A stretch of DNA of 64,000 bases from a virus (lineage: Duplodnaviria > Caudoviricetes). The number at the start of each line of letters is the position of its first letter. Positions within the stretch are counted from its first letter, which is position 1. Location of the stretch: positions 1 through 64,000 of IMG/VR virus record IMGVR_UViG_2974796119_000001; one strand, 5' to 3'. Below are positions 1 to 64,000 of the stretch, piece by piece. The notes below the pieces were generated by a model, which ran no database searches, had not been told where the DNA came from, and saw nothing but the letters and a program-made list of their open reading frames with translations. The position numbers and the translations under genes are program-made.

Positions 1-600
1 AGTATGTGCGCGTGGGGAGATTTTTCGTTTTGGCAATTGGTTTTCATTTATACACCCCCCTATTGATTTCGTTGCGAATGATTCATATTTTTGAACTTTT
101 ACCCCTCTGACAATGCTGTGTATGAAAATTAACCTCACTATGTATCGTATATGTTATTGTAGTGACGTTCTTTCGCTTGGTTTCTTTCGGTTGAGGTTAT
201 TATACTATCTATTGATACACTTACTTGTATTGTTAGCTCGTTCCTACTGCATCTTCTTTGCTTGGGTGGTACACTTATATAGTTGAATTGATTTTGTTCG
301 CTTAGAAGCGAGGATTTGAGCTAAACACCATTTAAAATAAAAGAATTGCAGTATTATCGTCATTTGCTGTTCTATTGTATTTGTTTGGTTATTGGTTTGC
401 GTTGTATTGTTGTCTTGTTATGTTGTCTTGGTACGGTGCAGGAAGTTTAGTTTGCTTAGTGTTTGCGGTGTGTTGTCGTTTTGGTGTGTGTTTGGTTTGT
501 TGGTTTTGGTTGGTCTAGTAGATTTATGTATCATAAGGAATGTTTATTCTTGTTATGTAGTACTATCGAATTTCTTTATAATGTAACATTTTTTTGTTTT
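1..600. other. Non-coding G/T-skewed region, candidate genome terminus/packaging region
   Basis: Composition is opposite to the A-rich coding strand elsewhere; no credible ORF; lies directly upstream of the first promoter. Confidence 0.45.
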
Positions 601-627
601 GTTACCTTTTTATCTATTTAAGTTACG

Positions 628-635
628 TATATTTG
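628..635 (+). promoter_or_regulatory. Bacteroidota sigma-A -7 box for the first early transcript
   Basis: TATATTTG matches TAnnTTTG, upstream of the first genes. Confidence 0.7.
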
Positions 636-636
636 T

Positions 637-710
637 AGAGTAGTTAGGAATTAGCATTGTTTATCTCTTAATTACTTAGTTCTTTGAAATCTTAAAGTAT
701 TAACTACTCT
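637..710 (+). promoter_or_regulatory. Structured 5' leader of the early transcript
   Basis: AGAGTAGTTA (637-646) pairs perfectly with TAACTACTCT (701-710), enclosing internal hairpins. Confidence 0.5.
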
Positions 711-786
711 CTAATATCGTGACTGCATAAGGTGTATTTATTAGAAGATTAGCCGACGGAACTGGCAAAGAGTTTATACAAAATAA

Positions 787-843
787 TAAGTGTAACGGTT
801 GCAGCCTTTAGGGGCTTGTTGAGGTTCGATTCCTTTGCACTTA
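787..843 (+). ncRNA. Mini-tRNA-like element 1 (acceptor stem + T-arm + one hairpin, no D/anticodon pair)
   Basis: TAAGTGTA/TGCACTTA stem; GAGG-TTCGATT-CCTT T-arm stacked on it; AGCCT-TTAG-GGGCT middle hairpin. Confidence 0.7.
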
Positions 844-886
844 CAAAAAACATAAATTAATAAAAACAACCTTAAATCAAATCATT

Positions 887-1018
887 ATGAAAGCAATTTT
901 TAACACAGTGAACAAATTAACATTAGAAAACAAATTAGCAATTTTGGCAATATCTTTTATTGTTTTTTTAGCAGTCAGCGTTTTAGTTGATGCAATAAAA
1001 AACGGAACACCTTTGTAG
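887..1018 (+). CDS. 43-aa single-pass membrane peptide (first gene)
   Basis: MKAIFNTVNKLTLENKLAILAISFIVFLAVSVLVDAIKNGTPL; preceded by the ACAACCTT leader motif; below ORF-track cutoff. Confidence 0.7.
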   Translation: MKAIFNTVNKLTLENKLAILAISFIVFLAVSVLVDAIKNGTPL

Positions 1019-1049
1019 TAAAGTATTAATAAATTTTAAACCTAAAAAA

Positions 1050-1265
1050 ATGAGATTAAATAGCAGTTTAGACATCAACGCAGTTACTTTATTAGATAAA
1101 GTAAAAATACTACTGGAACAGCCTTATAAATTAGTCTTAGTGCAACGCAACGAGCTAGAGCGTTTAAGGGTATCAGTTAAACGCTCAGAACAATCAGCCT
1201 ATATCAATAGTTTATATAAACATTACATAATAGATAAGAAAAATAAAACTTATTTATGTAACTGA
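1050..1265 (+). CDS. hypothetical early protein
   Basis: 71-aa ORF, A-rich initiation region. Confidence 0.6.
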   Translation: MRLNSSLDINAVTLLDKVKILLEQPYKLVLVQRNELERLRVSVKRSEQSAYINSLYKHYIIDKKNKTYLCN

Positions 1266-1283
1266 TTTTTTTAATCAAATTCA

Positions 1284-1334
1284 TTGCCTTGAAATATTCA
1301 ATGTTATTTATTCGGTTCGTTACCGACAAGGCAA
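1284..1334 (+). ncRNA. Mini-tRNA-like element 2
   Basis: TTGCCTTG/CAAGGCAA 8-bp stem; TCGG-TTCGTTA-CCGA T-arm; AAATA..TATTT middle hairpin. Confidence 0.7.
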
Positions 1335-1362
1335 CTAAAAAACAACCTTAAATCAATTTATT

Positions 1363-1812
1363 ATGAAAGAATATAAAACAGACACAAAGCAATTTACTTT
1401 AAAGAAAACAAAGTCTAATTTTAAACAATGCAAAATTAAAAGTTCGGCAGATGGTCGAGATTTTGCAGCTAAATTCTACCACGAAGACATTGCAGTTTTC
1501 GAAAGTATGTTCTGCATCTTCTTAAATAACGCAAACAATACTACTGGTTGGTGTAAAATATCGCAAGGCGGTTTATCAGGTACAGTAGTCGACCCTATTT
1601 TAATAGGCAAATATGCAATTGAATCACTTGCAAAATCAGTTATTTTGGTACATAACCACCCAAGCGGAACACTCAAGCCAAGTCAATCAGATTTGCAAAT
1701 TACTACAAAGATTAAAAAAACCCTTGATATTTTCGATTGTAAAGTTTTAGACCATTTAATTATGGTTGAAGGTGGTAATTACTACAGCTTTGCAGACGAA
1801 GGAATTTTGTAG
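1363..1812 (+). CDS. radC: RadC-like JAB domain protein
   Basis: ILVHNHPSGTLKPSQSD...VLDHLI JAB motif. Confidence 0.9.
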   Translation: MKEYKTDTKQFTLKKTKSNFKQCKIKSSADGRDFAAKFYHEDIAVFESMFCIFLNNANNTTGWCKISQGGLSGTVVDPILIGKYAIESLAKSVILVHNHPSGTLKPSQSDLQITTKIKKTLDIFDCKVLDHLIMVEGGNYYSFADEGIL

Positions 1813-1814
1813 TT

Positions 1815-2003
1815 ATGGAGTTACACAAATACTTATTTTTAAGAACTACAGACGGTATCTATATTTTTGATAGTAAAGACCAAGACATTTTTACAGAAAA
1901 TGACTCTATTGCCGTTTATTCTGAGCAAAACAAAACATTAAAATTTGCTAACAATTTAACTGCTGCAATCTATAAAGAACAGCTACTAACAATATTAAAC
2001 TAA
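1815..2003 (+). CDS. hypothetical protein
   Basis: ORF in operon packing. Confidence 0.6.
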   Translation: MELHKYLFLRTTDGIYIFDSKDQDIFTENDSIAVYSEQNKTLKFANNLTAAIYKEQLLTILN

Positions 2004-2025
2004 CAACCTTTTAAAACTTATCATT

Positions 2026-2304
2026 ATGGAAACAAATAACTTAATCGATTTACTAAAATATCAAGAATTTTTTAACACCAATTTAGAAGAGCTAACAACA
2101 CTAAATGAAGATGATGTTAATTTTATTAATCAAACTCATTTTGGCGATTTAATTGTCGAGGAATCTAATATTGATGGTGAAAGATACAATTTGTATCGTT
2201 CTTTAGATGAAAACGTTGCACAAGGCGAAGCACTAATACAAATAGAGCATAGCGGAAAAAACAATAATTACAGTTATGAAACTGTTTTAAACTTTTATCT
2301 TTAA
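2026..2304 (+). CDS. hypothetical protein
   Basis: ORF with ACAACCTT leader motif. Confidence 0.7.
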   Translation: METNNLIDLLKYQEFFNTNLEELTTLNEDDVNFINQTHFGDLIVEESNIDGERYNLYRSLDENVAQGEALIQIEHSGKNNNYSYETVLNFYL

Positions 2305-2316
2305 AAAATATATACC

Positions 2317-2559
2317 ATGGCACAAACACAATACGCACAAGATTTAGCGAAGCAATACGAATTAGGAAACACCAAAGAAGATTTTTATCAATATATAGTT
2401 AATTCTATGGAAAACGGACAAAGACAACAAGTTCGGAAGTTATTCGGGGAAATGGACAACCACGACAAACAAGAATTTTTAACTACTTGGCTAGACCCTC
2501 GTAATAGAGGAATACATAAAAGTACTTTAAACACTTGTATAATTGAACTTTTAGATTAA
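2317..2559 (+). CDS. hypothetical protein
   Basis: ORF in operon packing. Confidence 0.7.
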   Translation: MAQTQYAQDLAKQYELGNTKEDFYQYIVNSMENGQRQQVRKLFGEMDNHDKQEFLTTWLDPRNRGIHKSTLNTCIIELLD

Positions 2560-2563
2560 AAAA

Positions 2564-2641
2564 ACTCGTTCGGGCGAGTATAAAAAGAGATTAAGCCCGA
2601 AGCGTCTCGCCAGTCTTAGGGGTAATTTTGGCGGGGGTTCT
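2564..2641 (+). ncRNA. Pistol self-cleaving ribozyme (predicted cut G2637/U2638)
   Basis: P1 ACUCG/CGAGU; loop UUCGGG pseudoknots with CCCGAA; AUAAA linker; P2 AGA/UCU; UUAAG...GCG core; P3 UCUCGCCA/UGGCGGGG; GU cleavage dinucleotide. Confidence 0.92.
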
Positions 2642-2661
2642 AAACTAAAAAAAATAAAATT

Positions 2662-2958
2662 ATGAATGTTTTAAACACTTGGCAAAGCGATAGCACAAAA
2701 AAAGTATTTTTTAATGTTTCAAATCCTATTTACACAAATGGAGAGTATAATATTTACAAGGAACACAGTAAATGTTTTCTGCATACATATAAAAATATAG
2801 CTATTAACCAGTTATGCGCACCAAACAAAGAGCATATAAAAAACTTAATAAATAATACTAGACCGCTTACAAATACAAAATACACGCCTAAAACACTTAT
2901 TTATGATAGGTCAAAAGAAGCAATAAAAAAAGGTTTAACTATTTTAAAAAACTATTAA
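2662..2958 (+). CDS. hypothetical protein
   Basis: ORF directly downstream of the ribozyme. Confidence 0.7.
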   Translation: MNVLNTWQSDSTKKVFFNVSNPIYTNGEYNIYKEHSKCFLHTYKNIAINQLCAPNKEHIKNLINNTRPLTNTKYTPKTLIYDRSKEAIKKGLTILKNY

Positions 2959-2961
2959 GCA

Positions 2962-3258
2962 ATGAAGAAACTGAATACAGCGGATTTTTTAAAAGAAGTA
3001 AACACGGATTTTAATTTTAAAAGTTTCGGTCCTAATGATTTTATAAAAAAAGAATTTATAAAAATTGAAGATTTAACACCAAATCAAGAACATATCGAAC
3101 TAAACACATTAACCGAAAAAATAAAAGGTAAAAATCTGACTGTTCCGCACGTTCTATTGTATAATGATAAAAAAATACTAATAGACGGACACCATACGGT
3201 TATAGCTAAGTTGTTAAAAGGACAATCTAAAATTTTGTGTAAAATAACAATCAGATAA
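2962..3258 (+). CDS. ParB/Sulfiredoxin-like domain protein
   Basis: LTPNQ...VLL...LIDGHHT motif. Confidence 0.7.
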   Translation: MKKLNTADFLKEVNTDFNFKSFGPNDFIKKEFIKIEDLTPNQEHIELNTLTEKIKGKNLTVPHVLLYNDKKILIDGHHTVIAKLLKGQSKILCKITIR

Positions 3259-3283
3259 TAAAATATTGCTAAGGGGTTAGTAA

Positions 3284-3329
3284 TGGCGTGAAGTATTTAG
3301 TACTTATTCGGAGCGATACCGACACGCTA
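3284..3329 (+). ncRNA. Mini-tRNA-like element 3
   Basis: TGGCGTG/CACGCTA stem; AAGTA-TTTAG-TACTT hairpin; TCGG-AGCGATA-CCGA T-arm; same layout as element 2. Confidence 0.7.
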
Positions 3330-3354
3330 ACAAAAAAACTTTAAAAATTACAGA

Positions 3355-3648
3355 ATGAAAACAGGAACTAAATTTTATATTGAATTAATAGTTGATAGCT
3401 CAACCGTAAAAAATACAGATATAAAAACAGCTTTAAGCATTAAAATAAGTAGTTTAAAAACAGCTTTAAATGGTGAGGGTATAGAAATATACGAGTATAT
3501 AAAAGAAAGAGTTTTGTTTTTTGGCAAAGATGAACAAATTAGGCAAAAAATAAAACTAATTTTATCTAAACCATTAACAAAAAACAGCATTTACAAAGTT
3601 ATTAATTCTGTAGAGGCTCAACCGTTAAATTTTAAAGAATTAAACTAA
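3355..3648 (+). CDS. hypothetical protein
   Basis: ORF track. Confidence 0.65.
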   Translation: MKTGTKFYIELIVDSSTVKNTDIKTALSIKISSLKTALNGEGIEIYEYIKERVLFFGKDEQIRQKIKLILSKPLTKNSIYKVINSVEAQPLNFKELN

Positions 3649-3665
3649 TAAAAACTTGTAATACT

Positions 3666-4037
3666 ATGAACTGTTTATTTGAACACTACACAGAACAACC
3701 AAAAAAACTAAAGAAAATAACCTCTAAATGGGGTGATAAACTAGAAAGTAAAGGATGTAAGTACAAAAAATGCGCGAAGTTCTTAGAGGCAATAAATAAA
3801 ATCGGCTACACATTTGAGTTCGGCTTAGATGCACAACCTTTTCTTTTGCGTCTAATGAACGAGGACGAAAGACACGAGTACATAAACGAATACGGTAATA
3901 ATTTCGATTTGTATCTATTGGAAGATACCGTTGTAAAAGTAGGTAAAAACCAATACAAGAACCAAGAAACACAGCACAAAAAAACCTTTACTAAAAAGGA
4001 ATTAAAACAGTTTTTTAAAAAAGAATATCAAAATTAA
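3666..4037 (+). CDS. hypothetical protein
   Basis: ORF track. Confidence 0.7.
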   Translation: MNCLFEHYTEQPKKLKKITSKWGDKLESKGCKYKKCAKFLEAINKIGYTFEFGLDAQPFLLRLMNEDERHEYINEYGNNFDLYLLEDTVVKVGKNQYKNQETQHKKTFTKKELKQFFKKEYQN

Positions 4038-4042
4038 AAGCC

Positions 4043-4210
4043 ATGGAACTAATTAAGCTAACAGCAGAAAAGCACAACGGCAGTACTTTTTTCAAAGATG
4101 CCAACGGAAAATTAAAAGGAGTAATTCCACCCGAACAAAAACAACCTAATAGAAATACTAAATTTTACACTCTTAATTGCTGCTTATTCGCCATTAATTG
4201 GATTAATTAA
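4043..4210 (+). CDS. small hypothetical protein (55 aa)
   Basis: Fills the gap in-operon; translated by hand. Confidence 0.55.
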   Translation: MELIKLTAEKHNGSTFFKDANGKLKGVIPPEQKQPNRNTKFYTLNCCLFAINWIN

Positions 4211-4221
4211 TATATTTTTTC

Positions 4222-4496
4222 ATGATTAATTTACAAGAAGTCAGAAACATAAAAAAAAAAACATCGTTTTAATTAATGGAGTAAACCACCTTTGTACAAT
4301 GGTTCAAGGTTATGCAAACAACCCAAACAAAAATTTTAGATTTACAAATATGAACCTATCTAAAAAAATAAGACATTCGGTATATAATGAATATTACTAC
4401 AAATGCAAAGACTTGCAAAAAGACATTGAAGAAAAAAAAATAACTTTTTTAGTAATTGGAGCAAATCAAAAAAATTTACAATTAGCTCTATTTTAA
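4222..4496 (+). pseudogene. Frameshifted ORF across an A11 tract (4251-4261)
   Basis: MINLQEVRNIKKK ends in the A-run; one extra A would fuse it to the 4299-4496 frame (about 91 aa). Confidence 0.5.
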
Positions 4497-4533
4497 AACA
4501 AACTAAAAAACACCCTAAAAAATCACAAATTAA

Positions 4534-4720
4534 GTCCCCTCGCATTAACCATTTTTTTAGGTTGGTTAGTTTTGTGGGGGGACAATATTAATTCAATACT
4601 CTTTTTTTATGCTTACCTCATCAATGCGGGTAGCATAAAATAGTATTAACAAAAAATAAACTAATTCCTGGAGGATTATAAAAAAGCAACTCATTTTTAA
4701 ACTGCTTTTTTCTCCTTGGG
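4534..4720 (+). promoter_or_regulatory. Three tandem long imperfect hairpins (RNase III-like sites or structured RNA)
   Basis: GTCCCC..GGGGAC (4534-4583); AATACT..TTTTATGC..GCATAAAA..AGTATT (4595-4647); GGAG..AAAAAGCA..TGCTTTTT..CTCC (4667-4720). Confidence 0.6.
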
Positions 4721-4739
4721 CAAAACACCTTTTTAAATC

Positions 4740-4979
4740 ATGGATAAACTAATTAAAGAGCTTAGAGAAGCTAAAAAATCAAAAATATCTAGTTGGATTG
4801 ACTCTGTTAGTATCAGAATAGAAAAAATGGAATTGTTTTTTAAAACAGCTTCTAAAGTGGGTTTAATTAAAGATGGTTTTTATATAAGTGGAATACCTAA
4901 AGGAAGTGAAGAGTATATAAACGATTTTTATAAATTAGAGAATGAACTAGAATACCCAAAACCTCAAAAAATTAACTAA
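4740..4979 (+). CDS. hypothetical protein
   Basis: ORF track. Confidence 0.65.
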   Translation: MDKLIKELREAKKSKISSWIDSVSIRIEKMELFFKTASKVGLIKDGFYISGIPKGSEEYINDFYKLENELEYPKPQKIN

Positions 4980-5000
4980 AAAATAAACTCTTTTTAAATT

Positions 5001-5324
5001 ATGAATACTTTACAAACTCAATTAGAAACAGTAGCAAAATTCGCAGGATTTACCCACGAAAAAAACTTAGATTGGCATGATAACGAAATGATGATGAAAC
5101 AGAGAATTTATGACGCAGAAGGCGGTAACTGTTTTGATAAGCTTTTATTTTCGGAGTCTTGGGATTGGATTATTCCAGTAGTTAAACTATGTGAAGAAGT
5201 ACAAGATTCTAAAAGCGGTAATTTGCTAGGAGACATTACACACGCTTTACTTGATTTTGATATTGAAAAAACATTTGAAGCAGTAGTTAAATTCATTGAA
5301 TGGTATAACCAACAAAAAAAGTAA
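5001..5324 (+). CDS. hypothetical protein
   Basis: ORF track. Confidence 0.7.
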   Translation: MNTLQTQLETVAKFAGFTHEKNLDWHDNEMMMKQRIYDAEGGNCFDKLLFSESWDWIIPVVKLCEEVQDSKSGNLLGDITHALLDFDIEKTFEAVVKFIEWYNQQKK

Positions 5325-5326
5325 TT

Positions 5327-5770
5327 ATGAAAAAAGAACAAAAAAATAACTGCAAAGCAGTACAAGTAAATCACCCTCTAGACCCTATAGAATGGAATTG
5401 TGACTGTAAAGAAGCTGAAAATGGAGAACCATGTTCTTTTAGTTGGATTCAAACAGACGGAAGTATAAATACCTTGCAATACGGAAGGAAAATGAGTTTT
5501 TTTTCTTGGGAATACTCAGAAATAGGCGGGCAATATACTGACGAAAAAGAAGCTGAAAAAAACAAACATAATTGGAGTTCTAAAATTATTGATTTACATG
5601 ATTACTCAAAAGAAAAAGTAGAAAATATAATTTCGTCTTGGGGTTACTCTATAATAAACTACGATTTAGAAAACAGAAAAATAAAAATAAAACAAGAAGC
5701 CGAAATATTCAATATAAATGATTCTATACAATTAATTTGTGAATGTATTTCTGAATACGAACACTATTAA
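5327..5770 (+). CDS. hypothetical protein
   Basis: ORF track. Confidence 0.7.
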   Translation: MKKEQKNNCKAVQVNHPLDPIEWNCDCKEAENGEPCSFSWIQTDGSINTLQYGRKMSFFSWEYSEIGGQYTDEKEAEKNKHNWSSKIIDLHDYSKEKVENIISSWGYSIINYDLENRKIKIKQEAEIFNINDSIQLICECISEYEHY

Positions 5771-5784
5771 AAAACAAACCAACC

Positions 5785-5961
5785 ATGAACCAACTATTTT
5801 TAACACTAAGAGCAAAAAAAATTATGTTTTCTTTTGAACGCATAGAAGGAAAAGTAACCAAAATTACAAACATAGAATTAACTAAAGACGGACGAACTCA
5901 TTTAGCTAACGGCAGAATAGTATCTAAAAACTTATACAACGAACTTTTAAAAATAAACTAA
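5785..5961 (+). CDS. small hypothetical protein (58 aa)
   Basis: Fills the gap; translated by hand. Confidence 0.55.
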   Translation: MNQLFLTLRAKKIMFSFERIEGKVTKITNIELTKDGRTHLANGRIVSKNLYNELLKIN

Positions 5962-5963
5962 TT

Positions 5964-6191
5964 ATGGCAGATTTTTACAGCATAAACGGATATTGGAAAG
6001 ACGACAAAACAGAATTTAAAGAACTTATAGTTTCAGAAATGGACGGCTGCTTTGAAGGAATAGAACCTTACAGCGATGATGATATTTTCTTTTACGGTTT
6101 AAGTGAATCTAATTTATTAGAAGCAATCGAGCTAAAAGAAGAAACAGCACATGATTTTGTTATAACATCATTCACTAAAATAATTCAATAA
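5964..6191 (+). CDS. hypothetical acidic protein
   Basis: ORF track. Confidence 0.65.
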   Translation: MADFYSINGYWKDDKTEFKELIVSEMDGCFEGIEPYSDDDIFFYGLSESNLLEAIELKEETAHDFVITSFTKIIQ

Positions 6192-6433
6192 TGAAAACAA
6201 CTAAAAGAATATTCAGATTCATTGGAAAGTTGCTTTTATGGATTTTTTACCTAATAATAACAGGTAAAGAAAGACAAATGTATCAACATGCAAAGTATGC
6301 AAAAAGAGCTGTTAAAAGTGTTAAAAATGACCTTTTCGGAACCACCTATATTATGGGTGAATACTTAGGCAATAAAGAACCTGAAAGAAACTTTTTAACA
6401 TGGAAAGAATTTAGAAAACAACATAAATTTTAA
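6191..6433 (+). CDS. hypothetical protein with hydrophobic N-terminal segment
   Basis: Translational coupling; FIGKLLLWIFYLII segment. Confidence 0.6.
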   Translation: MKTTKRIFRFIGKLLLWIFYLIITGKERQMYQHAKYAKRAVKSVKNDLFGTTYIMGEYLGNKEPERNFLTWKEFRKQHKF

Positions 6434-6437
6434 AATT

Positions 6438-6581
6438 ATGATAAAAGTATATTTTGAGTCAAGAAACCATGCGGAATTAGTAGCCACTTTTGAAACCGAT
6501 GAATTATATAATCTTTGCTTGCCTATATTAGAAGCAGCAGCAGGAGAACAAGGAATGATAGTAACCGAAAAAATAGAATAA
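6438..6581 (+). CDS. small hypothetical protein (47 aa)
   Basis: Fills the gap; translated by hand. Confidence 0.55.
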   Translation: MIKVYFESRNHAELVATFETDELYNLCLPILEAAAGEQGMIVTEKIE

Positions 6582-6584
6582 TAA

Positions 6585-6896
6585 ATGGATAACTCATACT
6601 ACATAATAACAAGCGAAGCAAATAGAACAGTTTTTTGTTCAGATAATTTTAGTAAAATAGAAGCTTTTATCAAGGAAAATCAAGATGCAAGGGTAAGAAC
6701 TGTAAATTATACTGGGAAGCCTAAAATAATGAGCAAAGAGCTTTTTTTAATAAAGTTTTTAGCTTTTACCCAAAACAAAGAAAAGTTTTTTATGCTTACT
6801 AGAATTATGATTGAAGCAAGAACAAAATTTGCTGCTTTTATGAGTATGAATCAACTATTAGAAGAGTGGAAAGAATTTAAACGTGAATTTTTATAA
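6585..6896 (+). CDS. hypothetical protein
   Basis: ORF track. Confidence 0.65.
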   Translation: MDNSYYIITSEANRTVFCSDNFSKIEAFIKENQDARVRTVNYTGKPKIMSKELFLIKFLAFTQNKEKFFMLTRIMIEARTKFAAFMSMNQLLEEWKEFKREFL

Positions 6897-6906
6897 ACCA
6901 TAAACC

Positions 6907-7065
6907 ATGTCCCCGGAAAACTTTTTAAAAACAGATGAAGCAAAAAAATGCAAAAATGTAGCTTTTACAAGTGATGAAAAAAAAGTAATTCATACATGGA
7001 TGAAGCAATACGCAAAACACATAATTAAAGAAGACCAAAAAGCAAAAAGACAATGTTCGCAATAA
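6907..7065 (+). CDS. small hypothetical protein (52 aa)
   Basis: Fills the gap; translated by hand. Confidence 0.5.
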   Translation: MSPENFLKTDEAKKCKNVAFTSDEKKVIHTWMKQYAKHIIKEDQKAKRQCSQ

Positions 7066-7310
7066 AAACAGAATCAGGAACCTTTAAAACATTCAACGTA
7101 AAAAAGATATACGAAATCTTAATGAAAACCCAAGACAAAGAAATTAAACACTTCTTTGATTTTGAATTATACACACAATCTGAGTTTTTTAAGACATATT
7201 TAAGAATATCAAAAAACTACGAAAATTACCTAAATTTAGAGAAAAAGTTTAACCCGCACCCAACATTAAAAGAATATGCAGACAAATTCAAGGTCAAAAA
7301 AAAGATTTAG
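7053..7310 (+). CDS. hypothetical protein
   Basis: ORF track. Confidence 0.6.
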   Translation: MFAIKTESGTFKTFNVKKIYEILMKTQDKEIKHFFDFELYTQSEFFKTYLRISKNYENYLNLEKKFNPHPTLKEYADKFKVKKKI

Positions 7311-7761
7311 TGAGGTAATTCAGGAAATGTTCAAAACATTTGGCGAAAATAATATCACTTTAGATGAAATTTCAAAATCTACGAAAATAGATAAAGAGTT
7401 TTTATTGATGCTTTTAAATAATGAAGGTCAGATGGTGGAGAATATTTCAAGACTGATCCAATTCGCTAATTTAAGATTAACACTTGTGAAATATAAAATG
7501 AAATTTCACACTACATACCACGTTTCAAAAGATGTAATAATGTTTTGCAGAATAGTAGAACCTAAATGTAATATATCTTATGATAAAATAACTGGTGAGT
7601 TTTTTAATCTTAACTTCAAAAGAAAAAGAATAGAAAAAAAACTATCTACTATTGAAAAACAACAAGTTTTAGCCGACTTTAAATCGTTTAAAGAAACCCA
7701 TATAGATAAACTCTATGATGAAAAATTTATGCAAAGGATAAATCAATTGAATAGCGTGTAG
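7276..7761 (+). CDS. hypothetical protein, possible N-terminal HTH
   Basis: ITLDEISKSTKID...ISRLIQFANLRL resembles an XRE-type HTH; true start may be internal. Confidence 0.5.
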   Translation: MQTNSRSKKRFSEVIQEMFKTFGENNITLDEISKSTKIDKEFLLMLLNNEGQMVENISRLIQFANLRLTLVKYKMKFHTTYHVSKDVIMFCRIVEPKCNISYDKITGEFFNLNFKRKRIEKKLSTIEKQQVLADFKSFKETHIDKLYDEKFMQRINQLNSV

Positions 7762-7822
7762 TTTTTTACACAAAAACATTACATTTACAACCTCAAACAA
7801 CAATCTTAAATCAAAACAAATT

Positions 7823-8638
7823 ATGAAAATAGTAGGAAAACAAGAAGCAACAAAACAAATTGATAAAATATTCGGGATATTCACTAACAGCTTATCTAAG
7901 ATAAGACCTCATTTCGTATTAACTGGACCAAGTGGAAGCGGTAAAAGTGTAACCATAAAAGCTATGGCTAAAAAACATAAAGTAGGTTATTTTGAAATAA
8001 ACGCTGCTCAATTAACTAAAGAAGGCACTAGCGGTAACAGTTTAAGCAAAGCTTTAACACCTTTATTAAACCACGGAGGGAAACCAACAGTTTGTTTTGT
8101 TGATGAATTTGATAAATTATTTATTTCTGGTAATTCAAATTCAGAATTAGCCCATGAAAGCACTAACGGAGTTCAAAACGAGTTCCTGAAAGTATTAGAA
8201 AGCGATACAGCAACAGTTTTTGGAGATTACGGTAAATATGTAGAGGCATCCGCTTCCAACATCTTATTTATCTTTGCAGGAGCCTTTAATGGGGAAGAGG
8301 ATATTGATATTGACAGATTACGTGACTTAGGTATTAAAACTGAATTTCTAGGTCGTGTAGGATTAGCTTACAACCTTACAAAACTAACTTTAGATGATTT
8401 ATTTGAGATTTTAGACCACTCAGAATTGTTAGAAACTTACTTAGAACTATTTACTGATTCTGATAAAGAAAAAACAGTATTAGAAATAAAAGCCCACCTA
8501 CAAAAAATATATCCAAACAATACTTTGGGAGCTAGAATTATAACATCATTAATTAATCAGTATTTTATTAATGGAGGGTTAACAGAAAAAGAAGTTAAGC
8601 AAATCACATTTCAAAATAAAATGAAGTTAAAAGATTAA
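7823..8638 (+). CDS. ClpX-like AAA+ ATPase (no Zn-binding domain, no IGF loop)
   Basis: Walker A GPSGSGKS, Walker B FVDEFDK, VQNEFLK, ILFIFAGAF, TEFLGRV parallel ClpX motifs. Confidence 0.8.
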   Translation: MKIVGKQEATKQIDKIFGIFTNSLSKIRPHFVLTGPSGSGKSVTIKAMAKKHKVGYFEINAAQLTKEGTSGNSLSKALTPLLNHGGKPTVCFVDEFDKLFISGNSNSELAHESTNGVQNEFLKVLESDTATVFGDYGKYVEASASNILFIFAGAFNGEEDIDIDRLRDLGIKTEFLGRVGLAYNLTKLTLDDLFEILDHSELLETYLELFTDSDKEKTVLEIKAHLQKIYPNNTLGARIITSLINQYFINGGLTEKEVKQITFQNKMKLKD

Positions 8639-8658
8639 ACCATGAAAACAATAGAAGT

Positions 8659-8907
8659 ATGCAGGACAGAAACAAAAAACTAAAAGACAGAGTAATTAAT
8701 TGCAGAGAAAAATTAAGCAATTTAGAGATTAAAAAACCTCTTGTTAAATTCGCTAGGAAGTATCCAAGATATGTAAAAGGATCAACTTCTAAAGAAAAAG
8801 AAAAGTCTAAAACAAGGCTTAGAAATCTTTTTTACTGTAAAGCTTTCGATGAAGATTTTACAAAACATTTAGAAGTATTCGTAGAAATAACTAAAACAAA
8901 TAACTAA
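8659..8907 (+). CDS. hypothetical basic protein
   Basis: ORF track. Confidence 0.6.
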   Translation: MQDRNKKLKDRVINCREKLSNLEIKKPLVKFARKYPRYVKGSTSKEKEKSKTRLRNLFYCKAFDEDFTKHLEVFVEITKTNN

Positions 8908-9626
8908 TGGAGTCACCTGAAATTTCAAAACTTTTTAAAAAATATAATCTTACTAAAGACGACTATTTTAAACACAAACATTATCAAATAATCACTAGAA
9001 GCGGGATGGATAAAATCCAAGCTATAGAGAAAATATTTATTGAATATGAAGTTATTGCTGCTGTTCCTAAATATTGTGCCGTAAAAGCTAAAGCCAGTAA
9101 AGATAATGCTAAGATAGAAACTTTCGGAAGTGCTGTTTATGGTGGTAAAGAATGGATTACTTTCGATAAACCCACTCAACAAGGTAAAACAGGTAAATGG
9201 ATAGAAAACGGAAATACAAATACATGGTACGTTTTAGAAGTTGCTGAAAAAAGAGCTATGAGTAGAGCTGTTTTAAAATTAACTGGTTTTTATCAACTTG
9301 GTGTTTTTGGAGAAGATGAAAGTGAAGATTTTAAGAAGGAAACAACACCACCTGCAAAAACAACACCAACACAACCAGTAAAAGAACCAGTAAAACAAAC
9401 ACAACCTTTAGCACAGCAAACAACACCTACTCCTAAAGCTATAAAACCTTTACCAAGATTAGTAGAAAAATCAGAGTCATGGGAAAAGATGGTTGTTTTA
9501 ATAAACACAGGAATATTAACCTCTATAACTCAAGTAGAAGGTAAATACTCATTAGAGCCAGTAGCAAAAGCTAAAATTATTAAGATTATTAAAGACTATA
9601 AACCTAAAAAAGAAGCTAAAAACTAG
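8907..9626 (+). CDS. Putative single-strand annealing protein (Rad52/Sak-like)
   Basis: VAEKRAMSRAVLK...EDESEDF core followed by a P/T/Q-rich tail. Confidence 0.55.
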   Translation: MESPEISKLFKKYNLTKDDYFKHKHYQIITRSGMDKIQAIEKIFIEYEVIAAVPKYCAVKAKASKDNAKIETFGSAVYGGKEWITFDKPTQQGKTGKWIENGNTNTWYVLEVAEKRAMSRAVLKLTGFYQLGVFGEDESEDFKKETTPPAKTTPTQPVKEPVKQTQPLAQQTTPTPKAIKPLPRLVEKSESWEKMVVLINTGILTSITQVEGKYSLEPVAKAKIIKIIKDYKPKKEAKN

Positions 9627-9631
9627 AAATT

Positions 9632-9856
9632 ATGAGCATATCTAAAAACATATTATTAGACGAATTAATAGAGCAACCACACCACGAAAAAGTAGAAGAT
9701 GTTATTTTTTGGGCATTGGAAATGTATGCGGAAAACAACAAAGGAACTAATGGTGCTATGGTTGCTTATGCAATTACCCAAAGAATAGAAGATGATGAAA
9801 AAGAAGGGAAATCCAAACTAATGAATCCAGAGTTAATTAAATCTTTAGGATTATAG
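9632..9856 (+). CDS. hypothetical protein
   Basis: ORF track. Confidence 0.6.
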   Translation: MSISKNILLDELIEQPHHEKVEDVIFWALEMYAENNKGTNGAMVAYAITQRIEDDEKEGKSKLMNPELIKSLGL

Positions 9857-9858
9857 TT

Positions 9859-10020
9859 ATGAGCATTGAAAAACAAGTAAAGGAAAAACTAAAAGAACAA
9901 CACGGTTACGATTTTGATTCAGAATTTTGGACTGATGAAAATATTGTAATGCTTCAAGAAATTGTAGAAGCTACCGAAGAAGTAATTCTCTTTGATTTAA
10001 ATAGAATTGACAAACATTAA
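9859..10020 (+). CDS. small acidic hypothetical protein (53 aa)
   Basis: Fills the gap; translated by hand. Confidence 0.55.
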   Translation: MSIEKQVKEKLKEQHGYDFDSEFWTDENIVMLQEIVEATEEVILFDLNRIDKH

Positions 10021-10030
10021 ATCTTAAATC

Positions 10031-11059
10031 ATGATTAAAAAAAATAGAGCAGAGATAAGCGGATTAGTAATACATAAAGTTGCTAATAAATTTAACAGCG
10101 GTAGCAATGCCTTATCAGAAAAAACAGTACGTTTTGATGAAGAAAGCTACGAACTTGTTTTACCATTTTTATTAAATCCATTCACAAAAGAAGTTCTTAG
10201 CTACAGATTTGACAACGAACTATCAAAACTAAATAAAATTACCGATGCTATTTTCAAAGATGAAGATTCATTTATGGAAGGTTCTAAAAACATTGTAAAT
10301 CATTTATACGAACAATCAAATTCAGCAACCATAAAAAACGGTGATGTTTTAGTAGTGTTTTTTGATGGAATCGAATATAAAGATGTTTTAGTTGAAGCTA
10401 TTGGTATTTTTAAAATAGAAACAAAAACCAACTTCCTGCAAACATACTTAGAAGATGGTAATTTTGATGTTGTAACACAATCTGGAATATCAATAAAGAA
10501 ATTTGATAAAGGTTGTTTAATTCTTAATACGTCAGACGATAACGGTAGAGTCGTTTTAAGCATAGATAATAATAATTATGACGCTCAGTATTGGAATAAG
10601 AATTTCTTAGATGTAAAGTATTCAGATGATAAGAATTTACATACACACATCTATTTAGATATGTGTAAACAATTCGCAGACGATGTAATTATAGCTAAAA
10701 AGGAAAAAGGAGAGTTTTTATCAGGTGTATTGGATCACTTCAAAGAGAACGAAACAGTAGTACATGAAGAGTTAAAAGAAGAACTTTTTGAAACAAAAGC
10801 AAACCAAGACCTTTTTGCTGAATACAAAAACACTTATGAATCTTTTAACGATGCTATTATTAGAAACTCAGTTGAGGTTTCAGACCCAGTAGTTAAGAAA
10901 GAAAAATCGAAGCTTAAAACAGAAATTAAACTAGACACCAACATTAAAATATCATTAGATGTTGATGCTCCAGATGCAGCCAAAGAATATTTAGAGCTTG
11001 GGTATGACGAAGAAAAAAAGATGAAGTATTACAAGGTGTATTTTAACGCTGAAAAGTAA
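10031..11059 (+). CDS. Nucleoid-associated protein, NdpA/YejK (37-kDa) family, flavobacterial type
   Basis: IHKVANK N-terminus, AIGIFK.E, DKGCLILN, YW..FL, C-terminal LDTNI.I.LD...GYDEEK.MKYYKVYFN. Confidence 0.8.
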   Translation: MIKKNRAEISGLVIHKVANKFNSGSNALSEKTVRFDEESYELVLPFLLNPFTKEVLSYRFDNELSKLNKITDAIFKDEDSFMEGSKNIVNHLYEQSNSATIKNGDVLVVFFDGIEYKDVLVEAIGIFKIETKTNFLQTYLEDGNFDVVTQSGISIKKFDKGCLILNTSDDNGRVVLSIDNNNYDAQYWNKNFLDVKYSDDKNLHTHIYLDMCKQFADDVIIAKKEKGEFLSGVLDHFKENETVVHEELKEELFETKANQDLFAEYKNTYESFNDAIIRNSVEVSDPVVKKEKSKLKTEIKLDTNIKISLDVDAPDAAKEYLELGYDEEKKMKYYKVYFNAEK

Positions 11060-11476
11060 ATGAAACTAACACAATACCAACAAAGTGTTTATTCAGGATT
11101 ACAATGCCCCTACTGCAAATCAGAAACAAAAGTAGTATCAGAAAAATACATTTACGGTAGGAGTTATAAAGATAGGTCAATGATTTGCTGTGTTAACTTT
11201 CCTACTTGCAGATCCTATGTTGGGACTCATGAAGAAGACGGAAGCTCATTAGGAAGGTTAGCAAATAAAACACTAAGACAGTTTAAAAACAGAGCGCATG
11301 AACATTTCGATAAGATTTGGATGGAAGACTACCACACTAGAAGCGAAACATACGAGCTTTTAAGTGAATATTTAGAAATTCCAGTTGACTATACGCATAT
11401 TGGGTTCTTCAACGAAGAAACCTGCAAAAAAGTAATTGACTGGAGTATTAAAACATATAAAGACCTAAAAAACTAA
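11060..11476 (+). CDS. DUF3268-type zinc-finger protein
   Basis: CPYC...C..C.SYVGTH..LG.LA..LR..AH..FD.IW...HIG.F. Confidence 0.8.
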   Translation: MKLTQYQQSVYSGLQCPYCKSETKVVSEKYIYGRSYKDRSMICCVNFPTCRSYVGTHEEDGSSLGRLANKTLRQFKNRAHEHFDKIWMEDYHTRSETYELLSEYLEIPVDYTHIGFFNEETCKKVIDWSIKTYKDLKN

Positions 11477-11688
11477 TGAACCTAAAGCAATTAATTGAGT
11501 TTTTTGATAGTCAGGAGCTAACAGAAGAGCCGATAACATTAAATCAAGCTACTATTATATGTAATCAAAAAAACTTCGTTAAAAGCCATATAAACTACCT
11601 TAAAGCAAATACTGGAAATAAAGCTTTTGAACCTTATTATTCAAGATTAATTGAACTTTATAAAATATTAACCAATGGGAGCAAATAA
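11476..11688 (+). CDS. hypothetical protein
   Basis: Translationally coupled ORF. Confidence 0.65.
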   Translation: MNLKQLIEFFDSQELTEEPITLNQATIICNQKNFVKSHINYLKANTGNKAFEPYYSRLIELYKILTNGSK

Positions 11689-11986
11689 AGAATTATCTCA
11701 AATGTTCAGACAAATGGGAGAAGATTACTTAACTGATATAGACATGAGCGGAAGCCTATATCTTCAATACAAAGAACTTGACAAACCGAAATTAGAAGTT
11801 ACAGCAACTAATTTCGGAAAATTCTACAAAGCAAAGCTTAACGGAGTTTCAATTAACAGAGAAAAACTATACAATATTTTAGGTATAGAATCTACAGCGG
11901 GTATGAGATTAGAATATCATTTATTTGAATTTGAAAAACACGATCAGAAATACATCATTGATTTTTCAGAAATCAGTGTGAGTTAA
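11675..11986 (+). CDS. hypothetical protein
   Basis: ORF track. Confidence 0.6.
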   Translation: MGANKELSQMFRQMGEDYLTDIDMSGSLYLQYKELDKPKLEVTATNFGKFYKAKLNGVSINREKLYNILGIESTAGMRLEYHLFEFEKHDQKYIIDFSEISVS

Positions 11987-12012
11987 GAACCTCTTTAAAA
12001 CAACCTTATCAA

Positions 12013-13467
12013 ATGCTAGACCTTTTTACAGAAACAGATATAGACAAGCTCATAAACCATATTAAAGCAAACTACAATCCAAACAAACCATTAATGTTTG
12101 TAGTAGATTTATTTTGTGGCGCAGGAGGAATGACAGAAGGGTATCAAAAAGTAGATAACACTTTTGTAGTAGCTTGTGTTAACCATGATGAATATGCTAT
12201 AAAATCACACCATGCAAATCACCCTTGTTGCATACATTACACAGAGGATATTACGGATTGGAACGTTATATGGAAAATAGAAAGTCTAGTATTTCAATTA
12301 AGAGAAAGATTTAGTAACTGCTTTTTAATACTTCATGCAAGTTTAGAGTGTACACACCTAAGTAAAGCTAAAGGTGGTTTGTCAAGGGATGGAGACAGCA
12401 GAACATTAGCTTTTCATTTAGAAAAATACTTAGAAATAATACCTGATTACATTACAATTGAAAACGTAGAAGAAATTCTTACAAATGGACCTCTAGACGA
12501 AGATGGTATGATAATACCAGAACTTAAAGGATTAGATTATAAACTTTGGTTAGAAATAATTCAGGATTATGGTTATGATTATGACTACAGATTATTAGAT
12601 TCAGCAGATTTTGGTGAATACACATCAAGAAAAAGATATTACGGAATTTTTGCTAAAGAAGGATTACCAGTTTCATTCCCTAAACAAACACACGTAACAA
12701 AAAAGAAACAACATTTATTTCCAAACCTAAAACCGCATAAAGCAGTAAAAGAAGTTTTAGATTTAGATAATTGCGGAATATCTGTTTTCGGAAAAAACAA
12801 AAGAGGTAAAAATTATGTTGATGCAACTATTACAAGAACTCATGCCGGAGTAAAAAAAACACTAAAAGAAAAACAAACTGAATTTCTAAGTGCTTATTAT
12901 GGAGCTTCACAAAATGGGCAAGGTATAACAGGAATGGATGAACCATGCAACACCTTAACGACTAAAGATAGATTTGCATTACATCATATTCAATACGCTT
13001 ATAGTAACGCTTATTATACTTCTATAGAAAAACCCGCAGGAACTATACTTACTAATCCAAAACATGAATTAGTAACGACAAAATGGCTATACGATACACA
13101 ATACGACAGAGTATGTTGTTCGGTTGAAAAACCTTCACCTGTAATTATAGCAAGACAAGATAAAACACCTTTAAGTATTGGTTTTGCTAAAAACTTTAGT
13201 ATTGTAGATCACTCAGTTGAACTACCAACAGATACCAACGCAAGAAAAAATTTAAAATCTTTTATGAGGTCAAACCAAATAAAAGATATTACTATTAGAC
13301 CTTTATTAGAAAAAGAACTTTTACGAGTTCAAGGATTTCCAGAAGATTACATATTACTTGGAGGTGTTACCAGAGCTAAAAAATATATTGGTAATGCAGT
13401 TGTTCCTGGAATGGCAGAAGTAATAGGTAATGAAATTTACAAATCACATTCAGAATACTTAAATTAA
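12013..13467 (+). CDS. Orphan DNA (cytosine-5) methyltransferase
   Basis: Motif I DLFCGAGG, catalytic SLECT, ENV, YTSRKRYY, RVQGFP, IGNAV. Confidence 0.92.
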   Translation: MLDLFTETDIDKLINHIKANYNPNKPLMFVVDLFCGAGGMTEGYQKVDNTFVVACVNHDEYAIKSHHANHPCCIHYTEDITDWNVIWKIESLVFQLRERFSNCFLILHASLECTHLSKAKGGLSRDGDSRTLAFHLEKYLEIIPDYITIENVEEILTNGPLDEDGMIIPELKGLDYKLWLEIIQDYGYDYDYRLLDSADFGEYTSRKRYYGIFAKEGLPVSFPKQTHVTKKKQHLFPNLKPHKAVKEVLDLDNCGISVFGKNKRGKNYVDATITRTHAGVKKTLKEKQTEFLSAYYGASQNGQGITGMDEPCNTLTTKDRFALHHIQYAYSNAYYTSIEKPAGTILTNPKHELVTTKWLYDTQYDRVCCSVEKPSPVIIARQDKTPLSIGFAKNFSIVDHSVELPTDTNARKNLKSFMRSNQIKDITIRPLLEKELLRVQGFPEDYILLGGVTRAKKYIGNAVVPGMAEVIGNEIYKSHSEYLN

Positions 13468-13474
13468 ATAAATT

Positions 13475-13972
13475 ATGAAAAAATCACTTTACAACATTAA
13501 CGAAGACCAACAAAAATTAGTTGAAGAATTAATTAAATCTGACGGTGAATTAACACCTGAAATGGAAGAACAATTAGTTTTAAATGAAAAGAACCGTAAC
13601 CAAAAAGCAGTTGCTTACATGGAGGTTATATCTTCTCAAAAACTTAAAGTTTCTGGTGTAGATTCTGAAATAAAAAGACTACAAGCTTTAAAGAAAAGAG
13701 AAGGTAAAATAATTGAAAAACTAGAAGCTAATTTACTTAGTTGTGTTAAAGCTTTCGGAAACTTTGAAGTTGGAACTTTAAAATTCGGAACTAGAAAAAG
13801 TCAAGTTGTAGAAATTGACGTTGAAAAGAAAGATAAAATACCTAGTGAGTTTAAAACCTCTACAACTACAGTAACAATCAGTAAAACAGCTATTAAAGAT
13901 TACCTTAAAATTGAAGGTAATAAAATTGAGGGCTGCAAATTAGTAACAAACTTAAATCTAAAAATTAACTAG
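13475..13972 (+). CDS. Siphovirus Gp157-like protein
   Basis: SLYNI..., SEIKRLQALKK coiled coil, GTRKS..V, KTAIKDYLK...IEGC. Confidence 0.8.
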   Translation: MKKSLYNINEDQQKLVEELIKSDGELTPEMEEQLVLNEKNRNQKAVAYMEVISSQKLKVSGVDSEIKRLQALKKREGKIIEKLEANLLSCVKAFGNFEVGTLKFGTRKSQVVEIDVEKKDKIPSEFKTSTTTVTISKTAIKDYLKIEGNKIEGCKLVTNLNLKIN

Positions 13973-13979
13973 AAAAATT

Positions 13980-15278
13980 ATGAAAATTAAATCAATCTCA
14001 GTAAAAAACTTCAAAGCTTTAAGCGAGCAAGAAATGACTTTTGATGGAGCTTCTGCAATAATTACCGCAGGAAACAACAAAGGAAAAACAAGTATTTTAA
14101 ACGGATTAGTAAATAGATTCCGTGGCGAAAAACCTGAATTTATTGTAAAGAACGGAGAAGAAAAAGGTGAAAATATTATGGAACTTACTGATGGTTCAAT
14201 AATTAAATGGAACTTCACCACTAAAACAGAAAAATTCCAGTTTACTACACCTGAAGAATTAGTTATTAAAACAGGAGTTTTAAAAGCTATTGGGAAAAGA
14301 TATTTTGGTGAGAAATTTGATATTGATAAATTTATCAGCTCAAGCAAAAATGAGCAGTTAAAACAAGTTCAAAAATTAGTAGGTATTGATTTAAGTCAAT
14401 TAGATTCTGAGTATAAAAAAATATACGAACAAAGAACTGATGCTAATAAAGAAGTAAAAAGATTACTCGCTTTAAATACTCAAAAACCTGAAGAAGTTTC
14501 AGCACCAGATATTCAGGCTTTAAAAGATGAAAAAACTGAATTAGAAACAAAAAATTTAGCTTTAAAATCTAAATGGAAAATAGATAATGAAGCACATCAA
14601 AAAGAAGCTAATGATTTCAACGCAAATGTACAATCTGTAATAGATGCTGAAAAAGAGTATTCTGACGCTATGACTGAGTTAGAAAAATACAAAGGAAAAG
14701 CAACTGGAGCTTTTATAGATTTTAAAGGACTACAAGATGCTTTTGTTGATCTTCCAGATATTAAAGAAAAGAAAGTTATTACAACTTTATCCGAACCTAA
14801 ATATCATGAGTTTTTAGATATTGACAAGAAAATTGAAGATGCTTATGAAGATAAATCTAAGTTCGACAACTACGAAAAAGATTTAAAAGCTTACAATGAC
14901 TGGGTTAAATCTGGAAAAGACCAAAGAGAAACTGTAGATAACCTTAACAAAAAGCTAGATGAAATTCAAGCTGAAAGAGTAGAGGTAATTCAAAACTCTA
15001 ATTTACCAGAAGATTTTGAAATGAACGAAGAAGGATTATTTTACAAAGGATTACCTTTAGACCATAATCAACTTTCAAGTTCTGCTAAATACATTTGCGC
15101 TTTAAAACTAGGTGTTTTATTCCTTGGTAAAATCAGGACAATGCATTTTGACTGCTCTTTCTTAGATAAAAATTCACTTCAAGAAGTTCAAGACTGGGCT
15201 AAAACACAAGACTTGCAACTTTTAATTGAGCGTCCTGATTTTGAAGCAAGAGATATTCAGTACAACATTTTAAACTAA
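13980..15278 (+). CDS. SMC/Rad50-like ATPase with coiled coil
   Basis: KSISVKNFK, Walker A AGNNKGKTS, QLSSS signature, Walker B-like HFD. Confidence 0.8.
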   Translation: MKIKSISVKNFKALSEQEMTFDGASAIITAGNNKGKTSILNGLVNRFRGEKPEFIVKNGEEKGENIMELTDGSIIKWNFTTKTEKFQFTTPEELVIKTGVLKAIGKRYFGEKFDIDKFISSSKNEQLKQVQKLVGIDLSQLDSEYKKIYEQRTDANKEVKRLLALNTQKPEEVSAPDIQALKDEKTELETKNLALKSKWKIDNEAHQKEANDFNANVQSVIDAEKEYSDAMTELEKYKGKATGAFIDFKGLQDAFVDLPDIKEKKVITTLSEPKYHEFLDIDKKIEDAYEDKSKFDNYEKDLKAYNDWVKSGKDQRETVDNLNKKLDEIQAERVEVIQNSNLPEDFEMNEEGLFYKGLPLDHNQLSSSAKYICALKLGVLFLGKIRTMHFDCSFLDKNSLQEVQDWAKTQDLQLLIERPDFEARDIQYNILN

Positions 15279-15292
15279 AAATAAACTAATAG

Positions 15293-15326
15293 AATGTCCA
15301 GTTTTTTAACTAATAAACTGGACATT
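15293..15326. repeat. Perfect 12-bp inverted repeat (processing site or terminator)
   Basis: AATGTCCAGTTT / AAACTGGACATT. Confidence 0.7.
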
Positions 15327-15343
15327 TAAAACAACCTTAAATT

Positions 15344-15874
15344 ATGACAAAAACACCTGAACAATTTATAAAAGAATTATTTCCTGACGTACCTCATAAA
15401 GACAGAAAAATAATTACAAATACAATTTTAATCGCCTCTAATAGATTCAATAAACCTTTCGATAGTTTAGCTCTTGAATATAAAGAAAAGCACGACAAGG
15501 AAAGAGAAGAAGGGTTGCCGATAATGCTAAACCATTGTTTAAATACCGCTTTACTTATAGAAAGTAATCACTCATTACAAGGAAGCTATTTCAGTAGTTA
15601 CTACAATAAAATATCAGGTAACAATGGTAGAGCTTTTATGAACGCTCAAAACAAGCTTTATTTAAAAGAATTTAACCACTTAGCAACAGAACAAAGCGCT
15701 AACATAAATGACTTATTAAAATTCAAAGAAATAGCCCTAGAAGCATTAAGTCATAGTTTTGATGAAGACTTTGAGGATTTAGCTGAAATTATAGATGTTT
15801 GGAGTAAGAATAAAGGCGAAAGAAAAAGAATTTTAGGTATCGCTAGAAAAATCAAAAAAGATGAAAATAGCTAG
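15344..15874 (+). CDS. hypothetical protein
   Basis: ORF with ACAACCTT leader motif. Confidence 0.7.
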   Translation: MTKTPEQFIKELFPDVPHKDRKIITNTILIASNRFNKPFDSLALEYKEKHDKEREEGLPIMLNHCLNTALLIESNHSLQGSYFSSYYNKISGNNGRAFMNAQNKLYLKEFNHLATEQSANINDLLKFKEIALEALSHSFDEDFEDLAEIIDVWSKNKGERKRILGIARKIKKDENS

Positions 15875-16304
15875 TTCAATAACCCTTCCAGTTCAAATAA
15901 AAAACGGTAAGTTCAATTCTAATTTAAACACGATTATAGATATTATAAAAGCTTACGAAGGGCATACAATAGATATAACTTTTAAAAAGCGTAGCAACAA
16001 ACGAAGCAACAAACAGAATAAATATTACTGGTCAGTAATTATCCCCATATTTAATAATTGCATAAAAGTTGAATGGGATGAAATTTGGAGTCTTGAAGAA
16101 ACACATAATTTTCTTAAAAGCAATTGTAATTACGAAGAATTAGTAAATGAAGATACTGGAGAGATAATTAGAAGAACAAAAAGCACAACCGAAAACTCCA
16201 CAACAGATCAGGAGCTATATCACAAGCAATGTAGGCGATTAGCTGATGAATTTTTCAACACAGAAATTCCATTACCAAATAAAAAATTAACCCTTAAATT
16301 CTAA
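15861..16304 (+). CDS. NinB-like protein
   Basis: RSNKQNKYYW motif. Confidence 0.55.
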   Translation: MKIASSITLPVQIKNGKFNSNLNTIIDIIKAYEGHTIDITFKKRSNKRSNKQNKYYWSVIIPIFNNCIKVEWDEIWSLEETHNFLKSNCNYEELVNEDTGEIIRRTKSTTENSTTDQELYHKQCRRLADEFFNTEIPLPNKKLTLKF

Positions 16305-16308
16305 AATT

Positions 16309-16734
16309 ATGAGCAATTTATTAAAAAACACAGACACTAAATTAATACTTAAAACAGTAGAACAATACACAGGTATTTCTTACAAACAAGCAAATGTTAA
16401 TTCAAGAAAAAGACCTATAGTTCAAACAAGGCAACTAATTTGCTATCTTCATTGCTTATACACTAAGCACTCATTATACGTAATAGGCTCTTTATTTAAT
16501 TACGACCACGCAACCGTATTGCATGCAAAAAAAACAATAGCAAACCTCATATTTTCTGAACCTAAACTTAGAGAAACTACCGATTTAATTAAGACAGAAA
16601 TAGTTAAAAAAATAGAGATAGTAAATTCACCCAGAGAGACTAAAGAAAGTGTATTTAAAACACTTTTAAAAGAGGTAAAAACGGACGATTTTAAAACAGA
16701 AGACTGGATCGAAAGATTTACAGACGCTATTTAG
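16309..16734 (+). CDS. Stand-alone DnaA domain IV (Bac_DnaA_C)-like protein
   Basis: SRKRPIVQTRQLICYL...SLYVIGSLFNYDHATVLHAKKTI. Confidence 0.85.
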   Translation: MSNLLKNTDTKLILKTVEQYTGISYKQANVNSRKRPIVQTRQLICYLHCLYTKHSLYVIGSLFNYDHATVLHAKKTIANLIFSEPKLRETTDLIKTEIVKKIEIVNSPRETKESVFKTLLKEVKTDDFKTEDWIERFTDAI

Positions 16735-16776
16735 AAAAAAGTTATTAACACGTTCTTTTTTAACACAATAAAGCAT

Positions 16777-16784
16777 TATATTTG
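16777..16784 (+). promoter_or_regulatory. Sigma-A -7 box for the replication operon
   Basis: TATATTTG. Confidence 0.7.
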
Positions 16785-16792
16785 CAATGTTA

Positions 16793-16896
16793 GTATATTA
16801 GTAGGATTCTATACGTAGCAAAAAACATAAAGAAACAATCTTCTTAGATGACAGGCGAATCCTACAACAGCCTTGATTTTAAGGAGATTTTTTTTT
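16793..16896 (+). promoter_or_regulatory. Kissing-loop/attenuator leader of the replication initiator
   Basis: Hairpin-1 loop GTAGGATTC is complementary to hairpin-2 loop GAATCCTAC; hairpin 2 (AATCTTCTTA/TAAGGAGATT) ends in a T9 run. Confidence 0.65.
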
Positions 16897-16903
16897 AACT
16901 AAC

Positions 16904-17671
16904 ATGAACTATATAGAGATTATCAATAACTTTTGGGCATACACAGAAGATAAAGACATATCCTCAAGTGATACATCTGTTTATTTCGCCTTATTAAAAT
17001 ACAACAATTCACTTAACTGGATAAAAGAATTTAGATGTGATTATGCAGTGATTTGTCAATACTCAAGAGTGTCTAAAAACACCTTCTACAAATCAATAGA
17101 TAACCTTTCTGATTTAAAATTAATTCAATACGAAAAAGGAGTTAGAAACCATCTTAAACCTAAAGTTTCTATTCTTAAAATTAAGAACAGAAAGGGAATA
17201 ATAAAGGAACAGAAAGGGAACACAGAAGGAACACAAGAGGAACAGAAAGGGAACTTATATAAACTACTAAACATAGAAACTATTAAACTATTAAACAATA
17301 AAAACTATTCAAAAAAAATTAATGATAATTTAAAAATTTGGTTAGGACTTGAAGAAGGAGTTTTTAATTTTAGAAAAGAACTTTTAAGTTTAGGCGCTAA
17401 AGAAGATTTAGCAAATGACTGGTTAAAAGTTAGAAAAAATAAAAAAGCTTCAAATACAAAAACAGCTTTTAAACTATTTCACAACCAAGTAATAAAATCA
17501 AAAAAAGAAATAAACGAAATTTTGACTATTTGCATAGCTAAAGATTGGAAATCGTTTAATGCTAGTTGGAAAATAGAAACACAAAATTCAAACACCAACG
17601 ATAGAAACTATAATTTCAATAATCAGCCAGGAGGAATACCAAGCGTTCCCTTTGAAACAAACAGAGATTAA
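16904..17671 (+). CDS. Replication initiator (lambda O-like)
   Basis: N-terminal wHTH-like region, internal iterons, next to a DnaC-like ATPase. Confidence 0.75.
   Translation: MNYIEIINNFWAYTEDKDISSSDTSVYFALLKYNNSLNWIKEFRCDYAVICQYSRVSKNTFYKSIDNLSDLKLIQYEKGVRNHLKPKVSILKIKNRKGIIKEQKGNTEGTQEEQKGNLYKLLNIETIKLLNNKNYSKKINDNLKIWLGLEEGVFNFRKELLSLGAKEDLANDWLKVRKNKKASNTKTAFKLFHNQVIKSKKEINEILTICIAKDWKSFNASWKIETQNSNTNDRNYNFNNQPGGIPSVPFETNRD
17185..17253 (+). other. Putative replication origin (iterons)
   Basis: GAACAGAAAGGGAA at 17185, 17207, 17240; GAA(C/T) units every 11 bp; AT-rich AAACTA(C/T)TAAAC repeats follow. Confidence 0.75.
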
Positions 17672-17672
17672 A

Positions 17673-18569
17673 ATGGAAAAACCTGATATAAACAAAATCA
17701 TAGAGGAAAACTTCAAAGTAATCGGTAGACATAAGTACAACAAACTTAAAAGCTATAATTTCGATGAAATGACAACCGAAGAAATGGTAAAATTCAGAGA
17801 AAGAAATAAAATTTCTGTAGCTGAAGCTCTAAAACAAATTGAAAAATACGAATCTAAAAACCAAGCAAATCAGAATCAAAGCGAGAAGTCAAAAGAATAC
17901 TTCAAGAAAGTTCGAGAAAATGTAGTTCCAGAAAAAAAAAAAATGACTAAAGAATGGTTATGGGATAAGTTTAACCGAGAGTATTTTAAACAAAATAAAG
18001 TTAAATACTCAACAGAAGATGTTTACTTAGAAAACCTTAAACCGTTAATTTATTATTTCATTGGTGATTTTGAAAACTTCAAGAAATGCAAGCATCTTTC
18101 AAAAATATCAGAAGCAAGTTTCAATAAAGGGATTTTGATGATTGGAGGTTACGGTAACGGTAAAACATCTACAATGAAAGCTTTTGAAGCTGTTTTAAAG
18201 AACACAAATGTAATATTTAAAGGTTACTCCGCAAATGAGTTAGTTACGCTATATGAGGGTTGTCAAAATCCATTAGACAAACAAGAGTTTCAGAGAATTT
18301 CTGTAAAAGGAACAAGATATTTTGATGATGTTTTAACTGAAAGAATGGCATCAAACTATGGTAAATCCAATCTTATAAAAGATATTTTAGAAGAAAGGTA
18401 TAATAAAAATTTAAGAACCTACGCTTCAATAAATCATAAAGAAGGGTTTGGTCAGGATATAAAAAAATCTATTGAGCAGATAGGAGAAAAATATGGACCA
18501 AGAGTTTATGATCGTATTTTCGATATGTTTAATGTGATTGAGTTTAAAGGAAGTAGTTTTAGAAAATAA
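17673..18569 (+). CDS. DnaC/IstB-like helicase loader ATPase
   Basis: Walker A GGYGNGKT, Walker B YFDD, YGPRVYDRIFDMFN; ATG 17673 preferred over the TTG at 17652. Confidence 0.85.
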   Translation: MEKPDINKIIEENFKVIGRHKYNKLKSYNFDEMTTEEMVKFRERNKISVAEALKQIEKYESKNQANQNQSEKSKEYFKKVRENVVPEKKKMTKEWLWDKFNREYFKQNKVKYSTEDVYLENLKPLIYYFIGDFENFKKCKHLSKISEASFNKGILMIGGYGNGKTSTMKAFEAVLKNTNVIFKGYSANELVTLYEGCQNPLDKQEFQRISVKGTRYFDDVLTERMASNYGKSNLIKDILEERYNKNLRTYASINHKEGFGQDIKKSIEQIGEKYGPRVYDRIFDMFNVIEFKGSSFRK

Positions 18570-18590
18570 ACGTAAAACAATAAAATAATC

Positions 18591-18773
18591 ATGAGATTTC
18601 ATGGGCAATATTGCGTTGTATGCGAACAGCAAACTATGTTCATTGAGAAGCTAAAAGACCCTAAAGACGGGTTTTGTGAAGAGATAGTAGATGTTTGTTT
18701 AGAATGTAATAATAAGTTCTCGGCAAAACCTGAGAAGAAAAAAATTAAAATAACCTTTAAAACAATAAAATAA
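18591..18773 (+). CDS. small zinc-ribbon protein
   Basis: CxxC...CxxC. Confidence 0.6.
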   Translation: MRFHGQYCVVCEQQTMFIEKLKDPKDGFCEEIVDVCLECNNKFSAKPEKKKIKITFKTIK

Positions 18774-19162
18774 TGAAAACAGAATTATCAAATCAAAAAT
18801 TAGTATTCGTGCCAGTAAAATTAAGTGAAAGAAAACCTGACTTAAACCAAAGAATATTTTTTTATAACTCAAGAACTAAAGGAGGTCTTATATCAGAGTA
18901 TATTCCAAATGAACTCATAGAAACATCAAAAGGCAAACTAAAAGAATTAAAAAATGTTAAGGTCGCTGTAGATATGATTATTAATAATCACACACATTGG
19001 CTAGAACCAACAGTAGTTACAACTAAAAAATTTGTGCTTAGAAATGATAAAAATTATGATTTTTTATTAAAAAAAGAACACTTACTTGAGCTTATAAACG
19101 AAGCAAGACACCCTAGAAGTATTAATAAAACACCAGAGGAATTATACAATAAGTATTTTTAA
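18773..19162 (+). CDS. hypothetical protein
   Basis: ORF track. Confidence 0.6.
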   Translation: MKTELSNQKLVFVPVKLSERKPDLNQRIFFYNSRTKGGLISEYIPNELIETSKGKLKELKNVKVAVDMIINNHTHWLEPTVVTTKKFVLRNDKNYDFLLKKEHLLELINEARHPRSINKTPEELYNKYF

Positions 19163-19173
19163 AAAATAAAGTA

Positions 19174-19395
19174 ATGGCATTAAGTAACGTAGAAGAAATT
19201 AGAAAAGGAATAGCTTTACAAACTTACAATAAAGCATTACATAGATTTATTCCTGGAGAAGAAGTAACGATTTCTTTAATTCAGAAAAAATGTAGATGTG
19301 GTTATTATTCAGCTTCAGAAGCTTATAGATTGCTTATTTCAAACAATGAAATAAAAGAAACAGAAGGTAAAACAGGAGTTGGAATAGTAATTTAA
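19174..19395 (+). CDS. Stand-alone FtsK gamma-like winged-helix protein
   Basis: TISLIQKKCRCGYYSA..L resembles the FtsK gamma SxSxLQRxxxIGYNRA motif. Confidence 0.6.
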   Translation: MALSNVEEIRKGIALQTYNKALHRFIPGEEVTISLIQKKCRCGYYSASEAYRLLISNNEIKETEGKTGVGIVI

Positions 19396-19409
19396 ACAAC
19401 AAAGAAATT

Positions 19410-19700
19410 ATGGAAATTAAATTTGAAAGAATACAAGAAAATTTACAAGAAAACCTAGAGGATTATAAATTAAAAACAAACGAACAGTTAATTAATTATA
19501 TAATTGAGTTCGGGTGTGGTGAAACAGGATTTCACACAGGAGACATTGAAAGATTAATCAAAGAAAATCAATGGCTAAAAAAGAAACAAGAAGAAATAAA
19601 ATGTAGTTCATGCGGAAAAGGAACTCCAGAACTATGCGGTAGTTGTGTTAGTGATATAGCACAAGAAACAGGTGAACAAGCAATTAACTCAATAATATAA
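19410..19700 (+). CDS. hypothetical protein with C-terminal Cys cluster
   Basis: CSSC...CGSC. Confidence 0.6.
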   Translation: MEIKFERIQENLQENLEDYKLKTNEQLINYIIEFGCGETGFHTGDIERLIKENQWLKKKQEEIKCSSCGKGTPELCGSCVSDIAQETGEQAINSII

Positions 19701-19702
19701 GC

Positions 19703-19912
19703 ATGACACCAAAAGACAACGCTAGAGTAATAACAGATAAGTTCTACAAAATTCAAATTACAGCAGGTAAAACTCCTGATTGGGATATAGCCAAAAAACA
19801 AGCAGAATTTTTATGTAGTGAAGTTATAGCAGTTATTCCAATGTACACAAGGAAATTAAATCCTAAATGGAAATTATGGAATGACACTAAAGAACAATTA
19901 TTAAAATTATAA
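19703..19912 (+). CDS. hypothetical protein
   Basis: ORF track. Confidence 0.65.
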   Translation: MTPKDNARVITDKFYKIQITAGKTPDWDIAKKQAEFLCSEVIAVIPMYTRKLNPKWKLWNDTKEQLLKL

Positions 19913-19916
19913 AATA

Positions 19917-20111
19917 ATGAAAGACTCACAAGGTAATAATTGGATTAAAGCAGATAAACCCCAAAGAGAATATCCAATAGGAACAATGTTTAAAGCAATA
20001 ACCGGAGGATATTGGATAAGAGTAGGACATGGTTTCAGATGGTGTACAGGAAGCACGTTCCCAACCGTTGGAGGTGATTGGGATGGAACAGTATGTTTAC
20101 CAGTAAATTAA
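19917..20111 (+). CDS. hypothetical protein
   Basis: ORF track. Confidence 0.65.
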   Translation: MKDSQGNNWIKADKPQREYPIGTMFKAITGGYWIRVGHGFRWCTGSTFPTVGGDWDGTVCLPVN

Positions 20112-20132
20112 TAATTAAAACAACGATAAATT

Positions 20133-20498
20133 ATGGATCAGATTAAAGAACTTTTAGACATTTTAAAAGAAACTCCAGAAATGGCATTATGGGGTATAAG
20201 TATATATTTTATTTTTATACTTATAAAACTATCAAGTTGGATATTAGCTATTAAATTAGTTGCAAGTCAGTTTATAAAAAGATTTTTCGACCATAAAGAA
20301 ACACTTACTGCTTTAGAGGTTAAAAAACTAAATAATAAAAGAGGTATAAGTATAGCTGAAAACTTCAAGGAAAATGCAATATCAAATGTAAATTACAATC
20401 TGTTTTTAGAATTAATTAATGAGTTAAAATCAACCAATTACATACATGAATCAGATATTAGAAAAGCAATAAACATACTTAAAAACAGTAAGAAATAA
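20133..20498 (+). CDS. membrane-anchored hypothetical protein
   Basis: Hydrophobic segment ALWGISIYFIFILIKLSSWILAI. Confidence 0.65.
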   Translation: MDQIKELLDILKETPEMALWGISIYFIFILIKLSSWILAIKLVASQFIKRFFDHKETLTALEVKKLNNKRGISIAENFKENAISNVNYNLFLELINELKSTNYIHESDIRKAINILKNSKK

Positions 20499-20878
20499 TG
20501 AAAAGAGAAATATTATATAAAGGTGAAACAGTAGGTAGTAAAAAATTGGTAGAAGGATACATAATGCCTTGTTACGAGAACAATCAATTTAAAATAAGTT
20601 ACTGGGAAGATATTCTAGTTGATGGAGAAACAAACACTTATGAGCCAGTTATATTTAGTTATGAAGTAATTCCAGAAACAGTAAGCCAATTCATAAGACT
20701 AGATTCAGATAAAAAAAGAGTATTCGAAGGTGATATTTTAGACGAAGAATATACTGCTAAATGGAGCAATGAAAAATGTGGTTTTTACCTAGAAAGTAAG
20801 TTTGGAAGCGATCACAATAAACCTATGAGCTTCATAGATGAAAACAACTTAAAAGTAACAGGAAATATACACGATTAA
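20498..20878 (+). CDS. YopX family protein
   Basis: MKREILYKG, IPETVSQF, FEGDIL, VTGNIHD. Confidence 0.85.
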   Translation: MKREILYKGETVGSKKLVEGYIMPCYENNQFKISYWEDILVDGETNTYEPVIFSYEVIPETVSQFIRLDSDKKRVFEGDILDEEYTAKWSNEKCGFYLESKFGSDHNKPMSFIDENNLKVTGNIHD

Positions 20879-20880
20879 TC

Positions 20881-21189
20881 ATGAAACTATATAGATACAA
20901 ATCAGAAGTATGGTCTTTATTTACAGACGAAGGAGAATGGTTAGAAAACCCTGAACCTAGAACTATTTTAGAAGAACATACTGTAGTAAGGGAAACACCA
21001 AAAACATATTTAATAAGGTTAAACGGTAAAGAAAAAAGAATATCAAAAACCGCTAAAAACACTTTTGCTTACAAAACAAAAGAAAAAGCTTTAAACAATT
21101 ATAAAAAAAGATGTATTAGTAATTTCGCACATTGCAAAAGAGCTTTTGAAATAGCAAAGATATTTTACGAAAACAGCAAGACCATGTAA
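20881..21189 (+). CDS. hypothetical protein
   Basis: ORF track. Confidence 0.7.
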   Translation: MKLYRYKSEVWSLFTDEGEWLENPEPRTILEEHTVVRETPKTYLIRLNGKEKRISKTAKNTFAYKTKEKALNNYKKRCISNFAHCKRAFEIAKIFYENSKTM

Positions 21190-21192
21190 ACA

Positions 21193-21357
21193 ATGACTAA
21201 ACTATCACTTAAAGAACTACATGAAATAGAAGTAATACATAGCGTAGTATCATTTTGCACTTGTGTAGACGACACTAATGTCGTTAACAGAAATAAAACC
21301 TGTAGTAAATATGGGTTGGAAATTATAAAGCCTGACACCTTAAAAAAAAAACAATAA
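21193..21357 (+). CDS. small Cys-containing hypothetical protein (54 aa)
   Basis: Fills the gap; translated by hand. Confidence 0.45.
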   Translation: MTKLSLKELHEIEVIHSVVSFCTCVDDTNVVNRNKTCSKYGLEIIKPDTLKKKQ

Positions 21358-21372
21358 TTTAATTAATAAAAA

Positions 21373-21570
21373 ATGTACAGCAATCATAACGTATTAACAA
21401 TACCAAAAAGCAACAAGGACAAATACAAAGTAGGAGATAGATATTTAGCACCTCAAAATGCAAACTGGAGAATAAAAAGATTCAATGGTTTATTTATAGA
21501 AAACATTGATTTCACTTCCGGAATGAGATTACATTTTAATTATGAAGAATGGTTTACTAACAAAAAATAG
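21373..21570 (+). CDS. hypothetical protein
   Basis: ORF track. Confidence 0.6.
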   Translation: MYSNHNVLTIPKSNKDKYKVGDRYLAPQNANWRIKRFNGLFIENIDFTSGMRLHFNYEEWFTNKK

Positions 21571-21575
21571 AAATA

Positions 21576-21878
21576 ATGAAAACTAATTTTGGAAAAACAT
21601 TAAAGAAAATAAGAAAAATAAAAGGACTAAGACAAGAAGATGTAGAAGCTGCTGCAGGAATGGATCACAGAGTATATAGTGAAACAGAAAATGATAAAAA
21701 TAACGCTACACTTGCAACACTAGAAAAAGTATCTAATGGTTTTAACATACCTTTGGCAGTAATATTCTGGTTAGGAATGGATGAAGATAGTATTCCAAAA
21801 GACCATAAAAAACACGAATTTCTAATGGTTAAACAAAAAATAGATGCCATGTTTAATAATTTATACGATTTAAACTAA
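21576..21878 (+). CDS. XRE-family HTH regulator
   Basis: LKKIRKIKGLRQEDV...YSETEND..NATLATLEKVSNGF. Confidence 0.9.
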   Translation: MKTNFGKTLKKIRKIKGLRQEDVEAAAGMDHRVYSETENDKNNATLATLEKVSNGFNIPLAVIFWLGMDEDSIPKDHKKHEFLMVKQKIDAMFNNLYDLN

Positions 21879-21889
21879 AAATAAACAAA

Positions 21890-22342
21890 ATGAGGGGATT
21901 AAAAATATTATTAGTAATAATGTGCATTAGTTGGGGGGCAAATGCACAACAAACAACATACGATTTTTCAGTATCAAGTTCAACGAATTTTAGCAAAGGA
22001 GCCGAATTAAGAGGTAACTTTAAAACATGGTACATAGCTTTTCAATTAGAACACTTCTTAAAAGATAAAGACTTTCTTTTAAACTGGGGTGCAGCTATTG
22101 GAATAATGAAAAACTACAATGATTTTACCTTTACAGGAGGTGTAAGATTTGGATTTATTATTAAAAACGGCTACACGAAGCCATCTAAAGGATTAGAAAC
22201 AGAAATAGATTACAACGTAACAGACACTATGTTCTTTGGGGTTCGTGGAGCGTACGATGTTTACCATGATAGCCCTGATATAAATACACCAACATCAAAA
22301 GATATGATTAGAGCTTTTGTGAAAGTTGGTTTTAAATTTTAA
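21890..22342 (+). CDS. Small outer-membrane beta-barrel protein
   Basis: Sec signal ending ANA-QQ; alternating beta-strands; C-terminal VKVGFKF BAM-type signal. Confidence 0.8.
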   Translation: MRGLKILLVIMCISWGANAQQTTYDFSVSSSTNFSKGAELRGNFKTWYIAFQLEHFLKDKDFLLNWGAAIGIMKNYNDFTFTGGVRFGFIIKNGYTKPSKGLETEIDYNVTDTMFFGVRGAYDVYHDSPDINTPTSKDMIRAFVKVGFKF

Positions 22343-22354
22343 AAAACAACAAAA

Positions 22355-22771
22355 ATGAGACACTTAATAATTAGATTATTTTTTCTTAGTTACTTAACTA
22401 GGTTTCTAGGAATAACATTTAGATTCACAAGGTTAGCACCAGTTATAGTCCCTTTAATTTGCTTAGGTGGGTATTTATCCATTAAAGACAAACAGAGCGC
22501 AATTCTATACTCTATAACAGCATTAATTGTAATAATATTTTACGTACCAAATTACTACTTAAAGAAAACTAAAATAAGACTGCAGGAATTAAACAACGAT
22601 CAAAAATGGTTTTTCATAAGAAGAACATTTATTAAAAAAATAGACTACAAACAAGTAGAATCTATTAATTACAAAATGAAAATAAACAACAATAAATATT
22701 TTTACAATGTTGTTCCATTTTTATTCATATCAATACCACCAACTATAATTATTTTATTACTTATATTTTAA
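22355..22771 (+). CDS. multi-pass membrane protein
   Basis: Three or more hydrophobic segments. Confidence 0.7.
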   Translation: MRHLIIRLFFLSYLTRFLGITFRFTRLAPVIVPLICLGGYLSIKDKQSAILYSITALIVIIFYVPNYYLKKTKIRLQELNNDQKWFFIRRTFIKKIDYKQVESINYKMKINNNKYFYNVVPFLFISIPPTIIILLLIF

Positions 22772-22773
22772 CC

Positions 22774-22808
22774 AAACCCTATCTTTTTAAAAAGGATAGG
22801 GTTTTTTT
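22774..22808. terminator. Intrinsic terminator between convergent genes
   Basis: AAACCCTATC..GATAGGGTTT followed by a T-run. Confidence 0.85.
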
Positions 22809-23278
22809 GTGCTTTCAAGATACCTATCGATTACACTTGTAGCACGACTATCATCATCCATTATTGCCTTTCTATTTACTCCAACATACTTATCGCTATC
22901 AGTAAAAGACTTTAAAAGATTTATAACCAAAAGAACACCCGAAGCAGAAAGACTTATTAGCTTCTTTCCGTTCATAGAATAATCATCTTCCAGAAACCCT
23001 TTCTTATACAGTTTACTCAAACTAAAACCACCACTTTCCAATTCTATTATCGTAGAAAACATTCCTAATTCATAAAGATAAAGCAACATCAAAACGTCAC
23101 TATGAGATATATTATTCTTTTTAGAAGATAAATCTACATGTAGTATTAAATAGCATAAATCAATTTTTGAAGAGTCTATTTTTATATCGTCATAACGATA
23201 CTTTTTAGAATAATCTATATTCTTATCTTCTACTTCACCAATCACAACAATCCTTCTTTCAGTACTTTTTTCAGCCAT
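22787..23278 (-). CDS. hypothetical protein, possible winged-helix regulator at the early/late boundary
   Basis: One of two credible minus-strand genes; divergent from the late promoter; wHTH-like segment HSDVLMLLYLYE..LSKLYKKGFL. Confidence 0.6.
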   Translation of the reverse strand: MAEKSTERRIVVIGEVEDKNIDYSKKYRYDDIKIDSSKIDLCYLILHVDLSSKKNNISHSDVLMLLYLYELGMFSTIIELESGGFSLSKLYKKGFLEDDYSMNGKKLISLSASGVLLVINLLKSFTDSDKYVGVNRKAIMDDDSRATSVIDRYLESTKKPYPF

Positions 23279-23318
23279 AAACTTCTATTTCGAGAATAAA
23301 ATTATAAATAAATCCTAA

Positions 23319-23363
23319 CATTACCAATACTTTTATAAGTTTTTCTAATATATACTATAATTG
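23319..23363 (+). promoter_or_regulatory. Late promoter (CATTACCAATA box + -7 box)
   Basis: CATTACCAATA, then TATAATTG starting 37 bp later. Confidence 0.7.
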
Positions 23364-23390
23364 CATATAGAAATAATAAAAAGAAATTAA

Positions 23391-24626
23391 ATGTCAACAG
23401 CAGCAGATCAAAATGGAGGTGTAACTACACAGTTTTTCGGTACTGGCAATACCGAAGAAACTCAGCCAAAAGAAATAGTTACAACTTCTGATTCAGGAAC
23501 AGAAACTACTTTTTTTTCAGACGAAGCTAAAGAAGATGAACCGGGTAAGGAAACTAGCTCAGAAGAAACATCTACAGAAGCTAAAAAGGAAGAAGAACAA
23601 GCAGATTCAAAAACTGACGAAACAAAAACTGATGCAACAGAAAAAAAACCAACATTTAAAGTAAACCGTACAGGAACCAAAACCGAAACAGAAACTAAAA
23701 CCGAAGAAGCAAAAACAGAAACTAATAAGGAAACTTATTCTGTAACAGATGATTCAGTTATTAACTTTCTAAAAACAAAAGGTCTTGATATTTCATCTTT
23801 AGACGAGGTTACTAAAAAAACAAAACTACCTGATGCAGTAGAAGAATTTAAAAAATTCAACGAAAAAACAGGCGGTGGTATTGAAGCTTACTACAATGCT
23901 AACAAAGATTGGGCTGCTCAACCAAAAGACAGTACACTAAAAGAGTACATTAAATATCAGAATCCAGGAGCAAGTGATGAAGATATTAATACTCAATTAG
24001 AACTTTTATCGGTATCTGAAGAAGAACAAGACGAGTTATCAGAAAGAGAGCTTAAACAAAGAAAACTTGATTACAGTAAAGAGTACAACAAGGCTTTAAA
24101 ATTCATGCAAGGAGTTTCTAATGAGTACAAGATTCCAAAAGAGAATCAAAATACTCAACAAAAACCTCCTACTCCAGAAGAAATTGAGGCAGCTCACAGA
24201 CCTTGGAGAGAGCAAAGAGACAAATCTTTAGAAAAACTAAATGAAATCAGTTTACCTATTGAGGGATTAGGAGATATTAAGTTACCTATAACAGAGGAAC
24301 AAAAAAGCTTAATAGTTAACGCTACCCAAACTCAAGAAGCATTTTTTGACCGTTGGAAAAACAAAGACGGAACTCTTAATTCTGACAAAAGTTCTTTAGA
24401 TACAGCTTGGGGTATTCAGGAAGTACGTGATGAATTAATCGCGAATATGCTTTCAGAAGCTCACACAATGTTTATAGAAAACTTCTCTAAAGACAAGAGA
24501 AACGTAACATTAGGAAAACCAAAACAAGAGAAAACAGGAGAATCAAACGGTTCTATGACTGTTTTAGGAAACAGTAAATCAGAGGGTTCTACAAAAATGG
24601 GAACACCTCTATTCGTAAGACAATAA
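23391..24626 (+). CDS. Capsid scaffolding-like protein
   Basis: Acidic T/E-rich N-terminus, helical body, immediately upstream of the capsid gene. Confidence 0.7.
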   Translation: MSTAADQNGGVTTQFFGTGNTEETQPKEIVTTSDSGTETTFFSDEAKEDEPGKETSSEETSTEAKKEEEQADSKTDETKTDATEKKPTFKVNRTGTKTETETKTEEAKTETNKETYSVTDDSVINFLKTKGLDISSLDEVTKKTKLPDAVEEFKKFNEKTGGGIEAYYNANKDWAAQPKDSTLKEYIKYQNPGASDEDINTQLELLSVSEEEQDELSERELKQRKLDYSKEYNKALKFMQGVSNEYKIPKENQNTQQKPPTPEEIEAAHRPWREQRDKSLEKLNEISLPIEGLGDIKLPITEEQKSLIVNATQTQEAFFDRWKNKDGTLNSDKSSLDTAWGIQEVRDELIANMLSEAHTMFIENFSKDKRNVTLGKPKQEKTGESNGSMTVLGNSKSEGSTKMGTPLFVRQ

Positions 24627-24652
24627 AATAATAAATTTAATTTAATTTAGAA

Positions 24653-26053
24653 ATGGCAATAACAGCTAATCAGAACACAAACCCTCATAACAATACAGCA
24701 CCAGTTGTATTGAATAATGACAATTACACCGATCCAATTACATTAGCAACAGAAATGCAAGCTAGACAAGGCCTTCCAAAAGAAATGCTAGACCAAGTTT
24801 TTACTGATTGTGAAAATTTAGTAAAAGATTCATGGTTAGGATTTTTAGATATGTTTCAAATGAACGTATCGGTAAGAACAAAAGCAGTAAACTTTATAGA
24901 AACTGAAACACCTGACTACGTTATTGACGATGATGGAGCTGTAGCAAGAGCATTAGAGGTGTTTACTATTGACTGGACTAAAGTACAAGGACACGCAACA
25001 GGAGAAGATAGTTTTTTCTTTCGTGTTAACGATACCATAATGGTAGTTGATGATGTTAAAAGAGAAATTGGTGTTATAACCGCAGTCAATAAATCAGCGA
25101 ATACATTCACCGCAAAAACAAGAAATGGTTCTGCATGGACTATAAAAACATCAAATCTTTCTATAGATGTTCTAGGTTCAGATCATGACAGAGGTTCATG
25201 TGGTCCAGAAGGATTAATGGAGCTAAGAAAACGCAAGTCAAGAGTTTTAAACTTAGTTGTAATGAAAGATGCAATTAAAGCTTCTGCAGGAAAAAGATTT
25301 GCTTTTCAATATAAAGATGAAGTAAAATGGTACGATGATAATACCGTAACATTAATGAAGCGATTAAATAAGAAAATTGCCAAAACATTAATGTTAGATA
25401 TCGAATCTAAAACAGGTAGTGCTGCTTTAGCTGCAGGTAAACACGGTACTCAAGGTTTATTCGATAACTTAGAAGAAAACGGTTTATTACATACTGGTTA
25501 TATTGATACTGTAGCTGCTTTAGAAGCAATTACTACTTACTGGGATGGATTAGGTTACTCTAACAAAGAATTTATTGCACACGTTGATACTATTCAATAC
25601 AGACACTTAGAGGTTATAGCAGGTGAAATTGCTAAAGCTAAAGGAGTTGAATTACATGTTATTTTAGATAATAAATTAAATAACTATTCTCAATTTGGAT
25701 TTACTGCATTAAATAAAGACGGATATACAATCTACTTCTCTAAATGGAGTTTAACTACAGGTAATAGCCCATTCGGTAAAAAACGTATTAAAGACCAAAT
25801 GCCAAAGGGAATCATAATGCCAATGGGAACAGTAGAAACTGTTATCGAAGGTAGAACAATGCAAGTACCTTACATTTTTAAAGTGTACTTAGATGATAGT
25901 TTAACAAACCCAAATGCTCCTGCAGGAATGATGAGAACATTTTTAAGTGGTGGTTACAACGGTGATGGAGATTGTGAATACTCTAAAATAACTAAATCTA
26001 CTACAGTTGGTATTGCTTGTGTAGTTCCTGAAGCTATTACTTTAATTAAGTAA
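24653..26053 (+). CDS. Major capsid protein
   Basis: 466 aa, follows the scaffold; own late promoter and strong terminator; TQGLFDNL segment typical of HK97-fold capsids. Confidence 0.8.
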   Translation: MAITANQNTNPHNNTAPVVLNNDNYTDPITLATEMQARQGLPKEMLDQVFTDCENLVKDSWLGFLDMFQMNVSVRTKAVNFIETETPDYVIDDDGAVARALEVFTIDWTKVQGHATGEDSFFFRVNDTIMVVDDVKREIGVITAVNKSANTFTAKTRNGSAWTIKTSNLSIDVLGSDHDRGSCGPEGLMELRKRKSRVLNLVVMKDAIKASAGKRFAFQYKDEVKWYDDNTVTLMKRLNKKIAKTLMLDIESKTGSAALAAGKHGTQGLFDNLEENGLLHTGYIDTVAALEAITTYWDGLGYSNKEFIAHVDTIQYRHLEVIAGEIAKAKGVELHVILDNKLNNYSQFGFTALNKDGYTIYFSKWSLTTGNSPFGKKRIKDQMPKGIIMPMGTVETVIEGRTMQVPYIFKVYLDDSLTNPNAPAGMMRTFLSGGYNGDGDCEYSKITKSTTVGIACVVPEAITLIK

Positions 26054-26080
26054 CATTAAGCACTTCAAATTATATTCATA

Positions 26081-26114
26081 AAAAAACCCTATCATTAATT
26101 GATAGGGTTTTTTT
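26081..26114 (+). terminator. Intrinsic terminator
   Basis: AAAAAACCCTATCA-TTAAT-TGATAGGGTTTTTT. Confidence 0.9.
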
Positions 26115-26148
26115 ATTAACAAAGTGTAAAACTTTTTTTTTATTCTTA

Positions 26149-26193
26149 CATTACCAATAAATCTACGCATTACTACTAATTTTACTATCATTG
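26149..26193 (+). promoter_or_regulatory. Late promoter
   Basis: CATTACCAATA + TATCATTG at 37 bp. Confidence 0.7.
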
Positions 26194-26197
26194 CAAC

Positions 26198-26272
26198 GCT
26201 GTAAAGATTTAATGATACACCATTATTTCTATTTAGAATGGCATTACCGAAAGGTGATGCCATTCTTGTTTT
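26198..26272 (+). ncRNA. Candidate late small RNA (or 20-codon ORF 26212-26274)
   Basis: Own promoter; TAATG/CATTA hairpin; 14-bp GAAA-tetraloop hairpin followed by TGTTTT. Confidence 0.5.
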
Positions 26273-26321
26273 AAAAAAAAGTCTATATTTGCTAAAGAAA
26301 AATATATTATATTAGAAAATA

Positions 26322-27089
26322 ATGGAAAAAACATATACTTTATTTAAGTCAATTAAACCTCATAATGCTATGATTGTAAAACAGCCATTTATGGTTGTTA
26401 AAAGGCACAAGTCAGGAAAAGATAAAGGAAAAGTTATTTCAAGAACATTATCTCAATACAATGAGATTATGGACACTATTTCTGTAAAAGAGCAAAAAGA
26501 GTTTGAAGATAAACCAATGCCAACAGCATTATATATCCGAAAAAGCCAAATGATAGTTGATAACGATGAAACATCAAAGTTAGAAGCTATGAGGATGCAC
26601 GAAGATAATACTGCAAATGGCGGTAAGCTTTTTAGAGAAGTAGATATAGAAAAAGAAGAAGATTTCGAAATAGAAGCTTTTGAATTATTAGATGCAGCAA
26701 TATCTGTAGTTATGGATTCTAGCGCATCAGAATTAAAAACTTTAGCTATTGATGTAATCGGTGTACACGAACTAAGTACAAGAACTTCTGTTCTTAAAAA
26801 GAAACTTAGAGTATTAGCTACAAATAATTCAGAGATAAGAGATAAAGTAATTGCTTTTTCTAAAGATAAAAGCAAACAAGAAAGATTATTAACAACTATT
26901 GCTTTAGATGAGAATATTATTAGCATCCATAATGGTAAAAGTATAGCGTGGCCTGATTCAGAAGAAATTATTTATTCTGCTTCACAAACCAAAGACGTTG
27001 TTAACGAGTTTTCTACTTGGTTAAAAACTGACGAGCAAGGTCGAAAAGTTTACGCTTCCCTAACTAAAAAGTTAGAAGGTAAGCTGTAA
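26322..27089 (+). CDS. Morphogenesis-region protein of unknown function
   Basis: Between capsid and ring genes; TATATTTG promoter at about 26283. Confidence 0.75.
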   Translation: MEKTYTLFKSIKPHNAMIVKQPFMVVKRHKSGKDKGKVISRTLSQYNEIMDTISVKEQKEFEDKPMPTALYIRKSQMIVDNDETSKLEAMRMHEDNTANGGKLFREVDIEKEEDFEIEAFELLDAAISVVMDSSASELKTLAIDVIGVHELSTRTSVLKKKLRVLATNNSEIRDKVIAFSKDKSKQERLLTTIALDENIISIHNGKSIAWPDSEEIIYSASQTKDVVNEFSTWLKTDEQGRKVYASLTKKLEGKL

Positions 27090-27136
27090 AGAATCCGTTT
27101 TTTTAGACGAAATGGAGGTAATGGTAATTTAATTCG

Positions 27137-27166
27137 AGCAAAAGCACCCAATAGGGTGCTTTTGTT
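27137..27166 (+). terminator. Intrinsic terminator
   Basis: AGCAAAAGCACCC-AATA-GGGTGCTTTTGTT. Confidence 0.85.
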
Positions 27167-27210
27167 ATTACTAATAATACCTAATTAAACACAGTCTTTA
27201 TTTATATTTG
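27166..27210 (+). promoter_or_regulatory. Late promoter
   Basis: TATTACTAATA + TATATTTG at 37 bp. Confidence 0.7.
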
Positions 27211-27225
27211 TATAAATATAACATT

Positions 27226-27918
27226 ATGATTGATAGACTTTTTCAATTTATCCAAGATAGTTTGAATAAAGAACAAATGGAGTTTTTAAAACCTCGTTAC
27301 TTTAATTCTTATTTAAACACTTCTTTAATTTCTATTTACAATAAGTTACTTTCAGATGTTAAATCAAACACTAGAAAGTCTAACTGGATGCTTGACGGTA
27401 AAAACTTAGCAGATTTTTCAAAGCACACTCAGCAATTATTAGAACACTTTTTAAGTACTAAACAATTACCTTTATTGAATGGTAGTTTCGCTTTAGATAA
27501 AGACATACAGCTAATTCAGGACGTATATACAACTTCAGGAAACAAAGTAGATAAAATTGATTTAAACGATTTTAATCTAATAAAAAGAAATAACTACATT
27601 GTGCCTAGTGAATGTGAGGCTAAATGCACTAAATTAGGCGATAAACTATTAGTGCTACCTACTACAATAACTACTTTAGATGTGTATTATTTAAGGCTAC
27701 CAAAAATAGCTAGATGGACTTATGAAGAAGTAAATGGTAAACCGATGTTTGATCCTGGAAAATCAGATTTTCAAGATGTAGATATTCCTGAAATGTTATT
27801 TGATGAATTAGCAAACCTAATATTAGAAAAAGCAGGATTAACTATTAGAGATACTACAGTTATACAATCAGCTAATCAAGATCAGCAACAAGATTTACAA
27901 ATAGAAAATAATAGATAA
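27226..27918 (+). CDS. Head-tail adaptor/ring protein (crAss-like)
   Basis: YYLRLP...WTY...DIPE.L...LA..IL..AG motifs; position; ATG 27226 preferred over the TTG at 27208. Confidence 0.65.
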   Translation: MIDRLFQFIQDSLNKEQMEFLKPRYFNSYLNTSLISIYNKLLSDVKSNTRKSNWMLDGKNLADFSKHTQQLLEHFLSTKQLPLLNGSFALDKDIQLIQDVYTTSGNKVDKIDLNDFNLIKRNNYIVPSECEAKCTKLGDKLLVLPTTITTLDVYYLRLPKIARWTYEEVNGKPMFDPGKSDFQDVDIPEMLFDELANLILEKAGLTIRDTTVIQSANQDQQQDLQIENNR

Positions 27919-27919
27919 G

Positions 27920-28729
27920 ATGTTATCAACTACAGACAAAGAATACCACGATAATAAAGAGTTCTGGGGAGAGCATCAATTTGTTACTTTACAGAACATA
28001 ATTGACAATATAGAGTTAACGTCAGGACAGGACAGTTATTTTAAAAAGGTAAACAGACATTCAGCTTCTATTTTTGGTAAACAAGGTATAAAAAGATTAG
28101 AAGTTGACATAAAACCAAAACCAAGAGCAGTAAGTTTTCAAGTTGGCCCAAGTAAAACATTTCCATACCCTAGATTCATGATGAATTGGCACAGGGTTTC
28201 AATGGTAAATGATTGTGGTAAGCTAATACCTATAAATATAAAAAATGACCCTCTAACAAGAGATTACCTTCAAGACCATGAGTACGAATTATTGTATGAT
28301 AATAATGGAGATATTTTAGAAGGAAAAAGTAAAAATTACAATTACGGAGAATGTGTACATAAATTAGAATGTTGTTGTGACGATAAAACATTGATTGAGG
28401 ACCCTGAGTATTGGGTTAAAGGACATGATGTATCACAGCAATTTATATTTTCTGATAATTTATACGACAAAGAAGTTGTTATTGAATTTAGGTCTTCCGG
28501 ATTAGACACCTTAAATGATTGTGATATTTTAGTACATAGCGACTTAGAGCTAACATTAACGTACTGGATTAAGTGGAATTTAATTCAAGGAAATAAAAAC
28601 GCTTCTCAATCAAGAATAGATTTTTTCTGGAACTACTATAAATTAGAAAAGAAAAGAAGTAAAAGATTATTAGGGAATAAAATAACTATTAATCAAATAT
28701 TAGAATCAGTTTCATTAAAATATAGATAA
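27920..28729 (+). CDS. Second ring/tail tubular protein (crAss-like)
   Basis: FPYPRFMMNW.RVS, VVIEFRSSG, LTYWIKW; position before the muzzle gene. Confidence 0.6.
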   Translation: MLSTTDKEYHDNKEFWGEHQFVTLQNIIDNIELTSGQDSYFKKVNRHSASIFGKQGIKRLEVDIKPKPRAVSFQVGPSKTFPYPRFMMNWHRVSMVNDCGKLIPINIKNDPLTRDYLQDHEYELLYDNNGDILEGKSKNYNYGECVHKLECCCDDKTLIEDPEYWVKGHDVSQQFIFSDNLYDKEVVIEFRSSGLDTLNDCDILVHSDLELTLTYWIKWNLIQGNKNASQSRIDFFWNYYKLEKKRSKRLLGNKITINQILESVSLKYR

Positions 28730-31700
28730 TGCCTAAGTTATTAAACACATTTACAAAAGGAGCAATGAATAAAGATATTGATCCATCTTTAATGCCCCAA
28801 GACACCTATATTCATGCAGAAAACATAAGATTCACTAATAATAACGGTAACGATGGTATCGGAAACAACATCAAAGGTACTTTACAAGTAAGTGATTCTA
28901 CTGAAGGAAGTTCTGATTTTAAATGTATATCAGCAATTTTTGATAAAAATACTGATTGCATATTTTACTTCTTAGCTTCTACAGATGGAGTTATTAGTAA
29001 AATTGTAGAGTATGATATAACCAATAATCAAACTACAGACGTTCTACACGATGATCAGAGTGTATTGAAACTTATTAAATCAGGATATATAACTGGAGTA
29101 GATGAAATAAACGGTTTATTAATATTTAGTGAATGGGGTAATAACCCAAGAAGAGTCAATATAGAAAGAGCAAAAGCATACGGTAAAAACAACTTTACAG
29201 AAGAGGAAATTTCTTTAATGGTTAAGCCACCTGCTCAGAAATTAAAAACGACATTAAGAGAATCTACAACTATTTATGAGGAAGAAAATAACATTAAAGA
29301 AAAAATGTTTGCTTTTTCTTACATTTACAGATATTTAGATGGTGAATATAGTTCACCTGCTCCTTTTAGTAATTTCGCTTTCGAGCCAGAACAATTTAAT
29401 TACGACTTTTCTACTCAATCCAATAAAGCAATGGTTAACAAGTTTAATCAAGTTGTTTTAGAATTTAACACAGGAAGTAAATTAGTTACTGAAATACAGT
29501 TAATATTTAAGCAAAGTGATACCTTGCAAGCTTACATAATAGATGATTTCAATAAGAAGCAACTGGGTTGGGGAGATAACCAAACAAAAGAATTTGTTTT
29601 TGATAATTTAAAATCAATTAGACCCTTACCTAAAGAAGTTTTAAGAAATAACTTCAGCAGAATACCTTTAACAAATAAAAGTCAATCTTTAATTGATGGT
29701 AGATTAATATTATCTAATTATCTAGAAGACTACAATATAGAAGACGCTAATAAAAATAAAATTGAAATTGATTATTCACTTGAATTAAAAAGTGAAGATG
29801 TACTCAACTTACACCCAAAAAGAACGATAAAATCAATAAGAGGTTACGAAGTTGTTGTCGTTTATAAAGACAAATGGTTTAGAGAAACTACAGCTTTAAG
29901 CAGTAAGACAAATACAGTTTTTGTAAAAAACAATCTTAGCTCTAAAAGCAACACTATAGATGTTGTTATAAAAAACAAACCTCCTTTTTGGGCAAGTTAC
30001 TTTCAATTTTTTATTAGACAAAACGCTAAAGATTACGATCAAATTCTTCCAACAACATTTTATAGTGACGGTGTATTTAGATGGATGAAGATAGAGCAAT
30101 CAGACATAGATAAAGTAAAGGAAGGAGATTTATTATTTGTTAAATCTGACACAAGAGAGCTGTTAGAAAACTTAGTTAAAGTTAAAGTTTTAGAAATAAC
30201 AGTACAAGAAAAAAACTTTTTAGAAGAAACAGAAACAAACTCTCTAAAGCAAATACCTGGAGTTTATATTAAAATAAAACCAGAAAACTTTAGAATATAT
30301 GAAGATGATATAAAAATATATGATTTTAGCGGATATGATAATAATAGCGGAGGAAACAATGTTATAGGAGATAACCCTAATGTTGTTCAAAAACCTGTTT
30401 ATTATGGATCTTCAGGACTAAACGACTTAACATCTTCAGGTACATATAACGGAATAGACGATGAAAGATATTTAGTCGAGATAGATAATATTCAAAAAAG
30501 TGCAACAGGTACAATTACATTAGACTCAGGAAGTTCAGGTTCTATAGATGAAATTACATCTAACGGTATAACAATAACTAGCTCAACAGTAATTTTTGAC
30601 ACAGATTTACCAACAACAGCTAATAATTTAGCTGCAAATATAACAGCTCATTTATCAGTACCAAACTATACAGCTACAGCTGCAGGTAATGTAGTTACGG
30701 TTACAGCTGATGTTAAGGGGTCAGCTAGTAATGGATTTGTAATAGCAGCAACAAACACTACAATTACTACCTCAACTACAAACATGGTTGGTGGTGCTGA
30801 AGACACTTTTAAATGGAGTAAAAACAATGGTTCTACATACGAGCAATTAGATGTGTTAATTACAGCAGGAAATCCACAATTATTAAACGATGGAGTTGAA
30901 ATAACATTTAATTCAGCAACAGGACACGTTCCTACTGATAAATGGATTATTGGAGCTAAATCGAATACTACTAATAAATTCGGAAATAATGAAGATTCTA
31001 GAATATTTGCAATATTTAAAGGCCCAGATGAAGATTTTATATCTAGTGGAGCCGTAATTAAAATTATTTATGATGAATATGGTGACGAAAAAAAATACAT
31101 AGAAAAAGTATATATCTCATCTTCTAATTACGAGAATTTAGAAGAATGGTTTATAGGGGATGATATTATAGCTACATTAGGTATGGATAGTAATAGAGTT
31201 TACTTTAGAAGGGGTAATGTAGCTCCTTATGGTAAAAGCAAGAAGACACAAATAAATATTACTACGGATGGAACAGGTACAATGAATCTAATTATTAGAG
31301 GTATTGGTTATGAAAACTCTAATTTTGATAAAACAGCTAAAGTAAAAACTTTTTTAGAGGTTCGTCAAATGACAAATTTGATAATATTCGAAACAGAGCC
31401 AAATGATTCTTTGCCAGAAATATTTTATGAAATAGGTAGGACTTACGAGATTAAAAACGGAATGCATCAAGCCGACACAGTAAATACCCCAACAGACGTA
31501 AATCAAACAGATATACTGGACGCAAGAATAAAACTAGATTGGTTTAACGCATGGAGTTTTGGAAATGGTGTAGAAAGCTATAAGGTTTATGATGAATTTA
31601 ATAAAAAAGGTTTAGACGAAGGAGTTAGGGTAACTTCAAGAATTAAAGAAGAATACAAGCAGGTACACCGAGAAGAAGATGTTACTTGGAGTGATGTTTA

Positions 31701-32889
31701 TAATAGTGATTCTAACTTTAATGGATTAAGTGCATTTAACGCCTCTCTTTTAAACTGGATCAGATTAGATAAAGAAAACGGAAGTATTCAGAAAACACAT
31801 AACAGCAATGGAAACCTAATGGTCTTGCAAGAAGAAGGAGTAGGATTGTTACCTTACAATAAAAATGTAATTTACGATACAGAAGGAGGAAGCGTAATAG
31901 GTATATCAACAAACGTACTTGATAAAAAAAGTTATAGACCATACGCACACGGAAAAATAGGAATCGGATTAAACCCTGAAAGTTTTGTGCCTGTAGGAAG
32001 TAGAAACTACTTTACAGATAAACCAAGAGGTAATTTAGTAAGATTATCAATAGATGGAGTTACAGAAATAAACACATACGGAATGGAACATGAGTTTTCA
32101 GACCTAATGGTTAAAAACAAAACAAACTTCCTTGTAGGGGGCCATGATCCAAAAAACAATGAATACAAATTACATCTTCCTTCAGAAAACGGATGCTTAG
32201 TATTTGTAGAAAAAGGGAGAGGATTTCCAGAATACCAAACTTTTGAGCCAGACTTTATGTTATCTGCCAATAACGAATTTTACTCATGGAAAAACGGTGT
32301 AATGTACCAACACAGCGCAAATGAAACTAGAAATAATTTTTATGGAGTTCAATACGAAAGTAAATTAAAGTTTTCTGTTAATCATAGTTTTGGATCAGGT
32401 AAAATATTTAACGCTTTAGGTATTTATTCAACTCACCCTTGGCTTGCTAAATTAAAAACACTATCAACAGCAAGAGAAATACCTAAAGATTCTTTTGATA
32501 AGCAAAATGAATTTTGGTTTTCTGAAATAATGGGTAACACCAATGATGATATTTACAACAATAGTGTTTTTGGATTAGGATCATACCCGGTAACAGCAGG
32601 TGTAATAAATACAAACTTTATTCCTGACGGAATGTGTGTTGGGGATAAAATAATAAGCAAAGACATAACTTTTATAGCAAATGAAATAACCGATATACAA
32701 GGAACTGTAATTACTTTAAAAGACAGCGTAGCCCATGCTTCTACATTTTTAATGTACGCGAAAAATCAAAACATTGATGGAGCCAGTATAAAAGGAAATA
32801 TCATGGAAGTAGAGCTTATATCAGATGAAACAGAAAAAGTAGAGATACGAGCTGTAAAAACAGAAGCAATAAGGAATGTCAATACATAA
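28729..32889 (+). CDS. Muzzle/tail stabilization protein (crAss-like nozzle, beta-propeller)
   Basis: FTKGAMNKD.DP, YIHAENIR, WGNNPRR.NI, FSYIYRYLDGEYS, FGNGVES; 1386 aa. Confidence 0.85.
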   Translation: MPKLLNTFTKGAMNKDIDPSLMPQDTYIHAENIRFTNNNGNDGIGNNIKGTLQVSDSTEGSSDFKCISAIFDKNTDCIFYFLASTDGVISKIVEYDITNNQTTDVLHDDQSVLKLIKSGYITGVDEINGLLIFSEWGNNPRRVNIERAKAYGKNNFTEEEISLMVKPPAQKLKTTLRESTTIYEEENNIKEKMFAFSYIYRYLDGEYSSPAPFSNFAFEPEQFNYDFSTQSNKAMVNKFNQVVLEFNTGSKLVTEIQLIFKQSDTLQAYIIDDFNKKQLGWGDNQTKEFVFDNLKSIRPLPKEVLRNNFSRIPLTNKSQSLIDGRLILSNYLEDYNIEDANKNKIEIDYSLELKSEDVLNLHPKRTIKSIRGYEVVVVYKDKWFRETTALSSKTNTVFVKNNLSSKSNTIDVVIKNKPPFWASYFQFFIRQNAKDYDQILPTTFYSDGVFRWMKIEQSDIDKVKEGDLLFVKSDTRELLENLVKVKVLEITVQEKNFLEETETNSLKQIPGVYIKIKPENFRIYEDDIKIYDFSGYDNNSGGNNVIGDNPNVVQKPVYYGSSGLNDLTSSGTYNGIDDERYLVEIDNIQKSATGTITLDSGSSGSIDEITSNGITITSSTVIFDTDLPTTANNLAANITAHLSVPNYTATAAGNVVTVTADVKGSASNGFVIAATNTTITTSTTNMVGGAEDTFKWSKNNGSTYEQLDVLITAGNPQLLNDGVEITFNSATGHVPTDKWIIGAKSNTTNKFGNNEDSRIFAIFKGPDEDFISSGAVIKIIYDEYGDEKKYIEKVYISSSNYENLEEWFIGDDIIATLGMDSNRVYFRRGNVAPYGKSKKTQINITTDGTGTMNLIIRGIGYENSNFDKTAKVKTFLEVRQMTNLIIFETEPNDSLPEIFYEIGRTYEIKNGMHQADTVNTPTDVNQTDILDARIKLDWFNAWSFGNGVESYKVYDEFNKKGLDEGVRVTSRIKEEYKQVHREEDVTWSDVYNSDSNFNGLSAFNASLLNWIRLDKENGSIQKTHNSNGNLMVLQEEGVGLLPYNKNVIYDTEGGSVIGISTNVLDKKSYRPYAHGKIGIGLNPESFVPVGSRNYFTDKPRGNLVRLSIDGVTEINTYGMEHEFSDLMVKNKTNFLVGGHDPKNNEYKLHLPSENGCLVFVEKGRGFPEYQTFEPDFMLSANNEFYSWKNGVMYQHSANETRNNFYGVQYESKLKFSVNHSFGSGKIFNALGIYSTHPWLAKLKTLSTAREIPKDSFDKQNEFWFSEIMGNTNDDIYNNSVFGLGSYPVTAGVINTNFIPDGMCVGDKIISKDITFIANEITDIQGTVITLKDSVAHASTFLMYAKNQNIDGASIKGNIMEVELISDETEKVEIRAVKTEAIRNVNT

Positions 32890-32914
32890 TAAAATCAACA
32901 TAAATTAATAATAT

Positions 32915-32947
32915 AACACCTCTTACCATTAAGAGGTGTTTTTTTTT
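32915..32947 (+). terminator. Intrinsic terminator
   Basis: AACACCTCTTA-CCAT-TAAGAGGTGTT + T7. Confidence 0.9.
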
Positions 32948-32953
32948 ACATTT

Positions 32954-33051
32954 GCCTAACGGCAAAGTATAAGGTTAGTACGCTTTGCACAAATGTTTAA
33001 ATTAAAGTACTAACCATCACAAGCGTATTAATTTTATACAATGTTGTACGC
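32954..33051. repeat. attC-like imperfect palindrome 1
   Basis: GCCTAAC..GTATAA..TTAGTACGCTT / AAGCGTATTAA..TTATAC..GTTGTACGC. Confidence 0.65.
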
Positions 33052-33068
33052 TTTTAAAATTACGACCT

Positions 33069-33263
33069 ATGGGTATTAAATATAAAAAAATAGAGAAAAG
33101 CAAAAAATATAAATACGTTTACAAAGTAATGGATCAGCACGGCAATTATTTTTGGGCTGGAAAAGGCAAGATGAAAGATACTGAGCGTGAAGCGGCTTTA
33201 TATGTAGATAAACAATTATTAGAAAAAGGCAAAGAGCCTGTTAATATACTGATACGTAAGTAA
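33069..33263 (+). CDS. Cassette ORF, AP2-like small protein
   Basis: TEREAALYVD motif; flanked by complementary GTTGTACGC/GCGTACAAC. Confidence 0.65.
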   Translation: MGIKYKKIEKSKKYKYVYKVMDQHGNYFWAGKGKMKDTEREAALYVDKQLLEKGKEPVNILIRK

Positions 33264-33271
33264 TTTTTATT

Positions 33272-33466
33272 GCGTACAACGATGTAATGTATGGTGCGTT
33301 GCTGAATTAATAACTGACTTAAATAAATAAAGAATGAGTTTTACAGACAAAGAAATAAGCGATAGGATTGAATCTAATAATAAACTTGTAGATAAAATAC
33401 AAAGTAAAATAGACTTAATTAAAAAAGAAGAAACCGAGCAATGCACTATACATAGTGTTGTAGGGC
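33272..33466. repeat. attC-like imperfect palindrome 2, enclosing an ORF start
   Basis: TACAAC..TGTATGGTGCGTTGCT / AGCAATGCACTATACA..GTTGTA. Confidence 0.65.
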
Positions 33467-33561
33467 GAAGCGAACAGTGTTGCGAGCCAGTAAGCGAAGG
33501 TTTATATTTAGGCATTTCCTGTCCAAAATGTAAACGACCATTTAGGCAAAACCTAAAATAA
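33334..33561 (+). CDS. Small ORF reading through attC-like arm; C-terminal CxxC
   Basis: QCTIHSVVGRSEQ is encoded by the palindrome arm. Confidence 0.6.
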   Translation: MSFTDKEISDRIESNNKLVDKIQSKIDLIKKEETEQCTIHSVVGRSEQCCEPVSEGLYLGISCPKCKRPFRQNLK

Positions 33562-33615
33562 GCAGCATTGCCACAACTATCTGATAAACCCACCTAAGGT
33601 GGTAATTTTAACATT

Positions 33616-33876
33616 ATGGTAATAAAGTTTAAGTACGGATTTGAATATAAAAATTTTCTTTACGGATGGAATAAGAAAGAATTATACAGGCTACCTATTA
33701 TTGTTCATAAAAGAAGCTACCCATTAAAGAAGCTAAACTCTATAAAAATAAATAGCCATAAAGGTTATAGAATAGTAAAAGATAAAAAAACAATTAAACA
33801 GTTACAATAATTAACAGAAATTATAAACTACGATTATGTTATTAATGGAGCTAATAATAAAGATTGTCCTTTTTAA
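33616..33876 (+). pseudogene. Small ORF with possible premature TAA at 33808-33810
   Basis: Frame stays open for 21 more codons, ending ...KDCPF. Confidence 0.4.
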
Positions 33877-33890
33877 TACATAATTTTTTA

Positions 33891-33898
33891 TATATTTG
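33891..33898 (+). promoter_or_regulatory. Sigma-A -7 box for the antirepressor unit
   Basis: TATATTTG. Confidence 0.7.
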
Positions 33899-33904
33899 TC
33901 ATGT

Positions 33905-34008
33905 AGTTACGCTCTCACAATAAAGTAACTTAAAGATATTTAACAAAAACCTTATAATGAAAGTAGTGGTGAGAGCCTACTGGATTTATAAGGTTTCTTG
34001 TATTAAAT
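33905..34008 (+). promoter_or_regulatory. Kissing-loop leader of the antirepressor gene
   Basis: AGTTAC-[GCTCTCAC]-GTAACT loop is complementary to AGTAG-[GTGAGAGC]-CTACT loop on the AACCTTATAA/TTATAAGGTT stem. Confidence 0.7.
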
Positions 34009-34014
34009 AACATT

Positions 34015-34743
34015 ATGAAGCAATTAATCAACATCACAGATTCAGAAAAAGGAAAAGCAGTAAACGCAAGAGAATTGCATACTTTTTTAGAAAGTAAACA
34101 AGATTTTACCACCTGGCTTAAAGCTAGAATTTATAAATATGACTTTATAGAAGGAGAAGATTATACGTTCCATAAAGTTATGGAGGGTAATACTAAAAAG
34201 CACGAATACGCATTATCAATTGATTGCGCTAAAGAAATAGCAATGGTTGAAGGAAATGAAAAAGGTAAACAAGCAAGAAGATATTTTATAAATTGTGAAA
34301 AACAATTAAATAAACATAAACTACCAACAACTTTCGTAGAAGCTCTAAAATTAGCAGTTAAACAAGCAGAAGAATTAGAGCATAAAACACTTAAATTAAA
34401 TAAAGCAGAAGAAACAATAAAAGTAAACGAACCCAAAGTTGTTTTTGCTAATACAGTAATGGGAAGTACTAATTCTATTCTAATAAGACAATTTGCAAAA
34501 GATTTATGTGATGGCAAATTTAAAATAGGTCAAAACAAATTATTTGAATGGTTTAGGGATAATAAATACATAAATAAATCAAACGAACCATATCAAAACT
34601 ACGTAGATCAAGGTTTGTTTGAAGTTATCACTCGTTCTATAGGTAGTGGCGAAGAAACTTTCACTAGTAAAACAACAAAAATTACTTCTAAAGGAACTGT
34701 TTATTTCACTCATAAAATAAAATTAAATTACAATGCATCCTAA
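34015..34743 (+). CDS. Phage antirepressor (AntA/AntB N-domain + ANT/KilAC C-domain)
   Basis: VNARELHTFLESKQDFTTWLKARI...AKEIAMVE...RRYFI; LPTTFVEALK; PKVVFA; GQNKLFEWFR. Confidence 0.92.
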   Translation: MKQLINITDSEKGKAVNARELHTFLESKQDFTTWLKARIYKYDFIEGEDYTFHKVMEGNTKKHEYALSIDCAKEIAMVEGNEKGKQARRYFINCEKQLNKHKLPTTFVEALKLAVKQAEELEHKTLKLNKAEETIKVNEPKVVFANTVMGSTNSILIRQFAKDLCDGKFKIGQNKLFEWFRDNKYINKSNEPYQNYVDQGLFEVITRSIGSGEETFTSKTTKITSKGTVYFTHKIKLNYNAS

Positions 34744-35314
34744 AGATAATAATATTATTAAGTGTATTCCTTTTTTAAAAGTAAACAACAACGATTCTAT
34801 TATAAGACTGGATAACCCACATTTAAAATCTAGAAAAAAAACACGTGATTTTTTTAAAAAGAATGGTTATTGGAAACCTAAAACGTATGTTGGGAATAAA
34901 GGATATATATATATGCATTTAATCGATAGACCTGTTCTACTACATAGAGTAATAGCTATTCTTTTAATAAAGAATCCATTAAACTTTACTTGTGTTAATC
35001 ATAAAGACGGGAATAAATTAAATAATCATGTTTCTAATTTAGAGTGGTGTAGCTATAGTTATAACACTAAGCATTCATACAATGTTATAAAAACTCAGTC
35101 ATATAATGACTTAGTTCTTAAAGGTAAAAAAGGCAATATGAAGAGAATAGTTTTAACAAAGAAATTATCAATAAAAATATACAGAGATTACCTAATTGGT
35201 AACACTTCATATAGGGAGTTAGCTAAAAAATATTCAATAGGAAAAACCACCGTTGAAAGAGCTGTAAAAAGTAAAGGACAGATTTACTTTGCTAAAAAAA
35301 TTAAACAACAATAG
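34733..35314 (+). CDS. HNH homing endonuclease
   Basis: LHRVIA...VNHKDGNKLNNHVSNLEWC with a C-terminal HTH. Confidence 0.9.
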   Translation: MHPKDNNIIKCIPFLKVNNNDSIIRLDNPHLKSRKKTRDFFKKNGYWKPKTYVGNKGYIYMHLIDRPVLLHRVIAILLIKNPLNFTCVNHKDGNKLNNHVSNLEWCSYSYNTKHSYNVIKTQSYNDLVLKGKKGNMKRIVLTKKLSIKIYRDYLIGNTSYRELAKKYSIGKTTVERAVKSKGQIYFAKKIKQQ

Positions 35315-35717
35315 AATTATGATGGAAGAAAAATTAGAGCAAAAAATTAAAGAACTAAAAAAATTTATTGAACAAAAAACTGATTTAGGTACGGCAAATT
35401 ACTTAGGGAAAGAAATACGAGAGATTTGCGGAATGGTTGAAACAACAAAAGTTAAAACAGATAAAGAAACATTCGAAAAGTTTATGGGATGGATGGGCAT
35501 GAAAGCATCTAGGACTAAACAAATTAAAAACCACACAGTTGTTGAATATGAAGATACTGATACTTGTGACGAGAGATTTACTAAGCAAGCTTATGGAGAA
35601 TTTGATACAGGTGCGGTGTTCGATGAAAACGGAAAACTATTAAAAGGATATATAGATAGTCACGTTGCCGTAGCATCTAGCAATAGCAGTGATATTTATA
35701 TATTACTGAAAGATTAA
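35289..35717 (+). CDS. hypothetical protein (likely ATG start at 35319)
   Basis: ORF track. Confidence 0.6.
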   Translation: MLKKLNNNRIMMEEKLEQKIKELKKFIEQKTDLGTANYLGKEIREICGMVETTKVKTDKETFEKFMGWMGMKASRTKQIKNHTVVEYEDTDTCDERFTKQAYGEFDTGAVFDENGKLLKGYIDSHVAVASSNSSDIYILLKD

Positions 35718-35731
35718 AACAACAATAAATT

Positions 35732-36040
35732 ATGAGAGATACAAAACCAACTAGTTTGTTGACTGATGAATTAAGAGCTAGTTTTATTAAATGGGGAGAA
35801 TCTAAAAATTTGGATTATATACCAGACGGTAAAGATGGTTACAGTTATAGAGCTTATCAGACTATAAGGTCTAGTACATTATTTTCATGGGATTACATAG
35901 ATAGATGCCCAGATAGTCATAAGTACCACATCCTTAAAATGTACTTTAAAGAAGTTCATTCTCTAGGTATTAGTGGATTTTCTTTCGAAGAAATGGACGC
36001 AGGAATAATTACAAAAGTAAAATATTTAAAACAACAATAA
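35732..36040 (+). CDS. hypothetical protein
   Basis: ORF track. Confidence 0.6.
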   Translation: MRDTKPTSLLTDELRASFIKWGESKNLDYIPDGKDGYSYRAYQTIRSSTLFSWDYIDRCPDSHKYHILKMYFKEVHSLGISGFSFEEMDAGIITKVKYLKQQ

Positions 36041-36043
36041 ATT

Positions 36044-36592
36044 ATGATATACGTAACAGACAACTTCCTTCCAGAACAAGACTTTAAAAAACTACAAGAC
36101 TATTGCTATAGTAATGACTTTAAAATACACGATACAGGAGAAAAAGAATTTCTAGTGCTTCCAACTCCAAAAGAACTACTACCTCAACTAAAACAACAAG
36201 GACTTGAAATATCACTTTCTTTTATTAGAAAAGCACACAAAGATTTCGATACAGATTTAAGGATTCATTGCGATTCAATAATTAACGGTAAACAAACAGT
36301 AATGGCATCTGTTCTATACATTAACAAGGCAGAAGGTGTTACCCAAAACGGAACAAGATTCTATAACCATAAAATATATGGGCCTAAATTAGAAGCTGAC
36401 GATCCTAAAATTTTTGACGACCTTATTTCAAACCATAGCGAAATAAAAGAAAACTGGGAGCCTACAGATAAAGTTTACAGTAAGCCAAATAGATTACTTG
36501 TTTATGACGCATTAAAATTTCACAGTAAATGGCCTCAAGTAATTGAAGAAGGAGAAAGAATGGTGTTAGTAACTTTTTATACCGATAAATAA
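36044..36592 (+). CDS. 2OG-Fe(II) oxygenase-like protein
   Basis: YVTDNFL, HxD (IHCD), VLYIN, GTRFY, NRLLVYDA..FH, R-x-V-x-V-x-F. Confidence 0.85.
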   Translation: MIYVTDNFLPEQDFKKLQDYCYSNDFKIHDTGEKEFLVLPTPKELLPQLKQQGLEISLSFIRKAHKDFDTDLRIHCDSIINGKQTVMASVLYINKAEGVTQNGTRFYNHKIYGPKLEADDPKIFDDLISNHSEIKENWEPTDKVYSKPNRLLVYDALKFHSKWPQVIEEGERMVLVTFYTDK

Positions 36593-36705
36593 TGAAAAAA
36601 ATACCGACAAAAGAATTAAGATTTGAAAAAAGAAGAATCCCTTTAGAAGAAACAATTAAAATCTATGCAATTCATACATTGTTGGCAAATCGTTTTTATT
36701 ATTAA
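36592..36705 (+). CDS. 37-aa ORF ending in an attC-like core arm
   Basis: IHTLLANRF is encoded by ATACATTGTTGGCAA. Confidence 0.4.
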   Translation: MKKIPTKELRFEKRRIPLEETIKIYAIHTLLANRFYY

Positions 36706-37143
36706 TTAATTTTTAAGGTTTTAACTCCGCCGATTTTAAAAGTGAGTAATTAAATTCAAAATATTATGCAAACAGGAGATTTAATAGTGACGGTTCTTTG
36801 CGGGGTAATAGCTTTACTTATTATTTACGCCTTGCCGTTAATTATGACTGATGATTACGATTACCCAAGTGAAATTAGGTTTAAGTATTTAATTAGATTT
36901 TTAGATTTTTACTTGTGGATAGTTAGTTTTTTATTCGTAGTAGGTGGAACTTTAGGTGTCGGATTGATTTTTATAATAGCGTGCTTAGTTTTAATGCCAA
37001 TTGGTTTGTTTTTTGATTTTTCTTTTTTCGACTCAAAAGAAATGTTCTTAATAAATTTTTTCGGGGGTTATTATTATTTTGTGGTTGCCTACAGCATATT
37101 TAGGCATTCAAAATATTGCAAAATTAGGTAATGTTTGCCAACA
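36680..37143 (+). mobile_element. Gene-cassette-like unit bounded by complementary core/inverse-core sites
   Basis: TGTTGGCAAA (36680-36689) and TTTGCCAACA (37134-37143); the latter begins 3 nt after the ORF stop. Confidence 0.55.
36766..37131 (+). CDS. multi-pass membrane protein (cassette ORF)
   Basis: Very hydrophobic and T-rich, unlike neighbouring genes. Confidence 0.65.
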   Translation: MQTGDLIVTVLCGVIALLIIYALPLIMTDDYDYPSEIRFKYLIRFLDFYLWIVSFLFVVGGTLGVGLIFIIACLVLMPIGLFFDFSFFDSKEMFLINFFGGYYYFVVAYSIFRHSKYCKIR

Positions 37144-37188
37144 CCAAAATAAAAAGTCGTTTTAAAATAAATCAATAAAATAGAAATT

Positions 37189-37383
37189 ATGGCAAAATCA
37201 AAAAGAAGTATTAAAAGAAGAAAAAAAGTAAAAAGTAAACCTAAATACAACTCAATACACACAGAAGATAATTCTTTCGAAAAAGGATATATGAAAACTG
37301 ATGGAATGAGTAGGATTTGTAAATATGATAAAAACCACAACTTTTTAGGATACGCTACTGAAGAAGAATCTGAAAATTTTTAA
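37189..37383 (+). CDS. small basic hypothetical protein
   Basis: ORF track. Confidence 0.5.
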   Translation: MAKSKRSIKRRKKVKSKPKYNSIHTEDNSFEKGYMKTDGMSRICKYDKNHNFLGYATEEESENF

Positions 37384-37790
37384 AAGTTATAAACCATATT
37401 AGTCATGTTTTTATCCCCATAAATAAAACCATTATCTAAATACTTATTAATCAGGTGTTCGTTTTTAATCCATGAAAGGATAGTTACGGCACCTGCTTTT
37501 TTTGCTAATTCAATAATGCTTTTAATAGTGTAGTCAACAACTTTTTTTCTAGCTTCTTTATCCTTTATTTTTGGATTACTTATTATAAATTCCATTATAA
37601 ATACCTTACTAGCAGAAGTACTGTATAAAAAACCAGCACAAGCAGGTTCACCATTTACAGATATTAAAATACCATCTTCCATATTATCAGGTAAAGCAAC
37701 CCTTGGTACTGGAGTCCACCTCCAAAGCTTCCACCATTCTGCTAACATTTTATAATCTTCCTCAGTTAAATGTCTTAAAGTGTATTCCAT
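37380..37790 (-). CDS. GNAT-fold acetyltransferase-like protein
   Basis: LRHLTEEDY, PACAGFLY, MEFIISNP, LINKYLDNGF; minus-strand TATATTTG at 37805-37798. Confidence 0.75.
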   Translation of the reverse strand: MEYTLRHLTEEDYKMLAEWWKLWRWTPVPRVALPDNMEDGILISVNGEPACAGFLYSTSASKVFIMEFIISNPKIKDKEARKKVVDYTIKSIIELAKKAGAVTILSWIKNEHLINKYLDNGFIYGDKNMTNMVYNF

Positions 37791-37809
37791 ATACCTACAA
37801 ATATAGTCT

Positions 37810-37855
37810 AATTACTAACAATCTTAAATAATTAAACTCAAATGTAATATATTTG
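37810..37855 (+). promoter_or_regulatory. Late promoter
   Basis: AATTACTAACA + TATATTTG at 38 bp. Confidence 0.6.
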
Positions 37856-37888
37856 TTTTTAATATTAATTCCTTAAAAACAATATAGT

Positions 37889-38566
37889 TTGGCAGTAGTA
37901 ACAGCAAGTGTAATCGGAATAGGAACTTCTTTATACAAAACAGGTAGTGCTATAGCAGAAGGTAACAAAGCGCAAGATGCTATTGATGCTTTTAAACCAC
38001 AAGATTTAAGAAATCCTTATGCTGATTTAGCTATTGACACTACAGCAGCGGATCAACAAACAGCAGCTAATATTTCTAACGTAGCATCAAGTATAGATGC
38101 AGTGCAAAGAACTGGATCAAGAGGTGTTGCAGCAGCGGTACCAAGACTTACAGAGTCAAGTGCTATCATACAAGATAGAATTTCAGCAGATTTAACAAAA
38201 CAATCACAACGTAGAGACGAACTTATCGCTAGAGGTGAAGATAAAATACAAGACCTTCAAGAACAAAGAGAACGTGAAATACTTGCCGGATTAGGACAGA
38301 GATTAAATGTAGCTAGACAAGACTTAATAACAGGTGCTACAGGAGTTGTTTCTAACACTTTAGCTTTAGGTAGTGCTTTAGGCACTCCTGCTCAAACAGG
38401 TGTGCCAAGACCTGCAGCAACGACAGCATCAAGTTTAACCTCAGCAGGGCTTAGTACAGATTATATACAACCTGCTTCTAACTTAACACCCGCAGGATTT
38501 CAGAATGTTGGAACAGGACTACCTACAATTCCAGGAATAAATCCTTTATTACAAAACACATTTTAA
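37889..38566 (+). CDS. Internal virion/ejection protein (small, A/G/T-rich)
   Basis: Hydrophobic G/A-rich N-terminus plus coiled coil; TTG start. Confidence 0.65.
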   Translation: MAVVTASVIGIGTSLYKTGSAIAEGNKAQDAIDAFKPQDLRNPYADLAIDTTAADQQTAANISNVASSIDAVQRTGSRGVAAAVPRLTESSAIIQDRISADLTKQSQRRDELIARGEDKIQDLQEQREREILAGLGQRLNVARQDLITGATGVVSNTLALGSALGTPAQTGVPRPAATTASSLTSAGLSTDYIQPASNLTPAGFQNVGTGLPTIPGINPLLQNTF

Positions 38567-38572
38567 TATATT

Positions 38573-40108
38573 ATGGCAAACGGAGCAGCAGCAGCATACA
38601 AACAACTACAACCTATTAAGCCTATTCAAACTGGAGCTATAATAGAAGAGCATATTAGGTATTGGAAAAAATATGATGATGCTAAAGATGCAGCGGATAA
38701 AGCAAGAAAAGCTAAAGAAGCAGAAGCTTTAGGGAAACAAAAAGCAGAAGCTTTTAAATTGTATTCTGGATTAACTCCAGAAGAAAACCAAGGATTTTTA
38801 AATTCACAGATTATAGGTAATTTTGAGAAGCATAAAAGCGAATATGCTGAGTTGGCAAAAAAAGCATCAAGAGGTGATGTAGATGCAAGGCTTAAACTAC
38901 AAAATATAAAAAATAAAATTGACAACATAACCAAAGCTAATAAAGTTTATGGTGAAAAAGCAGTAGCATTAGCAAAACAAAAAGCAGAAGGAAATTATAA
39001 TGAATACATAGATAAGCCTATTGAAGATTTTGGTAATGCAACCAGTAAAGGAATGTACAAGGTTAACGATGATTGGAGTATGGATATGTATGACCCAACT
39101 TCTAATGAAGTGAAAAAAGTGCCTTCAGGAGCTTTGTTAAGTAATGAATACTTAAACGCTTCTTATAATAAAGCACCACAATTTCAAACAAATGGGCCTT
39201 TAATCGCAAAAACATTATTAGATACAGCAGACGGTCAAAAATTAATTGATTCTGACACAAAAGTAAAAGGAACTCGATTAGTTAAAAACTTATTCGCTCA
39301 AGACCCAACAGAAGCAATAAGTTGGTACGGTAAATACATGAAAGAGTTAGGTGTTGATTCTTATCAGCAAAAACCTTTTTCACAGCTTTCAGATTTAGAA
39401 GCAAATATTATTGCAGAATCATATTACAATCAAAATGTATTACCAAGAATACAAGAAGTAACTAAAGACACTACTTTAGATGATGCTAATAAAAAAGCAG
39501 CTTTAATCAATAAACAACTTGAGGCTAAAAAGAAAAGATTAGCTATTAGAAAATCCAACAGAAAAGATACTGCAAATATAATTACAGTAGCTACAAATGA
39601 AAAAGGAGATATTTTAAAGGGTCTACAGGCAGAATACCCAACAACAGCTATAAGCCCAGATTCAGAAATTTATATCGTAGGAAACAACGGTGTAAGCTTA
39701 AAAGATGTTAAAGGAGATAAAGAAACTGAAAGTACATTAACTAATTTAGTTATTGAATCTAATGGTGATGTTGTAGGTTTAGCTAAAAAAGTAGTTAAAA
39801 CACCAATAAGAGATTCAGAAGGCGATCTTACAGGTAAATTCGATGAAGAAATAGTAGATGAAGTAATTACTAATAAAAACGAGTTAAATAAGTTTGCTAC
39901 AATTATAGAAAAAGACAATGGTAAAAAGCATAAAAACTTAAAGCAGCTTGTTAATACTATGGCAAAAGCAAGAGCTGAAGTAGCACCTAAAGTTGAAACA
40001 ACTAGAGAAATAGTACAGCCAGAACAACCAACAACAAGAACAACAACTCAGGAAACTAAAGAAGCTAGAATCGCTAGAATGAGAGCAGCTATTAAAGGAG
40101 ATCAATAA
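38573..40108 (+). CDS. Internal virion/ejection protein
   Basis: 511-aa helical protein between the small and giant cargo genes. Confidence 0.6.
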   Translation: MANGAAAAYKQLQPIKPIQTGAIIEEHIRYWKKYDDAKDAADKARKAKEAEALGKQKAEAFKLYSGLTPEENQGFLNSQIIGNFEKHKSEYAELAKKASRGDVDARLKLQNIKNKIDNITKANKVYGEKAVALAKQKAEGNYNEYIDKPIEDFGNATSKGMYKVNDDWSMDMYDPTSNEVKKVPSGALLSNEYLNASYNKAPQFQTNGPLIAKTLLDTADGQKLIDSDTKVKGTRLVKNLFAQDPTEAISWYGKYMKELGVDSYQQKPFSQLSDLEANIIAESYYNQNVLPRIQEVTKDTTLDDANKKAALINKQLEAKKKRLAIRKSNRKDTANIITVATNEKGDILKGLQAEYPTTAISPDSEIYIVGNNGVSLKDVKGDKETESTLTNLVIESNGDVVGLAKKVVKTPIRDSEGDLTGKFDEEIVDEVITNKNELNKFATIIEKDNGKKHKNLKQLVNTMAKARAEVAPKVETTREIVQPEQPTTRTTTQETKEARIARMRAAIKGDQ

Positions 40109-43100
40109 TGGGAAAACAACAAACTCAACCAACATATTTAAGTCAAGAAGAATATGATAAAAAACTTGACACCGAAATATCTACTTTAATAGATCAAGAT
40201 TTTGGTGATGAAGATATAAAGCTATATGGTGAAGACTTTAAATCAAGATATGCCGTAAAAAAAAAAGACGAAGAAGTTACGTCACCAGATTTACAATTGG
40301 ATGGGGAAAAAGATGTTACCACTTCTACTTCGGTTGGAGATCAGTCGATTCCGACTAATGGGCCTACACCAGAAGATATTATTCAAGCTTTAAGAGATAC
40401 TGGATATACTGATGAACAAATTAAAGTTCAAAGAGAGTCAATGCAACAAGAACCTCTAGGAACTATAAAAGAACCTTTTAAATTCGAAAAGGAAGAACAA
40501 CCTTTAGCTGAAAGATCAGGTTTGCCCGGTTTTGAAGGTAAAGTATCAGCAGCAGAAGTAGATGTTGATGTATCAGAATTACAACCACAGATAAACTTTG
40601 CTCAAAAAGAAGAAAGTCTTAACGCATTTAAGCAATTAAAAGATAAAGGTGAAATATCTGAAGAACAGTATAAAAATTTCGAGAAGATAATAACCGATCC
40701 TACTAAGAAAAAAATAGCTGAATTTGAGAAGTTAAAAGAACAATACAATCCTCAAAGAATGATTGACTTAACTAATAAGTTTAAAGAATCAGGTGTTTTA
40801 TCTAATCAAGAAATAGGTTCTATAGATAAAGAAATAGATAGGAAACGTAGAGGCGATTTTACTTTTTTAGAAAAAGCAAAAATTGCGTTAAATTTCGATA
40901 GTGAAAGAAATATTAAAAACATTAATATAAACGACAGAAATTCAGTTGTAGCCAATGCGGTTCGCCAAAAGCAAGCGGACTTTATGAGTGGTTTAGATAA
41001 TGATGAAAGGTTGTTGTTTGAATCTTATTTAGTAAAAAGAAATGAAAAACTATCTGAATCTGTAAAAACCGCAGAGAATTTTAACGATAATATTGTTAAA
41101 ACAGCTTTACCAAGCGAAGTAAGTAAATTAAGAGCTTATGATGCTGAAATGTCTAAAATAACATCTAAACCTAGAAATCAACTTACTCAAGAAGATACAC
41201 AAAATTATAACGAACTATTAACCAAAAGAAAACAGCAGGAAGGTGTTATTAATTCATTAGGCGAGCAATACGAAGCGAACAGAAAAACAATGCTAGATAA
41301 TAGCGATGATTTAATGCAGTTTAATGATGAATTGGACTTAGCTAAAAGAGATTATAGTTTTTATACAAATAGAGTAAAAGCTATTGATAGAGGATTCCAA
41401 TTTTTAGTAGAAAATGCCGTTTCTTTTACCGGTAATACACTTGTTACAATAGCAAAAGAAGTTCCAAGAGTAAGATTAGCCGTTGGTGATGAGAAATTAC
41501 AAAAAGCCCAAGATATTTTTAACGCTTGGCAAATTAACATTGCAGAAACAAAAGAAAAGTTTGAAGCAGGTAAAGGTATTAGTAAAAGTTTTGCTGACGT
41601 AAAAGGTGTTAAAGATTTTGGAACCTATGTTGCTGATTTATTTACAGACCAAGTGCCAATTTTAGCAACAATATACGCAACAGGTGGAGCAGGATTATAT
41701 ACCGTTGCAGCATCTTCTGGAGGGGAAAGAACAGGGCAATTATTAAAAGAAGTAAAAGAGGGTAAAAAAGATTATACTCAGCAAGAAATAATCGGTAATG
41801 GGTTATTATATGCCGGTGGAGAATTTATTGGAGAAAGAATAACTTTAGGTATCATGAATGATTACCGTAGGTTACTAAACACGGTAAATAAATCTGGAGC
41901 AGCTAAAACATCTTTCAGAGAAGGGTTTAAAAATCAAATTAAAGGAACTATAAAAGGAGTATCTACAGCGAACAAAGAAGGTTTATCGGAAGTTTATACC
42001 GAGTTCTTTCAGTTATTAGCTGATAATGCTCAATTAGACGAAAAAAGGTCAAGCCAGTTCTTAGAATCATACGTAGGTGGTTTTGTAATGGGTAAAGGTA
42101 TGCACGTTGCAGGAACTATACCTAACATGGCTTTAGGTTCGTATAGTAAATATGCCAACAGACAGCAAGTAGAAAAAACTACAAGACAAATAAACGAGTA
42201 TCAAAAAGTAATAGCCAAAGGTGATTTAAGCGATGCTATAAAATTAACTTATCAGAAAAAAATAACTGACTTAATAAATAAAAACGAAAATACCATAAAC
42301 CAATCGGTAGATGCTATTCAAAATTTAGATTCAAGTCAATTAAAAGAAGTTACAGGTATTAACCAACAATTAATAGAACTTCAAAAAGCATTAGAAAAAG
42401 ATAATCCAAAAGAAGTTAAAGATGCTTTAGGAGCAGAGATAAAACAATTAAGCGATAGTAAAGATAAAATGTTATCAAGTCCTCAGGAACAATTAGAGGT
42501 ATTACCTGATAATGGAGTTGCATTAAAAGAAGAAGCTTCTAAAATACTTACAAAAGAAAAACAAGATTCAGGAGCAAAAGAGTTTAAAATATCTGACACC
42601 GAAATAGCTTTTAAAGCAGCAGAGCTTTTAAATAAACAAGAAACAGAGGATGCAGGTATAAAAGTAGAAAAACCTAAAAACGATGTTTCTAAAAGCACAA
42701 TGGATTTTGTTGAAGGCTTAGGTGTATTAAAAGATGTTTCTGCTTTTGTACCAAAATCAATAAAGGTAATTGTTGAAGACGCTAGTGCAATGATCGGTGA
42801 AACCGACAATGGAAACATATTTTTAGAAACAATTTATGTTCCAACAAAATCAAGAGGTCAAGGAAAAGCCAGTAAAGTACTAGATTCTTTAACCGAAAGA
42901 GCAGACGAACAAGGAAAAACTATTGAGTTGGTAGCAGCTCCAATGGACGCTACAACAGATTTCAATAAACTTGTAAAACTTTACGAATCTAAAGGTTTTG
43001 AAAAAGGTCCTAGATTCACAGAAGATACAGGTAACATGATAAGAAAACCTAAAACTGATGATGCTTTTTCAGGTATTGATATTGCGTTGGCAGAAGCCCC

Positions 43101-46100
43101 AACTGAGGTAGCTACAGAGGTGGTCGTTCCGGCCACCCCAACGCCTGTTAAAAGAACAACTGAATTTAAACCGGAAATTACAGTAGAAACAAAATCAAAC
43201 AACTATGATGTTTCTATTGTTAATGGAGAATTACAGATAAAAGCTAAACTTGGTGAGCCTAAAATTTCAACAAGTGAAAGGGCAAAAATAGTTAGTGAGT
43301 ACATTAATAATACAGATTTTTCAAAAGGACCAACAGCTAGTTTTGAAGGAAAAGGTAGTTTGTCAGATACTCAACAATCTCAGGTTATCGCTAATGAAAG
43401 TAACAATCCATTGGAAATTGCTCAAGAAATTGTACGCGTACAAAACGCATCTACTGAAAGAATACAGCAATTAGAAACGACAAAAGACGATGCTATTGCC
43501 AATGTGTTAAAGTCATACGCTTTAAATAAAGATGCTAAGAAAGAAGTAACCGATTTAGGTAGATATTACACAAATAAAGCTAATAAGCAAAAGAACCCTA
43601 TCAGTATTGATAAAGCAAGGGAATTAGCGCAAAGTGAATTAGGAGCAGAAGTTTCATTTCAAGAGGTTTTAGATTTCTTAGAAAACAACCCAAGTATTGC
43701 ACAATACAACGAAAGCTTATATGAATCAATTCCCGAAATAGCAGATTTAAAGAACAAGTTCAAAGAATTAACCGGATTAGAAGCTACAGATAAAATATTA
43801 AATAAAGTAGTAGAAAAACAAGGAGAAGTTACGGAAGAAACAACGGAAGAAACAACAGAAGATACTACTGATGAAGTTCCTTTTCAACTAGAAAGTAAGC
43901 AAACAAAAATTGCAGGAGCAGAATTAGGTGGACTAGTAAATAGATTAAAGAAAACTGGATTAGCTGATGATGTTAGAATATTATCGGATGCACAAGCACA
44001 AAAAATACTTTCAGAAATTAAATCTGGAGAAGCAGTTACTCAAACACCAAATGGGTTTATTTACAATAACATTGTTTACCTAAACAGAGCTAAAGTAAAA
44101 ATAGACACGCCTATACATGAGTTTGGGCATTTATGGAGCTATTATATCAAAGAAATCAATCCTGATGTTTATCAAAAAGGGTTAAACTTAATTGAAAATA
44201 GTGAATATCATAATGATATTAAAAACAACTCTTTGTATGATAATCTTACCGAAGAACAAAAACTTGAAGAAGCATTAGCACAAGCTATTGGTGAAAAAGG
44301 TGTTAAGATTTTAAATGAAGCTAAAAAATCTAAATTCTCTACCTGGTTCAAAAATTTATTCTCAAAAATTGCACAAGGATTAGGGTTAAGAAATATTTCT
44401 GGAAAACAATTATCAGAAATTACACTTGAAAAGTTTACAGATTTAGCAAGTGCTGAATTATTATCAGGAATTGAAATTGTAAAAGGAAAGGCCCCGAAAC
44501 CGACAAAAAGTGAAATTGCCGATGTAAACCAAATAGATGTTATCGTATCTGAAAGACAAGCTATCATAAAAGAACGTCAAAGATTAAAAGAATTAGTTAA
44601 TTCTAAGAAGACAGTTACCGAAGCTGTAAAAAAGGAACTTGTAAAATATATAAACTCGCAACTAGATAGCCAAAAGTTATCTCAGGCAGGTAAATCTGAT
44701 GTTACAAGACTTTTAAACACTGTTAGAGCAGCTAAGACTAAAACCAATTTATTAAGAGCTTTTGAACAGGTTAATGAAGTCTTCACTAAGTTGGAAAACA
44801 AAGTGTTATTCAAAGGAATAAACGATATACTTGACAAGAAACTTTCAAAAAAAGAAAGCGGTAGAAGAAAAGCTAATTTAGTTACTGAGGAGGTTGAAAC
44901 TATATTAAGAAGCGTAAAGGAAAACATTAAAAACATACCTAAAGACGTTACTGTTCCTGCAAAAAGAAGTACTAAAAACAGAATAAATGAATATTTAGTA
45001 GAGCTTTTTGAAAAACGAGACAGTATTTTATCAAAAGAAAATCAAACTGATTCTGATTATATAGAGCTAGAGTCTTTAGTTATATCTATTGATATTTTAA
45101 CTGGAATAACAGCGGAAAACTCAAATACTACTAATGAAAATTTTACTGAAAGTTTAGGTAATTTAGCTTCAATATATGAAAACGGAAGAAGTCAATTAAA
45201 AGAACTCAGAGATCAAAGAAAAGAACAAGACCAAGAATTAATAGACGATATAATTAATGATGTAAATCCGGAAGGAATAACTACCATAAAAACTGAAAAA
45301 GAAATTAACGCTGAAAGAAAAAAAATAACTAATGGATTAAATCGATTAATATTTAATGCAGGTTCAGGATGGTTTACAGGAAACCTAGATAGTATAATGA
45401 GTATCATTTCAAGAAGAACAGGTGAAAGCCCATTGACTAACCTTGTTAGTGAAATGAAGAGTAAAGAAACCGGTAAAAAAAGAAGAACTAATTTATTCTC
45501 AAATAGAGTAAATCAAGCTCAGGTGGATTTATTTGGTTCTTTAACAAAAGCAGATATAGCTTTAAATAAAATAAACGAAGTAACTGTTTCAAGACAAGCT
45601 GTAGGCACCGATATTAATACACCTAAATCTCAACAAGAATTGCCTTTTTCTAATTCACAGTTGTTGAATTTATGGATGAATAACCACAACTCTAAACTTC
45701 AAGCGGGATTAGAAGCAAATGGTTTTGACGCTAAGTTTTTTGAAAAGGTAAATAAAGTATTACCATTAAAAGTAAAAGAATACGGTGAATCATTATTTGA
45801 TATTTATGATGAATTACATATTGAAGCGGATCAAGTTTACAAAGAAATGAATTTTCACTCAATGGGTAAACAAGATTTCTATGCAGGAAAAGTTTACAGA
45901 AGTGATTTTGAAACAAAACCAGATGAATTAAAAATAGATTCAGGTAACTTCAGTATAAACAGCACAGGTTTTGGTAGCCAAAAAGAACGTACCGCAAATG
46001 ATAAACCTATTGAAGCTTCAGATGTAAACACACTTGTATTACGAGCTATTCAAGAAACTTCACATTATGTAGCTTTTGCGGAAGTTCATAGGAAATACGC

Positions 46101-47556
46101 CAAAATCCTAAAAGATAAAGGCTTTAAAAACGCAGTAAATGTTACTAATAAAAAAAACGGTGACACAATATTAAATATTCTAAATTTTTACAAAGAAAGA
46201 GATTTAGAAAGAGGTGGCTACAGAGGTAGTCCTATTTTAGATGCACTTGCTAGAAATATATCAAGAAGTACTCTTGCATTAAAAACAAAAATTGGTGTTA
46301 CTCAGATGGTATCTTTTTTCAATGGTGGAATAGATATGCCACAATTGTCAGCTGTAGAATATGTAAAATACTATAACCCAGTAGAACTTGTAACAACAAT
46401 GCGTAAACTATTAAAAGAATCAGACTATCTTAAAAATAGATATGATGTTGATGGTATAGAAAACGCAATGACAGGATTATCAGCTATTGCAGCTAAATCA
46501 GAATTTTCATTACCTAATAATACACTTGAAGCTAATAGAAAAGCTGCATCAAGATTTGTAAATAAAGCTTTTAATTATGCTTTAGCAAATGTAAAATATG
46601 GTGATATGGTTGGTGTTACTGGTGCTGTTCCTGCATATTTAGCATGGAAAGACAAATACAAAAAACAAGGATTGTCAGAAGAAGCAGCAAATCAAAAAGC
46701 TTTAAAAAGGTTTGAAGCTTCAGTAGATAAATCACAACAAACAACATCTTCTTTTGGTAAATCACCTTTTCAGAAACACCCAGTAGGAAGATATTTTGCT
46801 ATGTTCGCCACGGCTCCTATTCAAAATATCCAAAACGCAAACCTTCATTGGAGAGAGCTTTACAGAAACTTAGCTAAAGAAGGTTCTGGAAAAGGAACAA
46901 ACTTTCAGCACATTATGGGTATTATGAATTATCAATTTGCCCAGCCAATGTTATATACTTATATATCTGGATTAATGGCAGGTAGTATAGCAACTGCATT
47001 AGGTTTTGGCGATGAAGAAGCAGATGATTTAGATAAGTCATTATTAAGTTCAGCTATATTAAGTAATTACGGTTCAGCTCCTATATTTGGTTCTATTGTG
47101 ACTAAAATAGTAGATATGTCTTTAGGTAAAGAATTTACTTTTGGTGGATTATTAAGTAGTGTACTTTTTAGCACAACCGATAAATTGAACGATAACTTCA
47201 ATAAGTGGATGAAAGCTAAAACAAAATCTTCTGCCGAAAAATATAAAGAAAAAACATTAAAACAAGTAGCTACTTTATTTCTTAGTATTCCTACAATGGC
47301 TACAGATACATACCTAGATTGGGATGAAATTTACTGGAATGATAATGTTGACCAATCAGTAAAAGTTCTTAAAGCAATGGGATATAGTGATTACTTAATA
47401 GAGCAATCATTAACTACTCGAATAAGTAAAGAATCTTCAGCAAAGAAAAAAAGAAAACAAGAAAAAAAGTTTAAAGCTTCAATTAAAAAATATGAAAAGA
47501 AAAAAACAAAAGTAAATCCATTGTTTAGGGTTGGTGGACCTAAAAACAAAAGATAA
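40108..47556 (+). CDS. Giant polyvalent ejection protein (GNAT + zincin metallopeptidase + LPD-like C-terminus)
   Basis: 2482 aa; IYVPTKSRGQGKAS GNAT motif; DTPIHEFGH HExxH; G/A-rich membrane-like segments. Confidence 0.8.
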   Translation: MGKQQTQPTYLSQEEYDKKLDTEISTLIDQDFGDEDIKLYGEDFKSRYAVKKKDEEVTSPDLQLDGEKDVTTSTSVGDQSIPTNGPTPEDIIQALRDTGYTDEQIKVQRESMQQEPLGTIKEPFKFEKEEQPLAERSGLPGFEGKVSAAEVDVDVSELQPQINFAQKEESLNAFKQLKDKGEISEEQYKNFEKIITDPTKKKIAEFEKLKEQYNPQRMIDLTNKFKESGVLSNQEIGSIDKEIDRKRRGDFTFLEKAKIALNFDSERNIKNININDRNSVVANAVRQKQADFMSGLDNDERLLFESYLVKRNEKLSESVKTAENFNDNIVKTALPSEVSKLRAYDAEMSKITSKPRNQLTQEDTQNYNELLTKRKQQEGVINSLGEQYEANRKTMLDNSDDLMQFNDELDLAKRDYSFYTNRVKAIDRGFQFLVENAVSFTGNTLVTIAKEVPRVRLAVGDEKLQKAQDIFNAWQINIAETKEKFEAGKGISKSFADVKGVKDFGTYVADLFTDQVPILATIYATGGAGLYTVAASSGGERTGQLLKEVKEGKKDYTQQEIIGNGLLYAGGEFIGERITLGIMNDYRRLLNTVNKSGAAKTSFREGFKNQIKGTIKGVSTANKEGLSEVYTEFFQLLADNAQLDEKRSSQFLESYVGGFVMGKGMHVAGTIPNMALGSYSKYANRQQVEKTTRQINEYQKVIAKGDLSDAIKLTYQKKITDLINKNENTINQSVDAIQNLDSSQLKEVTGINQQLIELQKALEKDNPKEVKDALGAEIKQLSDSKDKMLSSPQEQLEVLPDNGVALKEEASKILTKEKQDSGAKEFKISDTEIAFKAAELLNKQETEDAGIKVEKPKNDVSKSTMDFVEGLGVLKDVSAFVPKSIKVIVEDASAMIGETDNGNIFLETIYVPTKSRGQGKASKVLDSLTERADEQGKTIELVAAPMDATTDFNKLVKLYESKGFEKGPRFTEDTGNMIRKPKTDDAFSGIDIALAEAPTEVATEVVVPATPTPVKRTTEFKPEITVETKSNNYDVSIVNGELQIKAKLGEPKISTSERAKIVSEYINNTDFSKGPTASFEGKGSLSDTQQSQVIANESNNPLEIAQEIVRVQNASTERIQQLETTKDDAIANVLKSYALNKDAKKEVTDLGRYYTNKANKQKNPISIDKARELAQSELGAEVSFQEVLDFLENNPSIAQYNESLYESIPEIADLKNKFKELTGLEATDKILNKVVEKQGEVTEETTEETTEDTTDEVPFQLESKQTKIAGAELGGLVNRLKKTGLADDVRILSDAQAQKILSEIKSGEAVTQTPNGFIYNNIVYLNRAKVKIDTPIHEFGHLWSYYIKEINPDVYQKGLNLIENSEYHNDIKNNSLYDNLTEEQKLEEALAQAIGEKGVKILNEAKKSKFSTWFKNLFSKIAQGLGLRNISGKQLSEITLEKFTDLASAELLSGIEIVKGKAPKPTKSEIADVNQIDVIVSERQAIIKERQRLKELVNSKKTVTEAVKKELVKYINSQLDSQKLSQAGKSDVTRLLNTVRAAKTKTNLLRAFEQVNEVFTKLENKVLFKGINDILDKKLSKKESGRRKANLVTEEVETILRSVKENIKNIPKDVTVPAKRSTKNRINEYLVELFEKRDSILSKENQTDSDYIELESLVISIDILTGITAENSNTTNENFTESLGNLASIYENGRSQLKELRDQRKEQDQELIDDIINDVNPEGITTIKTEKEINAERKKITNGLNRLIFNAGSGWFTGNLDSIMSIISRRTGESPLTNLVSEMKSKETGKKRRTNLFSNRVNQAQVDLFGSLTKADIALNKINEVTVSRQAVGTDINTPKSQQELPFSNSQLLNLWMNNHNSKLQAGLEANGFDAKFFEKVNKVLPLKVKEYGESLFDIYDELHIEADQVYKEMNFHSMGKQDFYAGKVYRSDFETKPDELKIDSGNFSINSTGFGSQKERTANDKPIEASDVNTLVLRAIQETSHYVAFAEVHRKYAKILKDKGFKNAVNVTNKKNGDTILNILNFYKERDLERGGYRGSPILDALARNISRSTLALKTKIGVTQMVSFFNGGIDMPQLSAVEYVKYYNPVELVTTMRKLLKESDYLKNRYDVDGIENAMTGLSAIAAKSEFSLPNNTLEANRKAASRFVNKAFNYALANVKYGDMVGVTGAVPAYLAWKDKYKKQGLSEEAANQKALKRFEASVDKSQQTTSSFGKSPFQKHPVGRYFAMFATAPIQNIQNANLHWRELYRNLAKEGSGKGTNFQHIMGIMNYQFAQPMLYTYISGLMAGSIATALGFGDEEADDLDKSLLSSAILSNYGSAPIFGSIVTKIVDMSLGKEFTFGGLLSSVLFSTTDKLNDNFNKWMKAKTKSSAEKYKEKTLKQVATLFLSIPTMATDTYLDWDEIYWNDNVDQSVKVLKAMGYSDYLIEQSLTTRISKESSAKKKRKQEKKFKASIKKYEKKKTKVNPLFRVGGPKNKR

Positions 47557-47577
47557 ATAGAAATAAAAACAGAAATA

Positions 47578-47889
47578 ATGGTAAAAGAGTACAAGCAGCA
47601 ATTAAAAGATCACATTACAGCCTTAGAAAAAGGATATGATAACTTAATATTAATTCTAAAGGAAGATGTAGAAAAAGATGATGAAGGTAAAATAGCACTA
47701 AAAGATGATAAGATAAAAAGTTATGCTGATGGTATTCTTAAAGCAGCACAAGCTTCAGATGATTTTTTATTAAGAATTAAAACTAAAAAAACAGAACTTG
47801 AAGAATTAGAAAACGAAGGTGAACCTATTCCTAAAGAAAAAGATAAACCTAAAAACAGCCAGAACCCTATAAATAAACGCTTACAATAA
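47578..47889 (+). CDS. Probable terminase small subunit
   Basis: Helical 103-aa protein translationally coupled to TerL. Confidence 0.5.
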   Translation: MVKEYKQQLKDHITALEKGYDNLILILKEDVEKDDEGKIALKDDKIKSYADGILKAAQASDDFLLRIKTKKTELEELENEGEPIPKEKDKPKNSQNPINKRLQ

Positions 47890-50159
47890 TGGATAAAAGT
47901 TATAGAGACAGAATAGGTAAAAAGATTAATATTTCTGACATTGTTCCGTTAGACGTTTACAAAACAAAAAATGAAAAAAAATCATGGGAGTATAGAGAAT
48001 ACCCTCAGTACAATATAAACTTTATATGTATTTCTAAAGATGGTACTTTAGGTGAAATATGGAAAGTAGGTGATTTGTTTATTGGTCTTCCTTCTGTAGA
48101 GGGTAAAGAAATTATAAACGCAGGTAAACCCCCAAAAGAATCAAAATGGGTTAGAGAAAAACCACCAGTAGAGTTTCGTAAATTATGGTTTAAGTACAAG
48201 AGCGAAATGGGAGAAACACATCAATCAAAATCACCTGAAGTTCGTAAGCGTTTTGTTCAGGAGAGAAATGAATTAATAACTAAAAATATTGATTTTGTAA
48301 ATGGTGAATTTGACAAAAGAGAATATGGTTTATTTATAAAAATTGATGAAGAAGTTCACTACTTCACAGGTGAATATTGGATGTTCTTATCACACTATTA
48401 CCTTACTGAATCTAATATGTATGGTTTCTTTAGAACCGTAGCTATGGAAGCATTATGGCATTGGGAAGCTTGTAAAGCAGATACTAGAGTATGGGGAGAA
48501 ATTAGAGGAAAAGGACGTAGAACAAGTTGGAGTGTTGAAAGTTCTAGTATGGCCCTAAATGCTTTTACAATTACAAAATTCGCTAAAATACCTATTGTTT
48601 CAGAACGTAGTCAATTAGCAAAAGAACTATTTCAAGGTAAAATTGTAAGCTCATTTGAGTATTATCCTATTTATTTTAAGCCTTTAATTAATTTACCCAA
48701 TAGTAGTGTTTCTAGTAATTTAACAGTAGAATTTGAAACAGACGAAGCTGAAAGATCAGTTATAAATCATTATCCAACAAAAACAACAGCATACGATTCA
48801 ACAAAGGTTAAAAACATATCGATTAATGATGAAATTGGTAAATGGGAAAACGAATCTTTAATAGATTTTATATCAAGACACTCAAGATGCCATACGGAAG
48901 GAGGTGCTACCGGAAGATTTGGAAGTACTGCCGGAGAGTATGCAAACGGTGGAGGTGAGGAATTTGAGATTGAATTTATGTCAGCTAACGCAAATGAAAG
49001 AAATGCTTTAGGTAGAACAAAAAATGGTTTAGTATCATTCTTTATAGATGTTTGCTACACCATGACACAACCAGTAAGTTACTTTGATGAATGGGGTTAT
49101 TCTATAGTTAACGACCCAATTGAGCCAATAATTAATGAGCAGGGTAAATTAATATCTATTGGAGCTGTAACAGATTGGCAAATAGTACATGATGATTTAA
49201 AGAAAAGTGGTAAAAAGAAAGCTTATAATTCTTTTTTAAGAGATATGCCAAGAACATTAAACCACATGTTCACTAACGAAGGAGGTACAAATAATGATTT
49301 TGATATTAATAATTTAAACGAACATGAAAACTACCTTAAAAGTATTCCTAGCATTGAAATTAATGAAAAGATATTTAGAGGTAATTTAATTTTTGCAGGA
49401 GAAAAATTTAATTCACCTGTAATATGGAGGCCTAATGACAATGGTAGAATACAAACAACCTGGCTACCGGAAGAAGCATTACAAAACCAATCATATACTA
49501 AAGATTTTTATGGCAAAAAATTAAAGTTCCCATCAAATAACCATATTGGCTGTTTTGGAGTAGATAGTTATGATATATCTAAAACAGTTGACGATAATGG
49601 TTCAAACGGAGCAGTTGTGGGTTATAGTAAGTTCAATATGGCGGGCGCACCGTCAAATTCATTTTTTTTAAAATACCTACATAGACCAGATAAACGTGAT
49701 GATTTTTATGACGATACAATTTGCATGCTTCAATACTTCTCAATGTTTGCTTTGGTAGAAAATAACAAGCCAAGACTTTTAGAGTACATGAAAGACTACG
49801 GCTATAGAGGTTATTCAATGACTAGACCTGATAAAAAATGGAAAGATTTATCAGATTTCGAAAAAGAGCATGGAGGAATCCCCGCTTCAGCACAGACAAA
49901 TAAAGATTGTGCTAGTTTACACAAAGATTACATACTGGATTTTATAGGTCAAAACGTGGAAAAAGAATGTAATTGTTACTTTATAGACATGATTCAAGAA
50001 TGGAAAAAATTCGATGTAAACAAACGTAAGAAATTTGATTTAACCGTTGCAGGAGAATTAGCATTAATGGGCAGTCAATATAAAGTCAAACAAAGAAAGT
50101 CTTTAAATATTGGAGTTAATAATCGCACGAGTTTTTCGTTTAGCGACTTTGGAGCCTAA
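47889..50159 (+). CDS. terL: Terminase large subunit
   Basis: KGRRTSWS Walker A-like motif, INDEIGKW Walker B, GSTAG, RuvC-like FGVDSYD, LVENNK, KFDLTVA. Confidence 0.9.
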   Translation: MDKSYRDRIGKKINISDIVPLDVYKTKNEKKSWEYREYPQYNINFICISKDGTLGEIWKVGDLFIGLPSVEGKEIINAGKPPKESKWVREKPPVEFRKLWFKYKSEMGETHQSKSPEVRKRFVQERNELITKNIDFVNGEFDKREYGLFIKIDEEVHYFTGEYWMFLSHYYLTESNMYGFFRTVAMEALWHWEACKADTRVWGEIRGKGRRTSWSVESSSMALNAFTITKFAKIPIVSERSQLAKELFQGKIVSSFEYYPIYFKPLINLPNSSVSSNLTVEFETDEAERSVINHYPTKTTAYDSTKVKNISINDEIGKWENESLIDFISRHSRCHTEGGATGRFGSTAGEYANGGGEEFEIEFMSANANERNALGRTKNGLVSFFIDVCYTMTQPVSYFDEWGYSIVNDPIEPIINEQGKLISIGAVTDWQIVHDDLKKSGKKKAYNSFLRDMPRTLNHMFTNEGGTNNDFDINNLNEHENYLKSIPSIEINEKIFRGNLIFAGEKFNSPVIWRPNDNGRIQTTWLPEEALQNQSYTKDFYGKKLKFPSNNHIGCFGVDSYDISKTVDDNGSNGAVVGYSKFNMAGAPSNSFFLKYLHRPDKRDDFYDDTICMLQYFSMFALVENNKPRLLEYMKDYGYRGYSMTRPDKKWKDLSDFEKEHGGIPASAQTNKDCASLHKDYILDFIGQNVEKECNCYFIDMIQEWKKFDVNKRKKFDLTVAGELALMGSQYKVKQRKSLNIGVNNRTSFSFSDFGA

Positions 50160-50204
50160 TTTTACCAATAAAACCACTAAAAATAATTAATTAAAGTATT
50201 TTTA
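50160..50204 (+). promoter_or_regulatory. Late promoter
   Basis: TTTTACCAATA + TATTTTTA at 37 bp. Confidence 0.55.
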
Positions 50205-50208
50205 CGAT

Positions 50209-52674
50209 ATGATGAACGATTTATACGGAAATTTCCCAGACGATTTTGCTACAAATGCAGAAAAAGACAACCTATCTTTTGGTAAAGAGGTTGGTAAAGC
50301 TGCAGCTAGTTTGTGGTATAATGGTAAGTTGTCAGCAAGAAGAAAATGGATTACTGAAATGAGACAGTATTCCAGAGGAGAGCAAATGACTAACTATAAA
50401 GAAATGATAGAGGGTAGTCGAAAGAATGGGAAAATGGATATGAAAACCCATAAAATAGACTATGATCGTAAATTAAAAACACTTGCGGTTTTTAAAGATA
50501 TTGTTACAAATCAAATTGACGAATCTTTATTTAAACCTAGAGCTGAAGCCGTAAATAGAATAGCTGTAAATAAAAAGAAAGATTACTTTAAAAAACTAGA
50601 CGATGATTTTTACACTAAAGATATTGCATCTTTAATAAGTGGAGCTACAGGTGTTGATTTAGGTACTGATAATATGCCTAAAGACGAGCAAGATTTAAAG
50701 GTTAAAAAACTAGAATATAAACCAGACATTGAAATAGCTCAAGAATTAGCTATTGAAAATGTAATGAAGCATCAGAAATTCGAAGTCGTAAAAGATAGAA
50801 TGGATGAAGATTTATTTAATTTAGGTTTTGCAGTAGGAAGACACTACACAGATAATACCGAAGGCATAAAGCTTAAATATGTTGACCCTTATAATTATAT
50901 TCACACTTCATTTGAAATGGAAGATGGTAGAGATATACGGCTACATGGAGAATTAAATGAAGACACTATTTCTAATTTAGCTAAAATGGCAGGTGGTTTT
51001 TCTGAGGAACAATATTTAGCTTTAAAAAAATTAGCTTTAGGTAGAGATAAAGTTGAGACTTACAACGACAAAGAAGACGGAAATAGATTAATCGAATACA
51101 TATATTTTGCTTATGAATTACCAAAAAGTAAAATATTTAAAAAACTAAGAAAAAACAAGATTACAAAGTTAATAGACCGTACTTTAGATGGGTACGAACC
51201 TACAAACAAAAACAAAAAAGTAGAAATACCTTTTAATACATGGTATGAAGGTATGTATATTCCTCAAGCAGACATTATAGTAAAATGGAGCGAAATGGAA
51301 AACCAAGTAGAGGATAATATCAACAACCCGGTAAGTCCTTTTGTTGTTTATGCGCCAAATGTAAAGAGATTATCAGAAACAGGTACTACACGTTTTGATA
51401 GTATGGTTGAAAGAGCTATACCAATTGTAGATGATATTCAAAGAGACTGGTACAAGTTCCAACAATTAAAAATGGAATTAAGGCCAAACACTACTGAAAT
51501 CGATGTAGATGCTATTCAGAATGTAGCTTTAAACGGTCAAAAATTAGACCCAAAAGACGTATTGGATTTATTTTTTGGTAGAGGTTTATTACTTAAACAA
51601 AAATACGATGAAGATGGTGATGTTATTGAAAACGCAGTAAGAGAATCACCTTCCTCAGTTAATTACAATGCTATTCAGTTTTTATCAACAGAATTTACAA
51701 ACAATTACAATCGATTAAGACAGTTATTAGGTATAAACGAACTTAGAGACGGTACGACACAAACTAATACAAGAATGAGTGCTACGGTACAAAAATTACT
51801 TTTAGCTAGTTCTAATAACGCTACAAATCATATTGTAAAAGCTAGTTTCAGTATGTCGCTAATGTTTTCTCAGGCGGTATCATATAGATTATATGATGTA
51901 CTTAAAGAGCCTAGTTTAAAAAGTATGTATATGGACGTTATAGGTACTACCAACGTAGAGTTGTTAGATGCTATAAAAGAAATACCAATGCATAAATTTG
52001 GTATCTATTTTGATTTCAAACCAGATAACGAAGAAAGATTAGCTTTTGAACAATCATTGGTAAACGCATTAAATGGTCAAGAAATAAATAGCGCACAATA
52101 TAACAAAGCTAGACAGATTAGAAATGTTAAAAATGCGATTAGATATATTGAAATTGTTATTGAAGAAAATATTGAAAAAAAAGAACAGGCAAAACTTCAA
52201 AATATTCAAGCCCAAGCTCAGGCAAATGCTCAATCTACAGTTGTTGCAGAAAGAGCAAAACAAGCTACAGAACTTCAAAAATGGAACTTAATAAAACAAG
52301 AGCTTTTATTAAAGGATCAGCTAGAAGAACGAAAAGACAGAAGAAACGCTTTAAAAGATGATATTTTAGCAGAAAGAAAACATAGGAGAACTATGGAGAT
52401 AGAAGAAAAAAAGCTCCAAGCTTCAATGTCTTTAAATCAATACAAAGAAGATAAAAAAGACGATAGGATAAACCAAGTTGCTACTAACACTTCAGCAATT
52501 GTAGATCAAAAAGTAAACCAAAAACCGGCAATAGACTTCAAAAATCAAATAGATGATATATTTAGCTCTACAAGTCTAATAGATAATCAACCTCCTTTAT
52601 CAGAGCAGTTATCAGAAACACCTACAAATACAGGAGTGCAAGAGCAAATTACTGAAGTAGAAACAAATATTTAA
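50209..52674 (+). CDS. Portal protein (crAss-like)
   Basis: Follows TerL; YVDPYN.I, LLGINELRDG, long C-terminal coiled coil. Confidence 0.85.
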   Translation: MMNDLYGNFPDDFATNAEKDNLSFGKEVGKAAASLWYNGKLSARRKWITEMRQYSRGEQMTNYKEMIEGSRKNGKMDMKTHKIDYDRKLKTLAVFKDIVTNQIDESLFKPRAEAVNRIAVNKKKDYFKKLDDDFYTKDIASLISGATGVDLGTDNMPKDEQDLKVKKLEYKPDIEIAQELAIENVMKHQKFEVVKDRMDEDLFNLGFAVGRHYTDNTEGIKLKYVDPYNYIHTSFEMEDGRDIRLHGELNEDTISNLAKMAGGFSEEQYLALKKLALGRDKVETYNDKEDGNRLIEYIYFAYELPKSKIFKKLRKNKITKLIDRTLDGYEPTNKNKKVEIPFNTWYEGMYIPQADIIVKWSEMENQVEDNINNPVSPFVVYAPNVKRLSETGTTRFDSMVERAIPIVDDIQRDWYKFQQLKMELRPNTTEIDVDAIQNVALNGQKLDPKDVLDLFFGRGLLLKQKYDEDGDVIENAVRESPSSVNYNAIQFLSTEFTNNYNRLRQLLGINELRDGTTQTNTRMSATVQKLLLASSNNATNHIVKASFSMSLMFSQAVSYRLYDVLKEPSLKSMYMDVIGTTNVELLDAIKEIPMHKFGIYFDFKPDNEERLAFEQSLVNALNGQEINSAQYNKARQIRNVKNAIRYIEIVIEENIEKKEQAKLQNIQAQAQANAQSTVVAERAKQATELQKWNLIKQELLLKDQLEERKDRRNALKDDILAERKHRRTMEIEEKKLQASMSLNQYKEDKKDDRINQVATNTSAIVDQKVNQKPAIDFKNQIDDIFSSTSLIDNQPPLSEQLSETPTNTGVQEQITEVETNI

Positions 52675-52679
52675 ACCAA

Positions 52680-52714
52680 AAAAAACCCTATCATTACTAA
52701 TAATAGGGTTTTTT
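52680..52714 (+). terminator. Intrinsic terminator overlapping the next late promoter
   Basis: AAAAAACCCTAT..ATAGGGTTTTTT. Confidence 0.85.
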
Positions 52715-52736
52715 ACTTAATTATATTTTAAATTAG
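52692..52736 (+). promoter_or_regulatory. Late promoter
   Basis: CATTACTAATA + TAAATTAG at 37 bp. Confidence 0.65.
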
Positions 52737-52754
52737 CCGTAAATAGTAGAGATA

Positions 52755-52952
52755 ATGAGTGATAAATTAAAAAACATAATTACTAATGTTTTAGCATTAA
52801 TTTTTTTCGGAATAAGTGTTTGTTTTTTTTTAGATAAAGATTTGAAATTTAGCTTAATTGCTTTAGTTGTAGGATTATCTTTATTTGCTTATAAAGTAAG
52901 TGAGTCTAAGGTTTGGTTAGATAAGTTGTTTTATAAGATATTAAAAAAATAA
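52755..52952 (+). CDS. Two-TM small membrane protein (holin-like)
   Basis: Two hydrophobic helices and a basic C-terminus. Confidence 0.55.
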   Translation: MSDKLKNIITNVLALIFFGISVCFFLDKDLKFSLIALVVGLSLFAYKVSESKVWLDKLFYKILKK

Positions 52953-52956
52953 TAAA

Positions 52957-53727
52957 ATGGCTAAGATTAACAACGAAATTATATATGGTAAAAACCCATT
53001 ACCAAAACTAGAAGATACATTTATAGGTACTGATAAAGATGATTTTAAAAAAACAAAAACGTATTCTATTTCAGGAATTTTCAGTTTGTTTAATAACCTA
53101 ATAAATAATAAACTAAGCGGTTATAAATTTTCAGAATCAGACCCTAACATAACAAAAGCGGTATTTAGAAAAGAAATAGGGAATGTTTTAACTTTTAGTT
53201 ATTTAGATAACTTAGGTTTTAATAATAAAGACTTTTTCAAGAATTTATTATTAAACAAAGAGTTTATTCTTATTCAAATAAAATCTAATTCAAATGAATT
53301 TAGAATTTTTAAAATAATATCTGGTACAGAAAGTTTTTATTCTTTTCAATTCGAATTATCCCCTATAGGAACCTCTTCATTAAGTTCATTAATTTTAGAC
53401 ACGGATTACTCTTTCACTATATCTATAGGTTCAGCTTCAAAACTTGATTTTGATGAGTCTAATCCTTTAAGTTCAAAATACATAGAGAATAATCCATTTA
53501 TTAAGATAAATGGAAATCCTTTTAGATTAATAAAAAACCCTACAAATTCAGACCCCAGTAAAAAAACAACACTAGAATCAAACGACTTTATATCTAATGG
53601 ATTTTTTAATCCTACAACAATAGTTAAAAAAGCAAGATATGAAAGCGGTGACATAAATTCTATAGGTACGTTGCTAAATGATTTTGAAGATGGTAGTTTT
53701 AGAAACGTAGAATATGACACTCTTTAA
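52957..53727 (+). CDS. Tail fibre/hub-associated protein
   Basis: N-terminal domain is paralogous to that of 54889-56097. Confidence 0.6.
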   Translation: MAKINNEIIYGKNPLPKLEDTFIGTDKDDFKKTKTYSISGIFSLFNNLINNKLSGYKFSESDPNITKAVFRKEIGNVLTFSYLDNLGFNNKDFFKNLLLNKEFILIQIKSNSNEFRIFKIISGTESFYSFQFELSPIGTSSLSSLILDTDYSFTISIGSASKLDFDESNPLSSKYIENNPFIKINGNPFRLIKNPTNSDPSKKTTLESNDFISNGFFNPTTIVKKARYESGDINSIGTLLNDFEDGSFRNVEYDTL

Positions 53728-53752
53728 TATAAACAATTAAATACAATAAATT

Positions 53753-53998
53753 ATGAATTCAAATACTTCAAATGCAAATAATTGCGTTTTAATACCTTTC
53801 GGTAGCTTTACTGTTTATCGAACTAAGAAAAACCAAGAATTATACGGTGAAACAAAATGTCTTAACAAACCATTAGTAGGCGATATTGTAGTAGGTTTTG
53901 TTGAAAATGACTTTTTCACAGGTAAATACAAAGGAGGTGATTTTGATTTACAGTCAAGCTACGATGAACTTCAATCGCAAACAAACACAAATATTTAA
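53753..53998 (+). CDS. small tail-associated protein
   Basis: Position in the fibre cluster. Confidence 0.5.
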   Translation: MNSNTSNANNCVLIPFGSFTVYRTKKNQELYGETKCLNKPLVGDIVVGFVENDFFTGKYKGGDFDLQSSYDELQSQTNTNI

Positions 53999-54010
53999 AA
54001 AACAGAAAAC

Positions 54011-54859
54011 ATGAAGAAAATAATTTTAACATTATTATTGATAGTAATTTCATCATCTACTTTTGCCCAAAATATAACTAGATTACCGAAAAGAGTAAAA
54101 GTTGCCACATGGGTACCCGCTAGTTCAACAGATAAGATTGTATCAAAAGACCAAGAAGGATTCTTAAATGAAACACAAATAACTGTTCAGCAAATGACCG
54201 ATGCTATCAACGGAGGTGGTGCGCAAAACTTACAGCAAGTTACAAACGAAGGTTCAACAACTACCAATTCAATTACTAGAACAAGAGCAGGTTCAAGTAG
54301 ACTAAGTTCAGATGCGTTTATTATAAGAGATACAGGCTCTAATAGCACAGGTTCAATACTGTTTGATAACGATGGTAATGATTTTAGAATTTCTCAAAAT
54401 ACAAGTGGAGGTGAGATAGGTGCTACAAGTAGTTTGCGTTTTACTTATTCTAGTGGTTTTATACCGCAACCAATTGACATGCTTGTTTTAGGAACAAATA
54501 GCACTTCTTTAAATAACAACTTAACAATAAATTCAGCTAGTAATCAATTAAGGCTCTTTGATGTCTCAACAAATCGCGGTGTAACATTTAACGCTCAAAA
54601 TGTAGCTTCTAATGTTATCTTAGAAACACCAACGGAAAGTGGTAAATTAGCTTTAAAAAAAGATACAGTAGCTAAAATATCAGCAAACACAAGTTCTTCA
54701 GATACAAATGCTTCTTTAAACGCTGCATATCCAATAGCAGACAACCCTTTAGGTACAATGGTAGCACAAAAATTTGGATCAGGATTAAGCTCATCCACAA
54801 ATTTATACGTAAGAATCACCTCTACTGAATGGTTTAAGTTACCTGGTAGTAATCTATAA
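54011..54859 (+). CDS. Fibre-like protein with Sec signal peptide
   Basis: MKKIILTLLLIVISSSTFA-Q; LQQVTNEGSTTTN fibre motif. Confidence 0.6.
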   Translation: MKKIILTLLLIVISSSTFAQNITRLPKRVKVATWVPASSTDKIVSKDQEGFLNETQITVQQMTDAINGGGAQNLQQVTNEGSTTTNSITRTRAGSSRLSSDAFIIRDTGSNSTGSILFDNDGNDFRISQNTSGGEIGATSSLRFTYSSGFIPQPIDMLVLGTNSTSLNNNLTINSASNQLRLFDVSTNRGVTFNAQNVASNVILETPTESGKLALKKDTVAKISANTSSSDTNASLNAAYPIADNPLGTMVAQKFGSGLSSSTNLYVRITSTEWFKLPGSNL

Positions 54860-54888
54860 ATAAAGTATTCAATAAACAACAACTAGAC

Positions 54889-56097
54889 ATGGGGTTAATA
54901 AATAACGAAGAACTTTACCCAAAAGACAAAAAAATAACTATCAACGATCAAGTTATTGGTTCTGATAAAGATAATAATGGAGTTACAAGAAATTACCCCA
55001 TGTCTGGTATTGTTAGCGTAATAAACGATGCTAACGAATTAAAATTTAGCCTATATAAGTACTCTGATGATGATGCTAATCTAAGAAAAGGAGTATTCAA
55101 TATTACCGGTTCAGATTTTAAGTTTAGCGATACAGATCAGGAAAGTAATAATAATACTGCTTTATTTAATGTTATAAAAAACAATAAAGAAAATATTATC
55201 TTATACCTTAAAGATGGTACTGAGAATTTCGGGTATTATCATGTTAAAAATGCGACTCAAAACACTCAAAGTTTTACTTTCGAGTTAGAGCTAATACATA
55301 ATATTAAAGCAGGTTCTTACGTGTTAGAAAACACTTATGTTTTTAACATAGGAATAACAACATCTACATTAACTCAAATACAATCTGACTGGAATGAATC
55401 AAACGCTGTAGAGCCAAGTTTTATTAAAAACAAGCCCCTAATACCTACAAAATACACAGACGAAGAAGTTCGTGATGTAGTAGGAGCTACGCTAGTAGCA
55501 GGTTCAAACGTAACAATAACACCAGATGATGCAGCAGACACTATTACAATAGATGCTACTAGTTCAGGAACAACAGATTTAAGCTATGTGCCAAGTACAA
55601 GAACAATAGAATCTAGTAGTGGTAAAAACACTGTGATACCAACAGTAACTTCTGCTAACGCAGGGTTAATGAAGGCTAATTTTTACGAAGAAGGTACATT
55701 CAATCCTGTTTTAAATGCAGTTGGTGTTACTGATTATAAAGTGACCCAAGCAACAGGAGGTTATACAAGAGTTGGAAATTTAGTACATTATTACATAACA
55801 ATATATACATCAGGTAATACTATTGGAACACCTACATCGGAATTAAAAATATCAGGTTTACCTTTTAATAGTTTAAGTACTCAATCTTTAGAGGGGGGTG
55901 TTGTGAGGTTTTTTGTAGGTTCAAATTTATCCCTTACTGATGTATCAAATTTAACAATAGGAATTGGGTTTAATTCTACAGATTTATATTTCCATTTAAA
56001 ACACATAACACCTACTTCTCCCTCACCAATTACTTTTTCAGGTGGAGGAATTATAAGAGTATCAGGTACATACACAACAAATTTTTACACCCCATAA
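54889..56097 (+). CDS. Tail fibre protein
   Basis: QSDW..SFIKNKP motif; C-terminal GTFNPVL..YTRVGNLV..ISGLPF receptor-binding-type domain. Confidence 0.75.
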   Translation: MGLINNEELYPKDKKITINDQVIGSDKDNNGVTRNYPMSGIVSVINDANELKFSLYKYSDDDANLRKGVFNITGSDFKFSDTDQESNNNTALFNVIKNNKENIILYLKDGTENFGYYHVKNATQNTQSFTFELELIHNIKAGSYVLENTYVFNIGITTSTLTQIQSDWNESNAVEPSFIKNKPLIPTKYTDEEVRDVVGATLVAGSNVTITPDDAADTITIDATSSGTTDLSYVPSTRTIESSSGKNTVIPTVTSANAGLMKANFYEEGTFNPVLNAVGVTDYKVTQATGGYTRVGNLVHYYITIYTSGNTIGTPTSELKISGLPFNSLSTQSLEGGVVRFFVGSNLSLTDVSNLTIGIGFNSTDLYFHLKHITPTSPSPITFSGGGIIRVSGTYTTNFYTP

Positions 56098-56137
56098 CAA
56101 ATAAGAATATTAATTATTAATCTAAATACAAATACAA

Positions 56138-56266
56138 ATGTCAAATTTAAAAGAAGAGTACAAAATGAAACCTGAATGTGAAGAAAACACATCAACAGAA
56201 CAAGAAGAACCAATACAAGAAGGTTCTAAAGATATTATTGGTCCAAGGCCTGGAGATAGAGAATAA
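56138..56266 (+). CDS. 42-aa acidic peptide
   Basis: Fills the gap, coupled to the next gene; translated by hand. Confidence 0.45.
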   Translation: MSNLKEEYKMKPECEENTSTEQEEPIQEGSKDIIGPRPGDRE

Positions 56267-56605
56267 ATGAAATTAGAAAGCAAAATAATCTGTGTATTCT
56301 TACTTATATGGAGTGTTTTAGTTTATCAATTTTGGGGCTTATTACTAGAAAAATATAGTATAAAAATATTTTACCCTGGCATTGCATTAATGATGCTAGG
56401 GTTTGTATTTGTAATTTGGAGTGAATCTAAAAACAAATCGTTTAAATATTTTATGGAGCTATTTTTATTATTATCTTTTAGTAATTTAATAGACGAAATA
56501 TTTTTTGACCCAACAAAATTAGAAATTAATGAACTAATTATTGCTTTATTTTTAGTTTTCAGATTTACCTTCATAATATGGAAGACAAAGAAAGAAAAAC
56601 ACTAG
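56267..56605 (+). CDS. Multi-TM membrane protein (holin candidate)
   Basis: About four TM segments, in the lysis cluster. Confidence 0.6.
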   Translation: MKLESKIICVFLLIWSVLVYQFWGLLLEKYSIKIFYPGIALMMLGFVFVIWSESKNKSFKYFMELFLLLSFSNLIDEIFFDPTKLEINELIIALFLVFRFTFIIWKTKKEKH

Positions 56606-56826
56606 ACATATTGGATTCAAAAGTGACTAAAATTTTGTTTCATTTAGAAAGTGACCCCCGAACAAATACAAAAGGATTAGTCGAAAAGTTCGGTATCATG
56701 GAAGAGCAAATTAAAGATTTGCTAACTCGTGAAAGGATTTACAAAGCAAAAGCAGGTGTGTATGGCATCTTTGGAGGTGCTGCTTTGTGGCTTATTAAAG
56801 AATTTATAAGTAAAATTATACCTTAA
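56578..56826 (+). CDS. C-terminally anchored membrane protein (lysis cluster)
   Basis: Coiled coil + GVYGIFGGAALWLI TM segment. Confidence 0.6.
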   Translation: MEDKERKTLDILDSKVTKILFHLESDPRTNTKGLVEKFGIMEEQIKDLLTRERIYKAKAGVYGIFGGAALWLIKEFISKIIP

Positions 56827-56860
56827 TAACCACAATAGAAATAATTAAAAAAAACAAATA

Positions 56861-57337
56861 ATGTATACTTTCGGAAAAACCAGTAAAGAAAAAATATCAA
56901 CTTGCCATATAGATTTGCAAAAGATATTCAAATTAGCAATATCAAGAAGTGTAGTAGATTTTGGAATTTCAGAAGGTCATAGGCCTATAGAAATTCAAAA
57001 ACAATATTATGCAATTGGAAGAACAGTTGATCTTCACAGGAAACCGATAACAAACATAGATGGTGTCAGTAAACTTGGTAAACATAATAAAATCCCTTCA
57101 GAAGCAACAGATTTTTATGCTTACCATAGTGACACTAGTACTAGAAAAAAGATTGCTTATGATACCAACCACTTATCTTACATATATGGAGTATTAGATT
57201 GTTGCGCTAAAGAGCTATATGAAAAAGGCGAAATAACCCATTTATTAAGATGGGGAGCCAATTGGGATAAAGATGGAGTTTTGTATTACGACCAATCTTT
57301 TGATGATGCACCACACGTAGAACTTTACAAGCCTTAA
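56861..57337 (+). CDS. Endolysin, M15-family Zn peptidase
   Basis: EGHRPIEIQK, KHN..SEATD, RWGANW, FDDAPHVEL. Confidence 0.9.
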   Translation: MYTFGKTSKEKISTCHIDLQKIFKLAISRSVVDFGISEGHRPIEIQKQYYAIGRTVDLHRKPITNIDGVSKLGKHNKIPSEATDFYAYHSDTSTRKKIAYDTNHLSYIYGVLDCCAKELYEKGEITHLLRWGANWDKDGVLYYDQSFDDAPHVELYKP

Positions 57338-57340
57338 ATT

Positions 57341-57988
57341 ATGAAAAAATATATCCAACCTACAATTATTATAATTTTAATAGCTCTATTATTGAATCAA
57401 TTTTTCTTTAATAGAGCATTAAGCTCAAGATACGAAGAGAATATTAAAGCTCAGGAAGACACTACTTCATACTACAGAAACAAGTTAGGCCAAGAAGTAT
57501 CTACAAAATTATCTTTACAATTAACAAAAAGAGAATTAAACAAAAAGCTAGAAACTAAATCAGAAGAAAACATTAGACTGAAAGAAGCTTTAAGAAAGAT
57601 GAAGAAACCAATAGTGGTTATTCAGTCAGATCAAGAAGTTGAAATAGATACAATCTATGTACCTTTAAAAAACAATAAAGATTATCAATTCTCTTTCAAT
57701 GAAAAAGTAAACAAAAAATGGTTCTCTTTAGATATTAAAGGAAATGAGAAAGGGTTATATATAAGCGATTTTAAGCTACAAAATAATCAAACATTGGTAT
57801 TTGGGTGGAAAAAGAAAAATATATTCTATAACCCTGAATTAAGAGCTGAAATAACGAATACAAATCCATACTTCAAACAAACAAATGTAAAACCTATCTA
57901 TATAGTGTATAAAAGGTCATGGTACGAAAACCCGATGTACACAATACCCGCAGGTTTCATATTAGGAGCTGCAGTTTCTAAATTTTAA
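57341..57988 (+). CDS. Spanin (Rz-like) candidate
   Basis: N-terminal TM segment plus coiled coil, directly after the endolysin. Confidence 0.6.
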   Translation: MKKYIQPTIIIILIALLLNQFFFNRALSSRYEENIKAQEDTTSYYRNKLGQEVSTKLSLQLTKRELNKKLETKSEENIRLKEALRKMKKPIVVIQSDQEVEIDTIYVPLKNNKDYQFSFNEKVNKKWFSLDIKGNEKGLYISDFKLQNNQTLVFGWKKKNIFYNPELRAEITNTNPYFKQTNVKPIYIVYKRSWYENPMYTIPAGFILGAAVSKF

Positions 57989-57995
57989 TTAAATA

Positions 57996-58040
57996 CATTA
58001 CCAATTAAATACTTATTGATAGATAATTATATTAATTTAG
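57996..58040 (+). promoter_or_regulatory. Late promoter
   Basis: CATTACCAATT + TAATTTAG at 37 bp. Confidence 0.65.
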
Positions 58041-58068
58041 TGGCACGAATTAATTATTATTTACCACT

Positions 58069-59100
58069 ATGTCTAAACGTTTTAAAACAACTGGCAACTA
58101 TTTTGTTGTTGGTGATACCGAAACCGGTCTGGAAGAAATTAGAGAAGCTAAAGGAAATATTTCTTATAAGGAACTTCAGGGTTCTATACTTTTCTTTTTA
58201 GTATCTACCGGAATAAAAATTTCAGCAAACTTATATAATAAAGATAATATTGTAAATGGAGACAGCAACGATGCTCCTTTTGCTGATATTGCAGCTTTAA
58301 AAAAATACCTAGACGATAACACGGCTTTTAGCTCGGCCTCGGGAAGTAGCGGGGCGTTATCTATTCCAGATAAATTTATATTCGAAACAAATACAGCTAG
58401 AGACACTTATTTTACATCAAATCCAACGGAAAAAACAACCGGTTTAAATATACTTGTTAAACAACCTCAGTTAGTAATAGAGCGATGGAATGGAAGTTCA
58501 TGGGATTCATCTACTACTGTTATTAAAGGCGATGATGGAGTCGGTTTAAAAAACATTTTAAAAGGTATAGAAAACACGAATACTGGAGCAATTTCTATTG
58601 CGTTCATGACTACAGATGGAAAAACATATTTAGTAGAAACACCTCCATTAAAAGGAGATAAAGGATTGCCTGGTGATAAAGGAGATACAGGAGAGGTTTC
58701 ACTAGCTGAACTACAAAAATACCCACAAGAAGCTTACTCTTCTTACAATTACATAAGAAGATTAACTAGAGGAAGAGGGTGGGTTTTAGTAGCTAAATTT
58801 AGATTTGATTCTTCTAAGGTTAAAATAACTAATGTTAATTGTTTAGTAGAATTTCAAAAATCTGAATTAACTGCTGATACTGATTATATATTTAGAAATG
58901 CTAATAACACCTTACAGGTTTATTTTTATAAATCAAACATAGGTCGTTTAGATGGTTTTAATATTATCAATTTAACAAAATCATTAAGCCATACAAATAA
59001 TGGGATTTTAGATATAGAAGTAATAGCTAGAAAAACAAGTTCTACAGGAAAAACAACTTCTTATTCAGTAGATGTAACTTTTGAAGGTATTAATTCTTAA
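58069..59100 (+). CDS. Fibre/appendage protein with short collagen-like stretch
   Basis: KGDKGLPGDKGDTGE. Confidence 0.65.
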   Translation: MSKRFKTTGNYFVVGDTETGLEEIREAKGNISYKELQGSILFFLVSTGIKISANLYNKDNIVNGDSNDAPFADIAALKKYLDDNTAFSSASGSSGALSIPDKFIFETNTARDTYFTSNPTEKTTGLNILVKQPQLVIERWNGSSWDSSTTVIKGDDGVGLKNILKGIENTNTGAISIAFMTTDGKTYLVETPPLKGDKGLPGDKGDTGEVSLAELQKYPQEAYSSYNYIRRLTRGRGWVLVAKFRFDSSKVKITNVNCLVEFQKSELTADTDYIFRNANNTLQVYFYKSNIGRLDGFNIINLTKSLSHTNNGILDIEVIARKTSSTGKTTSYSVDVTFEGINS

Positions 59101-59111
59101 TAAGAATAATT

Positions 59112-60224
59112 ATGTTAAAATTTAAATATAAAAAAACATCGGACGGAAGTTATGGAAATGTAATTTCTTATTCAGATAATGATGCTAGTTTAAAATTAGG
59201 TAATAGTACTTACGACAATAATTACGGTTTTACATTTGTTGATGATGATAAATTAATACCGTTAACAGATAATCTTAATGTTACCGATAATGAGTTTCCT
59301 GCTTTTATAGAAGAGCCTACTGTAATGTATAATGGAAATAAAAATGCATCATTGAATTTTACGGATCAAGATGTTTTATTCGATGGAATGACTTTAAAAG
59401 TAGAAAATCAAAGTAATTTTATTTTTACAGTTACTTGTGAAAACTCTTCTGAAGATGTTATTATAGATTCAAAACAAAGCAGAATAGTTCAATACTTGTC
59501 AGTTCCAAATAGATTTATTGAATTTGCAGGAGGTAATACAGCATTAACGGTATCAAAAGACGATACCGCTAAAACAATTACTATAAACGGAAATACTTTA
59601 GATTTACATACTTGGTTTAATGGTTTAGCACCAGACACAGATAAACCAACTACTCCTACCAATATTCAATCTAGTAGTATTGGAGATACAACAGCTAGTT
59701 TATCATGGACTGCTTCTACAGATAATGCAGGTGTAATAGGTTATGACGTATATGTAAACGGAGTATTAACTAAATCAGTTACAGGAAATTCAGCTACATT
59801 AACAGGATTAACACCAGACACTAATTACTCTATAACTATAAAAGCTAAAGATTCAGCAAATAATTATTCTGATTTTAGTCAAGCAACTGCTTTTAAAACA
59901 TTACAAGTAACTAGTTCAATTAAATCATATAGTGGTTTTTATAATGGAGCAACTATAGACGAAGTAAATGCTAAAACTTTAACTATTAAACAAGTTTCTA
60001 ATCCATTAACTAATTGGCACATGACCCAAGACGGTCAACAAAGTCGATATTCTTACATAATATTACCAACATTAGAAGCAAGTAAAGTAAATAGTGTTAA
60101 AACACAAGGAGGTTTACCGGGTAACTGGAATAACCAATCACTTACTATAGATAGTATAGCATACACAGCTATTAGAAGCCCATATAAAATGTGGGATGAA
60201 AACGTAACTTTTGTAACAGAATAA
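59112..60224 (+). CDS. Fibronectin type III domain structural protein
   Basis: DTDKPTTPTN...LSWTASTDNAGVIGYDVY...LTGLTPDTNYSITIKAKD. Confidence 0.85.
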   Translation: MLKFKYKKTSDGSYGNVISYSDNDASLKLGNSTYDNNYGFTFVDDDKLIPLTDNLNVTDNEFPAFIEEPTVMYNGNKNASLNFTDQDVLFDGMTLKVENQSNFIFTVTCENSSEDVIIDSKQSRIVQYLSVPNRFIEFAGGNTALTVSKDDTAKTITINGNTLDLHTWFNGLAPDTDKPTTPTNIQSSSIGDTTASLSWTASTDNAGVIGYDVYVNGVLTKSVTGNSATLTGLTPDTNYSITIKAKDSANNYSDFSQATAFKTLQVTSSIKSYSGFYNGATIDEVNAKTLTIKQVSNPLTNWHMTQDGQQSRYSYIILPTLEASKVNSVKTQGGLPGNWNNQSLTIDSIAYTAIRSPYKMWDENVTFVTE

Positions 60225-60234
60225 AAAAATTAAT

Positions 60235-63200
60235 ATGACAACATTTACAAATAACACACCTATAAACAGCCCTATTACTCCAGGAACAGATAACAGAAAC
60301 ACATGGGCAACTCACTACGCAAAATATGGAGCAGGAGGTTTCGAAATTGTAGCAAATGACGCAGAAAGAAATTTAATATCTACTGATAGATTAGCTAATA
60401 AAATGATTTTTAACTTAGAAACAAATAAGTTTAATCATTATAGTCAAAGTGCATGGGTAGAAACAACTGTAGATAATGTACCTCCTGAAGTAATAGCTGA
60501 CATTAAAGCTAATTCAGGTGAAATAAATAGACTTAAAACACATATAGGTAATAATCCTGATGGAATTTATTCATATAGAGGTAAAGTAGCACCTACATAT
60601 CCAGCAACAGCTAAAGAAGGATATTATATATCTATGTATGCTTTACAAGCAAATCCTACTAGATTAAATTTACCTTCAGGAAGTTTAGTTAGTGATACCA
60701 TTTTCTGTTTAGATAACACAGATACAAATGACACTATTTTACTTACTGCTGCTACTGGTTTTAACATAGGTGATCTTCAGGCTTCAACAATAAATGTTCC
60801 CGCAGGAAATATGGTTTTTCTTGTTTTAGACGTTCAAAGTGGAGCTGATGATAATTGGGTATTGGCTTTTTCTGGAGCCATACCAAATTCACTTGATGGA
60901 ATTAGTTCATACATTAAAACTAAATTAGGAGGTAGCTTACATACTATCGCTGAAATTGAAGCTGTTTTAAAAGATAGACTTCATACATTTAATGAAATTC
61001 AAAAAGAGTTTTCAAATCAATTACATACTATTACAGAATTAGAATTAAATGGTTTTGAAAAAGATACTTATGAGTACGGATTTGTAGATAATAATGTAGT
61101 TCCTAGCGATAGTTCTTGGTTAATTAATCAAGCTAGAATTGCAGAACCAACAAACATACCTGCTCAAAACAAAGGTAATAAACACTTAGCTTTAGCTATA
61201 CCTATCATAGTTGAGCCTTTAATTGAAAAACTAAAAGTTAATGATATAGATACAGTTTATATTTCAGAATATTACACAGGTGGAACAATACCTAGAAAAA
61301 TATTAATCACTAATAGTCCAGTTGACACTAGTGCTATTGTAAAGGTTGAATTTCAGATAGGTGTAAATGATGTTGACATAAATAAGCTATGGGATAAAGG
61401 AATACAGACCAATATGGTTAAGTATGGCTTTGCAAAAACATACGCTACAGCACTATCGGATTTTGATTTAAAAGGTGATGCTAACATAGATGAAACTACA
61501 AATATTACGGCTCCTGCAGGTAGCCCAATATTAGTTTTAAGAGTGCCTAGAACATTATCTCTTACTATAGATACAATTGAAGTTGGCAGTACACTTCAAG
61601 TAGGAGCTGATTCAGTAGAGGTTAATTTTGGAGACAAAGATTATATCTTTTGGAAATTCTCTCAACCAATGACAACTGATGTATCAACAACATTGCATTT
61701 TAACCTATATGACAAGTTCCCAAAATCATCTGATGGAGGAATAGGTTTAAAAGGTGATGAATCTACAGAAGTATTTATAGGTATTACTGATTTAGAAATG
61801 CCAAACAGTATAGTTGAGTCACCACAAGGAGAAAGTACTACTGCGATTATAAAACCTTATGTAAAAACTACATTTCCTATAGATGACGAAGAAAATCCAA
61901 ATGCAAATCAGGAATTTAAAGCTACAGCAATGCAGTTTTTAAAGCCGTTAAAAGGTTTTTCTGATCCTAATGAACAAACTGGTGTTGTTGTAGAGATAGA
62001 TCATAATGCTTATGAAGAGAAACATAACTCTGGAATGCTAACTTACTTGTCATATTCAGAACAATTATTAGGTTCGCATGATGATAATTTGAGATACAGA
62101 AAAGGAGCTATTTGGTTTGACGATATTATTATTAATGCTGATGGAGTTGGTATCGTAAAAGATGCATCAAAAAAGTCTTATGGTATTCAAGAATACGATG
62201 GTAAAGACCCAAATGTAACAGGTGGAACAGATTTCTTAATTGCATTTAGAGCATCTTTTAAAGGTCAAGCACAAAACGGAGGATTTATTAGATTAATGTT
62301 AATAAACTCTAATGCTACACCTGTAGATACTGTAGCAGATACTTATATCACAAATAAAGATGGTGGTTTAATGGCTTCTGAAAGATATTACCAACAAGGG
62401 GAGTATTTAGAAGACATGGAAGTATTGGGTATTGTTACCGCTAAACAACTTGAAGAGTTTAAATGTGTTATTATAACTAATATTACTGGTGGAGATATTT
62501 ATTTGAATGATAAAGAAGATGGAATATCAGGATTAATGATACAGTCTTTAAGTTCAACAGAAAAAACAGGGCAAGCACTTGTTCAATATGAATTAGACAC
62601 TAAACAAGACATTAATTTTATTCAACTGTATTTAGGGGCCGATAGAGCCACATTCTCTTATGCGTTAACTGATGATGTTGCGTTTAAAACAATGCCTATA
62701 AATTCATACACAGATGAATTAAATGGATGGGGTTATTATGCCGTTGCTCAAAACGGATTTAGCATACAAAATCATTATGTAGAAATAGACAATGATTTTA
62801 ACATTCACCATATATTTAATGCTGATGAAACTAGAGCATTAAGAGGAAAGCTAATTAAAGTTACGACTGAGTTAACTAACGTTCAAGTAGGTTATACAGT
62901 AGCTTTAGTTAAGCATATTGGAACTCCTAATAAATACGACCCTGATATTTTTAAAACTAGAAACCAGTTTGCGCCAGTAATGGAAAGTACCTGGGAGATA
63001 GTCGATAGGAATATTATAAATATGACTTCTAGTGATACATTCCATATCAATATACATAACTTTACAGTACCTATGGATGCTGTTAATTACGCTATTGTTA
63101 TTTATCCTGAGTCAGATTTTGGAAGTGCTGAAATTAAACTAAAAGAATTAAAAGTAGATGTATTAAATCCTTTTAATGCTTACTACTTACACTCTACAAG

Positions 63201-64000
63201 TAAATTAAATGAAACTCACTTAACACTTGATAAAGAGTACGCTCAGTTCTCACAAGATCAAGAGGATTATTACTCTTTAAGATACACTTTAAAGAACTCT
63301 CCAACAGCAATGCCTGTAGGTATTTTAAAATCAGGTAAAGCAGAAATAACCATAGACCCAACTATTAACGTTGTTCAAGGTTCGTCTGCAACTGGAGGGG
63401 AAGGAGCTTTAAAGTTTGAAAGAGACGGTATTGTAACTATAAATAGCCAGTTTAGAGTGTTTAACGAAAAGAAAACAGCGTATAATACTCAGTTCTGGTG
63501 GTCGAAAGTTAGTGATGATGGGCAAGTTTTTACAAAAATACAAGATTCAGATATTACCGCTTTGATTAATCCTACAGCAACAGGCACGGCAACTACTGGA
63601 TTAAAAGCAATACCAGTAATAATGAAAATGCCAGAGTTCTCGTTGGAAGTTAAGGCAGGGGAAAGATTGGCTTTATTCGGTCAATCAGATGTGTTAGATG
63701 GTGCTTATATTATATCATATAGTCATGACAAACCTTTAGTTGATACTAAAATTAATTATAAAGAAATAGTAGCCACTTCTGATGTTCCTAATACTGGAGA
63801 GATTTTAGACACGGATTTAAACCCCGATCATTTCTCAACGAATGAAACAACTGGTGAAGTTTCATTAACAGATGAAATAATAGGTTTAGATTTAAGTTCA
63901 TTTGACAGGAAATCAGCACATCAAATAGTTGGAATCAAAGATTTTACAAATTCAAGTTCAGTTACTATTCCTTTAGACGTACCTGTAGGAGTAACCGTAG
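60235..64000 (+). CDS. Large tail/fibre protein, partial (over 1250 aa, runs off the window)
   Basis: Translated by hand: open from ATG 60235 (MTTFTNNTPINSPITPGTD..WATHYAKYGAGG) to the end; absent from the ORF track because it has no stop. Confidence 0.8.
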   Translation, partial: MTTFTNNTPINSPITPGTDNRNTWATHYAKYGAGGFEIVANDAERNLISTDRLANKMIFNLETNKFNHYSQSAWVETTVDNVPPEVIADIKANSGEINRLKTHIGNNPDGIYSYRGKVAPTYPATAKEGYYISMYALQANPTRLNLPSGSLVSDTIFCLDNTDTNDTILLTAATGFNIGDLQASTINVPAGNMVFLVLDVQSGADDNWVLAFSGAIPNSLDGISSYIKTKLGGSLHTIAEIEAVLKDRLHTFNEIQKEFSNQLHTITELELNGFEKDTYEYGFVDNNVVPSDSSWLINQARIAEPTNIPAQNKGNKHLALAIPIIVEPLIEKLKVNDIDTVYISEYYTGGTIPRKILITNSPVDTSAIVKVEFQIGVNDVDINKLWDKGIQTNMVKYGFAKTYATALSDFDLKGDANIDETTNITAPAGSPILVLRVPRTLSLTIDTIEVGSTLQVGADSVEVNFGDKDYIFWKFSQPMTTDVSTTLHFNLYDKFPKSSDGGIGLKGDESTEVFIGITDLEMPNSIVESPQGESTTAIIKPYVKTTFPIDDEENPNANQEFKATAMQFLKPLKGFSDPNEQTGVVVEIDHNAYEEKHNSGMLTYLSYSEQLLGSHDDNLRYRKGAIWFDDIIINADGVGIVKDASKKSYGIQEYDGKDPNVTGGTDFLIAFRASFKGQAQNGGFIRLMLINSNATPVDTVADTYITNKDGGLMASERYYQQGEYLEDMEVLGIVTAKQLEEFKCVIITNITGGDIYLNDKEDGISGLMIQSLSSTEKTGQALVQYELDTKQDINFIQLYLGADRATFSYALTDDVAFKTMPINSYTDELNGWGYYAVAQNGFSIQNHYVEIDNDFNIHHIFNADETRALRGKLIKVTTELTNVQVGYTVALVKHIGTPNKYDPDIFKTRNQFAPVMESTWEIVDRNIINMTSSDTFHINIHNFTVPMDAVNYAIVIYPESDFGSAEIKLKELKVDVLNPFNAYYLHSTSKLNETHLTLDKEYAQFSQDQEDYYSLRYTLKNSPTAMPVGILKSGKAEITIDPTINVVQGSSATGGEGALKFERDGIVTINSQFRVFNEKKTAYNTQFWWSKVSDDGQVFTKIQDSDITALINPTATGTATTGLKAIPVIMKMPEFSLEVKAGERLALFGQSDVLDGAYIISYSHDKPLVDTKINYKEIVATSDVPNTGEILDTDLNPDHFSTNETTGEVSLTDEIIGLDLSSFDRKSAHQIVGIKDFTNSSSVTIPLDVPVGVTV

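Follow-up and report, generated by a model that had tools for sequence, protein, structure and literature searches.

The first 4.7 kb of this phage genome (78.8 kb in total, of which the window analysed covers 64,000 nt) carries a series of folded RNA elements in the gaps between small genes, and what these gaps share is a stable fold with a constant, unstructured leader behind it, each folded element ending 19–43 nt 5' of a start codon (Table 1). The explanation that we favour, with about even confidence, is that a long operon of small genes, free of terminators, would begin in this region from a promoter at 628–635, and that its gaps carry interchangeable RNA modules that would cut or insulate the transcript just 5' of the A-rich, Shine-Dalgarno-less leader of the next cistron. 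An earlier note on this DNA had proposed that one early transcript is punctuated by several kinds of processing element, each just upstream of a start codon. The distances agree with the placement that it described, and mixed punctuation has gained comparative support from the pistol ribozymes, from a 48-nt RNA (the R2 motif) and from a tRNA-type trailer, but has lost the 5' leader stem. The early timing that the note assumed and its suggestion of evading RNA-targeting defence are speculative. Almost every large gap had been said to hold a folded element; the gap at 4211–4298 has no structure (z = +0.74 relative to shuffled sequences).

On the + strand, no terminator-like site was found in 1–20000, which confirms the absence of terminators noted earlier; U-tracts are present at the genome's real terminators, for example near 26079 and 32915. 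The octamer TATATTTG, which at 628–635 is probably the host-type promoter of the operon, occurs in nine exact + strand copies in the genome, eight of them intergenic, and similar sequences of the form TAT(A/G)TATTTGTAG head the equivalent operons of two relatives, G003 and G009. Transcription is expected to start near 640. The 5' arm of the proposed leader stem directly abuts the promoter box, so the stem would probably be only partly transcribed; given this overlap with the promoter, a stability no greater than that of shuffled sequences (z = -1.15, with 24 of 200 shuffles equally good) and the failure to find conservation in relatives, it is probably not a functional element. The genes adjoining the mini elements at 787, 1284 and 3283 resemble early or anti-defence cargo, and a RadC-like JAB protein is encoded at 1363–1812.

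Table 1. Features of the operon head, all on the + strand of the window.
Feature	Start	End	Strand	Basis or remark
Bacteroidota-type -7 promoter box TATATTTG	628	635	+	Probable operon start (putative promoter)
'Leader stem', 9-bp inverted repeat (638–646 with 701–709)	638	709	+	Probably non-functional
D-armless tRNA look-alike	787	844	+	ARAGORN metazoan-mitochondrial mode; fold
R2 motif, copy 1	1284	1334	+	Fold; covariation family
Pistol self-cleaving ribozyme (Rfam RF02679)	2564	2642	+	Covariance model
Short hairpin directly 5' of R2 copy 2	3265	3284	+	Minimum-energy fold of 3262–3340
R2 motif, copy 2 (loop AGCGAUA)	3283	3330	+	Fold; covariation family
Hairpin 1, ~18 bp, two G-U pairs, no U-tract	4534	4583	+	-26.4 kcal/mol; z = -6.25
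Hairpin 2, interrupted stem of ~19–21 bp	4595	4647	+	z = -5.83
Hairpin 3, weak, A/U-rich	4668	4720	+	z = -2.31

Judged by its match to the covariance model, the element claimed as a pistol ribozyme is certainly one: it aligns over the full length of the Rfam model (positions 1–68 of 68) at 65.6 bits, relative to a gathering score of 34.5, and has a 6-bp pseudoknot (UUCGGG/CCCGAA), a P3 of 8 bp and a P2 of only 3 bp. Cleavage is predicted between G2637 and U2638, 24 nt 5' of the ATG at 2662; the upstream piece would then keep the ribozyme at its 3' end, with a 2',3'-cyclic phosphate, and the downstream mRNA would have a 5'-OH and a 24-nt leader. RiboJ is an engineered ribozyme insulator; like it, the pistol would cut itself away together with the sequence context upstream, so that the start codon is preceded by a short, defined leader; unlike it, the pistol occurs naturally, in arrays and alongside modules that are not ribozymes. 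Of 15 phage records linked to this one through the large terminase, six contain pistols, with one to five diverged copies per phage in the same type of gap: G010 has five, in five of its first six gaps, and G003 and G009 have three each. The 15 pistols compared have a median identity of 57%, and the copies from relatives (n = 14) covary at the pseudoknot and P3; divergence together with covarying pseudoknots argues that they are independently maintained. Their 3' ends lie 15–25 nt before an ATG in 12 of 14 cases. Weighing against the explanation that we favour, nine of the 15 related records are pistol-free, and the R2 motif is missing from most of the 15.

In L172, a closer relative, what remains of a pistol in the equivalent gap is its P3 half, a bare hairpin; either a simple hairpin may be enough at this position or loss of the ribozyme may be tolerated there. 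This decayed pistol, retained at the same position, would suit a different explanation, in which the non-pistol elements work uncut as insulators of A-rich initiation regions, as blocks to 3'-exonucleases or as binding sites for host or phage proteins. The stable fold and constant unstructured leader common to all gaps, and hairpins without conserved sequence, also speak for it. We nevertheless consider it unlikely, as it leaves unexplained the loop conservation of the R2 motif and the tRNA-type trailer, both described below, and as the pistols show selection for cutting in this slot. A gene-specific operator is also unlikely, because the downstream genes are unrelated.

The elements at 787, 1284 and 3284 had been grouped as mini-tRNAs; all three are real structured elements, but they are not one family. 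Those at 1284 and 3283 are copies of the R2 motif, a three-way junction absent from Rfam that consists of a 7-bp outer stem, a variable hairpin, the dinucleotide AU and a 4-bp stem that has a 7-nt loop and lies directly against the 3' strand. Their minimum-energy folds are the proposed Y shape (z = -3.5 for 1284–1334 and -2.4 for 3283–3330). Twelve distinct members were collected, two here and ten at loci in other phages or metagenomes. Changes on both sides are seen in 11 of 17 base pairs, and pairing holds in 94.7% of cells for ten distinct sequences, as compared to 74% when shuffled and 40–48% with slid partners. The L172 member, a near-orthologue of copy 1 located via protein homology and thus independently of the sequence pattern, has the same outer stem and a different inner hairpin and loop. 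Members are always intergenic and on the sense strand, with a stop codon 4–36 nt upstream (ten members with a callable flanking ORF) and the next ATG, where assignable, 19–39 nt downstream (20–39 nt for the nine members with a nearby downstream ATG ORF; the 19-nt spacing of L115 was read by eye). Outer stems vary freely between copies, and the nucleotides conserved beyond pairing are UUAU, AGCRAUA, the AA/UU base of hairpin 1 and frequent ...UAG loops.

It is tempting to speculate that the R2 motif is a self-cleaving ribozyme of a new and very small class, interchangeable with pistols for cutting polycistronic messages. It occupies the pistol slot at an equal distance from the ATG, it and a pistol lie in one operon in each of three phages (this one, G000, and also G008 and G013), and it is small, with loop and junction nucleotides conserved beyond the needs of pairing; new ribozyme classes have historically been found through such neighbourhoods (PMC6765202). 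However, we regard this as rather improbable. When models of other ribozyme classes from Rfam were searched (hammerhead, twister, twister-sister, hatchet, HDV-like and hairpin), there was no match in 1–6000 even at E <= 10, none in L172 at E <= 1 and none at gathering score in 14 further loci. The R2 junction is nearly without unpaired nucleotides for an active site, a loop-to-flank pseudoknot that we tried showed no covariation by inspection, and the tRNA-like 3' trailer favours processing by enzymes. In addition, many ribozyme-associated motifs failed to cleave when tested by others (PMC6765202).

The trailers of the three mini elements are A-CAAAA at 787, A-CUAAA at 1284 and A-CAAAA at 3283, relative to a background frequency for [AG]C[AT]A of 2.6% per position. 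R-C-(A/U)-A follows the R2 stem directly in 10 of 13 members and one base later in the other three. The true tRNAs of this phage have C at +1 past the discriminator in 11 of 11 cases, then mostly (A/U)-A, and two of three tRNAs in G013 have the same trailer. The shared trailer fits processing by the tRNA machinery, but C-W-A-A could in part stem from the A/C-rich standard leader and not from a tRNA trailer.

As for the folds, the 787 element has an acceptor stem of 7–8 bp, a canonical T arm (GAGG-UUCGAUU-CCUU) and a 5-bp anticodon-like arm with a 7-nt loop (UUUAGGG) and one C-C mismatch in its stem; it is without a D arm. ARAGORN in -mt mode with default settings reports a D-armless tRNA-Leu(tag) at 788–844 as its sole match in 6 kb, a descriptor scan of the genome returned this element and the true tRNAs and nothing else, and by fold stability it is in the top 25 of the genome's 60-nt windows. 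It is missed by standard/bacterial ARAGORN and by Rfam RF00005 (no match at E <= 10), was not found in relatives and is not recovered by covariance models of the 1284/3283 type. In the R2 motif, 7 and 4 bp with no nucleotide between them would form the putative minihelix, whereas the acceptor/T stack of tRNA has 12 bp. Its loop, AGCRAUA or in one copy UUCGUUA, mostly keeps C56, R57 and A58, with U at 58 in one copy and A-G at 54/55; a GNRA tetraloop with a bulge is an equally good reading. The 11-bp stack, the departure from the T-loop consensus at 54–55, the rejection of all three mini elements by the Rfam tRNA model and standard ARAGORN, and the fact that the 787 element and the hairpins are unconserved singletons all count against the explanation that we favour. 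Yet, as the elements combine a tRNA-like stack with the trailer of phage tRNAs, they are most likely recognised by host tRNA-processing enzymes: RNase P would cut on the 5' side, and RNase Z or an equivalent on the 3' side, of an acceptor stem that stacks on a T-arm-like hairpin and has N73-C-(A/U)-A behind it. From the presence, structure, conservation and placement of the modules we infer that such cuts, like that of the pistol, would allow stability and translation to be set separately for each cistron.

Once released, mini-tRNAs might instead act in trans, either as regulators or as decoys for toxins or defence nucleases that attack the acceptor end or elbow of tRNA. They do keep the acceptor/T half of a tRNA and a tRNA-like trailer, their neighbours (the JAB protein, for instance) have an early or anti-defence look, and in the related marine phage phi14:2 stable early non-coding RNAs accumulate, among them one that is tmRNA-like in our analysis. 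Even so, this seems very unlikely to us, since freely differing outer stems are not what a mimic of one specific tRNA would have and a role in cis accounts better for the strict position ahead of start codons.

The earlier assertion that no such array had been described was too strong. Hammerhead arrays that cleave in vitro flank single prophage or phage genes (Perreault et al., 2011, PMC3088659), the gene neighbourhoods of pistol, twister and hatchet were treated by Weinberg et al., 2015 (as summarised in PMC6765202 and PMC4604425), and in plant mitochondria tRNA-like t-elements mark sites in mRNAs for cutting by RNase P/Z (Forner et al., 2007, PMC1920247). In outline the arrangement has thus been known since 2011, and it is the R2 motif that is a new RNA part. 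As in phage ribozyme clusters (PMC3088659; PMC6765202), several self-cleaving RNAs lie between small varied genes of one long transcript, which they are proposed to cut into gene-length mRNAs. What differs here is that the ribozyme is a pistol, that the phages form a marine low-GC clade with Flavobacteriia as likely hosts, that relatives have up to five pistols per operon and that some slots hold tRNA look-alikes or hairpins. In t-elements and in the tRNA punctuation of animal mitochondria, non-canonical folds of an acceptor stem and T arm are likewise found near mRNA ends, where they are proposed or shown to direct cuts by RNase P and RNase Z, and the t-element search motif GGTTCRANYCC is also present in the 787 element. 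The difference is that ours belong to a phage operon, not an organelle; R2 is also much smaller than a t-element, without D arm or anticodon arm and with a non-canonical loop.

A clade with up to five diverged pistols, each one short leader before successive start codons, offers a clean system for the idea of polycistronic processing, and in the same clade minimal tRNA mimics or hairpins take the place of pistols in this slot. What pistol does in nature is unsettled, as it is for most other small bacterial ribozymes. If the R2 motif is cut by RNase P/Z, organelle tRNA punctuation would extend to bacteriophages and R2 would be about the smallest natural substrate of that machinery; if it cuts itself, it would be a new ribozyme class. 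Either way, for hosts lacking Shine-Dalgarno sequences it would be a compact and portable means of separating cistrons.

Of the three long hairpins reported at 4534–4720, the first two are real and the third is weak; all are without sequence conservation in relatives. As intrinsic terminators they were rejected for want of a U-tract. The early transcript of T7 is cut at RNase III hairpins (R1.1 and others), whose stems are mostly paired over about two turns, and RNase III recognition is not predictable from sequence. Like the T7 sites, these hairpins are long and irregular, lack U-tracts and lie between the cistrons of one polycistronic phage message; unlike them, they have stems of ~18–21 bp, are unconserved and occur only at 4534–4720. 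That the inverted repeats act as DNA, whether as origins, as recombination sites or as hairpins from which a virion RNA polymerase starts, is almost certainly not the case. In N4 and crAss-like phages the virion RNA polymerase does use single-stranded or hairpin templates, but a DFDxD polymerase was not detected in this genome, the G-U pairs of the stems are A-C mismatches on the opposite strand, all R2 members are in the sense orientation and a pistol is by definition RNA. In the modular operon that we favour, the hairpins at 4534–4647 may serve as RNase III sites or stabilise 3' ends. The stems of both carry internal loops, and hairpin 1 is the most stable 60-nt window of the entire genome.

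Comparison with related phages gives good support to the view, read from sequence, that this operon is punctuated by RNA modules of several kinds, the part of the earlier note's interpretation that stands. That note had described an early operon at 637–4720 with a folded element in almost every large gap; of its five kinds of element, all but the leader stem are upheld. All accepted elements end 19–43 nt upstream of the next ATG. The enzymes that it named, and its ideas on end chemistry, timing and defence evasion, are inference.

Features of the operon and of the genome that carries it
Feature	Position	Remark
Bacteroidota-type −7 box, exact, TATATTTG	628-635	
Leader stem	638-646 paired with 701-709	not counted as an element
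tRNA look-alike	787-844	
48-nt motif, copy 1	1284-1334	
Pistol ribozyme, full-length	2564-2642	
48-nt motif, copy 2	3283-3330	
tRNA cluster	73.0-74.7 kb of the complete genome	beyond the window

There is no plausible gene in bases 1–886. Eight of the nine plus-strand genome copies of the octamer TATATTTG are intergenic, and the near-identical TAT(A/G)TATTTGTAG is found at the head of equivalent operons in two relatives. From the box at 628–635 to at least 16.7 kb, no intergenic gap contains a second promoter of the same type and the plus strand has no terminator-like site; textbook terminators are present elsewhere in the genome, and the earlier note's statement that there is no terminator is therefore correct. 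The leader stem is no more stable than shuffled sequence (z = −1.15) and is unconserved; because it begins 3 nt past the promoter box, some of it is probably absent from the RNA. When the leader stem, the 787 element, the hairpins and the left arm of the genome were compared by blastn-short with all fetched relatives, no match was found.

Further downstream, the gap at 4497–4739 contains three hairpins, of which two are strong and one is weak; hairpin 1, which has G-U pairs and no U-tract, is the most stable 60-nt window genome-wide (−26.4 kcal/mol; genome mean −5.8 ± 3.4). That the structured elements of the operon other than the pistol act as insulation, with no cutting of the transcript, seems to us rather unlikely. 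The alignment of hairpin 1 with P3 of the pistol is weak, and homology is not claimed. Alone among the large early gaps, the one at 4211–4298 is unstructured; it has 11 consecutive A and a possible ORF of 16 codons from 4222.

The window covers bases 1–64,000 of a complete phage record of 78,833 bp (G000) with a 322-bp exact direct terminal repeat, a G+C content of ~30% and nearly all genes on the plus strand, among them those for terminase and portal. Its relatives were reached via a TerL alignment of 31 homologues, which yielded 15 IMG/VR records; nothing was found with TerL peptide patterns drawn from a single sequence, with a DNA search of the phage collection using window bases 1–6000, or with a protein search using the ORF at 38573–40108, and RadC homologues were too generic to be a useful route. 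Marine metagenomes often contain terminase relatives of 47–73% identity, one of which belongs to a Flavobacteriaceae MAG.

The pistol ribozyme reported in the earlier note is confirmed as full-length, and pistols above the gathering score occur in 6 of the 15 TerL-found records: five in G010, where they occupy five of the first six operon gaps, three each in G003 and G009, and one each in G008, G013 and G015. Median pairwise identity among the 15 pistols is 57%, and their pseudoknot and P3 show compensatory changes; they have therefore been maintained, not recently copied; 12 of 14 end 15–25 nt upstream of an ATG. Pistol and 48-nt motif share an operon in G000, G008 and G013. In a closer relative represented by a 3.7-kb Logan contig (L172), the gap upstream of the homologue of ORF 3666–4037 (L172 2490–2563) keeps P3, GGGGGUU and the leader, which make up the 3' half of the pistol of G000, and has lost P1 and the pseudoknot. 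This element is a pistol remnant reduced to a hairpin; modules therefore turn over within a conserved slot. In G013 (L053 12329–12412) and G015 (L054 8596–8679), a match that barely exceeds the gathering score of the Rfam RT-17 RNA (RF03020) lies a few kb downstream of the operon with the pistol.

The three elements that had been described as mini-tRNAs are of two designs: the one at 787 is indeed a tRNA look-alike, and the two copies of the 48-nt motif share a different, smaller one. A 'family of three' was dropped, as models R1 and R2 miss the 787 element. In the 48-nt motif a 7-bp outer stem leads directly into a variable hairpin with an A-A/U-U base, followed by AU and then by a 4-bp stem (UYGG/CCRA); its loop of 7 nt is AGCRAUA, or UUCGUUA in copy 1, and no nucleotide separates this stem-loop from the outer stem's 3' strand; the minimum-energy folds of both copies have exactly this shape. 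The first covariance model combined the two G000 copies with one pattern match and was later rebuilt. Members by the rebuilt model lie in three further phage records that are complete or nearly so (G001, G008 and G013) and among metagenome sequences (six distinct ones), and another is found in L172, a contig to which a homologous protein led, with no use of the RNA pattern.

In an alignment of 10 distinct sequences (A7), 94.7% of cells are paired, as against 74% with partners shuffled and 40–48% when slid, and 11 of 17 pairs have changed on both sides. The pair that the search pattern left free is always C-G or U-A in true members, whereas C-A and U-G are often among its states in the rejected coding matches. 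The first and last columns of the model show no real pairing; they resemble a −1 nucleotide, which is mostly U, and a 'discriminator', which is a purine. The 10 members for which a flanking ORF could be called all lie on the sense strand, 4–36 nt past the upstream stop codon, and an ATG follows 20–39 nt downstream in the nine with a nearby ATG-starting downstream ORF; in L115 an ATG is, by eye, 19 nt downstream, and the flanks left over, in L122 and L146, gave no unambiguous ORF. The downstream genes are mutually unrelated. No Rfam family matches the motif, which we take to be a real, undescribed RNA family; that it is a new ribozyme is improbable, and for roles of the operon's elements at the level of DNA the likelihood is slight in the extreme.

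Most matches to the 19-nt core pattern are coding sequence for a ...LFGAIP... peptide (27–36 bits) and were rejected. A look-alike in G011 (L058, minus strand, ~11931–11982) is not significant by the model and is not counted; it is an intercistronic three-way junction with outer stem UCCUUUG, a GCGC stem, loop AGCAAGA and trailer A-CAAA. The idea of a pseudoknot that joins the loop of hairpin 1 of the motif (...UAG) to CUA in the 3' flank was given up, as not all members fit it. A RadC-like JAB-domain gene (1363–1812; Pfam PF04002, E = 7e-33) directly follows copy 1; the other small genes belong to no family.

The look-alike at 787 has an acceptor stem of 7–8 bp, seven unpaired bases where a D arm would stand, a middle arm of 5 bp with one mismatch whose 7-nt loop UUUAGGG provides U33, anticodon UAG and purine 37, and a T arm with the canonical loop UUCGAUU. 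Standard tRNA detectors reject it; in mitochondrial mode at default stringency, ARAGORN calls it a D-armless tRNA-Leu, its sole call in 6 kb. A descriptor scan of G000 for a T arm with adjoining 7-bp acceptor stem returned this element and true tRNAs only. It has no counterpart in the fetched relatives.

It is well established that the part of a tRNA required by RNase P and RNase Z is its acceptor/T half. Plant-mitochondrial t-elements create mRNA ends via that half (PMC1920247). This requirement and the tRNA-type trailer make the best argument, though one short of proof, that the mini elements would be handles for the tRNA-processing enzymes of the host. In all 11 genuine G000 tRNAs a C follows, then mostly A/U, then A (CAAAA, CUAAA, CUAUA and so on), and the trailers of the three mini elements are A-CAAAA, A-CUAAA and A-CAAAA; the chance of [AG]C[AT]A is 2.6% per position. 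R-C-W-A is kept by motif members of other phages, including those without tRNA genes, and two of three G013 tRNAs have a trailer of this type. The C-W-A-A trailer may overlap with the standard A/C-rich leader, and the motif differs from tRNA in its stack (11 bp, versus 12) and from the T loop at positions 54–55. We give about an even chance to cis-acting processing in which RNase P/Z handle the tRNA mimics; that these are decoy RNAs acting in trans we consider very unlikely.

Precedent exists in part for such an array, of which the earlier note knew no description. In 2011, multiple hammerheads were found to flank single prophage genes and to cleave polycistronic RNA in vitro, and it was proposed that long phage transcripts are trimmed to gene length (PMC3088659); according to reviews, self-cleaving ribozymes of bacteria tend to lie near one another and near phage genes, their function being open (PMC6765202, PMC4604425). 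Three features seem to be new here: the covariation-supported 48-nt motif, the tRNA-type trailer common to the mini elements, and the density of pistols in a marine clade.

In the 11 phage tRNAs (73061–74733) the C at position 74 is encoded and CCA is not, with trailers C-(A/U)-A; those at 73061–73128 and 73137–73203 are missed by standard ARAGORN. A 148-nt intergenic gap at G000 68779–68930 (L005 4779–4930) has a large tRNA-like fold in which the outer stem is 9 bp long and a T-arm motif of GGTTCGA type occurs twice; it receives no ARAGORN call. Cellulophaga phage phi14:2 (NC_021806; L004) has a tmRNA-like gene at 4031–4500 (ARAGORN tag peptide GSSVQKLAMVA*; Rfam RF00023 at 46 bits, E = 7e-16, where the cut-off is 47), inside the intergenic region of the 'long non-coding RNA' that Drobysheva et al. 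described as abundant, stable, early and of unknown function.

A protein with a crAss-type muzzle domain is the sole support for crAss affinity, and we do not rely on reading this as a crAss-like phage whose early genes are transcribed by a virion RNA polymerase. The 2482-aa ORF (window 40108–47556) has no DFDxD motif, PDB match or informative Pfam match, the motif is absent from every G000 ORF of at least 400 aa, and no crAss-type virion RNA polymerase was found in G000; 'crAss-like' and 'early' are therefore treated as unproven labels, and no temporal class is assigned. This ORF occupies the position of the virion RNA polymerase of crAss-like phages, with a GNAT match that is sub-threshold only. 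The left arm (window 1–630) is ORF-free and G/T-rich and includes one copy of the terminal repeat, the other being at the genome end (78512–78833); this arm and the leftward genes of the right end make up a divergent, non-coding region that spans ~1.2 kb.

Follow-up and report, generated by a model that had tools for sequence, protein, structure and literature searches.

A canonical, probably active pistol ribozyme between two small genes of a flavobacterial-type phage

A canonical and probably active pistol self-cleaving ribozyme is located between two small genes at the left end of a phage genome (Duplodnaviria, Caudoviricetes). The DNA analysed, hereafter "the window", consists of the first 64,000 nucleotides of the IMG/VR virus record IMGVR_UViG_2974796119_000001. 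Judging from its sequence and surroundings, the likeliest role of the ribozyme is the cutting of a polycistronic early transcript, and we consider it probable that two cistrons are uncoupled in this way. An Rfam cmscan of the whole window matches the pistol family (RF02679) at window 2564-2642 (+), a stretch of 79 bases, with 65.6 bits and an E-value of 1e-9. The gathering score that defines family membership is 34.5 bits. The match is full-length (model positions 1-68 of 68), it is the sole above-threshold Rfam family in the window, and it recurs when the virus record is searched over its full 78,833 bp, while a search of 14 control genomes with RF02679 gave no match. A permissive Rfam scan of window 1-9000 returned the pistol again and, beyond it, sub-threshold noise only; therefore, the early region holds no second known ribozyme class. 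No other Rfam ribozyme is found in the 78.8-kb genome, of which the permissive E-value scan covered window 1-9000. An initial annotation, made from the letters alone, had recognised a pistol between two early genes and had proposed a search with the Rfam pistol model; that search, run here with cmscan, gives the significant match above and confirms the identification. The annotation had delimited the element as 2564-2641. Its start is exact and its end falls one base short of the Rfam match, the sole discrepancy.

The structural elements of the ribozyme, position by position, are the following.

2564-2642 (+): complete pistol self-cleaving ribozyme (RF02679, model positions 1-68)
2564-2579 (+): P1 hairpin, 5 bp, ACUCG 2564-2568 pairing with CGAGU 2575-2579, read from the sequence
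2569-2574 (+): P1 loop UUCGGG, the 5' strand of the pseudoknot, read from the sequence
2580-2586 (+): A-rich linker AUAAAAA, which fits the upper-case consensus AUAAAnA of the Rfam alignment
2587-2590 (+): 5' strand of P2, GAGA, from the sequence and the Rfam alignment
2591-2604 (+): catalytic-core strand, with the upper-case consensus positions all retained
2591-2595 (+): UUAAG, within the catalytic-core strand
2596-2601 (+): CCCGAA, the 3' strand of the pseudoknot, within the catalytic-core strand
2602-2604 (+): GCG, within the catalytic-core strand
2605-2636 (+): P3, a stem of 8-9 bp with a loop of 14-16 nt, from the Rfam alignment and the minimum-free-energy fold
2637-2638 (+): predicted scissile G-U junction, cut G2637/U2638, from the 2-nt P3-P2 junction of the Rfam alignment
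2639-2642 (+): 3' strand of P2, UCU(A), from the sequence and the Rfam alignment

The pseudoknot (UUCGGG 2569-2574 with CCCGAA 2596-2601) forms six Watson-Crick pairs out of six, and as the covariance model cannot score a pseudoknot, this perfect pairing brings independent support. P3 is closed by the conserved wobble U2605.G2636. In P2, A2588-U2641, G2589-C2640 and A2590-U2639 are paired, and G2587 stands opposite A2642 (G.A). The predicted cleavage site obeys the rule of the class, a 2-nt P3-P2 junction that is usually G-U (Harris 2015, PMC4604425). The cut that had been predicted earlier, at G2637/U2638 and 24 nt 5' of the ATG at 2662, fits this junction in the Rfam alignment. Outside the helices, the conserved unpaired nucleotides (AUAAA..A linker, UUA.GC, AGCGU) are identical to the upper-case consensus in the cmscan alignment. 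The only departures from this consensus, U2570 and A2600, face each other in one pseudoknot pair and read as a compensatory change, such as the initial annotation had described for the pseudoknot. All pistol elements that it listed are present in the sequence and in the Rfam alignment, and its assignment of G2602 as the equivalent of G40 holds, in the numbering of env25.

That the element is instead an inactive relic, a chance match or a minus-strand terminator, with no working ribozyme, is scarcely credible. A consensus scan does call a terminator-like site at 2579-2564 (-), made of the complement of P1 and the adjacent T-run, and the minimum-free-energy fold of the 79-mer is no better than that of shuffles (z -1.15). 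The latter value is uninformative against a ribozyme, because minimum-free-energy folding cannot represent the pseudoknot. The terminator was rejected: it is the complement of P1 beside the A-run 2557-2563, the genes of the region are all on the + strand, and there are no - strand genes nearby. A chance match or relic was likewise rejected on the E-value, on a score nearly twice the Rfam cut-off, and on the intact conserved unpaired nucleotides and pseudoknot, the latter unscored by the model.

The fold is maintained across divergent phage pistols. Pistol cores were collected from IMG/VR with a degenerate pattern, yielding at least 120 contigs, and 70 phage pistols were aligned: 65 non-identical IMG/VR copies, the window copy, and four of the five copies of the sister phage G001 (see below). 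Because MAFFT misaligned the 3' halves of pistols, covariation was counted for P1 and the pseudoknot only, and P2 and P3 were handled with a parsing script. In this alignment, 96.9% of the P1 and pseudoknot cells are paired, with changes on both sides at 10 of their 11 pairs: double changes occur at all five P1 pairs, and covariation at five of the six pseudoknot pairs. None of 500 shuffles reached the observed level, and pairing dropped to 29-40% when the partner columns were slid by 1-3 positions. The window copy is paired at all 11 positions. Of the 73 phage pistols parsed, 70 have a P2 of exactly three canonical pairs with an additional G.A or G.G; as the parser required the three inner pairs, the actual finding is that a fourth P2 pair is rare. 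The initial annotation was thus right that P2 is only 3 bp long (three pairs plus G.A); this is no weakness, since it is the usual form.

The virus record is 78,833 bp long, complete, bounded by 322-bp direct terminal repeats, and has 30% G+C. All ORFs assigned to a PHROG or Pfam family are on the + strand; small ORFs without assigned function (at positions 0.1-7.7 kb) come first, followed by replication genes and then by virion genes. The left-end genes may be called early from their position and size. The host probably belongs to the Flavobacteriia, as suggested by the portal relatives and the scarcity of Shine-Dalgarno-like motifs. All 85 cultured phages with a detectable portal relative (~26% identity) infect Flavobacteriia (Flavobacterium, Cellulophaga, Maribacter). 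A Shine-Dalgarno-like 4-mer is found upstream of only 4 of 86 ORFs, and A occupies position -3 in 80%, features that fit Bacteroidetes initiation (Baez 2019, PMC6847099). The earlier label of a "flavobacterial-type phage" is thereby borne out, if indirectly. At the nucleotide level, the first 8 kb have no match among cultured phages, and a single-sequence terminase scan of IMG/VR found nothing; relatives in IMG/VR were reached via a two-sequence portal alignment. The small left-end genes also include one for a RadC-like JAB-domain protein (window 1363-1812, PF04002, E 7e-33), a family often encountered among anti-restriction genes carried by mobile elements. Immediately 5' of the terminase gene, window 40108-47556 encodes a 2,482-aa protein without PHROG match, which could be a giant virion protein or a polymerase as in crAss-like phages.

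The pistol lies in a gap of 102 nt (2560-2661) between two + strand ORFs.

2317-2559 (+): upstream ORF, 80 aa, stop codon TAA at 2557-2559, ending 4 nt before P1
2638-2661 (+): A-rich leader of the predicted 3' product, 24 nt, read from the sequence, with A at -3
2662-2958 (+): downstream ORF, 98 aa, from the ORF list, ATG at 2662

The upstream ORF has no Pfam or PHROG family match. A search of 5.8 billion proteins retrieved only two homologues of the downstream ORF (69% and 57% identity); in both contigs, this ORF abuts the preceding ORF, and neither a pistol nor any Rfam family is found there. That the two 98-aa ORFs after the ribozyme might be paralogues was rejected by comparison. The first 63 nt of the downstream message (window 2638-2700) are essentially unstructured (centroid 0 kcal/mol). 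Sigma-70 and Bacteroidetes-type promoter patterns occur at a frequency not above chance, and no promoter was placed upstream. Co-transcription of the 80-aa and 98-aa ORFs is assumed from the packing of the genes.

In the role that we favour, the small genes close to the left terminal repeat would be read into a long + strand transcript that includes the pistol. Folding of P1, the pseudoknot, P3, and P2 would allow G2637 to attack its own phosphate through its 2'-OH. The upstream message, comprising ORF 2317-2559 and anything 5' of it, would then terminate in a 2',3'-cyclic phosphate, its 3' end capped by the compact ribozyme body, and the downstream message would begin with a 5'-OH at U2638. 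Because P2 has only three pairs, the 3' product would fall away, and its release would leave a 24-nt unstructured, A-rich leader before the ATG at 2662, the kind of leader used by Bacteroidota ribosomes instead of a Shine-Dalgarno site. The net effect of such cleavage in vivo would be to uncouple the stability and the translation of the two cistrons. For the pistol class, Harris 2015 (PMC4604425) reports cleavage at ~10 per min in physiological Mg2+, by internal transesterification at G-U, and PMC8782182 names a 2',3'-cyclic phosphate and a 5'-OH as the products. Clustered ribozymes processing long phage transcripts have been proposed for hammerheads (Perreault 2011, PMC3088659); a 2019 review (PMC6765202) restates this transcript-processing idea and calls the function unproven. 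Against a transcript-cutting role stand the presence of a single pistol here, most junctions of the genome being devoid of one, and the lack of a pistol in distant relatives and beside homologues of the downstream gene.

The succession of a stop codon, a pistol, a leader of ~25 nt, and an ATG is recurrent in IMG/VR, where it is observed in dozens of phage contigs. Gene context was recorded for 66 non-identical phage pistols, a sample that was not thinned and is not phylogenetically independent. In this sample, the ATG of the next ORF is found 17-54 nt after the cut in 40 of the 59 pistols having a downstream ORF. Without a Shine-Dalgarno motif, the mode of the cut-to-ATG distance is 24-26 nt (14/26), a range that includes the 24 nt of the window copy. 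This spacing of ~25 nt may perhaps be just the minimum distance of a folded RNA from the ribosome-binding region, with no cut end required. On the upstream side, 37 of the 38 stop codons recorded overlap P1 or are no more than 15 nt away from it (4 nt in the window copy).

Such packing has a bearing on the possibility that cleavage is conditional and works as a translation-sensing switch, a ribosome terminating the upstream ORF covering P1 and part of the pseudoknot loop. The stop codon that ends 4 nt before P1 in the window, and within ~10 nt of it or overlapping it in most phage pistols, is what this explanation would predict, but simple genome compaction predicts the same packing. Furthermore, pistols are fast (~10 per min; Harris 2015, PMC4604425), and the full ribozyme is made only once the polymerase is 80 nt past the stop codon. 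We therefore regard a switch of this kind as very unlikely, and keep cutting of the early transcript as the preferred role.

A sister phage (G001, IMGVR_UViG_3300033186_000013; 75,756 bp, complete) is collinear with the window phage, with portals 56%, terminases 49%, and the 2,482-aa proteins 50% identical. It possesses five above-threshold pistols, all on the + strand and within 3.4 kb spanning its ends, i.e., in its early region.

359-426 (+): G001 pistol, Rfam-level
1221-1291 (+): G001 pistol, Rfam-level
1975-2041 (+): G001 pistol, Rfam-level
74399-74466 (+): G001 pistol, Rfam-level
75152-75216 (+): G001 pistol, Rfam-level

Its ORF map places the start of four of these five pistols directly at a stop codon or immediately behind it; in three of the four, the distance from the end of the pistol to the following ATG is ~20 nt. 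Between the pistol at 1221 and the next start there is a second structured stretch, ~95 nt long. None of the small genes beside the G001 pistols has a homologue in the window phage, and no pistol is found in five relatives that are more distant (portal identity 25-27%, completeness 91% or more). Other phage contigs carry two to four pistols 370-1,500 nt apart: L077 (IMGVR_UViG_3300027043_000028) at 322-1925, L105 at 4604-6700, and L076 at 3361-3883. Neighbouring pistols of L077 are near-identical, downstream leader included, which suggests that they are duplicated "pistol plus leader" units.

Pistols are also found in cultured phages.

KC821608 20369-20436 (-): pistol of Cellulophaga phage phi19:3, 46.5 bits, flanked by gp046 and gp045 within a series of small genes on the - strand
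KC821622 19461-19528 (-): pistol of Cellulophaga phage phi46:3, 46.5 bits
MT362618 66346-66418: pistol of Microcystis phage MaeS, 68 bits, 50 nt upstream of an "antirestriction protein" gene

No pistol was found in phages elemoF, Calle_1, phi38:1, and phi18:3. Pistols are absent from the features listed for the viewed stretches of the phi19:3 and MaeS records. By these matches, pistols of flavobacterial phages are already present in public genomes (phi19:3 and phi46:3). The initial annotation had taken the copy in a flavobacterial-type phage operon, with its clear context, as a hint at its biological role. The weight given to this context does not stand: the layout is common in IMG/VR phage contigs, cultured Cellulophaga phages carry pistols, and the frequent location of pistols near phage genes was published in 2015 (Harris et al. 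2015, PMC4604425).

The homologues of the downstream ORF that have no pistol, together with the lack of shared flanking genes between G001 and the window phage, indicate that the ribozyme is not tied to particular genes, a property also reported for phage hammerheads (Perreault 2011, PMC3088659). These same two observations would suit an active ribozyme that is mainly a passenger, carried along in small gene cassettes or spread among the early regions of phages by duplication and recombination, its conserved 5' half serving as a shared recombination site without benefit for expression. The patchy distribution among relatives and the near-identity of copies within a contig such as L077, leader included, speak for it as well. 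However, the catalytic and structural positions are all kept, with compensatory changes across very divergent copies, which implies purifying selection on the fold and not merely on a DNA repeat. In addition, the strand and the position relative to the ORFs are almost invariant. A mere passenger thus appears unlikely, and transcript cutting is retained as the main reading.

The window pistol belongs to a known class, and both the ribozyme and its setting are unexceptional. Weinberg et al. 2015 is reportedly the reference for the pistol self-cleaving class, and crystal structures exist for the env25 pistol. The element order is that of the class (P1, pseudoknot, AUAAA linker, P2, UUA(A/G)GC...AGCGU core, P3, 2-nt G-U junction), all its conserved nucleotides are present, and the location beside phage genes is as described for it. 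Trivial differences are the UUCGGG/CCCGAA pseudoknot, the C-G pair of which is common to 12 of the 70 phage copies, and the P3 loop of 14-16 nt, longer than the consensus; the probable host is a member of the Flavobacteriia, not of the Firmicutes. The pistols of phi19:3, phi46:3, and MaeS share with it a score above the cut-off, a position between small genes on the coding strand, and a distance of a few tens of nt to a start codon. The hosts of the two Cellulophaga phages are Flavobacteriia, like the host proposed here, although the cultured pistol phages are only distant relatives of the window phage (portal ~26% identical).

A comparable arrangement is known in the early mRNA of phage T7, with intercistronic RNase III sites where a host enzyme acts on a hairpin, and in RiboJ, a synthetic ribozyme insulator derived by engineering from a hammerhead. 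In these systems too, an intercistronic cut gives each message defined ends and a leader; the window RNA, in contrast, is natural and is predicted to cut itself. A precedent for the proposed role is that of the phage hammerheads, for which cutting of long transcripts into shorter messages was already published in 2011 (Perreault 2011, PMC3088659). Those self-cleaving RNAs likewise lie on the coding strand, amid small phage genes that are not conserved, and are clustered in prophages, flanking single genes or short gene blocks. They belong to another ribozyme class, and the window phage has one copy only, its other gaps holding other folded elements. Several ribozymes per transcription unit, as in the hammerhead arrangement, are thus found in G001, with its five pistols, and not in the window phage.

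Taken alone, the window pistol has little weight, being one more canonical pistol in a class common near phage genes. Its value is that of a pointer. The layout is also found in phi19:3 and phi46:3, cultured phages with growable hosts, in which the proposed role could be tested directly: the cutting of early polycistronic RNA into messages with short, defined leaders, in hosts whose translation does not rely on Shine-Dalgarno sites. The five-copy sister phage and the tRNA-like elements residing with the pistol add to this value.

These small tRNA-like folds are found in gaps of the same gene run as the pistol.

787-843: tRNA-like fold, 3' edge 43 nt before the next ATG
1284-1334: tRNA-like fold, 3' edge 28 nt before the next ATG
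3284-3329: tRNA-like fold, 3' edge 25 nt before the next ATG

Each comprises an acceptor-like stem of 7-8 bp, one hairpin, and a T-arm-like hairpin, and none matches an Rfam family. A 14-base pattern for the element gave mostly chance matches in IMG/VR; of the 15 that survived a filter on the stem, only 11 look genuine. Other IMG/VR contigs, including L187, L192, L228, and L242, share this architecture, and their acceptor stems differ in sequence yet remain complementary. In the pistol-bearing contig L006, a tRNA-like element is located at 7379-7424, ~750 nt downstream of the pistol and on the same strand. These folds look like a real, undescribed RNA family.

In the window phage, three of the four elements have their 3' edge or cut site at a distance of 24-28 nt from the ATG, a spacing that fits the idea of different folded elements filling one intercistronic slot. 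It is conceivable, though we hold it only tentatively, that pistols and tRNA-like elements are exchangeable "punctuation marks", placed so that processing leaves ~25 nt of structure-free leader for translation without a Shine-Dalgarno site. In that case, the ribozyme would carry out unaided a step for which the tRNA-like elements depend on the host RNase P or RNase Z. The window phage, with one pistol and three tRNA-like elements, and G001, with five pistols, offer a natural experiment on the interchangeability of these elements. The same gene run also includes a 243-nt gap (window 4497-4739) that has no above-threshold Rfam match and contains three long hairpins.

Follow-up and report, generated by a model that had tools for sequence, protein, structure and literature searches.

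Organization of the accessory island

The region under study is an accessory island in the genome of a lytic Flavobacteriaceae-type phage (record IMGVR_UViG_2974796119_000001), and the window is the whole 64,000-nt stretch analysed, i.e., positions 1 to 64,000 of that record. The complete genome is 78,833 bp long and carries direct terminal repeats. The island begins behind the gene for a 1386-aa structural protein, and in the relatives phi38:1 and Panino the flanking structural genes are contiguous, so the island is an insertion. It contains the following features, all on the plus strand.

32915-32949 (+): intrinsic terminator (11-bp stem plus T run) ending the 1386-aa structural gene and marking the left edge of the island.
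32958-33065 (+): site 1, the conserved element E, with AAC at 32958-32960, an 18-bp stem (32967-32984 with 33022-33039) including two invariant G.T pairs, TGTT at 33042-33045, the left core GTTGTACGC at 33043-33051 and the tail TTTTAAAATTAC at 33052-33063.
33069-33263 (+): ORF1, 64 aa, a real conserved small protein (cassette cargo).
33260-33280 (+): right arm GTAATTTTTATTGCGTACAAC, which overlaps the stop codon and is the inverted complement of the left core plus tail (17 of 21 positions, with a conserved U.U internal loop).
33278-33465 (+): site 2 (provisional), with AAC at 33278-33280, the inner stem ATGTATGGTG (33287-33296) with CACTATACAT (33444-33453; one G.T), TGTT at 33456-33459 and the core GTTGTAGGG at 33457-33465; the 147-nt loop holds the start of ORF2 (33334-33561).
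33570-33577 (+): inverse-core candidate GCCACAAC after ORF2, pairing at 6 of 8 positions with 33457-33464.
34015-36592 (+): rest of the island, i.e., an antirepressor (AntA + KilAC), an HNH endonuclease, two ORFs without family and a DUF6445 protein, with tight junctions (and a 22-mer junction repeat) but no AAC-hairpin-GTT sites.
36673-36689 (+): 3' half of a site, CATACAT-TGTT-GGCAAA, the left core of the membrane-protein unit, lying inside a 37-codon ORF (36593-36706).
36766-37131 (+): 121-aa ORF with no family match, hydrophobic and membrane-like (cassette cargo).
37134-37142 (+): inverse core TTTGCC-AAC, 2 nt after the stop codon and the exact complement of GTT-GGCAAA.

Homologues of ORF1 at 45-58% identity are found in 5 metagenome clusters, some of them without E upstream. 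Site 2 was read from the sequence alone: its context motif matches the family consensus, but it is not independently conserved elsewhere.

Inverted core pairs and the test against chance

A sequence-only reading of the window had reported three inverted pairs around small ORFs and had placed them at the ends of long imperfect palindromes. This observation is confirmed, as all three pairs are present exactly as written: GTTGTACGC (33043-33051) with GCGTACAAC (33272-33280), TGTTGGCAAA (36680-36689) with TTTGCCAACA (37134-37143), and GTTGTAGG (33457) with GCCACAAC (33570). The palindromes are also real, since site 1 folds at -25.7 kcal/mol (z -2.25) and its stem covaries. Within the window alone, however, the pairs are not above chance. 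Exact inverted 9-mers within 600 nt number 522, against 473 +/- 29 in dinucleotide shuffles, and 10-mers number 164 against 137 +/- 16. Pair 1 extends to 27 nt with 22 of 27 positions matching, but this score is reached 1.1 times per shuffled window. A whole-genome scan for GTT-N6/N6'-AAC pairs is likewise swamped by A/T-rich matches, with 91 on the plus strand against about 47 in shuffles.

Comparison with other DNA overturns the chance reading for pairs 1 and 2. In 67 of 87 unique copies of E in other contigs, the reverse complement (at most 1 mismatch) of that copy's own 9-mer core lies 2-20 nt after the stop codon of the first downstream ORF, whatever the ORF, and variant cores co-vary, as in GTTATATGC/GCATATAAC and GTTGTGCGC/GCGCACAAC. 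Pair 2 sits in the context motif of the family (..CATACATTGTT-N6 ... N6'-AAC). Pair 3 is the weakest of the three: it matches at only 6 of 8 positions but also has the context CTATACATAGTGTT, which makes it plausible. Chance inverted repeats in A+T-rich DNA, with no function, are therefore refuted for pairs 1 and 2 by conservation, co-variation and recurrence across more than 150 contigs and a cultured phage; this explanation is very unlikely overall and remains possible only for pair 3.

Element E is conserved next to unrelated ORFs

E is a sharply bounded element of about 108 nt that is more than 90% conserved in over 120 metagenome contigs and about 20 viral contigs, and in 99 unique copies with sharp edges. 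It is single-copy in the genome and was seen in seawater, wastewater, digester, sediment and leaf-litter data. In essentially all copies it ends 2-4 nt before the ATG of unrelated small ORFs, and at least 40 ORF clusters follow it. The sites thus passed the refutation test set by the sequence-only reading itself, as they recur next to unrelated ORFs. An ATG inside E (MLYAFKIT..) could suggest a coding extension of the downstream ORF, but this was rejected because it is in frame with that ORF in only about half of the copies and because the nucleotide conservation includes silent positions.

The stem of E shows double changes at 14 of 23 pairs, a level reached in 0 of 500 shuffles, and G.T pairs are tolerated only on the coding strand. 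An alternative, mutually exclusive fold (P1 with P4) also covaries, whereas a putative pseudoknot P2 (loop GGTTAGTAC with GTACTGACC) has one pair broken in 13 of 41 sequences. Rfam searches, both at the gathering threshold and at E-value 10, returned nothing at the sites; the only hit in the window is a Pistol ribozyme at 2564-2642. The 3' stem arm may bear some resemblance to Xer/dif sites.

Megablast and blastn of the island and of E against 50,697 cultured phage records gave no match, searches of viral contigs with single proteins revealed no close relatives, and a literature search for the sequence strings returned nothing.

Arrays, mobility and a cultured phage with the same architecture

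Units upstream of E in the same arrays carry their own GTT-N6 ... N6'-AAC pairs: in 47 of 91 loci the N6'-AAC just before E has its GTT-N6 partner one ORF upstream, against 7 of 91 in the control. The AAC and TGTT are nearly invariant and flank hairpins of variable stem, loop and length. With regard to mobility, 28 pairs of contigs share E, the ORF and the right arm at 81-99% identity, with no similarity in the 410 nt upstream and none beyond the arm. Hairpin modules alone are also shared, with edges immediately before AACGG and immediately after TGTT. However, homology between units with the same ORF stops at the AAC, before the downstream hairpin, unlike the canonical cassette boundary between G and TT. 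A search for near-identical genomes or contigs differing by one unit found only duplicates, and a flank-extension analysis of units not linked to E was too noisy to fix which hairpin travels with an ORF.

The cultured Polaribacter phage P12002L has the same architecture. Complementarity there spans 185-907 nt, including 240-aa methyltransferase genes, with arms of only about 9 nt, which is awkward for RNA pairing but natural for an R-box. There, too, the flanks within one site are not complementary to each other. CALINs have been published in virulent phages, including a site of this same type in P12002L (PMC9892861). In that study attC finders called sites in this region of P12002L, HattCI having called the site of the same type. 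The latter, P12002L_attC1, gave no IntI1 recombinants, while P12002L_attC2, which overlaps the right arm of the gp35 unit in the reverse direction, was recombined by IntI1 on one strand only.

Absence of an integrase and lack of support for a host source

No tyrosine or serine recombinase is present in the complete 78,833-bp genome (PF00589 and PF00239 are absent), and none above cut-off (no PF00589 hit) is found in 10 other E-bearing viral contigs. The integron integrase TIGR02249 was not found in 301 sampled Flavobacteriaceae genomes, although the control genomes also lack it. An exact 22-mer of E occurs in only 7 records of 185,579 species genomes, mostly short MAG or uncultured contigs plus a 15-kb scaffold of the isolate Gelidibacter japonicus.

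The interpretation given by the sequence-only reading, namely that the phage captures cassettes from host CALIN-like arrays using a recombinase supplied in trans, is thus only partly supported. The cassette layout, with a core and an inverse core that are complementary across one ORF but not within one site, is supported, as is the absence of an integrase, which now holds for the whole genome. Capture from host CALIN-like arrays is not supported, and recombination itself is unproven.

Cassette recombination, RNA module or regulatory cassette

Altogether, these findings establish a real, integron-like cassette architecture whose mechanism is unproven, being either recombination of folded single strands or an RNA leader-trailer role. 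In the preferred but tentative view, the region holds integron-like gene cassettes, in which each accessory ORF is bounded on its 5' side by GTT-N6 and on its 3' side by the complementary N6'-AAC, and each junction between ORFs is an AAC-[imperfect hairpin]-TGTT site. The two flanks of one site are not complementary to each other beyond AAC/GTT, but the two flanks of one ORF are, as would be expected if each unit can exist as a circle in which its two ends close one folded site, which is the attC logic. The analysis itself demonstrates the architecture, its conservation, the covariation, the strand bias of folding and the recurrence of units and hairpin modules in unrelated phage contexts. It is only inferred that exchange happens by recombination of sites folded on the coding strand, that this is catalysed by an enzyme the phage does not encode (for example a host Xer-like or other tyrosine recombinase, or a structure-specific nuclease), and that the 108-nt site doubles as the 5' leader of the gene behind it. 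Against this view stand the lack of a recombinase in the phage and of an integron integrase in the sampled genomes, the inactivity of P12002L_attC1 with IntI1, the homology edge at the AAC and the absence of near-identical genomes differing by one unit from the search. Several features fit the canonical system only in part. Beyond AAC/GTT, most cores do not follow RYYYAAC/GTTRRRY: GCCTAAC of the window fits, but GTTGTAC and most N6 do not. The inner stem GTATA.../...TATAC covaries, but the spacers are 6 and 3 nt rather than about 5 and 6, no extrahelical bases were identified, and the G.T pairs make the coding strand the better folder, opposite to the canonical case.

It has to be considered that E has features of an RNA. 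In this less likely view, E would be a structured 5' leader, possibly a switch between a long hairpin and the P1+P4 fold, and the left and right arms would form a leader-trailer helix of about 21 bp closing each small ORF, for example as an RNase III processing or stabilising stem or as a translational gate; shuffling between phages would then be a by-product of homologous recombination in the conserved flanks. The compensatory changes, the two invariant G.U pairs and folding on the coding strand only speak for this view, and the tolerance of G.T only on the coding strand, the two covarying alternative folds and the fixed distance to the ATG fit an RNA leader at least as well as a recombination site. 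The right arm also embeds the stop codon, the arms consist of 9 bp, an internal loop and 8 bp (about two helical turns), every site seen is co-oriented with its ORF, and no recombinase is needed. E-bearing contigs occur in metatranscriptome libraries of three studies, although contigs cannot show transcription, ends or strand. On the other hand, invariant AAC/GTT with free N6 is not what pairing alone predicts, non-Watson-Crick positions in the arms are not biased to G.U (about 21 G.U against 14 A.C), and the arms of about 9 nt in P12002L would have to pair across up to 907 nt. Identity above 90% over 108 nt across many habitats is unusual for a leader, and no Rfam family matches.

A third and unlikely possibility is that the hairpins and A/T-rich tails are PeSL-like regulatory cassettes, i.e., terminator-promoter or protein-binding modules at gene boundaries. 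Module exchange would arise from homologous or template-switch recombination, or from cruciform cutting, at the conserved hairpins without a dedicated site-specific system, and the complementary cores would be kept because they travel together. Breakpoints do occur at several places inside the conserved segments, as homologous recombination would give. Deletion forms between short direct repeats inside E are found at loci L152/L153 and L102, and recombinant units whose arms no longer match at loci L060 and L155. T4-type phages shuffle ORFs at conserved promoter/stem-loop motifs (PMC2839356, PMC4122927), the phages studied here encode HNH endonucleases, and P12002L encodes a junction-specific endonuclease. 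However, PeSLs are direct repeats, and nothing in that model produces ORF-specific inverted complementarity with co-variation. The host-type (Bacteroidetes) -7 motif TAnnTTTG is not enriched in the window, is not conserved upstream of E and is not part of the conserved element.

If the units recombine, they represent a route by which lytic phages swap small accessory genes, likely host-takeover or anti-defence genes, at defined sites without encoding an integrase, which would extend integron-type logic to a phage-borne, Bacteroidota-wide system. A bolder and, on present evidence, unlikely proposal is that lytic Bacteroidota phages carry their own cassette-exchange system, whose sites fold on the coding strand and double as mRNA leaders, and which works without an integron integrase through a host Xer-type enzyme, a structure-specific nuclease or an unknown phage protein. 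One 108-nt site, E, would then have spread across many phage lineages and habitats as the preferred docking point for small accessory genes. Even on the RNA reading, E is an undescribed and very widespread structured element that would deserve an RNA-family entry, and P12002L provides a cultured model in which both readings are directly testable.

Comparison with known systems

Leader-trailer helices of rRNA operons and T7 RNase III sites also rely on complementary sequences on both sides of a transcribed unit, which form a helix of about 20 bp with an internal loop. They are not known around individual small protein-coding ORFs in arrays, and the parallel is drawn here by analogy, without processing data. 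The PeSL motifs of T4-type phages (PMC2839356, PMC4122927) are likewise conserved intergenic regulatory motifs that delimit small ORFs in hyperplastic regions and mediate modular shuffling without a dedicated recombinase gene. PeSLs act as direct repeats flanking the shuffled ORFs, whereas here the flanks of each ORF are inverted and unit-specific, and the hairpins are bounded by invariant AAC/GTT.

The attC sites of integrons and CALINs (clusters of attC lacking an integrase), including those reported in virulent phages (Qi et al. 2023, PMC9892861; Cury et al. 2016, PMC4889954), share with the present sites an AAC ... GTT frame around an imperfect hairpin of variable length, an inverse core after an ORF complementary to the core before the same ORF, arrays of small co-oriented ORFs of unknown function, and the lack of a nearby integrase. 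A complete integron has an integron integrase (IntI, a tyrosine recombinase with an extra domain) next to the array, which is absent here. A CALIN is defined by at least two sites within 4 kb on one strand that pass the attC covariance model (IntegronFinder) or HattCI, for which the evidence here is indirect, HattCI having called a site of the same type in P12002L. The present sites differ in most of their cores beyond the triplets, in their 6/3 spacers, in the strand that folds well, in homology edges that fall at AAC rather than between G and TT after the hairpin, and in abutting the next ATG at a fixed distance. They also differ in that no IntI was found in the phage or in sampled host-family genomes, and in the inactivity of P12002L_attC1 with IntI1. 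In the homogeneous attC families of sedentary chromosomal integrons, such as the Vibrio cholerae repeats, one long site sequence is kept next to many unrelated cassettes, as E (about 108 nt) is kept above 90% identical here. E, however, is single-copy per phage genome and spread over many different phage backbones and habitats, rather than repeated hundreds of times in one host chromosome.

Genomic setting of the accessory island

The window covers bases 1-64000 of a 78,833-bp IMG/VR virus record that carries direct terminal repeats and is rated 100% complete. It has a G+C content of about 30%, and almost all genes lie on the + strand. The 1386-aa structural protein (28729-32889) is about 35% identical to virion proteins of the Cellulophaga phages phi38:1/phi40:1 (Pervagoviridae) and of Maribacter phage Panino. 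In those phages, the homologous structural genes follow one another directly, while here they are separated by about 4.5 kb of accessory genes:

ORF1, 64 aa
ORF2, 75 aa
ORF3, 64 aa
an AntA/KilAC antirepressor
an HNH endonuclease
two ORFs without a family
a DUF6445 protein
a 121-aa hydrophobic ORF
a 64-aa ORF

A strong terminator (32915-32940 plus a T run) precedes the island, and the whole genome has no tyrosine or serine recombinase. The basic product of ORF1 (33069-33263, +) has, by eye, an AP2-like DNA-binding look (Y.YVYK..G.YFWAGKGK..DTEREAALYVD), yet this resemblance is supported by no Pfam or PHROG hit. The leader of the antirepressor gene (33900-34020, +) follows a TATATTTG motif and folds into two hairpins (-24.6 kcal/mol, z -2.41), the loop octamers of which, GCTCTCAC and GTGAGAGC, are complementary. 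This leader is not related in sequence to the conserved element described below. An exact 22-nt repeat, TTAAAACAACAATAAATTATGA, found at 35714-35735 and 36026-36047 (+), with a related copy near 35295-35320, spans the stop-to-start junction of consecutive island ORFs and is a second, different kind of gene-junction motif. A 136-aa protein at 37380-37790 (-) (phrog_17252) is weakly similar to phi38:1 gp098 (23% identity, E 3e-5). Here it lies on the opposite strand to the structural genes, with divergent TATATTTG motifs at 37798-37805 (-) and 37848 (+).

Inverted pairs within the window

The sequence-only reading had placed three inverted pairs of short sequences in this island, two of them around small ORFs, and had interpreted them as the core and inverse-core sites of integron-like cassettes. 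The observation itself holds, since all three pairs are present where that reading had put them. Judged inside the window alone, however, they are unremarkable. Exact inverted 9-mers within 600 nt number 522, against 473 +/- 29 in shuffled sequences, and 10-mers number 164, against 137 +/- 16. The pair flanking ORF1 extends to 27 nt at 22/27 matches, but this score is reached about once per shuffled window. Chance as an overall explanation is nevertheless considered very unlikely.

A conserved and portable element upstream of ORF1

The picture was changed by comparison with other DNA. ORF1 has homologues in metagenome contigs, and in one of these (contig L005, 52% protein identity), the roughly 110 nt upstream of the ATG are about 95% identical to the window, although the coding sequence has diverged. 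Exact-pattern scans then revealed this element, hereafter E, in many places: 7, 14 and 13 hits (overlapping lists) in IMG/VR viral contigs; more than 120 metagenome contigs, a number that is a lower bound; and 7 records of the species-genome collection, mostly short MAG or uncultured contigs plus a 15-kb scaffold of the isolate Gelidibacter japonicus. A profile search finds a single copy in the window's own genome, and E was found in no cultured phage record.

In 99 unique copies, E has a sharp 5′ edge at AACGG and a 3′ edge at ...TTTTAAAATTACG, and it sits 2-4 nt before the ATG of at least 40 unrelated clusters of small ORFs. The sequence GTTGTACGC, which the sequence-only reading had taken as a core, is therefore part of a conserved, portable element. 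E often lies within 20-600 nt of a contig end (for example in loci L011, L012, L013, L146, L023, L026, L065 and L088, numbered among the E-bearing contigs), which fits assembly graphs breaking at a repeat shared by several co-occurring phages. In at least 16 loci (L012, L116, L129, L106, L108, L063, L034 and others), a SNF2-type helicase gene is present, and in several of them it lies immediately upstream of E, so that in many phages E sits in the replication module rather than after a structural gene.

Predicted structure of E

The structure of E was examined on an alignment that includes divergent copies. The long hairpin has 91.8% of cells paired, and 14 of 23 pairs change on both sides; none of 500 shuffles reaches this, and slid controls fall to 30-45% paired. 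Two stem positions are G.T in 40-41 of 41 sequences, and the stem therefore folds well only on the coding strand. A mutually exclusive fold also covaries. This fold is composed of P1, which pairs the 5′ spacer with the start of the apical loop, and P4, which pairs AGCGTA with TACGCT. Folding on the coding strand only and the two covarying alternative folds speak for an RNA role of E, as does its fixed distance to the ATG. RNA libraries of three studies contain E-bearing contigs, although this does not prove transcription. E matches no Rfam family, whereas elsewhere in the window, at 2564-2642 (+), a full-length Pistol self-cleaving ribozyme is recognised (Rfam RF02679, 65.6 bits against a gathering score of 34.5).

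ORF-specific pairing of the flanking sequences

In 67 of 87 unique copies of E, the reverse complement (at most one mismatch) of that copy's own GTT-N6 lies 2-20 nt after the stop codon of the first ORF. This holds for ORFs of 33-103 aa from unrelated families, and variant cores have matching variant partners. The full right arm, GTAATTTTTATTGCGTACAAC, overlaps the stop codon and pairs with the left core plus tail as 9 bp, a conserved U.U internal loop, and then 8 bp. By contrast, the N6'AAC that immediately precedes E is not complementary to E's own GTT-N6. In 47 of 91 loci, its complement lies one ORF further upstream (7 of 91 in the control), always in the context ..TATAyAy-TGTT-N6.

Each ORF therefore has its own pair, and each junction is an AAC-hairpin-TGTT site whose two flanks belong to different ORFs. 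In integrons, this is the relation between core and inverse core in cassette arrays, which is what the sequence-only reading had invoked. The hairpins that follow the right arm are of several types, for example short stems with a conserved CGTTTTAATG loop.

Recurrence of units and modules in unrelated contexts

Twenty-eight pairs of contigs share E, the ORF and the right arm at 81-99% identity, for example 98.8% over 253 nt and over 260 nt, with no similarity in the 410 nt upstream and none beyond the arm. Homology between same-ORF units ends 15-30 nt after the stop codon, at the AAC. Hairpin modules alone are shared between unrelated flanks, with edges at the start of AACGG and at the end of TGTT or just before the ATG, and modules composed of the ORF and arm occur without E. 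However, breakpoints also fall inside conserved segments, and there are natural deletion forms of E (L152:237-279, L153:4576-4608 and L102:687-822) in which the segment between the two direct GTACGCTTT repeats, or between CTTT repeats, is missing, yet the remnant still abuts an ATG. No pair of near-identical genomes differing by one unit was found.

Reinterpretation of the island

In the light of these comparisons, the sites of the window can be read as follows:

32958-33065: site 1, which is E
33069-33263 (+): ORF1
33260-33280: right arm closing ORF1, with the AAC at which site 2 starts
33287-33296 / 33444-53: inner stem of site 2, with one G.T
33456: TGTT of site 2
33570: partner of the site 2 core, matching at only 6 of 8 positions
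36766-37131: membrane-like ORF, bracketed by CATACAT-TGTT-GGCAAA and TTTGCC-AAC, in the context motif of the family

The loop of site 2 contains the start of ORF2, and ORF2 is consequently translated through the core, as the sequence-only reading had seen. The pairs around ORF1 and around the membrane-like ORF were the only G+C-containing exact pairs in that context in the inspected part of the genome scan. The stretch from the antirepressor to the DUF6445 gene has tight junctions without such sites.

Candidate recombinases and interpretation

No PF00589 hit above cut-off was obtained in 10 other E-bearing contigs of 28-59 kb. Likewise, no integron integrase was found in the Gelidibacter genome that holds a partial E, nor in 301 sampled genomes of its family; since the control genomes also lack this integrase family, the result means that it was not found rather than that it is absent. 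Generic Xer-like recombinases are present in the Gelidibacter genome. On the G. japonicus scaffold 32 (L159), a partial E without the 3′ tail (118-213, -) sits at the end of the scaffold, and a Xer-like tyrosine recombinase frame of about 290 aa (2671-3492, -) lies about 2.5 kb away. This may be an integrated element.

Altogether, the analysis shows the conservation and covariation of E, the ORF-specific complementarity and the recurrence of modules in unrelated contexts, whereas recombination of folded strands, the enzyme that would perform it and an RNA function are inferred. Folded-strand recombination is favoured by the ORF-specific complementarity, the invariant AAC/GTT, the short arms that span up to 0.9 kb, the module recurrence and the published precedent considered below. 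Besides the folding properties and the fixed spacing of E, an RNA role is favoured by arms of about two helical turns that embed the stop codon and by strict co-orientation with the ORFs, and it requires no recombinase. The two readings are not exclusive. We tentatively place attC-like cassettes served by an unknown enzyme first, without regarding this reading as established. A purely RNA module is less likely, and PeSL-like regulatory hairpins shuffled by general recombination are more doubtful still. The interpretation given by the sequence-only reading is thus supported only in part, as its proposal that the phage captures cassettes from host CALIN arrays is not supported.

Relation to attC sites reported in phages

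A total of 17 CALINs have been reported in phages (Qi et al. 2023, PMC9892861), with virulent examples including Polaribacter phage P12002L, and IntI1 recombined five of the six phage attC sites tested in that study. The genus Polaribacter belongs to the Flavobacteriaceae. P12002L_attC1, which was predicted by HattCI only, is a site of exactly the CGTTTTAATG-loop type, and it is the one that gave no recombinants. P12002L_attC2, predicted in the opposite direction, overlaps the right arm of the gp35 methyltransferase unit and recombined on one strand only. Our scan of P12002L shows the same architecture along its minus-strand early region, where at least eight ORFs, including 240-aa methyltransferases, are bracketed by GTT-N6/N6'-AAC pairs 185-907 nt apart. 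While we found no description of the extent of this site family, of E, or of the ORF-specific pairing rule, the window therefore belongs to a family of sites already flagged once as attC-like.

Follow-up and report, generated by a model that had tools for sequence, protein, structure and literature searches.

A leader predicted to fold into two hairpins was located directly in front of an antirepressor-like gene (ant) in the window, i.e., the entire 64-kb stretch of phage DNA that was analyzed. The ant gene and the HNH endonuclease gene behind it make up an accessory island with virion structural genes on both flanks, and a search for close DNA relatives of this region of the window found none. 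The leader, including its promoter box, covers positions 33891–34009; its features are collected in Table 1, together with those of a second leader of the same genome (leader 1) and the genes adjacent to it.

Table 1. Positions in the window of the features that make up the two leaders, and of the neighboring genes
Feature	Positions	Strand	Basis and remarks
DnaA C-terminal-domain HTH gene	16309–16734	+	60.9 bits; directly upstream of leader 1
Leader 1	16778–16903	+	TATATTTG, hairpin, linker, long terminator hairpin, U9, ATG 16904
O-like replication initiator gene	16904–17671	+	Follows leader 1
-7 promoter box, Bacteroidota type	33891–33898	+	TATATTTG (TAnnTTTG); sequence
Hairpin 1	33905–33930	+	AGTTAC 33905–33910/GTAACT 33925–33930, 6 bp, 14-nt loop; sequence, RNAfold
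Kiss strand K (loop 1)	33911–33918	+	GCUCUCAC (GCTCTCAC as DNA); 0 nt after 5′ stem strand of hairpin 1
Tail of loop 1	33919–33924		AATAAA (RNA AAUAAA), 6 nt
A-rich linker	33931–33949	+	UAAAGAUAUUUAACAAAAA, 19 nt; 3′ part pairs with 33994–34009 in the window copy
Basal extension	33937–33949/33994–34009		Includes TATTTAA/TTAAATA
Hairpin 2, terminator-type	33950–33993	+	Sequence, RNAfold, model R1
Hairpin 2, outer stem	33950–33957/33986–33993		CCTTATAA pairs with TTATAAGG
Hairpin 2, internal loop	33958–33961/33982–33985		4 × 4
Hairpin 2, inner stem	33962–33966/33977–33981		AGTAG/CTACT
Kiss strand K′ (loop 2)	33969–33976	+	GUGAGAGC (GTGAGAGC as DNA); apical loop of hairpin 2, 0 nt to 3′ stem strand
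Interrupted U-tract	33994–34009	+	UUUCUUGUAUU, then AAAUA; 6 U in first 8; pairs with linker
AntA + KilAC antirepressor-like gene (ant)	34015–34743	+	242 aa; ATG 21 nt after stem
HNH endonuclease gene	34733–35314	+	Overlaps end of ant

The hairpins, the linker, the outer stem TATTTAA/TTAAATA and the ATG at 34015 that a sequence-only reading of this DNA had described were all present. RNAfold agreed with that description and reproduced the two-hairpin fold with its basal extension at −24.6 kcal/mol and z = −2.1, a value that is modest when taken alone. The pairing of an 8-mer in loop 1 (K) with an 8-mer in loop 2 (K′), to which we refer as the kiss, likewise stood, whereas the loop sizes had to be corrected: loop 1 consists of 14 nt, with its 8-mer flush with the 5′ strand of the stem, and loop 2 consists of 10 nt, namely UG (TG in the DNA) followed by an 8-mer that is flush with the 3′ strand. 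The energy of the isolated K/K′ duplex was −12.6 kcal/mol and that of hairpin 2 was −12.2 kcal/mol. No further copy of the K 8-mer and its complement was found in the 64 kb, where 0.56 would be expected by chance.

The promoter box of the window copy lies ~13 nt ahead of hairpin 1, and the transcript should start at ~33903–33905, flush with this hairpin; we presume this start site from the known layout of Bacteroides promoters. Behind hairpin 2, the U-tract is interrupted (UUUCUUGU, with six U in eight letters), and the basal extension carries the stem to position 34009. The stem so lengthened ends at most 6 nt from the ATG; members of the family described below that were checked by eye are without such an extension. 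A simple terminator scan did not call the site in the window, the large loop being the cause.

A family of kissing-loop leaders in Bacteroidota phages

The stretch in front of ant is a genuine copy of a large family of ~100-nt leader RNAs from uncultured Bacteroidota phages, the hosts of which are probably Flavobacterium-like. A kiss-anchored scan of IMG/VR, in which both 8-mers were fixed and the spacing was left free, returned more than 119 loci, and ~80 of these loci were plainly homologous to the window copy over its full length. The ~80 homologs share the promoter box, the UAAAG and UUAUU of the linker, a long hairpin closed by CCC/GGG, a tract of U6–8 and a nearby ATG, and their first stem varies with the pairing kept (GGUUC/GAACC, GUUGC/GCAAC, GUUAC/GUAAC, GAUUU/AAAUC and others). 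A covariance model (R1) was built from these homologs using a seed alignment (A1) that included the window copy, which scored 76.2 bits, while all else in the window scored 23 bits or less. With a model built only from other phage contigs (R2), the window copy scored 71.1 bits. Since both 8-mers had been fixed in the kiss-anchored scan, two additional scans were made with both loops free: a 3′-anchored scan resulting in 80 distinct leaders (alignment A3) and a 5′-anchored scan resulting in 97 distinct instances. A strict detector applied to all fetched loci recognized at least 187 distinct leaders with 35 different 8-mers. Homologs of the antirepressor, as another route to leaders, gave three loci only. 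The traits of the family are all displayed by the window copy: the match to the model, the TAnnTTTG box, the geometry of an 8-bp kiss, a U-tract, albeit an interrupted one, and an ORF that follows 16–48 nt later.

Pairing between the two loops was pronounced in A3. The longest perfect complement between loop 1 and loop 2 was 8 bp in 67 of the 80 leaders, 7 bp in seven, 9–10 bp in three and 6 bp in three, with 32 kiss sequences among them, and only 3.4% of non-cognate loop pairs reached 8 bp or more. The kiss was written as a pseudoknot for the pair counts; since it is absent from the model, the alignment was not fitted to it. Approximately 98.6–98.9% of the kiss cells were paired, as compared with 71.6% in shuffles, and the covariation score of the kiss was 0.72 vs. 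0.20 in shuffles, none of 500 of which reached 0.72; partners that had been slid scored 0.06–0.11. Changes on both sides of a pair were observed at five of five pairs in hairpin 1, six of eight in the kiss, five of nine in the outer stem and four of four in the inner stem. RNAalifold, when run on a MAFFT alignment, reported the long-range 8-bp helix alone because the stems were misaligned, and model-based alignments were hence used instead.

Among the 97 instances of the 5′-anchored scan, a perfect kiss of at least 7 bp was found in 90 and a kiss with a single G·U in three, the latter as expected for evolutionary intermediates; the rest were one broken kiss of recombinant appearance, one truncated member and two false positives. 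G·U pairs were many and A·C nearly absent, which indicated that the plus strand is the one that folds. All four helices, i.e., the three stems and the kiss, are maintained by compensatory change. The sequence-only reading had held that the loop match exceeds chance and that it marks a cis-located class of structured RNA. The first claim is borne out because at least 187 distinct homologous leaders, and not a single locus, keep the pairing through 35 8-mers; the second claim is likewise supported, and the loop-loop pairing is true.

Some members deviated from this pattern. Those at L321:9879 (+) and L315:2919 (+) have the same 3′ half, with GUGAGAGC in loop 2. Loop 1 of the L321 member, AUUUCCAC, breaks the kiss, and this leader looks recombinant between specificity classes; the kiss of the L315 member carries a single G·U. 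A truncated member on the minus strand of L335, at offset 9103 of the reverse complement, comprises the promoter, hairpin 1 and a plain short terminator, without hairpin 2.

The anatomy of the leaders was well conserved. Loop 1 almost always consists of 0 nt, the 8-mer and 6 nt, a geometry for which 145 and 98 of 152 leaders were counted, and loop 2 almost always of 2 nt, the 8-mer and 0 nt; loop 1 is pyrimidine-rich with a terminal AC, and loop 2 begins with GU. The TAnnTTTG box was present at −10 ± 2 nt from the start of the model in 94 and 92% of the leaders in two samples of the family, and a clean tract of U6–8 in 97% of a sample that had not been selected for the U-tract. The family linker is 14–16 nt in length, with AAAG and UUAUU as its conserved positions. 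An ORF follows the leader in 167 of 167 instances, and the distance from the start of the U-tract to the ATG has a median of 26 nt (interquartile range 21–27 nt). The leader is a self-contained transcription unit, bounded by a host-type promoter and a terminator-type hairpin and tightly linked to its ORF. The sequence-only reading, which had the stem covering the initiation region, is not supported at this point: the family hairpin ends in a terminator-type U-tract ~26 nt before the ATG, and transcription is thus a likelier level of control than ribosome access.

The mean energies were −12.2 kcal/mol for the kiss, −14.0 kcal/mol for hairpin 2, −1.5 kcal/mol for the apical hairpin alone and −4.0 kcal/mol for hairpin 1, and the strength of the kiss was correlated neither with that of hairpin 2 nor with that of the apical hairpin. 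The divergence of the kiss (0.50) equaled that of other short helices (0.49 and 0.56), and several unpaired positions (the A after the kiss, AUA, AAAG and UUAUU) exceeded the helices in conservation. The many different kiss sequences hence look like ordinary compensatory drift and not like a race for new specificities; faster evolution of the kiss than of the other helices was not seen. Rejected was an antiterminator helix between the linker and the 5′ strand of the terminator, which reached −2.9 kcal/mol vs. −2.5 kcal/mol for non-cognate pairs.

Gene context, distribution, and the second leader of the genome

The genes downstream of the family belong to at least 37 unrelated protein clusters, mostly of replication and DNA handling and with no common metabolic theme. 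A DUF6291 protein is encoded downstream in 57 of 149 cases; its relatives are labeled "replication protein" in cultured Flavobacterium phages and occur in Cellulophaga phages as well. The other downstream genes encode O-like initiators, DUF1376 proteins, Prim-Pol proteins (primases), a BT4734-like protein, a helicase, a ParB-methylase, NUMOD4/HNH nucleases and many small ORFs. That the products encoded downstream act on DNA, as had been suggested from the window alone, is mostly so across the family. The accompanying suggestion of autoregulation by the downstream protein is not supported: one conserved leader stands before at least 37 unrelated protein clusters, which renders a product-specific feedback unlikely. 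The upstream ORF shares the strand of the leader in 99 of 113 cases, with ~23 nt between its end and the element. In 48 of 129 leaders, the gene located upstream encodes a DnaA C-terminal-domain HTH protein (Bac_DnaA_C), and this DnaA-C-like protein could regulate the unit or be its partner in origin binding.

One copy each was found in four other carrier genomes of 30–43 kb that are complete or nearly so; the window's own genome (78.8 kb) contains the present copy and leader 1. No tyrosine integrase was found in these five complete or nearly complete carriers. Contigs with two copies were represented by L101:5494–5591 and 7866–7965 (−), L372/L374, and L050:2182–2281 and 5258–5360 (+). True two-copy contigs always differ in the kiss, for example GCUCUCAC and CAUCCUAC, and are too few to separate selection from drift. 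Most apparent two-copy loci were discarded as one element counted twice via overlapping promoter boxes.

A search of 185,579 species genomes with a 3′-anchored pattern, which covers one subfamily only, identified five true members, all of them on small MAG or SAG contigs. Two members, L259 and L294, were found on contigs that had been assigned to MAGs of Candidatus Peribacteria and of Candidatus Fonsibacter and that are most likely phage contigs wrongly binned. Among cultured phages, blastn with two leaders found no carrier, and only a plain terminator turned up when Flavobacterium phages 11b and elemoC were searched with the model.

The sequence-only reading had also counted two leaders of the same architecture in the window. 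This was upheld as far as layout and gene context are concerned, but the loops of leader 1 are mirrored and its similarity to the family models is low. Hairpin 1 of this leader (GUAUA/UAUAC) has a loop composed of UUA and GUAGGAUUC, and the apical loop of its terminator hairpin is composed of GAAUCCUAC and AACA. A kiss of 9 bp is formed between GUAGGAUUC and GAAUCCUAC, in loops of 3 + 9 + 0 nt and 0 + 9 + 4 nt, and the z-score of the fold is −4.0. Leader 1 scored 19.5 bits with R1 and 27 bits with R2 (E 0.02–0.1), and hence falls outside the family by both model and geometry. Its kiss 9-mers have no other copy in the window, and the search for relatives of the replication gene behind it led to one locus, which is without a leader. 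Leader 1 is hence an analog or a distant relative that shares the layout and has the genes typical of the family around it. The leader at 33.9 kb, a true member, was instead recruited to the ant-HNH island.

Two other signals were noted in the same phage. A full-length match to the Pistol ribozyme at 2564–2642 (+) of the window, with 65.6 bits (gathering score 34.5), is located among small early genes. In the tRNA region of the phage, beyond the window, a weak match of 26.9 bits to a loop-free model (G000 73650–73723, +) is probably merely a terminator.

Proposed function of the leader

Our working proposal, which we hold tentatively and at a little under even confidence, is that the leader serves as a cis-acting promoter-proximal attenuator, the terminator of which is locked by the kiss. 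A host-type promoter would begin the RNA flush with hairpin 1, and the kiss, at ~−12 kcal/mol, would lock the marginal hairpin 1 and the apical terminator hairpin into a single pseudoknotted fold. Since the kiss strand comes directly after the 5′ strand in loop 1 and leads directly into the 3′ strand in loop 2, both stems should exit from the same end of the kiss helix. By the stereochemistry of pseudoknots, connectors of 2 and 6 nt should be about long enough to span the deep and shallow grooves of an 8-bp helix. The stereotyped connectors of 0/6 and 2/0 nt would fit a compact pseudoknot that accommodates the kiss together with the full terminator stem, and a linker of 14–16 nt would probably permit this coexistence in such a geometry.

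The locked fold would then behave as a reliable promoter-proximal intrinsic terminator. Termination would be expected at the U-tract, most transcripts ending as an RNA of ~100 nt, and read-through would amount to a set fraction or to a fraction freed by a phage or host factor. The element would in this way throttle or gate transcription into genes for replication, nucleases, methylases and the like, and in the window into the ant-HNH island among late structural genes. Given the interrupted U-tract and the lengthened basal stem, termination may be weaker in the window copy, and its hairpin may in addition influence initiation or the stability of the mRNA.

Some observations count against the attenuator. 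A perfect kiss is kept in several members, including the window copy, despite an interrupted U-tract, and in the guanidine-IV riboswitch, which has the closest architecture, the kissing loop hinders the terminator and does not help it. The lack of a correlation between kiss strength and the strength of hairpin 2 or of the apical hairpin also speaks against the attenuator. Moreover, a plain GC-rich hairpin would terminate without a kiss, and the elaborate fold hence hints at an extra input or another role. A role as a sensor, in which the fold is a phage-specific, riboswitch-like or protein-gated kissing-loop switch that times entry into DNA replication, seems unlikely to us; what the conserved unpaired bases and the internal loop bind would in that case be a small molecule, RNA polymerase, or a factor from phage or host. 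Should the sensor reading be true, the re-codable 8-bp kiss would amount to a natural set of orthogonal RNA parts.

The main rival, which we regard as similarly unlikely, is a kiss that opposes the terminator in a guanidine-IV-like manner, whereby loop-loop pairing occurs first, the basal pairs are hindered and the folded leader reads through, with a ligand, a phage or host protein, or the speed of the polymerase setting whether the kiss forms. The layout of P1, linker and P2/terminator with a kissing loop is the same as in guanidine-IV, the kiss roughly equals the entire terminator hairpin in stability, and unpaired positions outdo the helices in conservation, as they do in RNAs that bind something. 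However, the kiss is made of eight freely varying Watson-Crick pairs with no conserved ligand pocket, the downstream genes have no metabolic theme, and on geometric grounds the linker of 14–16 nt looks long enough for both the kiss and the full stem, provided that the two stems exit from one end of the kiss helix.

A function as stabilizer or insulator, with no control of termination, is in our judgment rather improbable. The 5′ pseudoknot would shield the RNA from nucleases and keep the leader off the AU-rich start region, for which the position of hairpin 1, flush with the predicted 5′ end, would be well suited. The presence of one cassette at a fixed distance before at least 37 unrelated gene clusters and the retention of the kiss in copies with an eroded U-tract are also in line with this role, but the clean U6–8 that follows a GC-closed stem in 97% of the leaders would be unneeded by a pure stabilizer.

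It is very improbable that the terminated leader RNA acts in trans in the manner of the P4 CI or P1 c4 immunity RNAs or of an antisense RNA for plasmid copy control, on the nascent transcript of the same leader or on co-infecting relatives, with the 8-mers as specificity codes. Such a mechanism would accommodate the 35 different kiss sequences and the different kisses of two-copy genomes, and replication initiators and antirepressors are the gene classes that are under the control of P4 CI and P1 c4. Against it, the kiss diverges no faster than other short helices (0.50 vs. 0.49 and 0.56), the 8-mers are without another copy in the window, and both loops are occupied in the folded RNA; moreover, no tyrosine integrase was found in the five complete or nearly complete carriers, and the one-subfamily 3′-anchored pattern recovered just five true members from the 185,579 species genomes, on small MAG or SAG contigs. 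Least probable of all, to a degree that we consider close to negligible, is an element that works as DNA, i.e., an inverted-repeat operator or origin signal, for example for the DnaA-C-like HTH protein: although 48 of 129 leaders, and leader 1 too, are preceded by a Bac_DnaA_C gene, the elements are located inside replication modules, and K ends in CAC(A), which resembles half a DnaA box, the half-sites of an operator would be conserved and not swapped for 35 complementary pairs, the spacing of the 8-mers varies from 43 to 55 nt, three more helices covary with strand-specific G·U pairs, and the promoter and U-tract frame precisely the folded part.

Relationship to known RNAs and implications

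Rfam 15 gave no relevant match, either to the whole window at the gathering score or, at E ≤ 10, to the region of the leader and to one consensus-like member; the leader thus has no named Rfam family, in agreement with the initial reading. In the published literature, no description of this leader family was found. In the guanidine-IV (mepA motif) riboswitch, a kissing loop between two hairpin tips hinders completion of the terminator, and the likeness to the phage leader lies in a 5′ hairpin, a linker, a second hairpin that becomes an intrinsic terminator, and the tip-to-tip kissing loop (PMC11611296). The riboswitch differs in its conserved loops, its weak ligand-dependent contact and its position before bacterial efflux genes, whereas the phage leader has eight freely covarying Watson-Crick pairs, is carried by phages and has no known ligand. 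The Rfam model of guanidine-IV gave no match at E ≤ 10 to the window region or to the consensus-like member, and genes for guanidine efflux or detoxification are not the context of the leaders, which stand before phage replication, nuclease and methylase genes and small ORFs.

Phages and plasmids provide other points of comparison. The P4 CI RNA (seqA/B/C) and the c4 RNA of P1/P7 arise from promoter-proximal leaders with mutually complementary segments and bring about premature termination of replication or antirepressor genes; in enterobacterial lysogens, these RNAs undergo processing and reach linear targets close to ribosome sites in trans. In the phage leader, by contrast, a single compact RNA supplies both pairing partners as hairpin loops; the Rfam C4 model gave no match, within the window the 8-mers were found only in the leader, and the five genomes revealed no tyrosine integrase. 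In the rep mRNA of IncIα and IncB plasmids, pairing in cis joins a 5′ hairpin loop to a remote segment of the leader of the replication-initiator gene. The pseudoknot so formed switches on translation, depends on a leader peptide and is inhibited by antisense Inc RNA; the pairing partner in the phage leader is instead the terminator loop, and neither a leader peptide nor an antisense promoter was noticed there. The lambda PR′–6S RNA–tR′ unit consists of a phage promoter with a terminator within ~100–200 nt, from which release is achieved by Q acting at the DNA, and the put RNA of HK022, which lacks a terminator of its own, comprises two hairpins with an effect in cis on RNA polymerase. We know of no loop-loop pairing in the lambda 6S unit or in HK022 put. 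The phage leader and the lambda PR′ unit have in common a phage promoter closely followed by a terminator, and differ in the loop-loop pairing, which is known only for the leader.

The leader family would add to the structured RNAs of phages a new class that is large and well supported. Natural examples in which a kissing loop is coupled to an intrinsic terminator would then number two, and the eight re-codable pairs of the leader are attractive for RNA engineering. In many small Bacteroidota phage genomes, the leader would represent a single control point, usually placed between the DnaA-C-like and replication genes. If the proposed function holds, the family would show how early and replication genes are controlled in phages of a phylum that has unusual promoters and makes little use of Shine-Dalgarno sequences.
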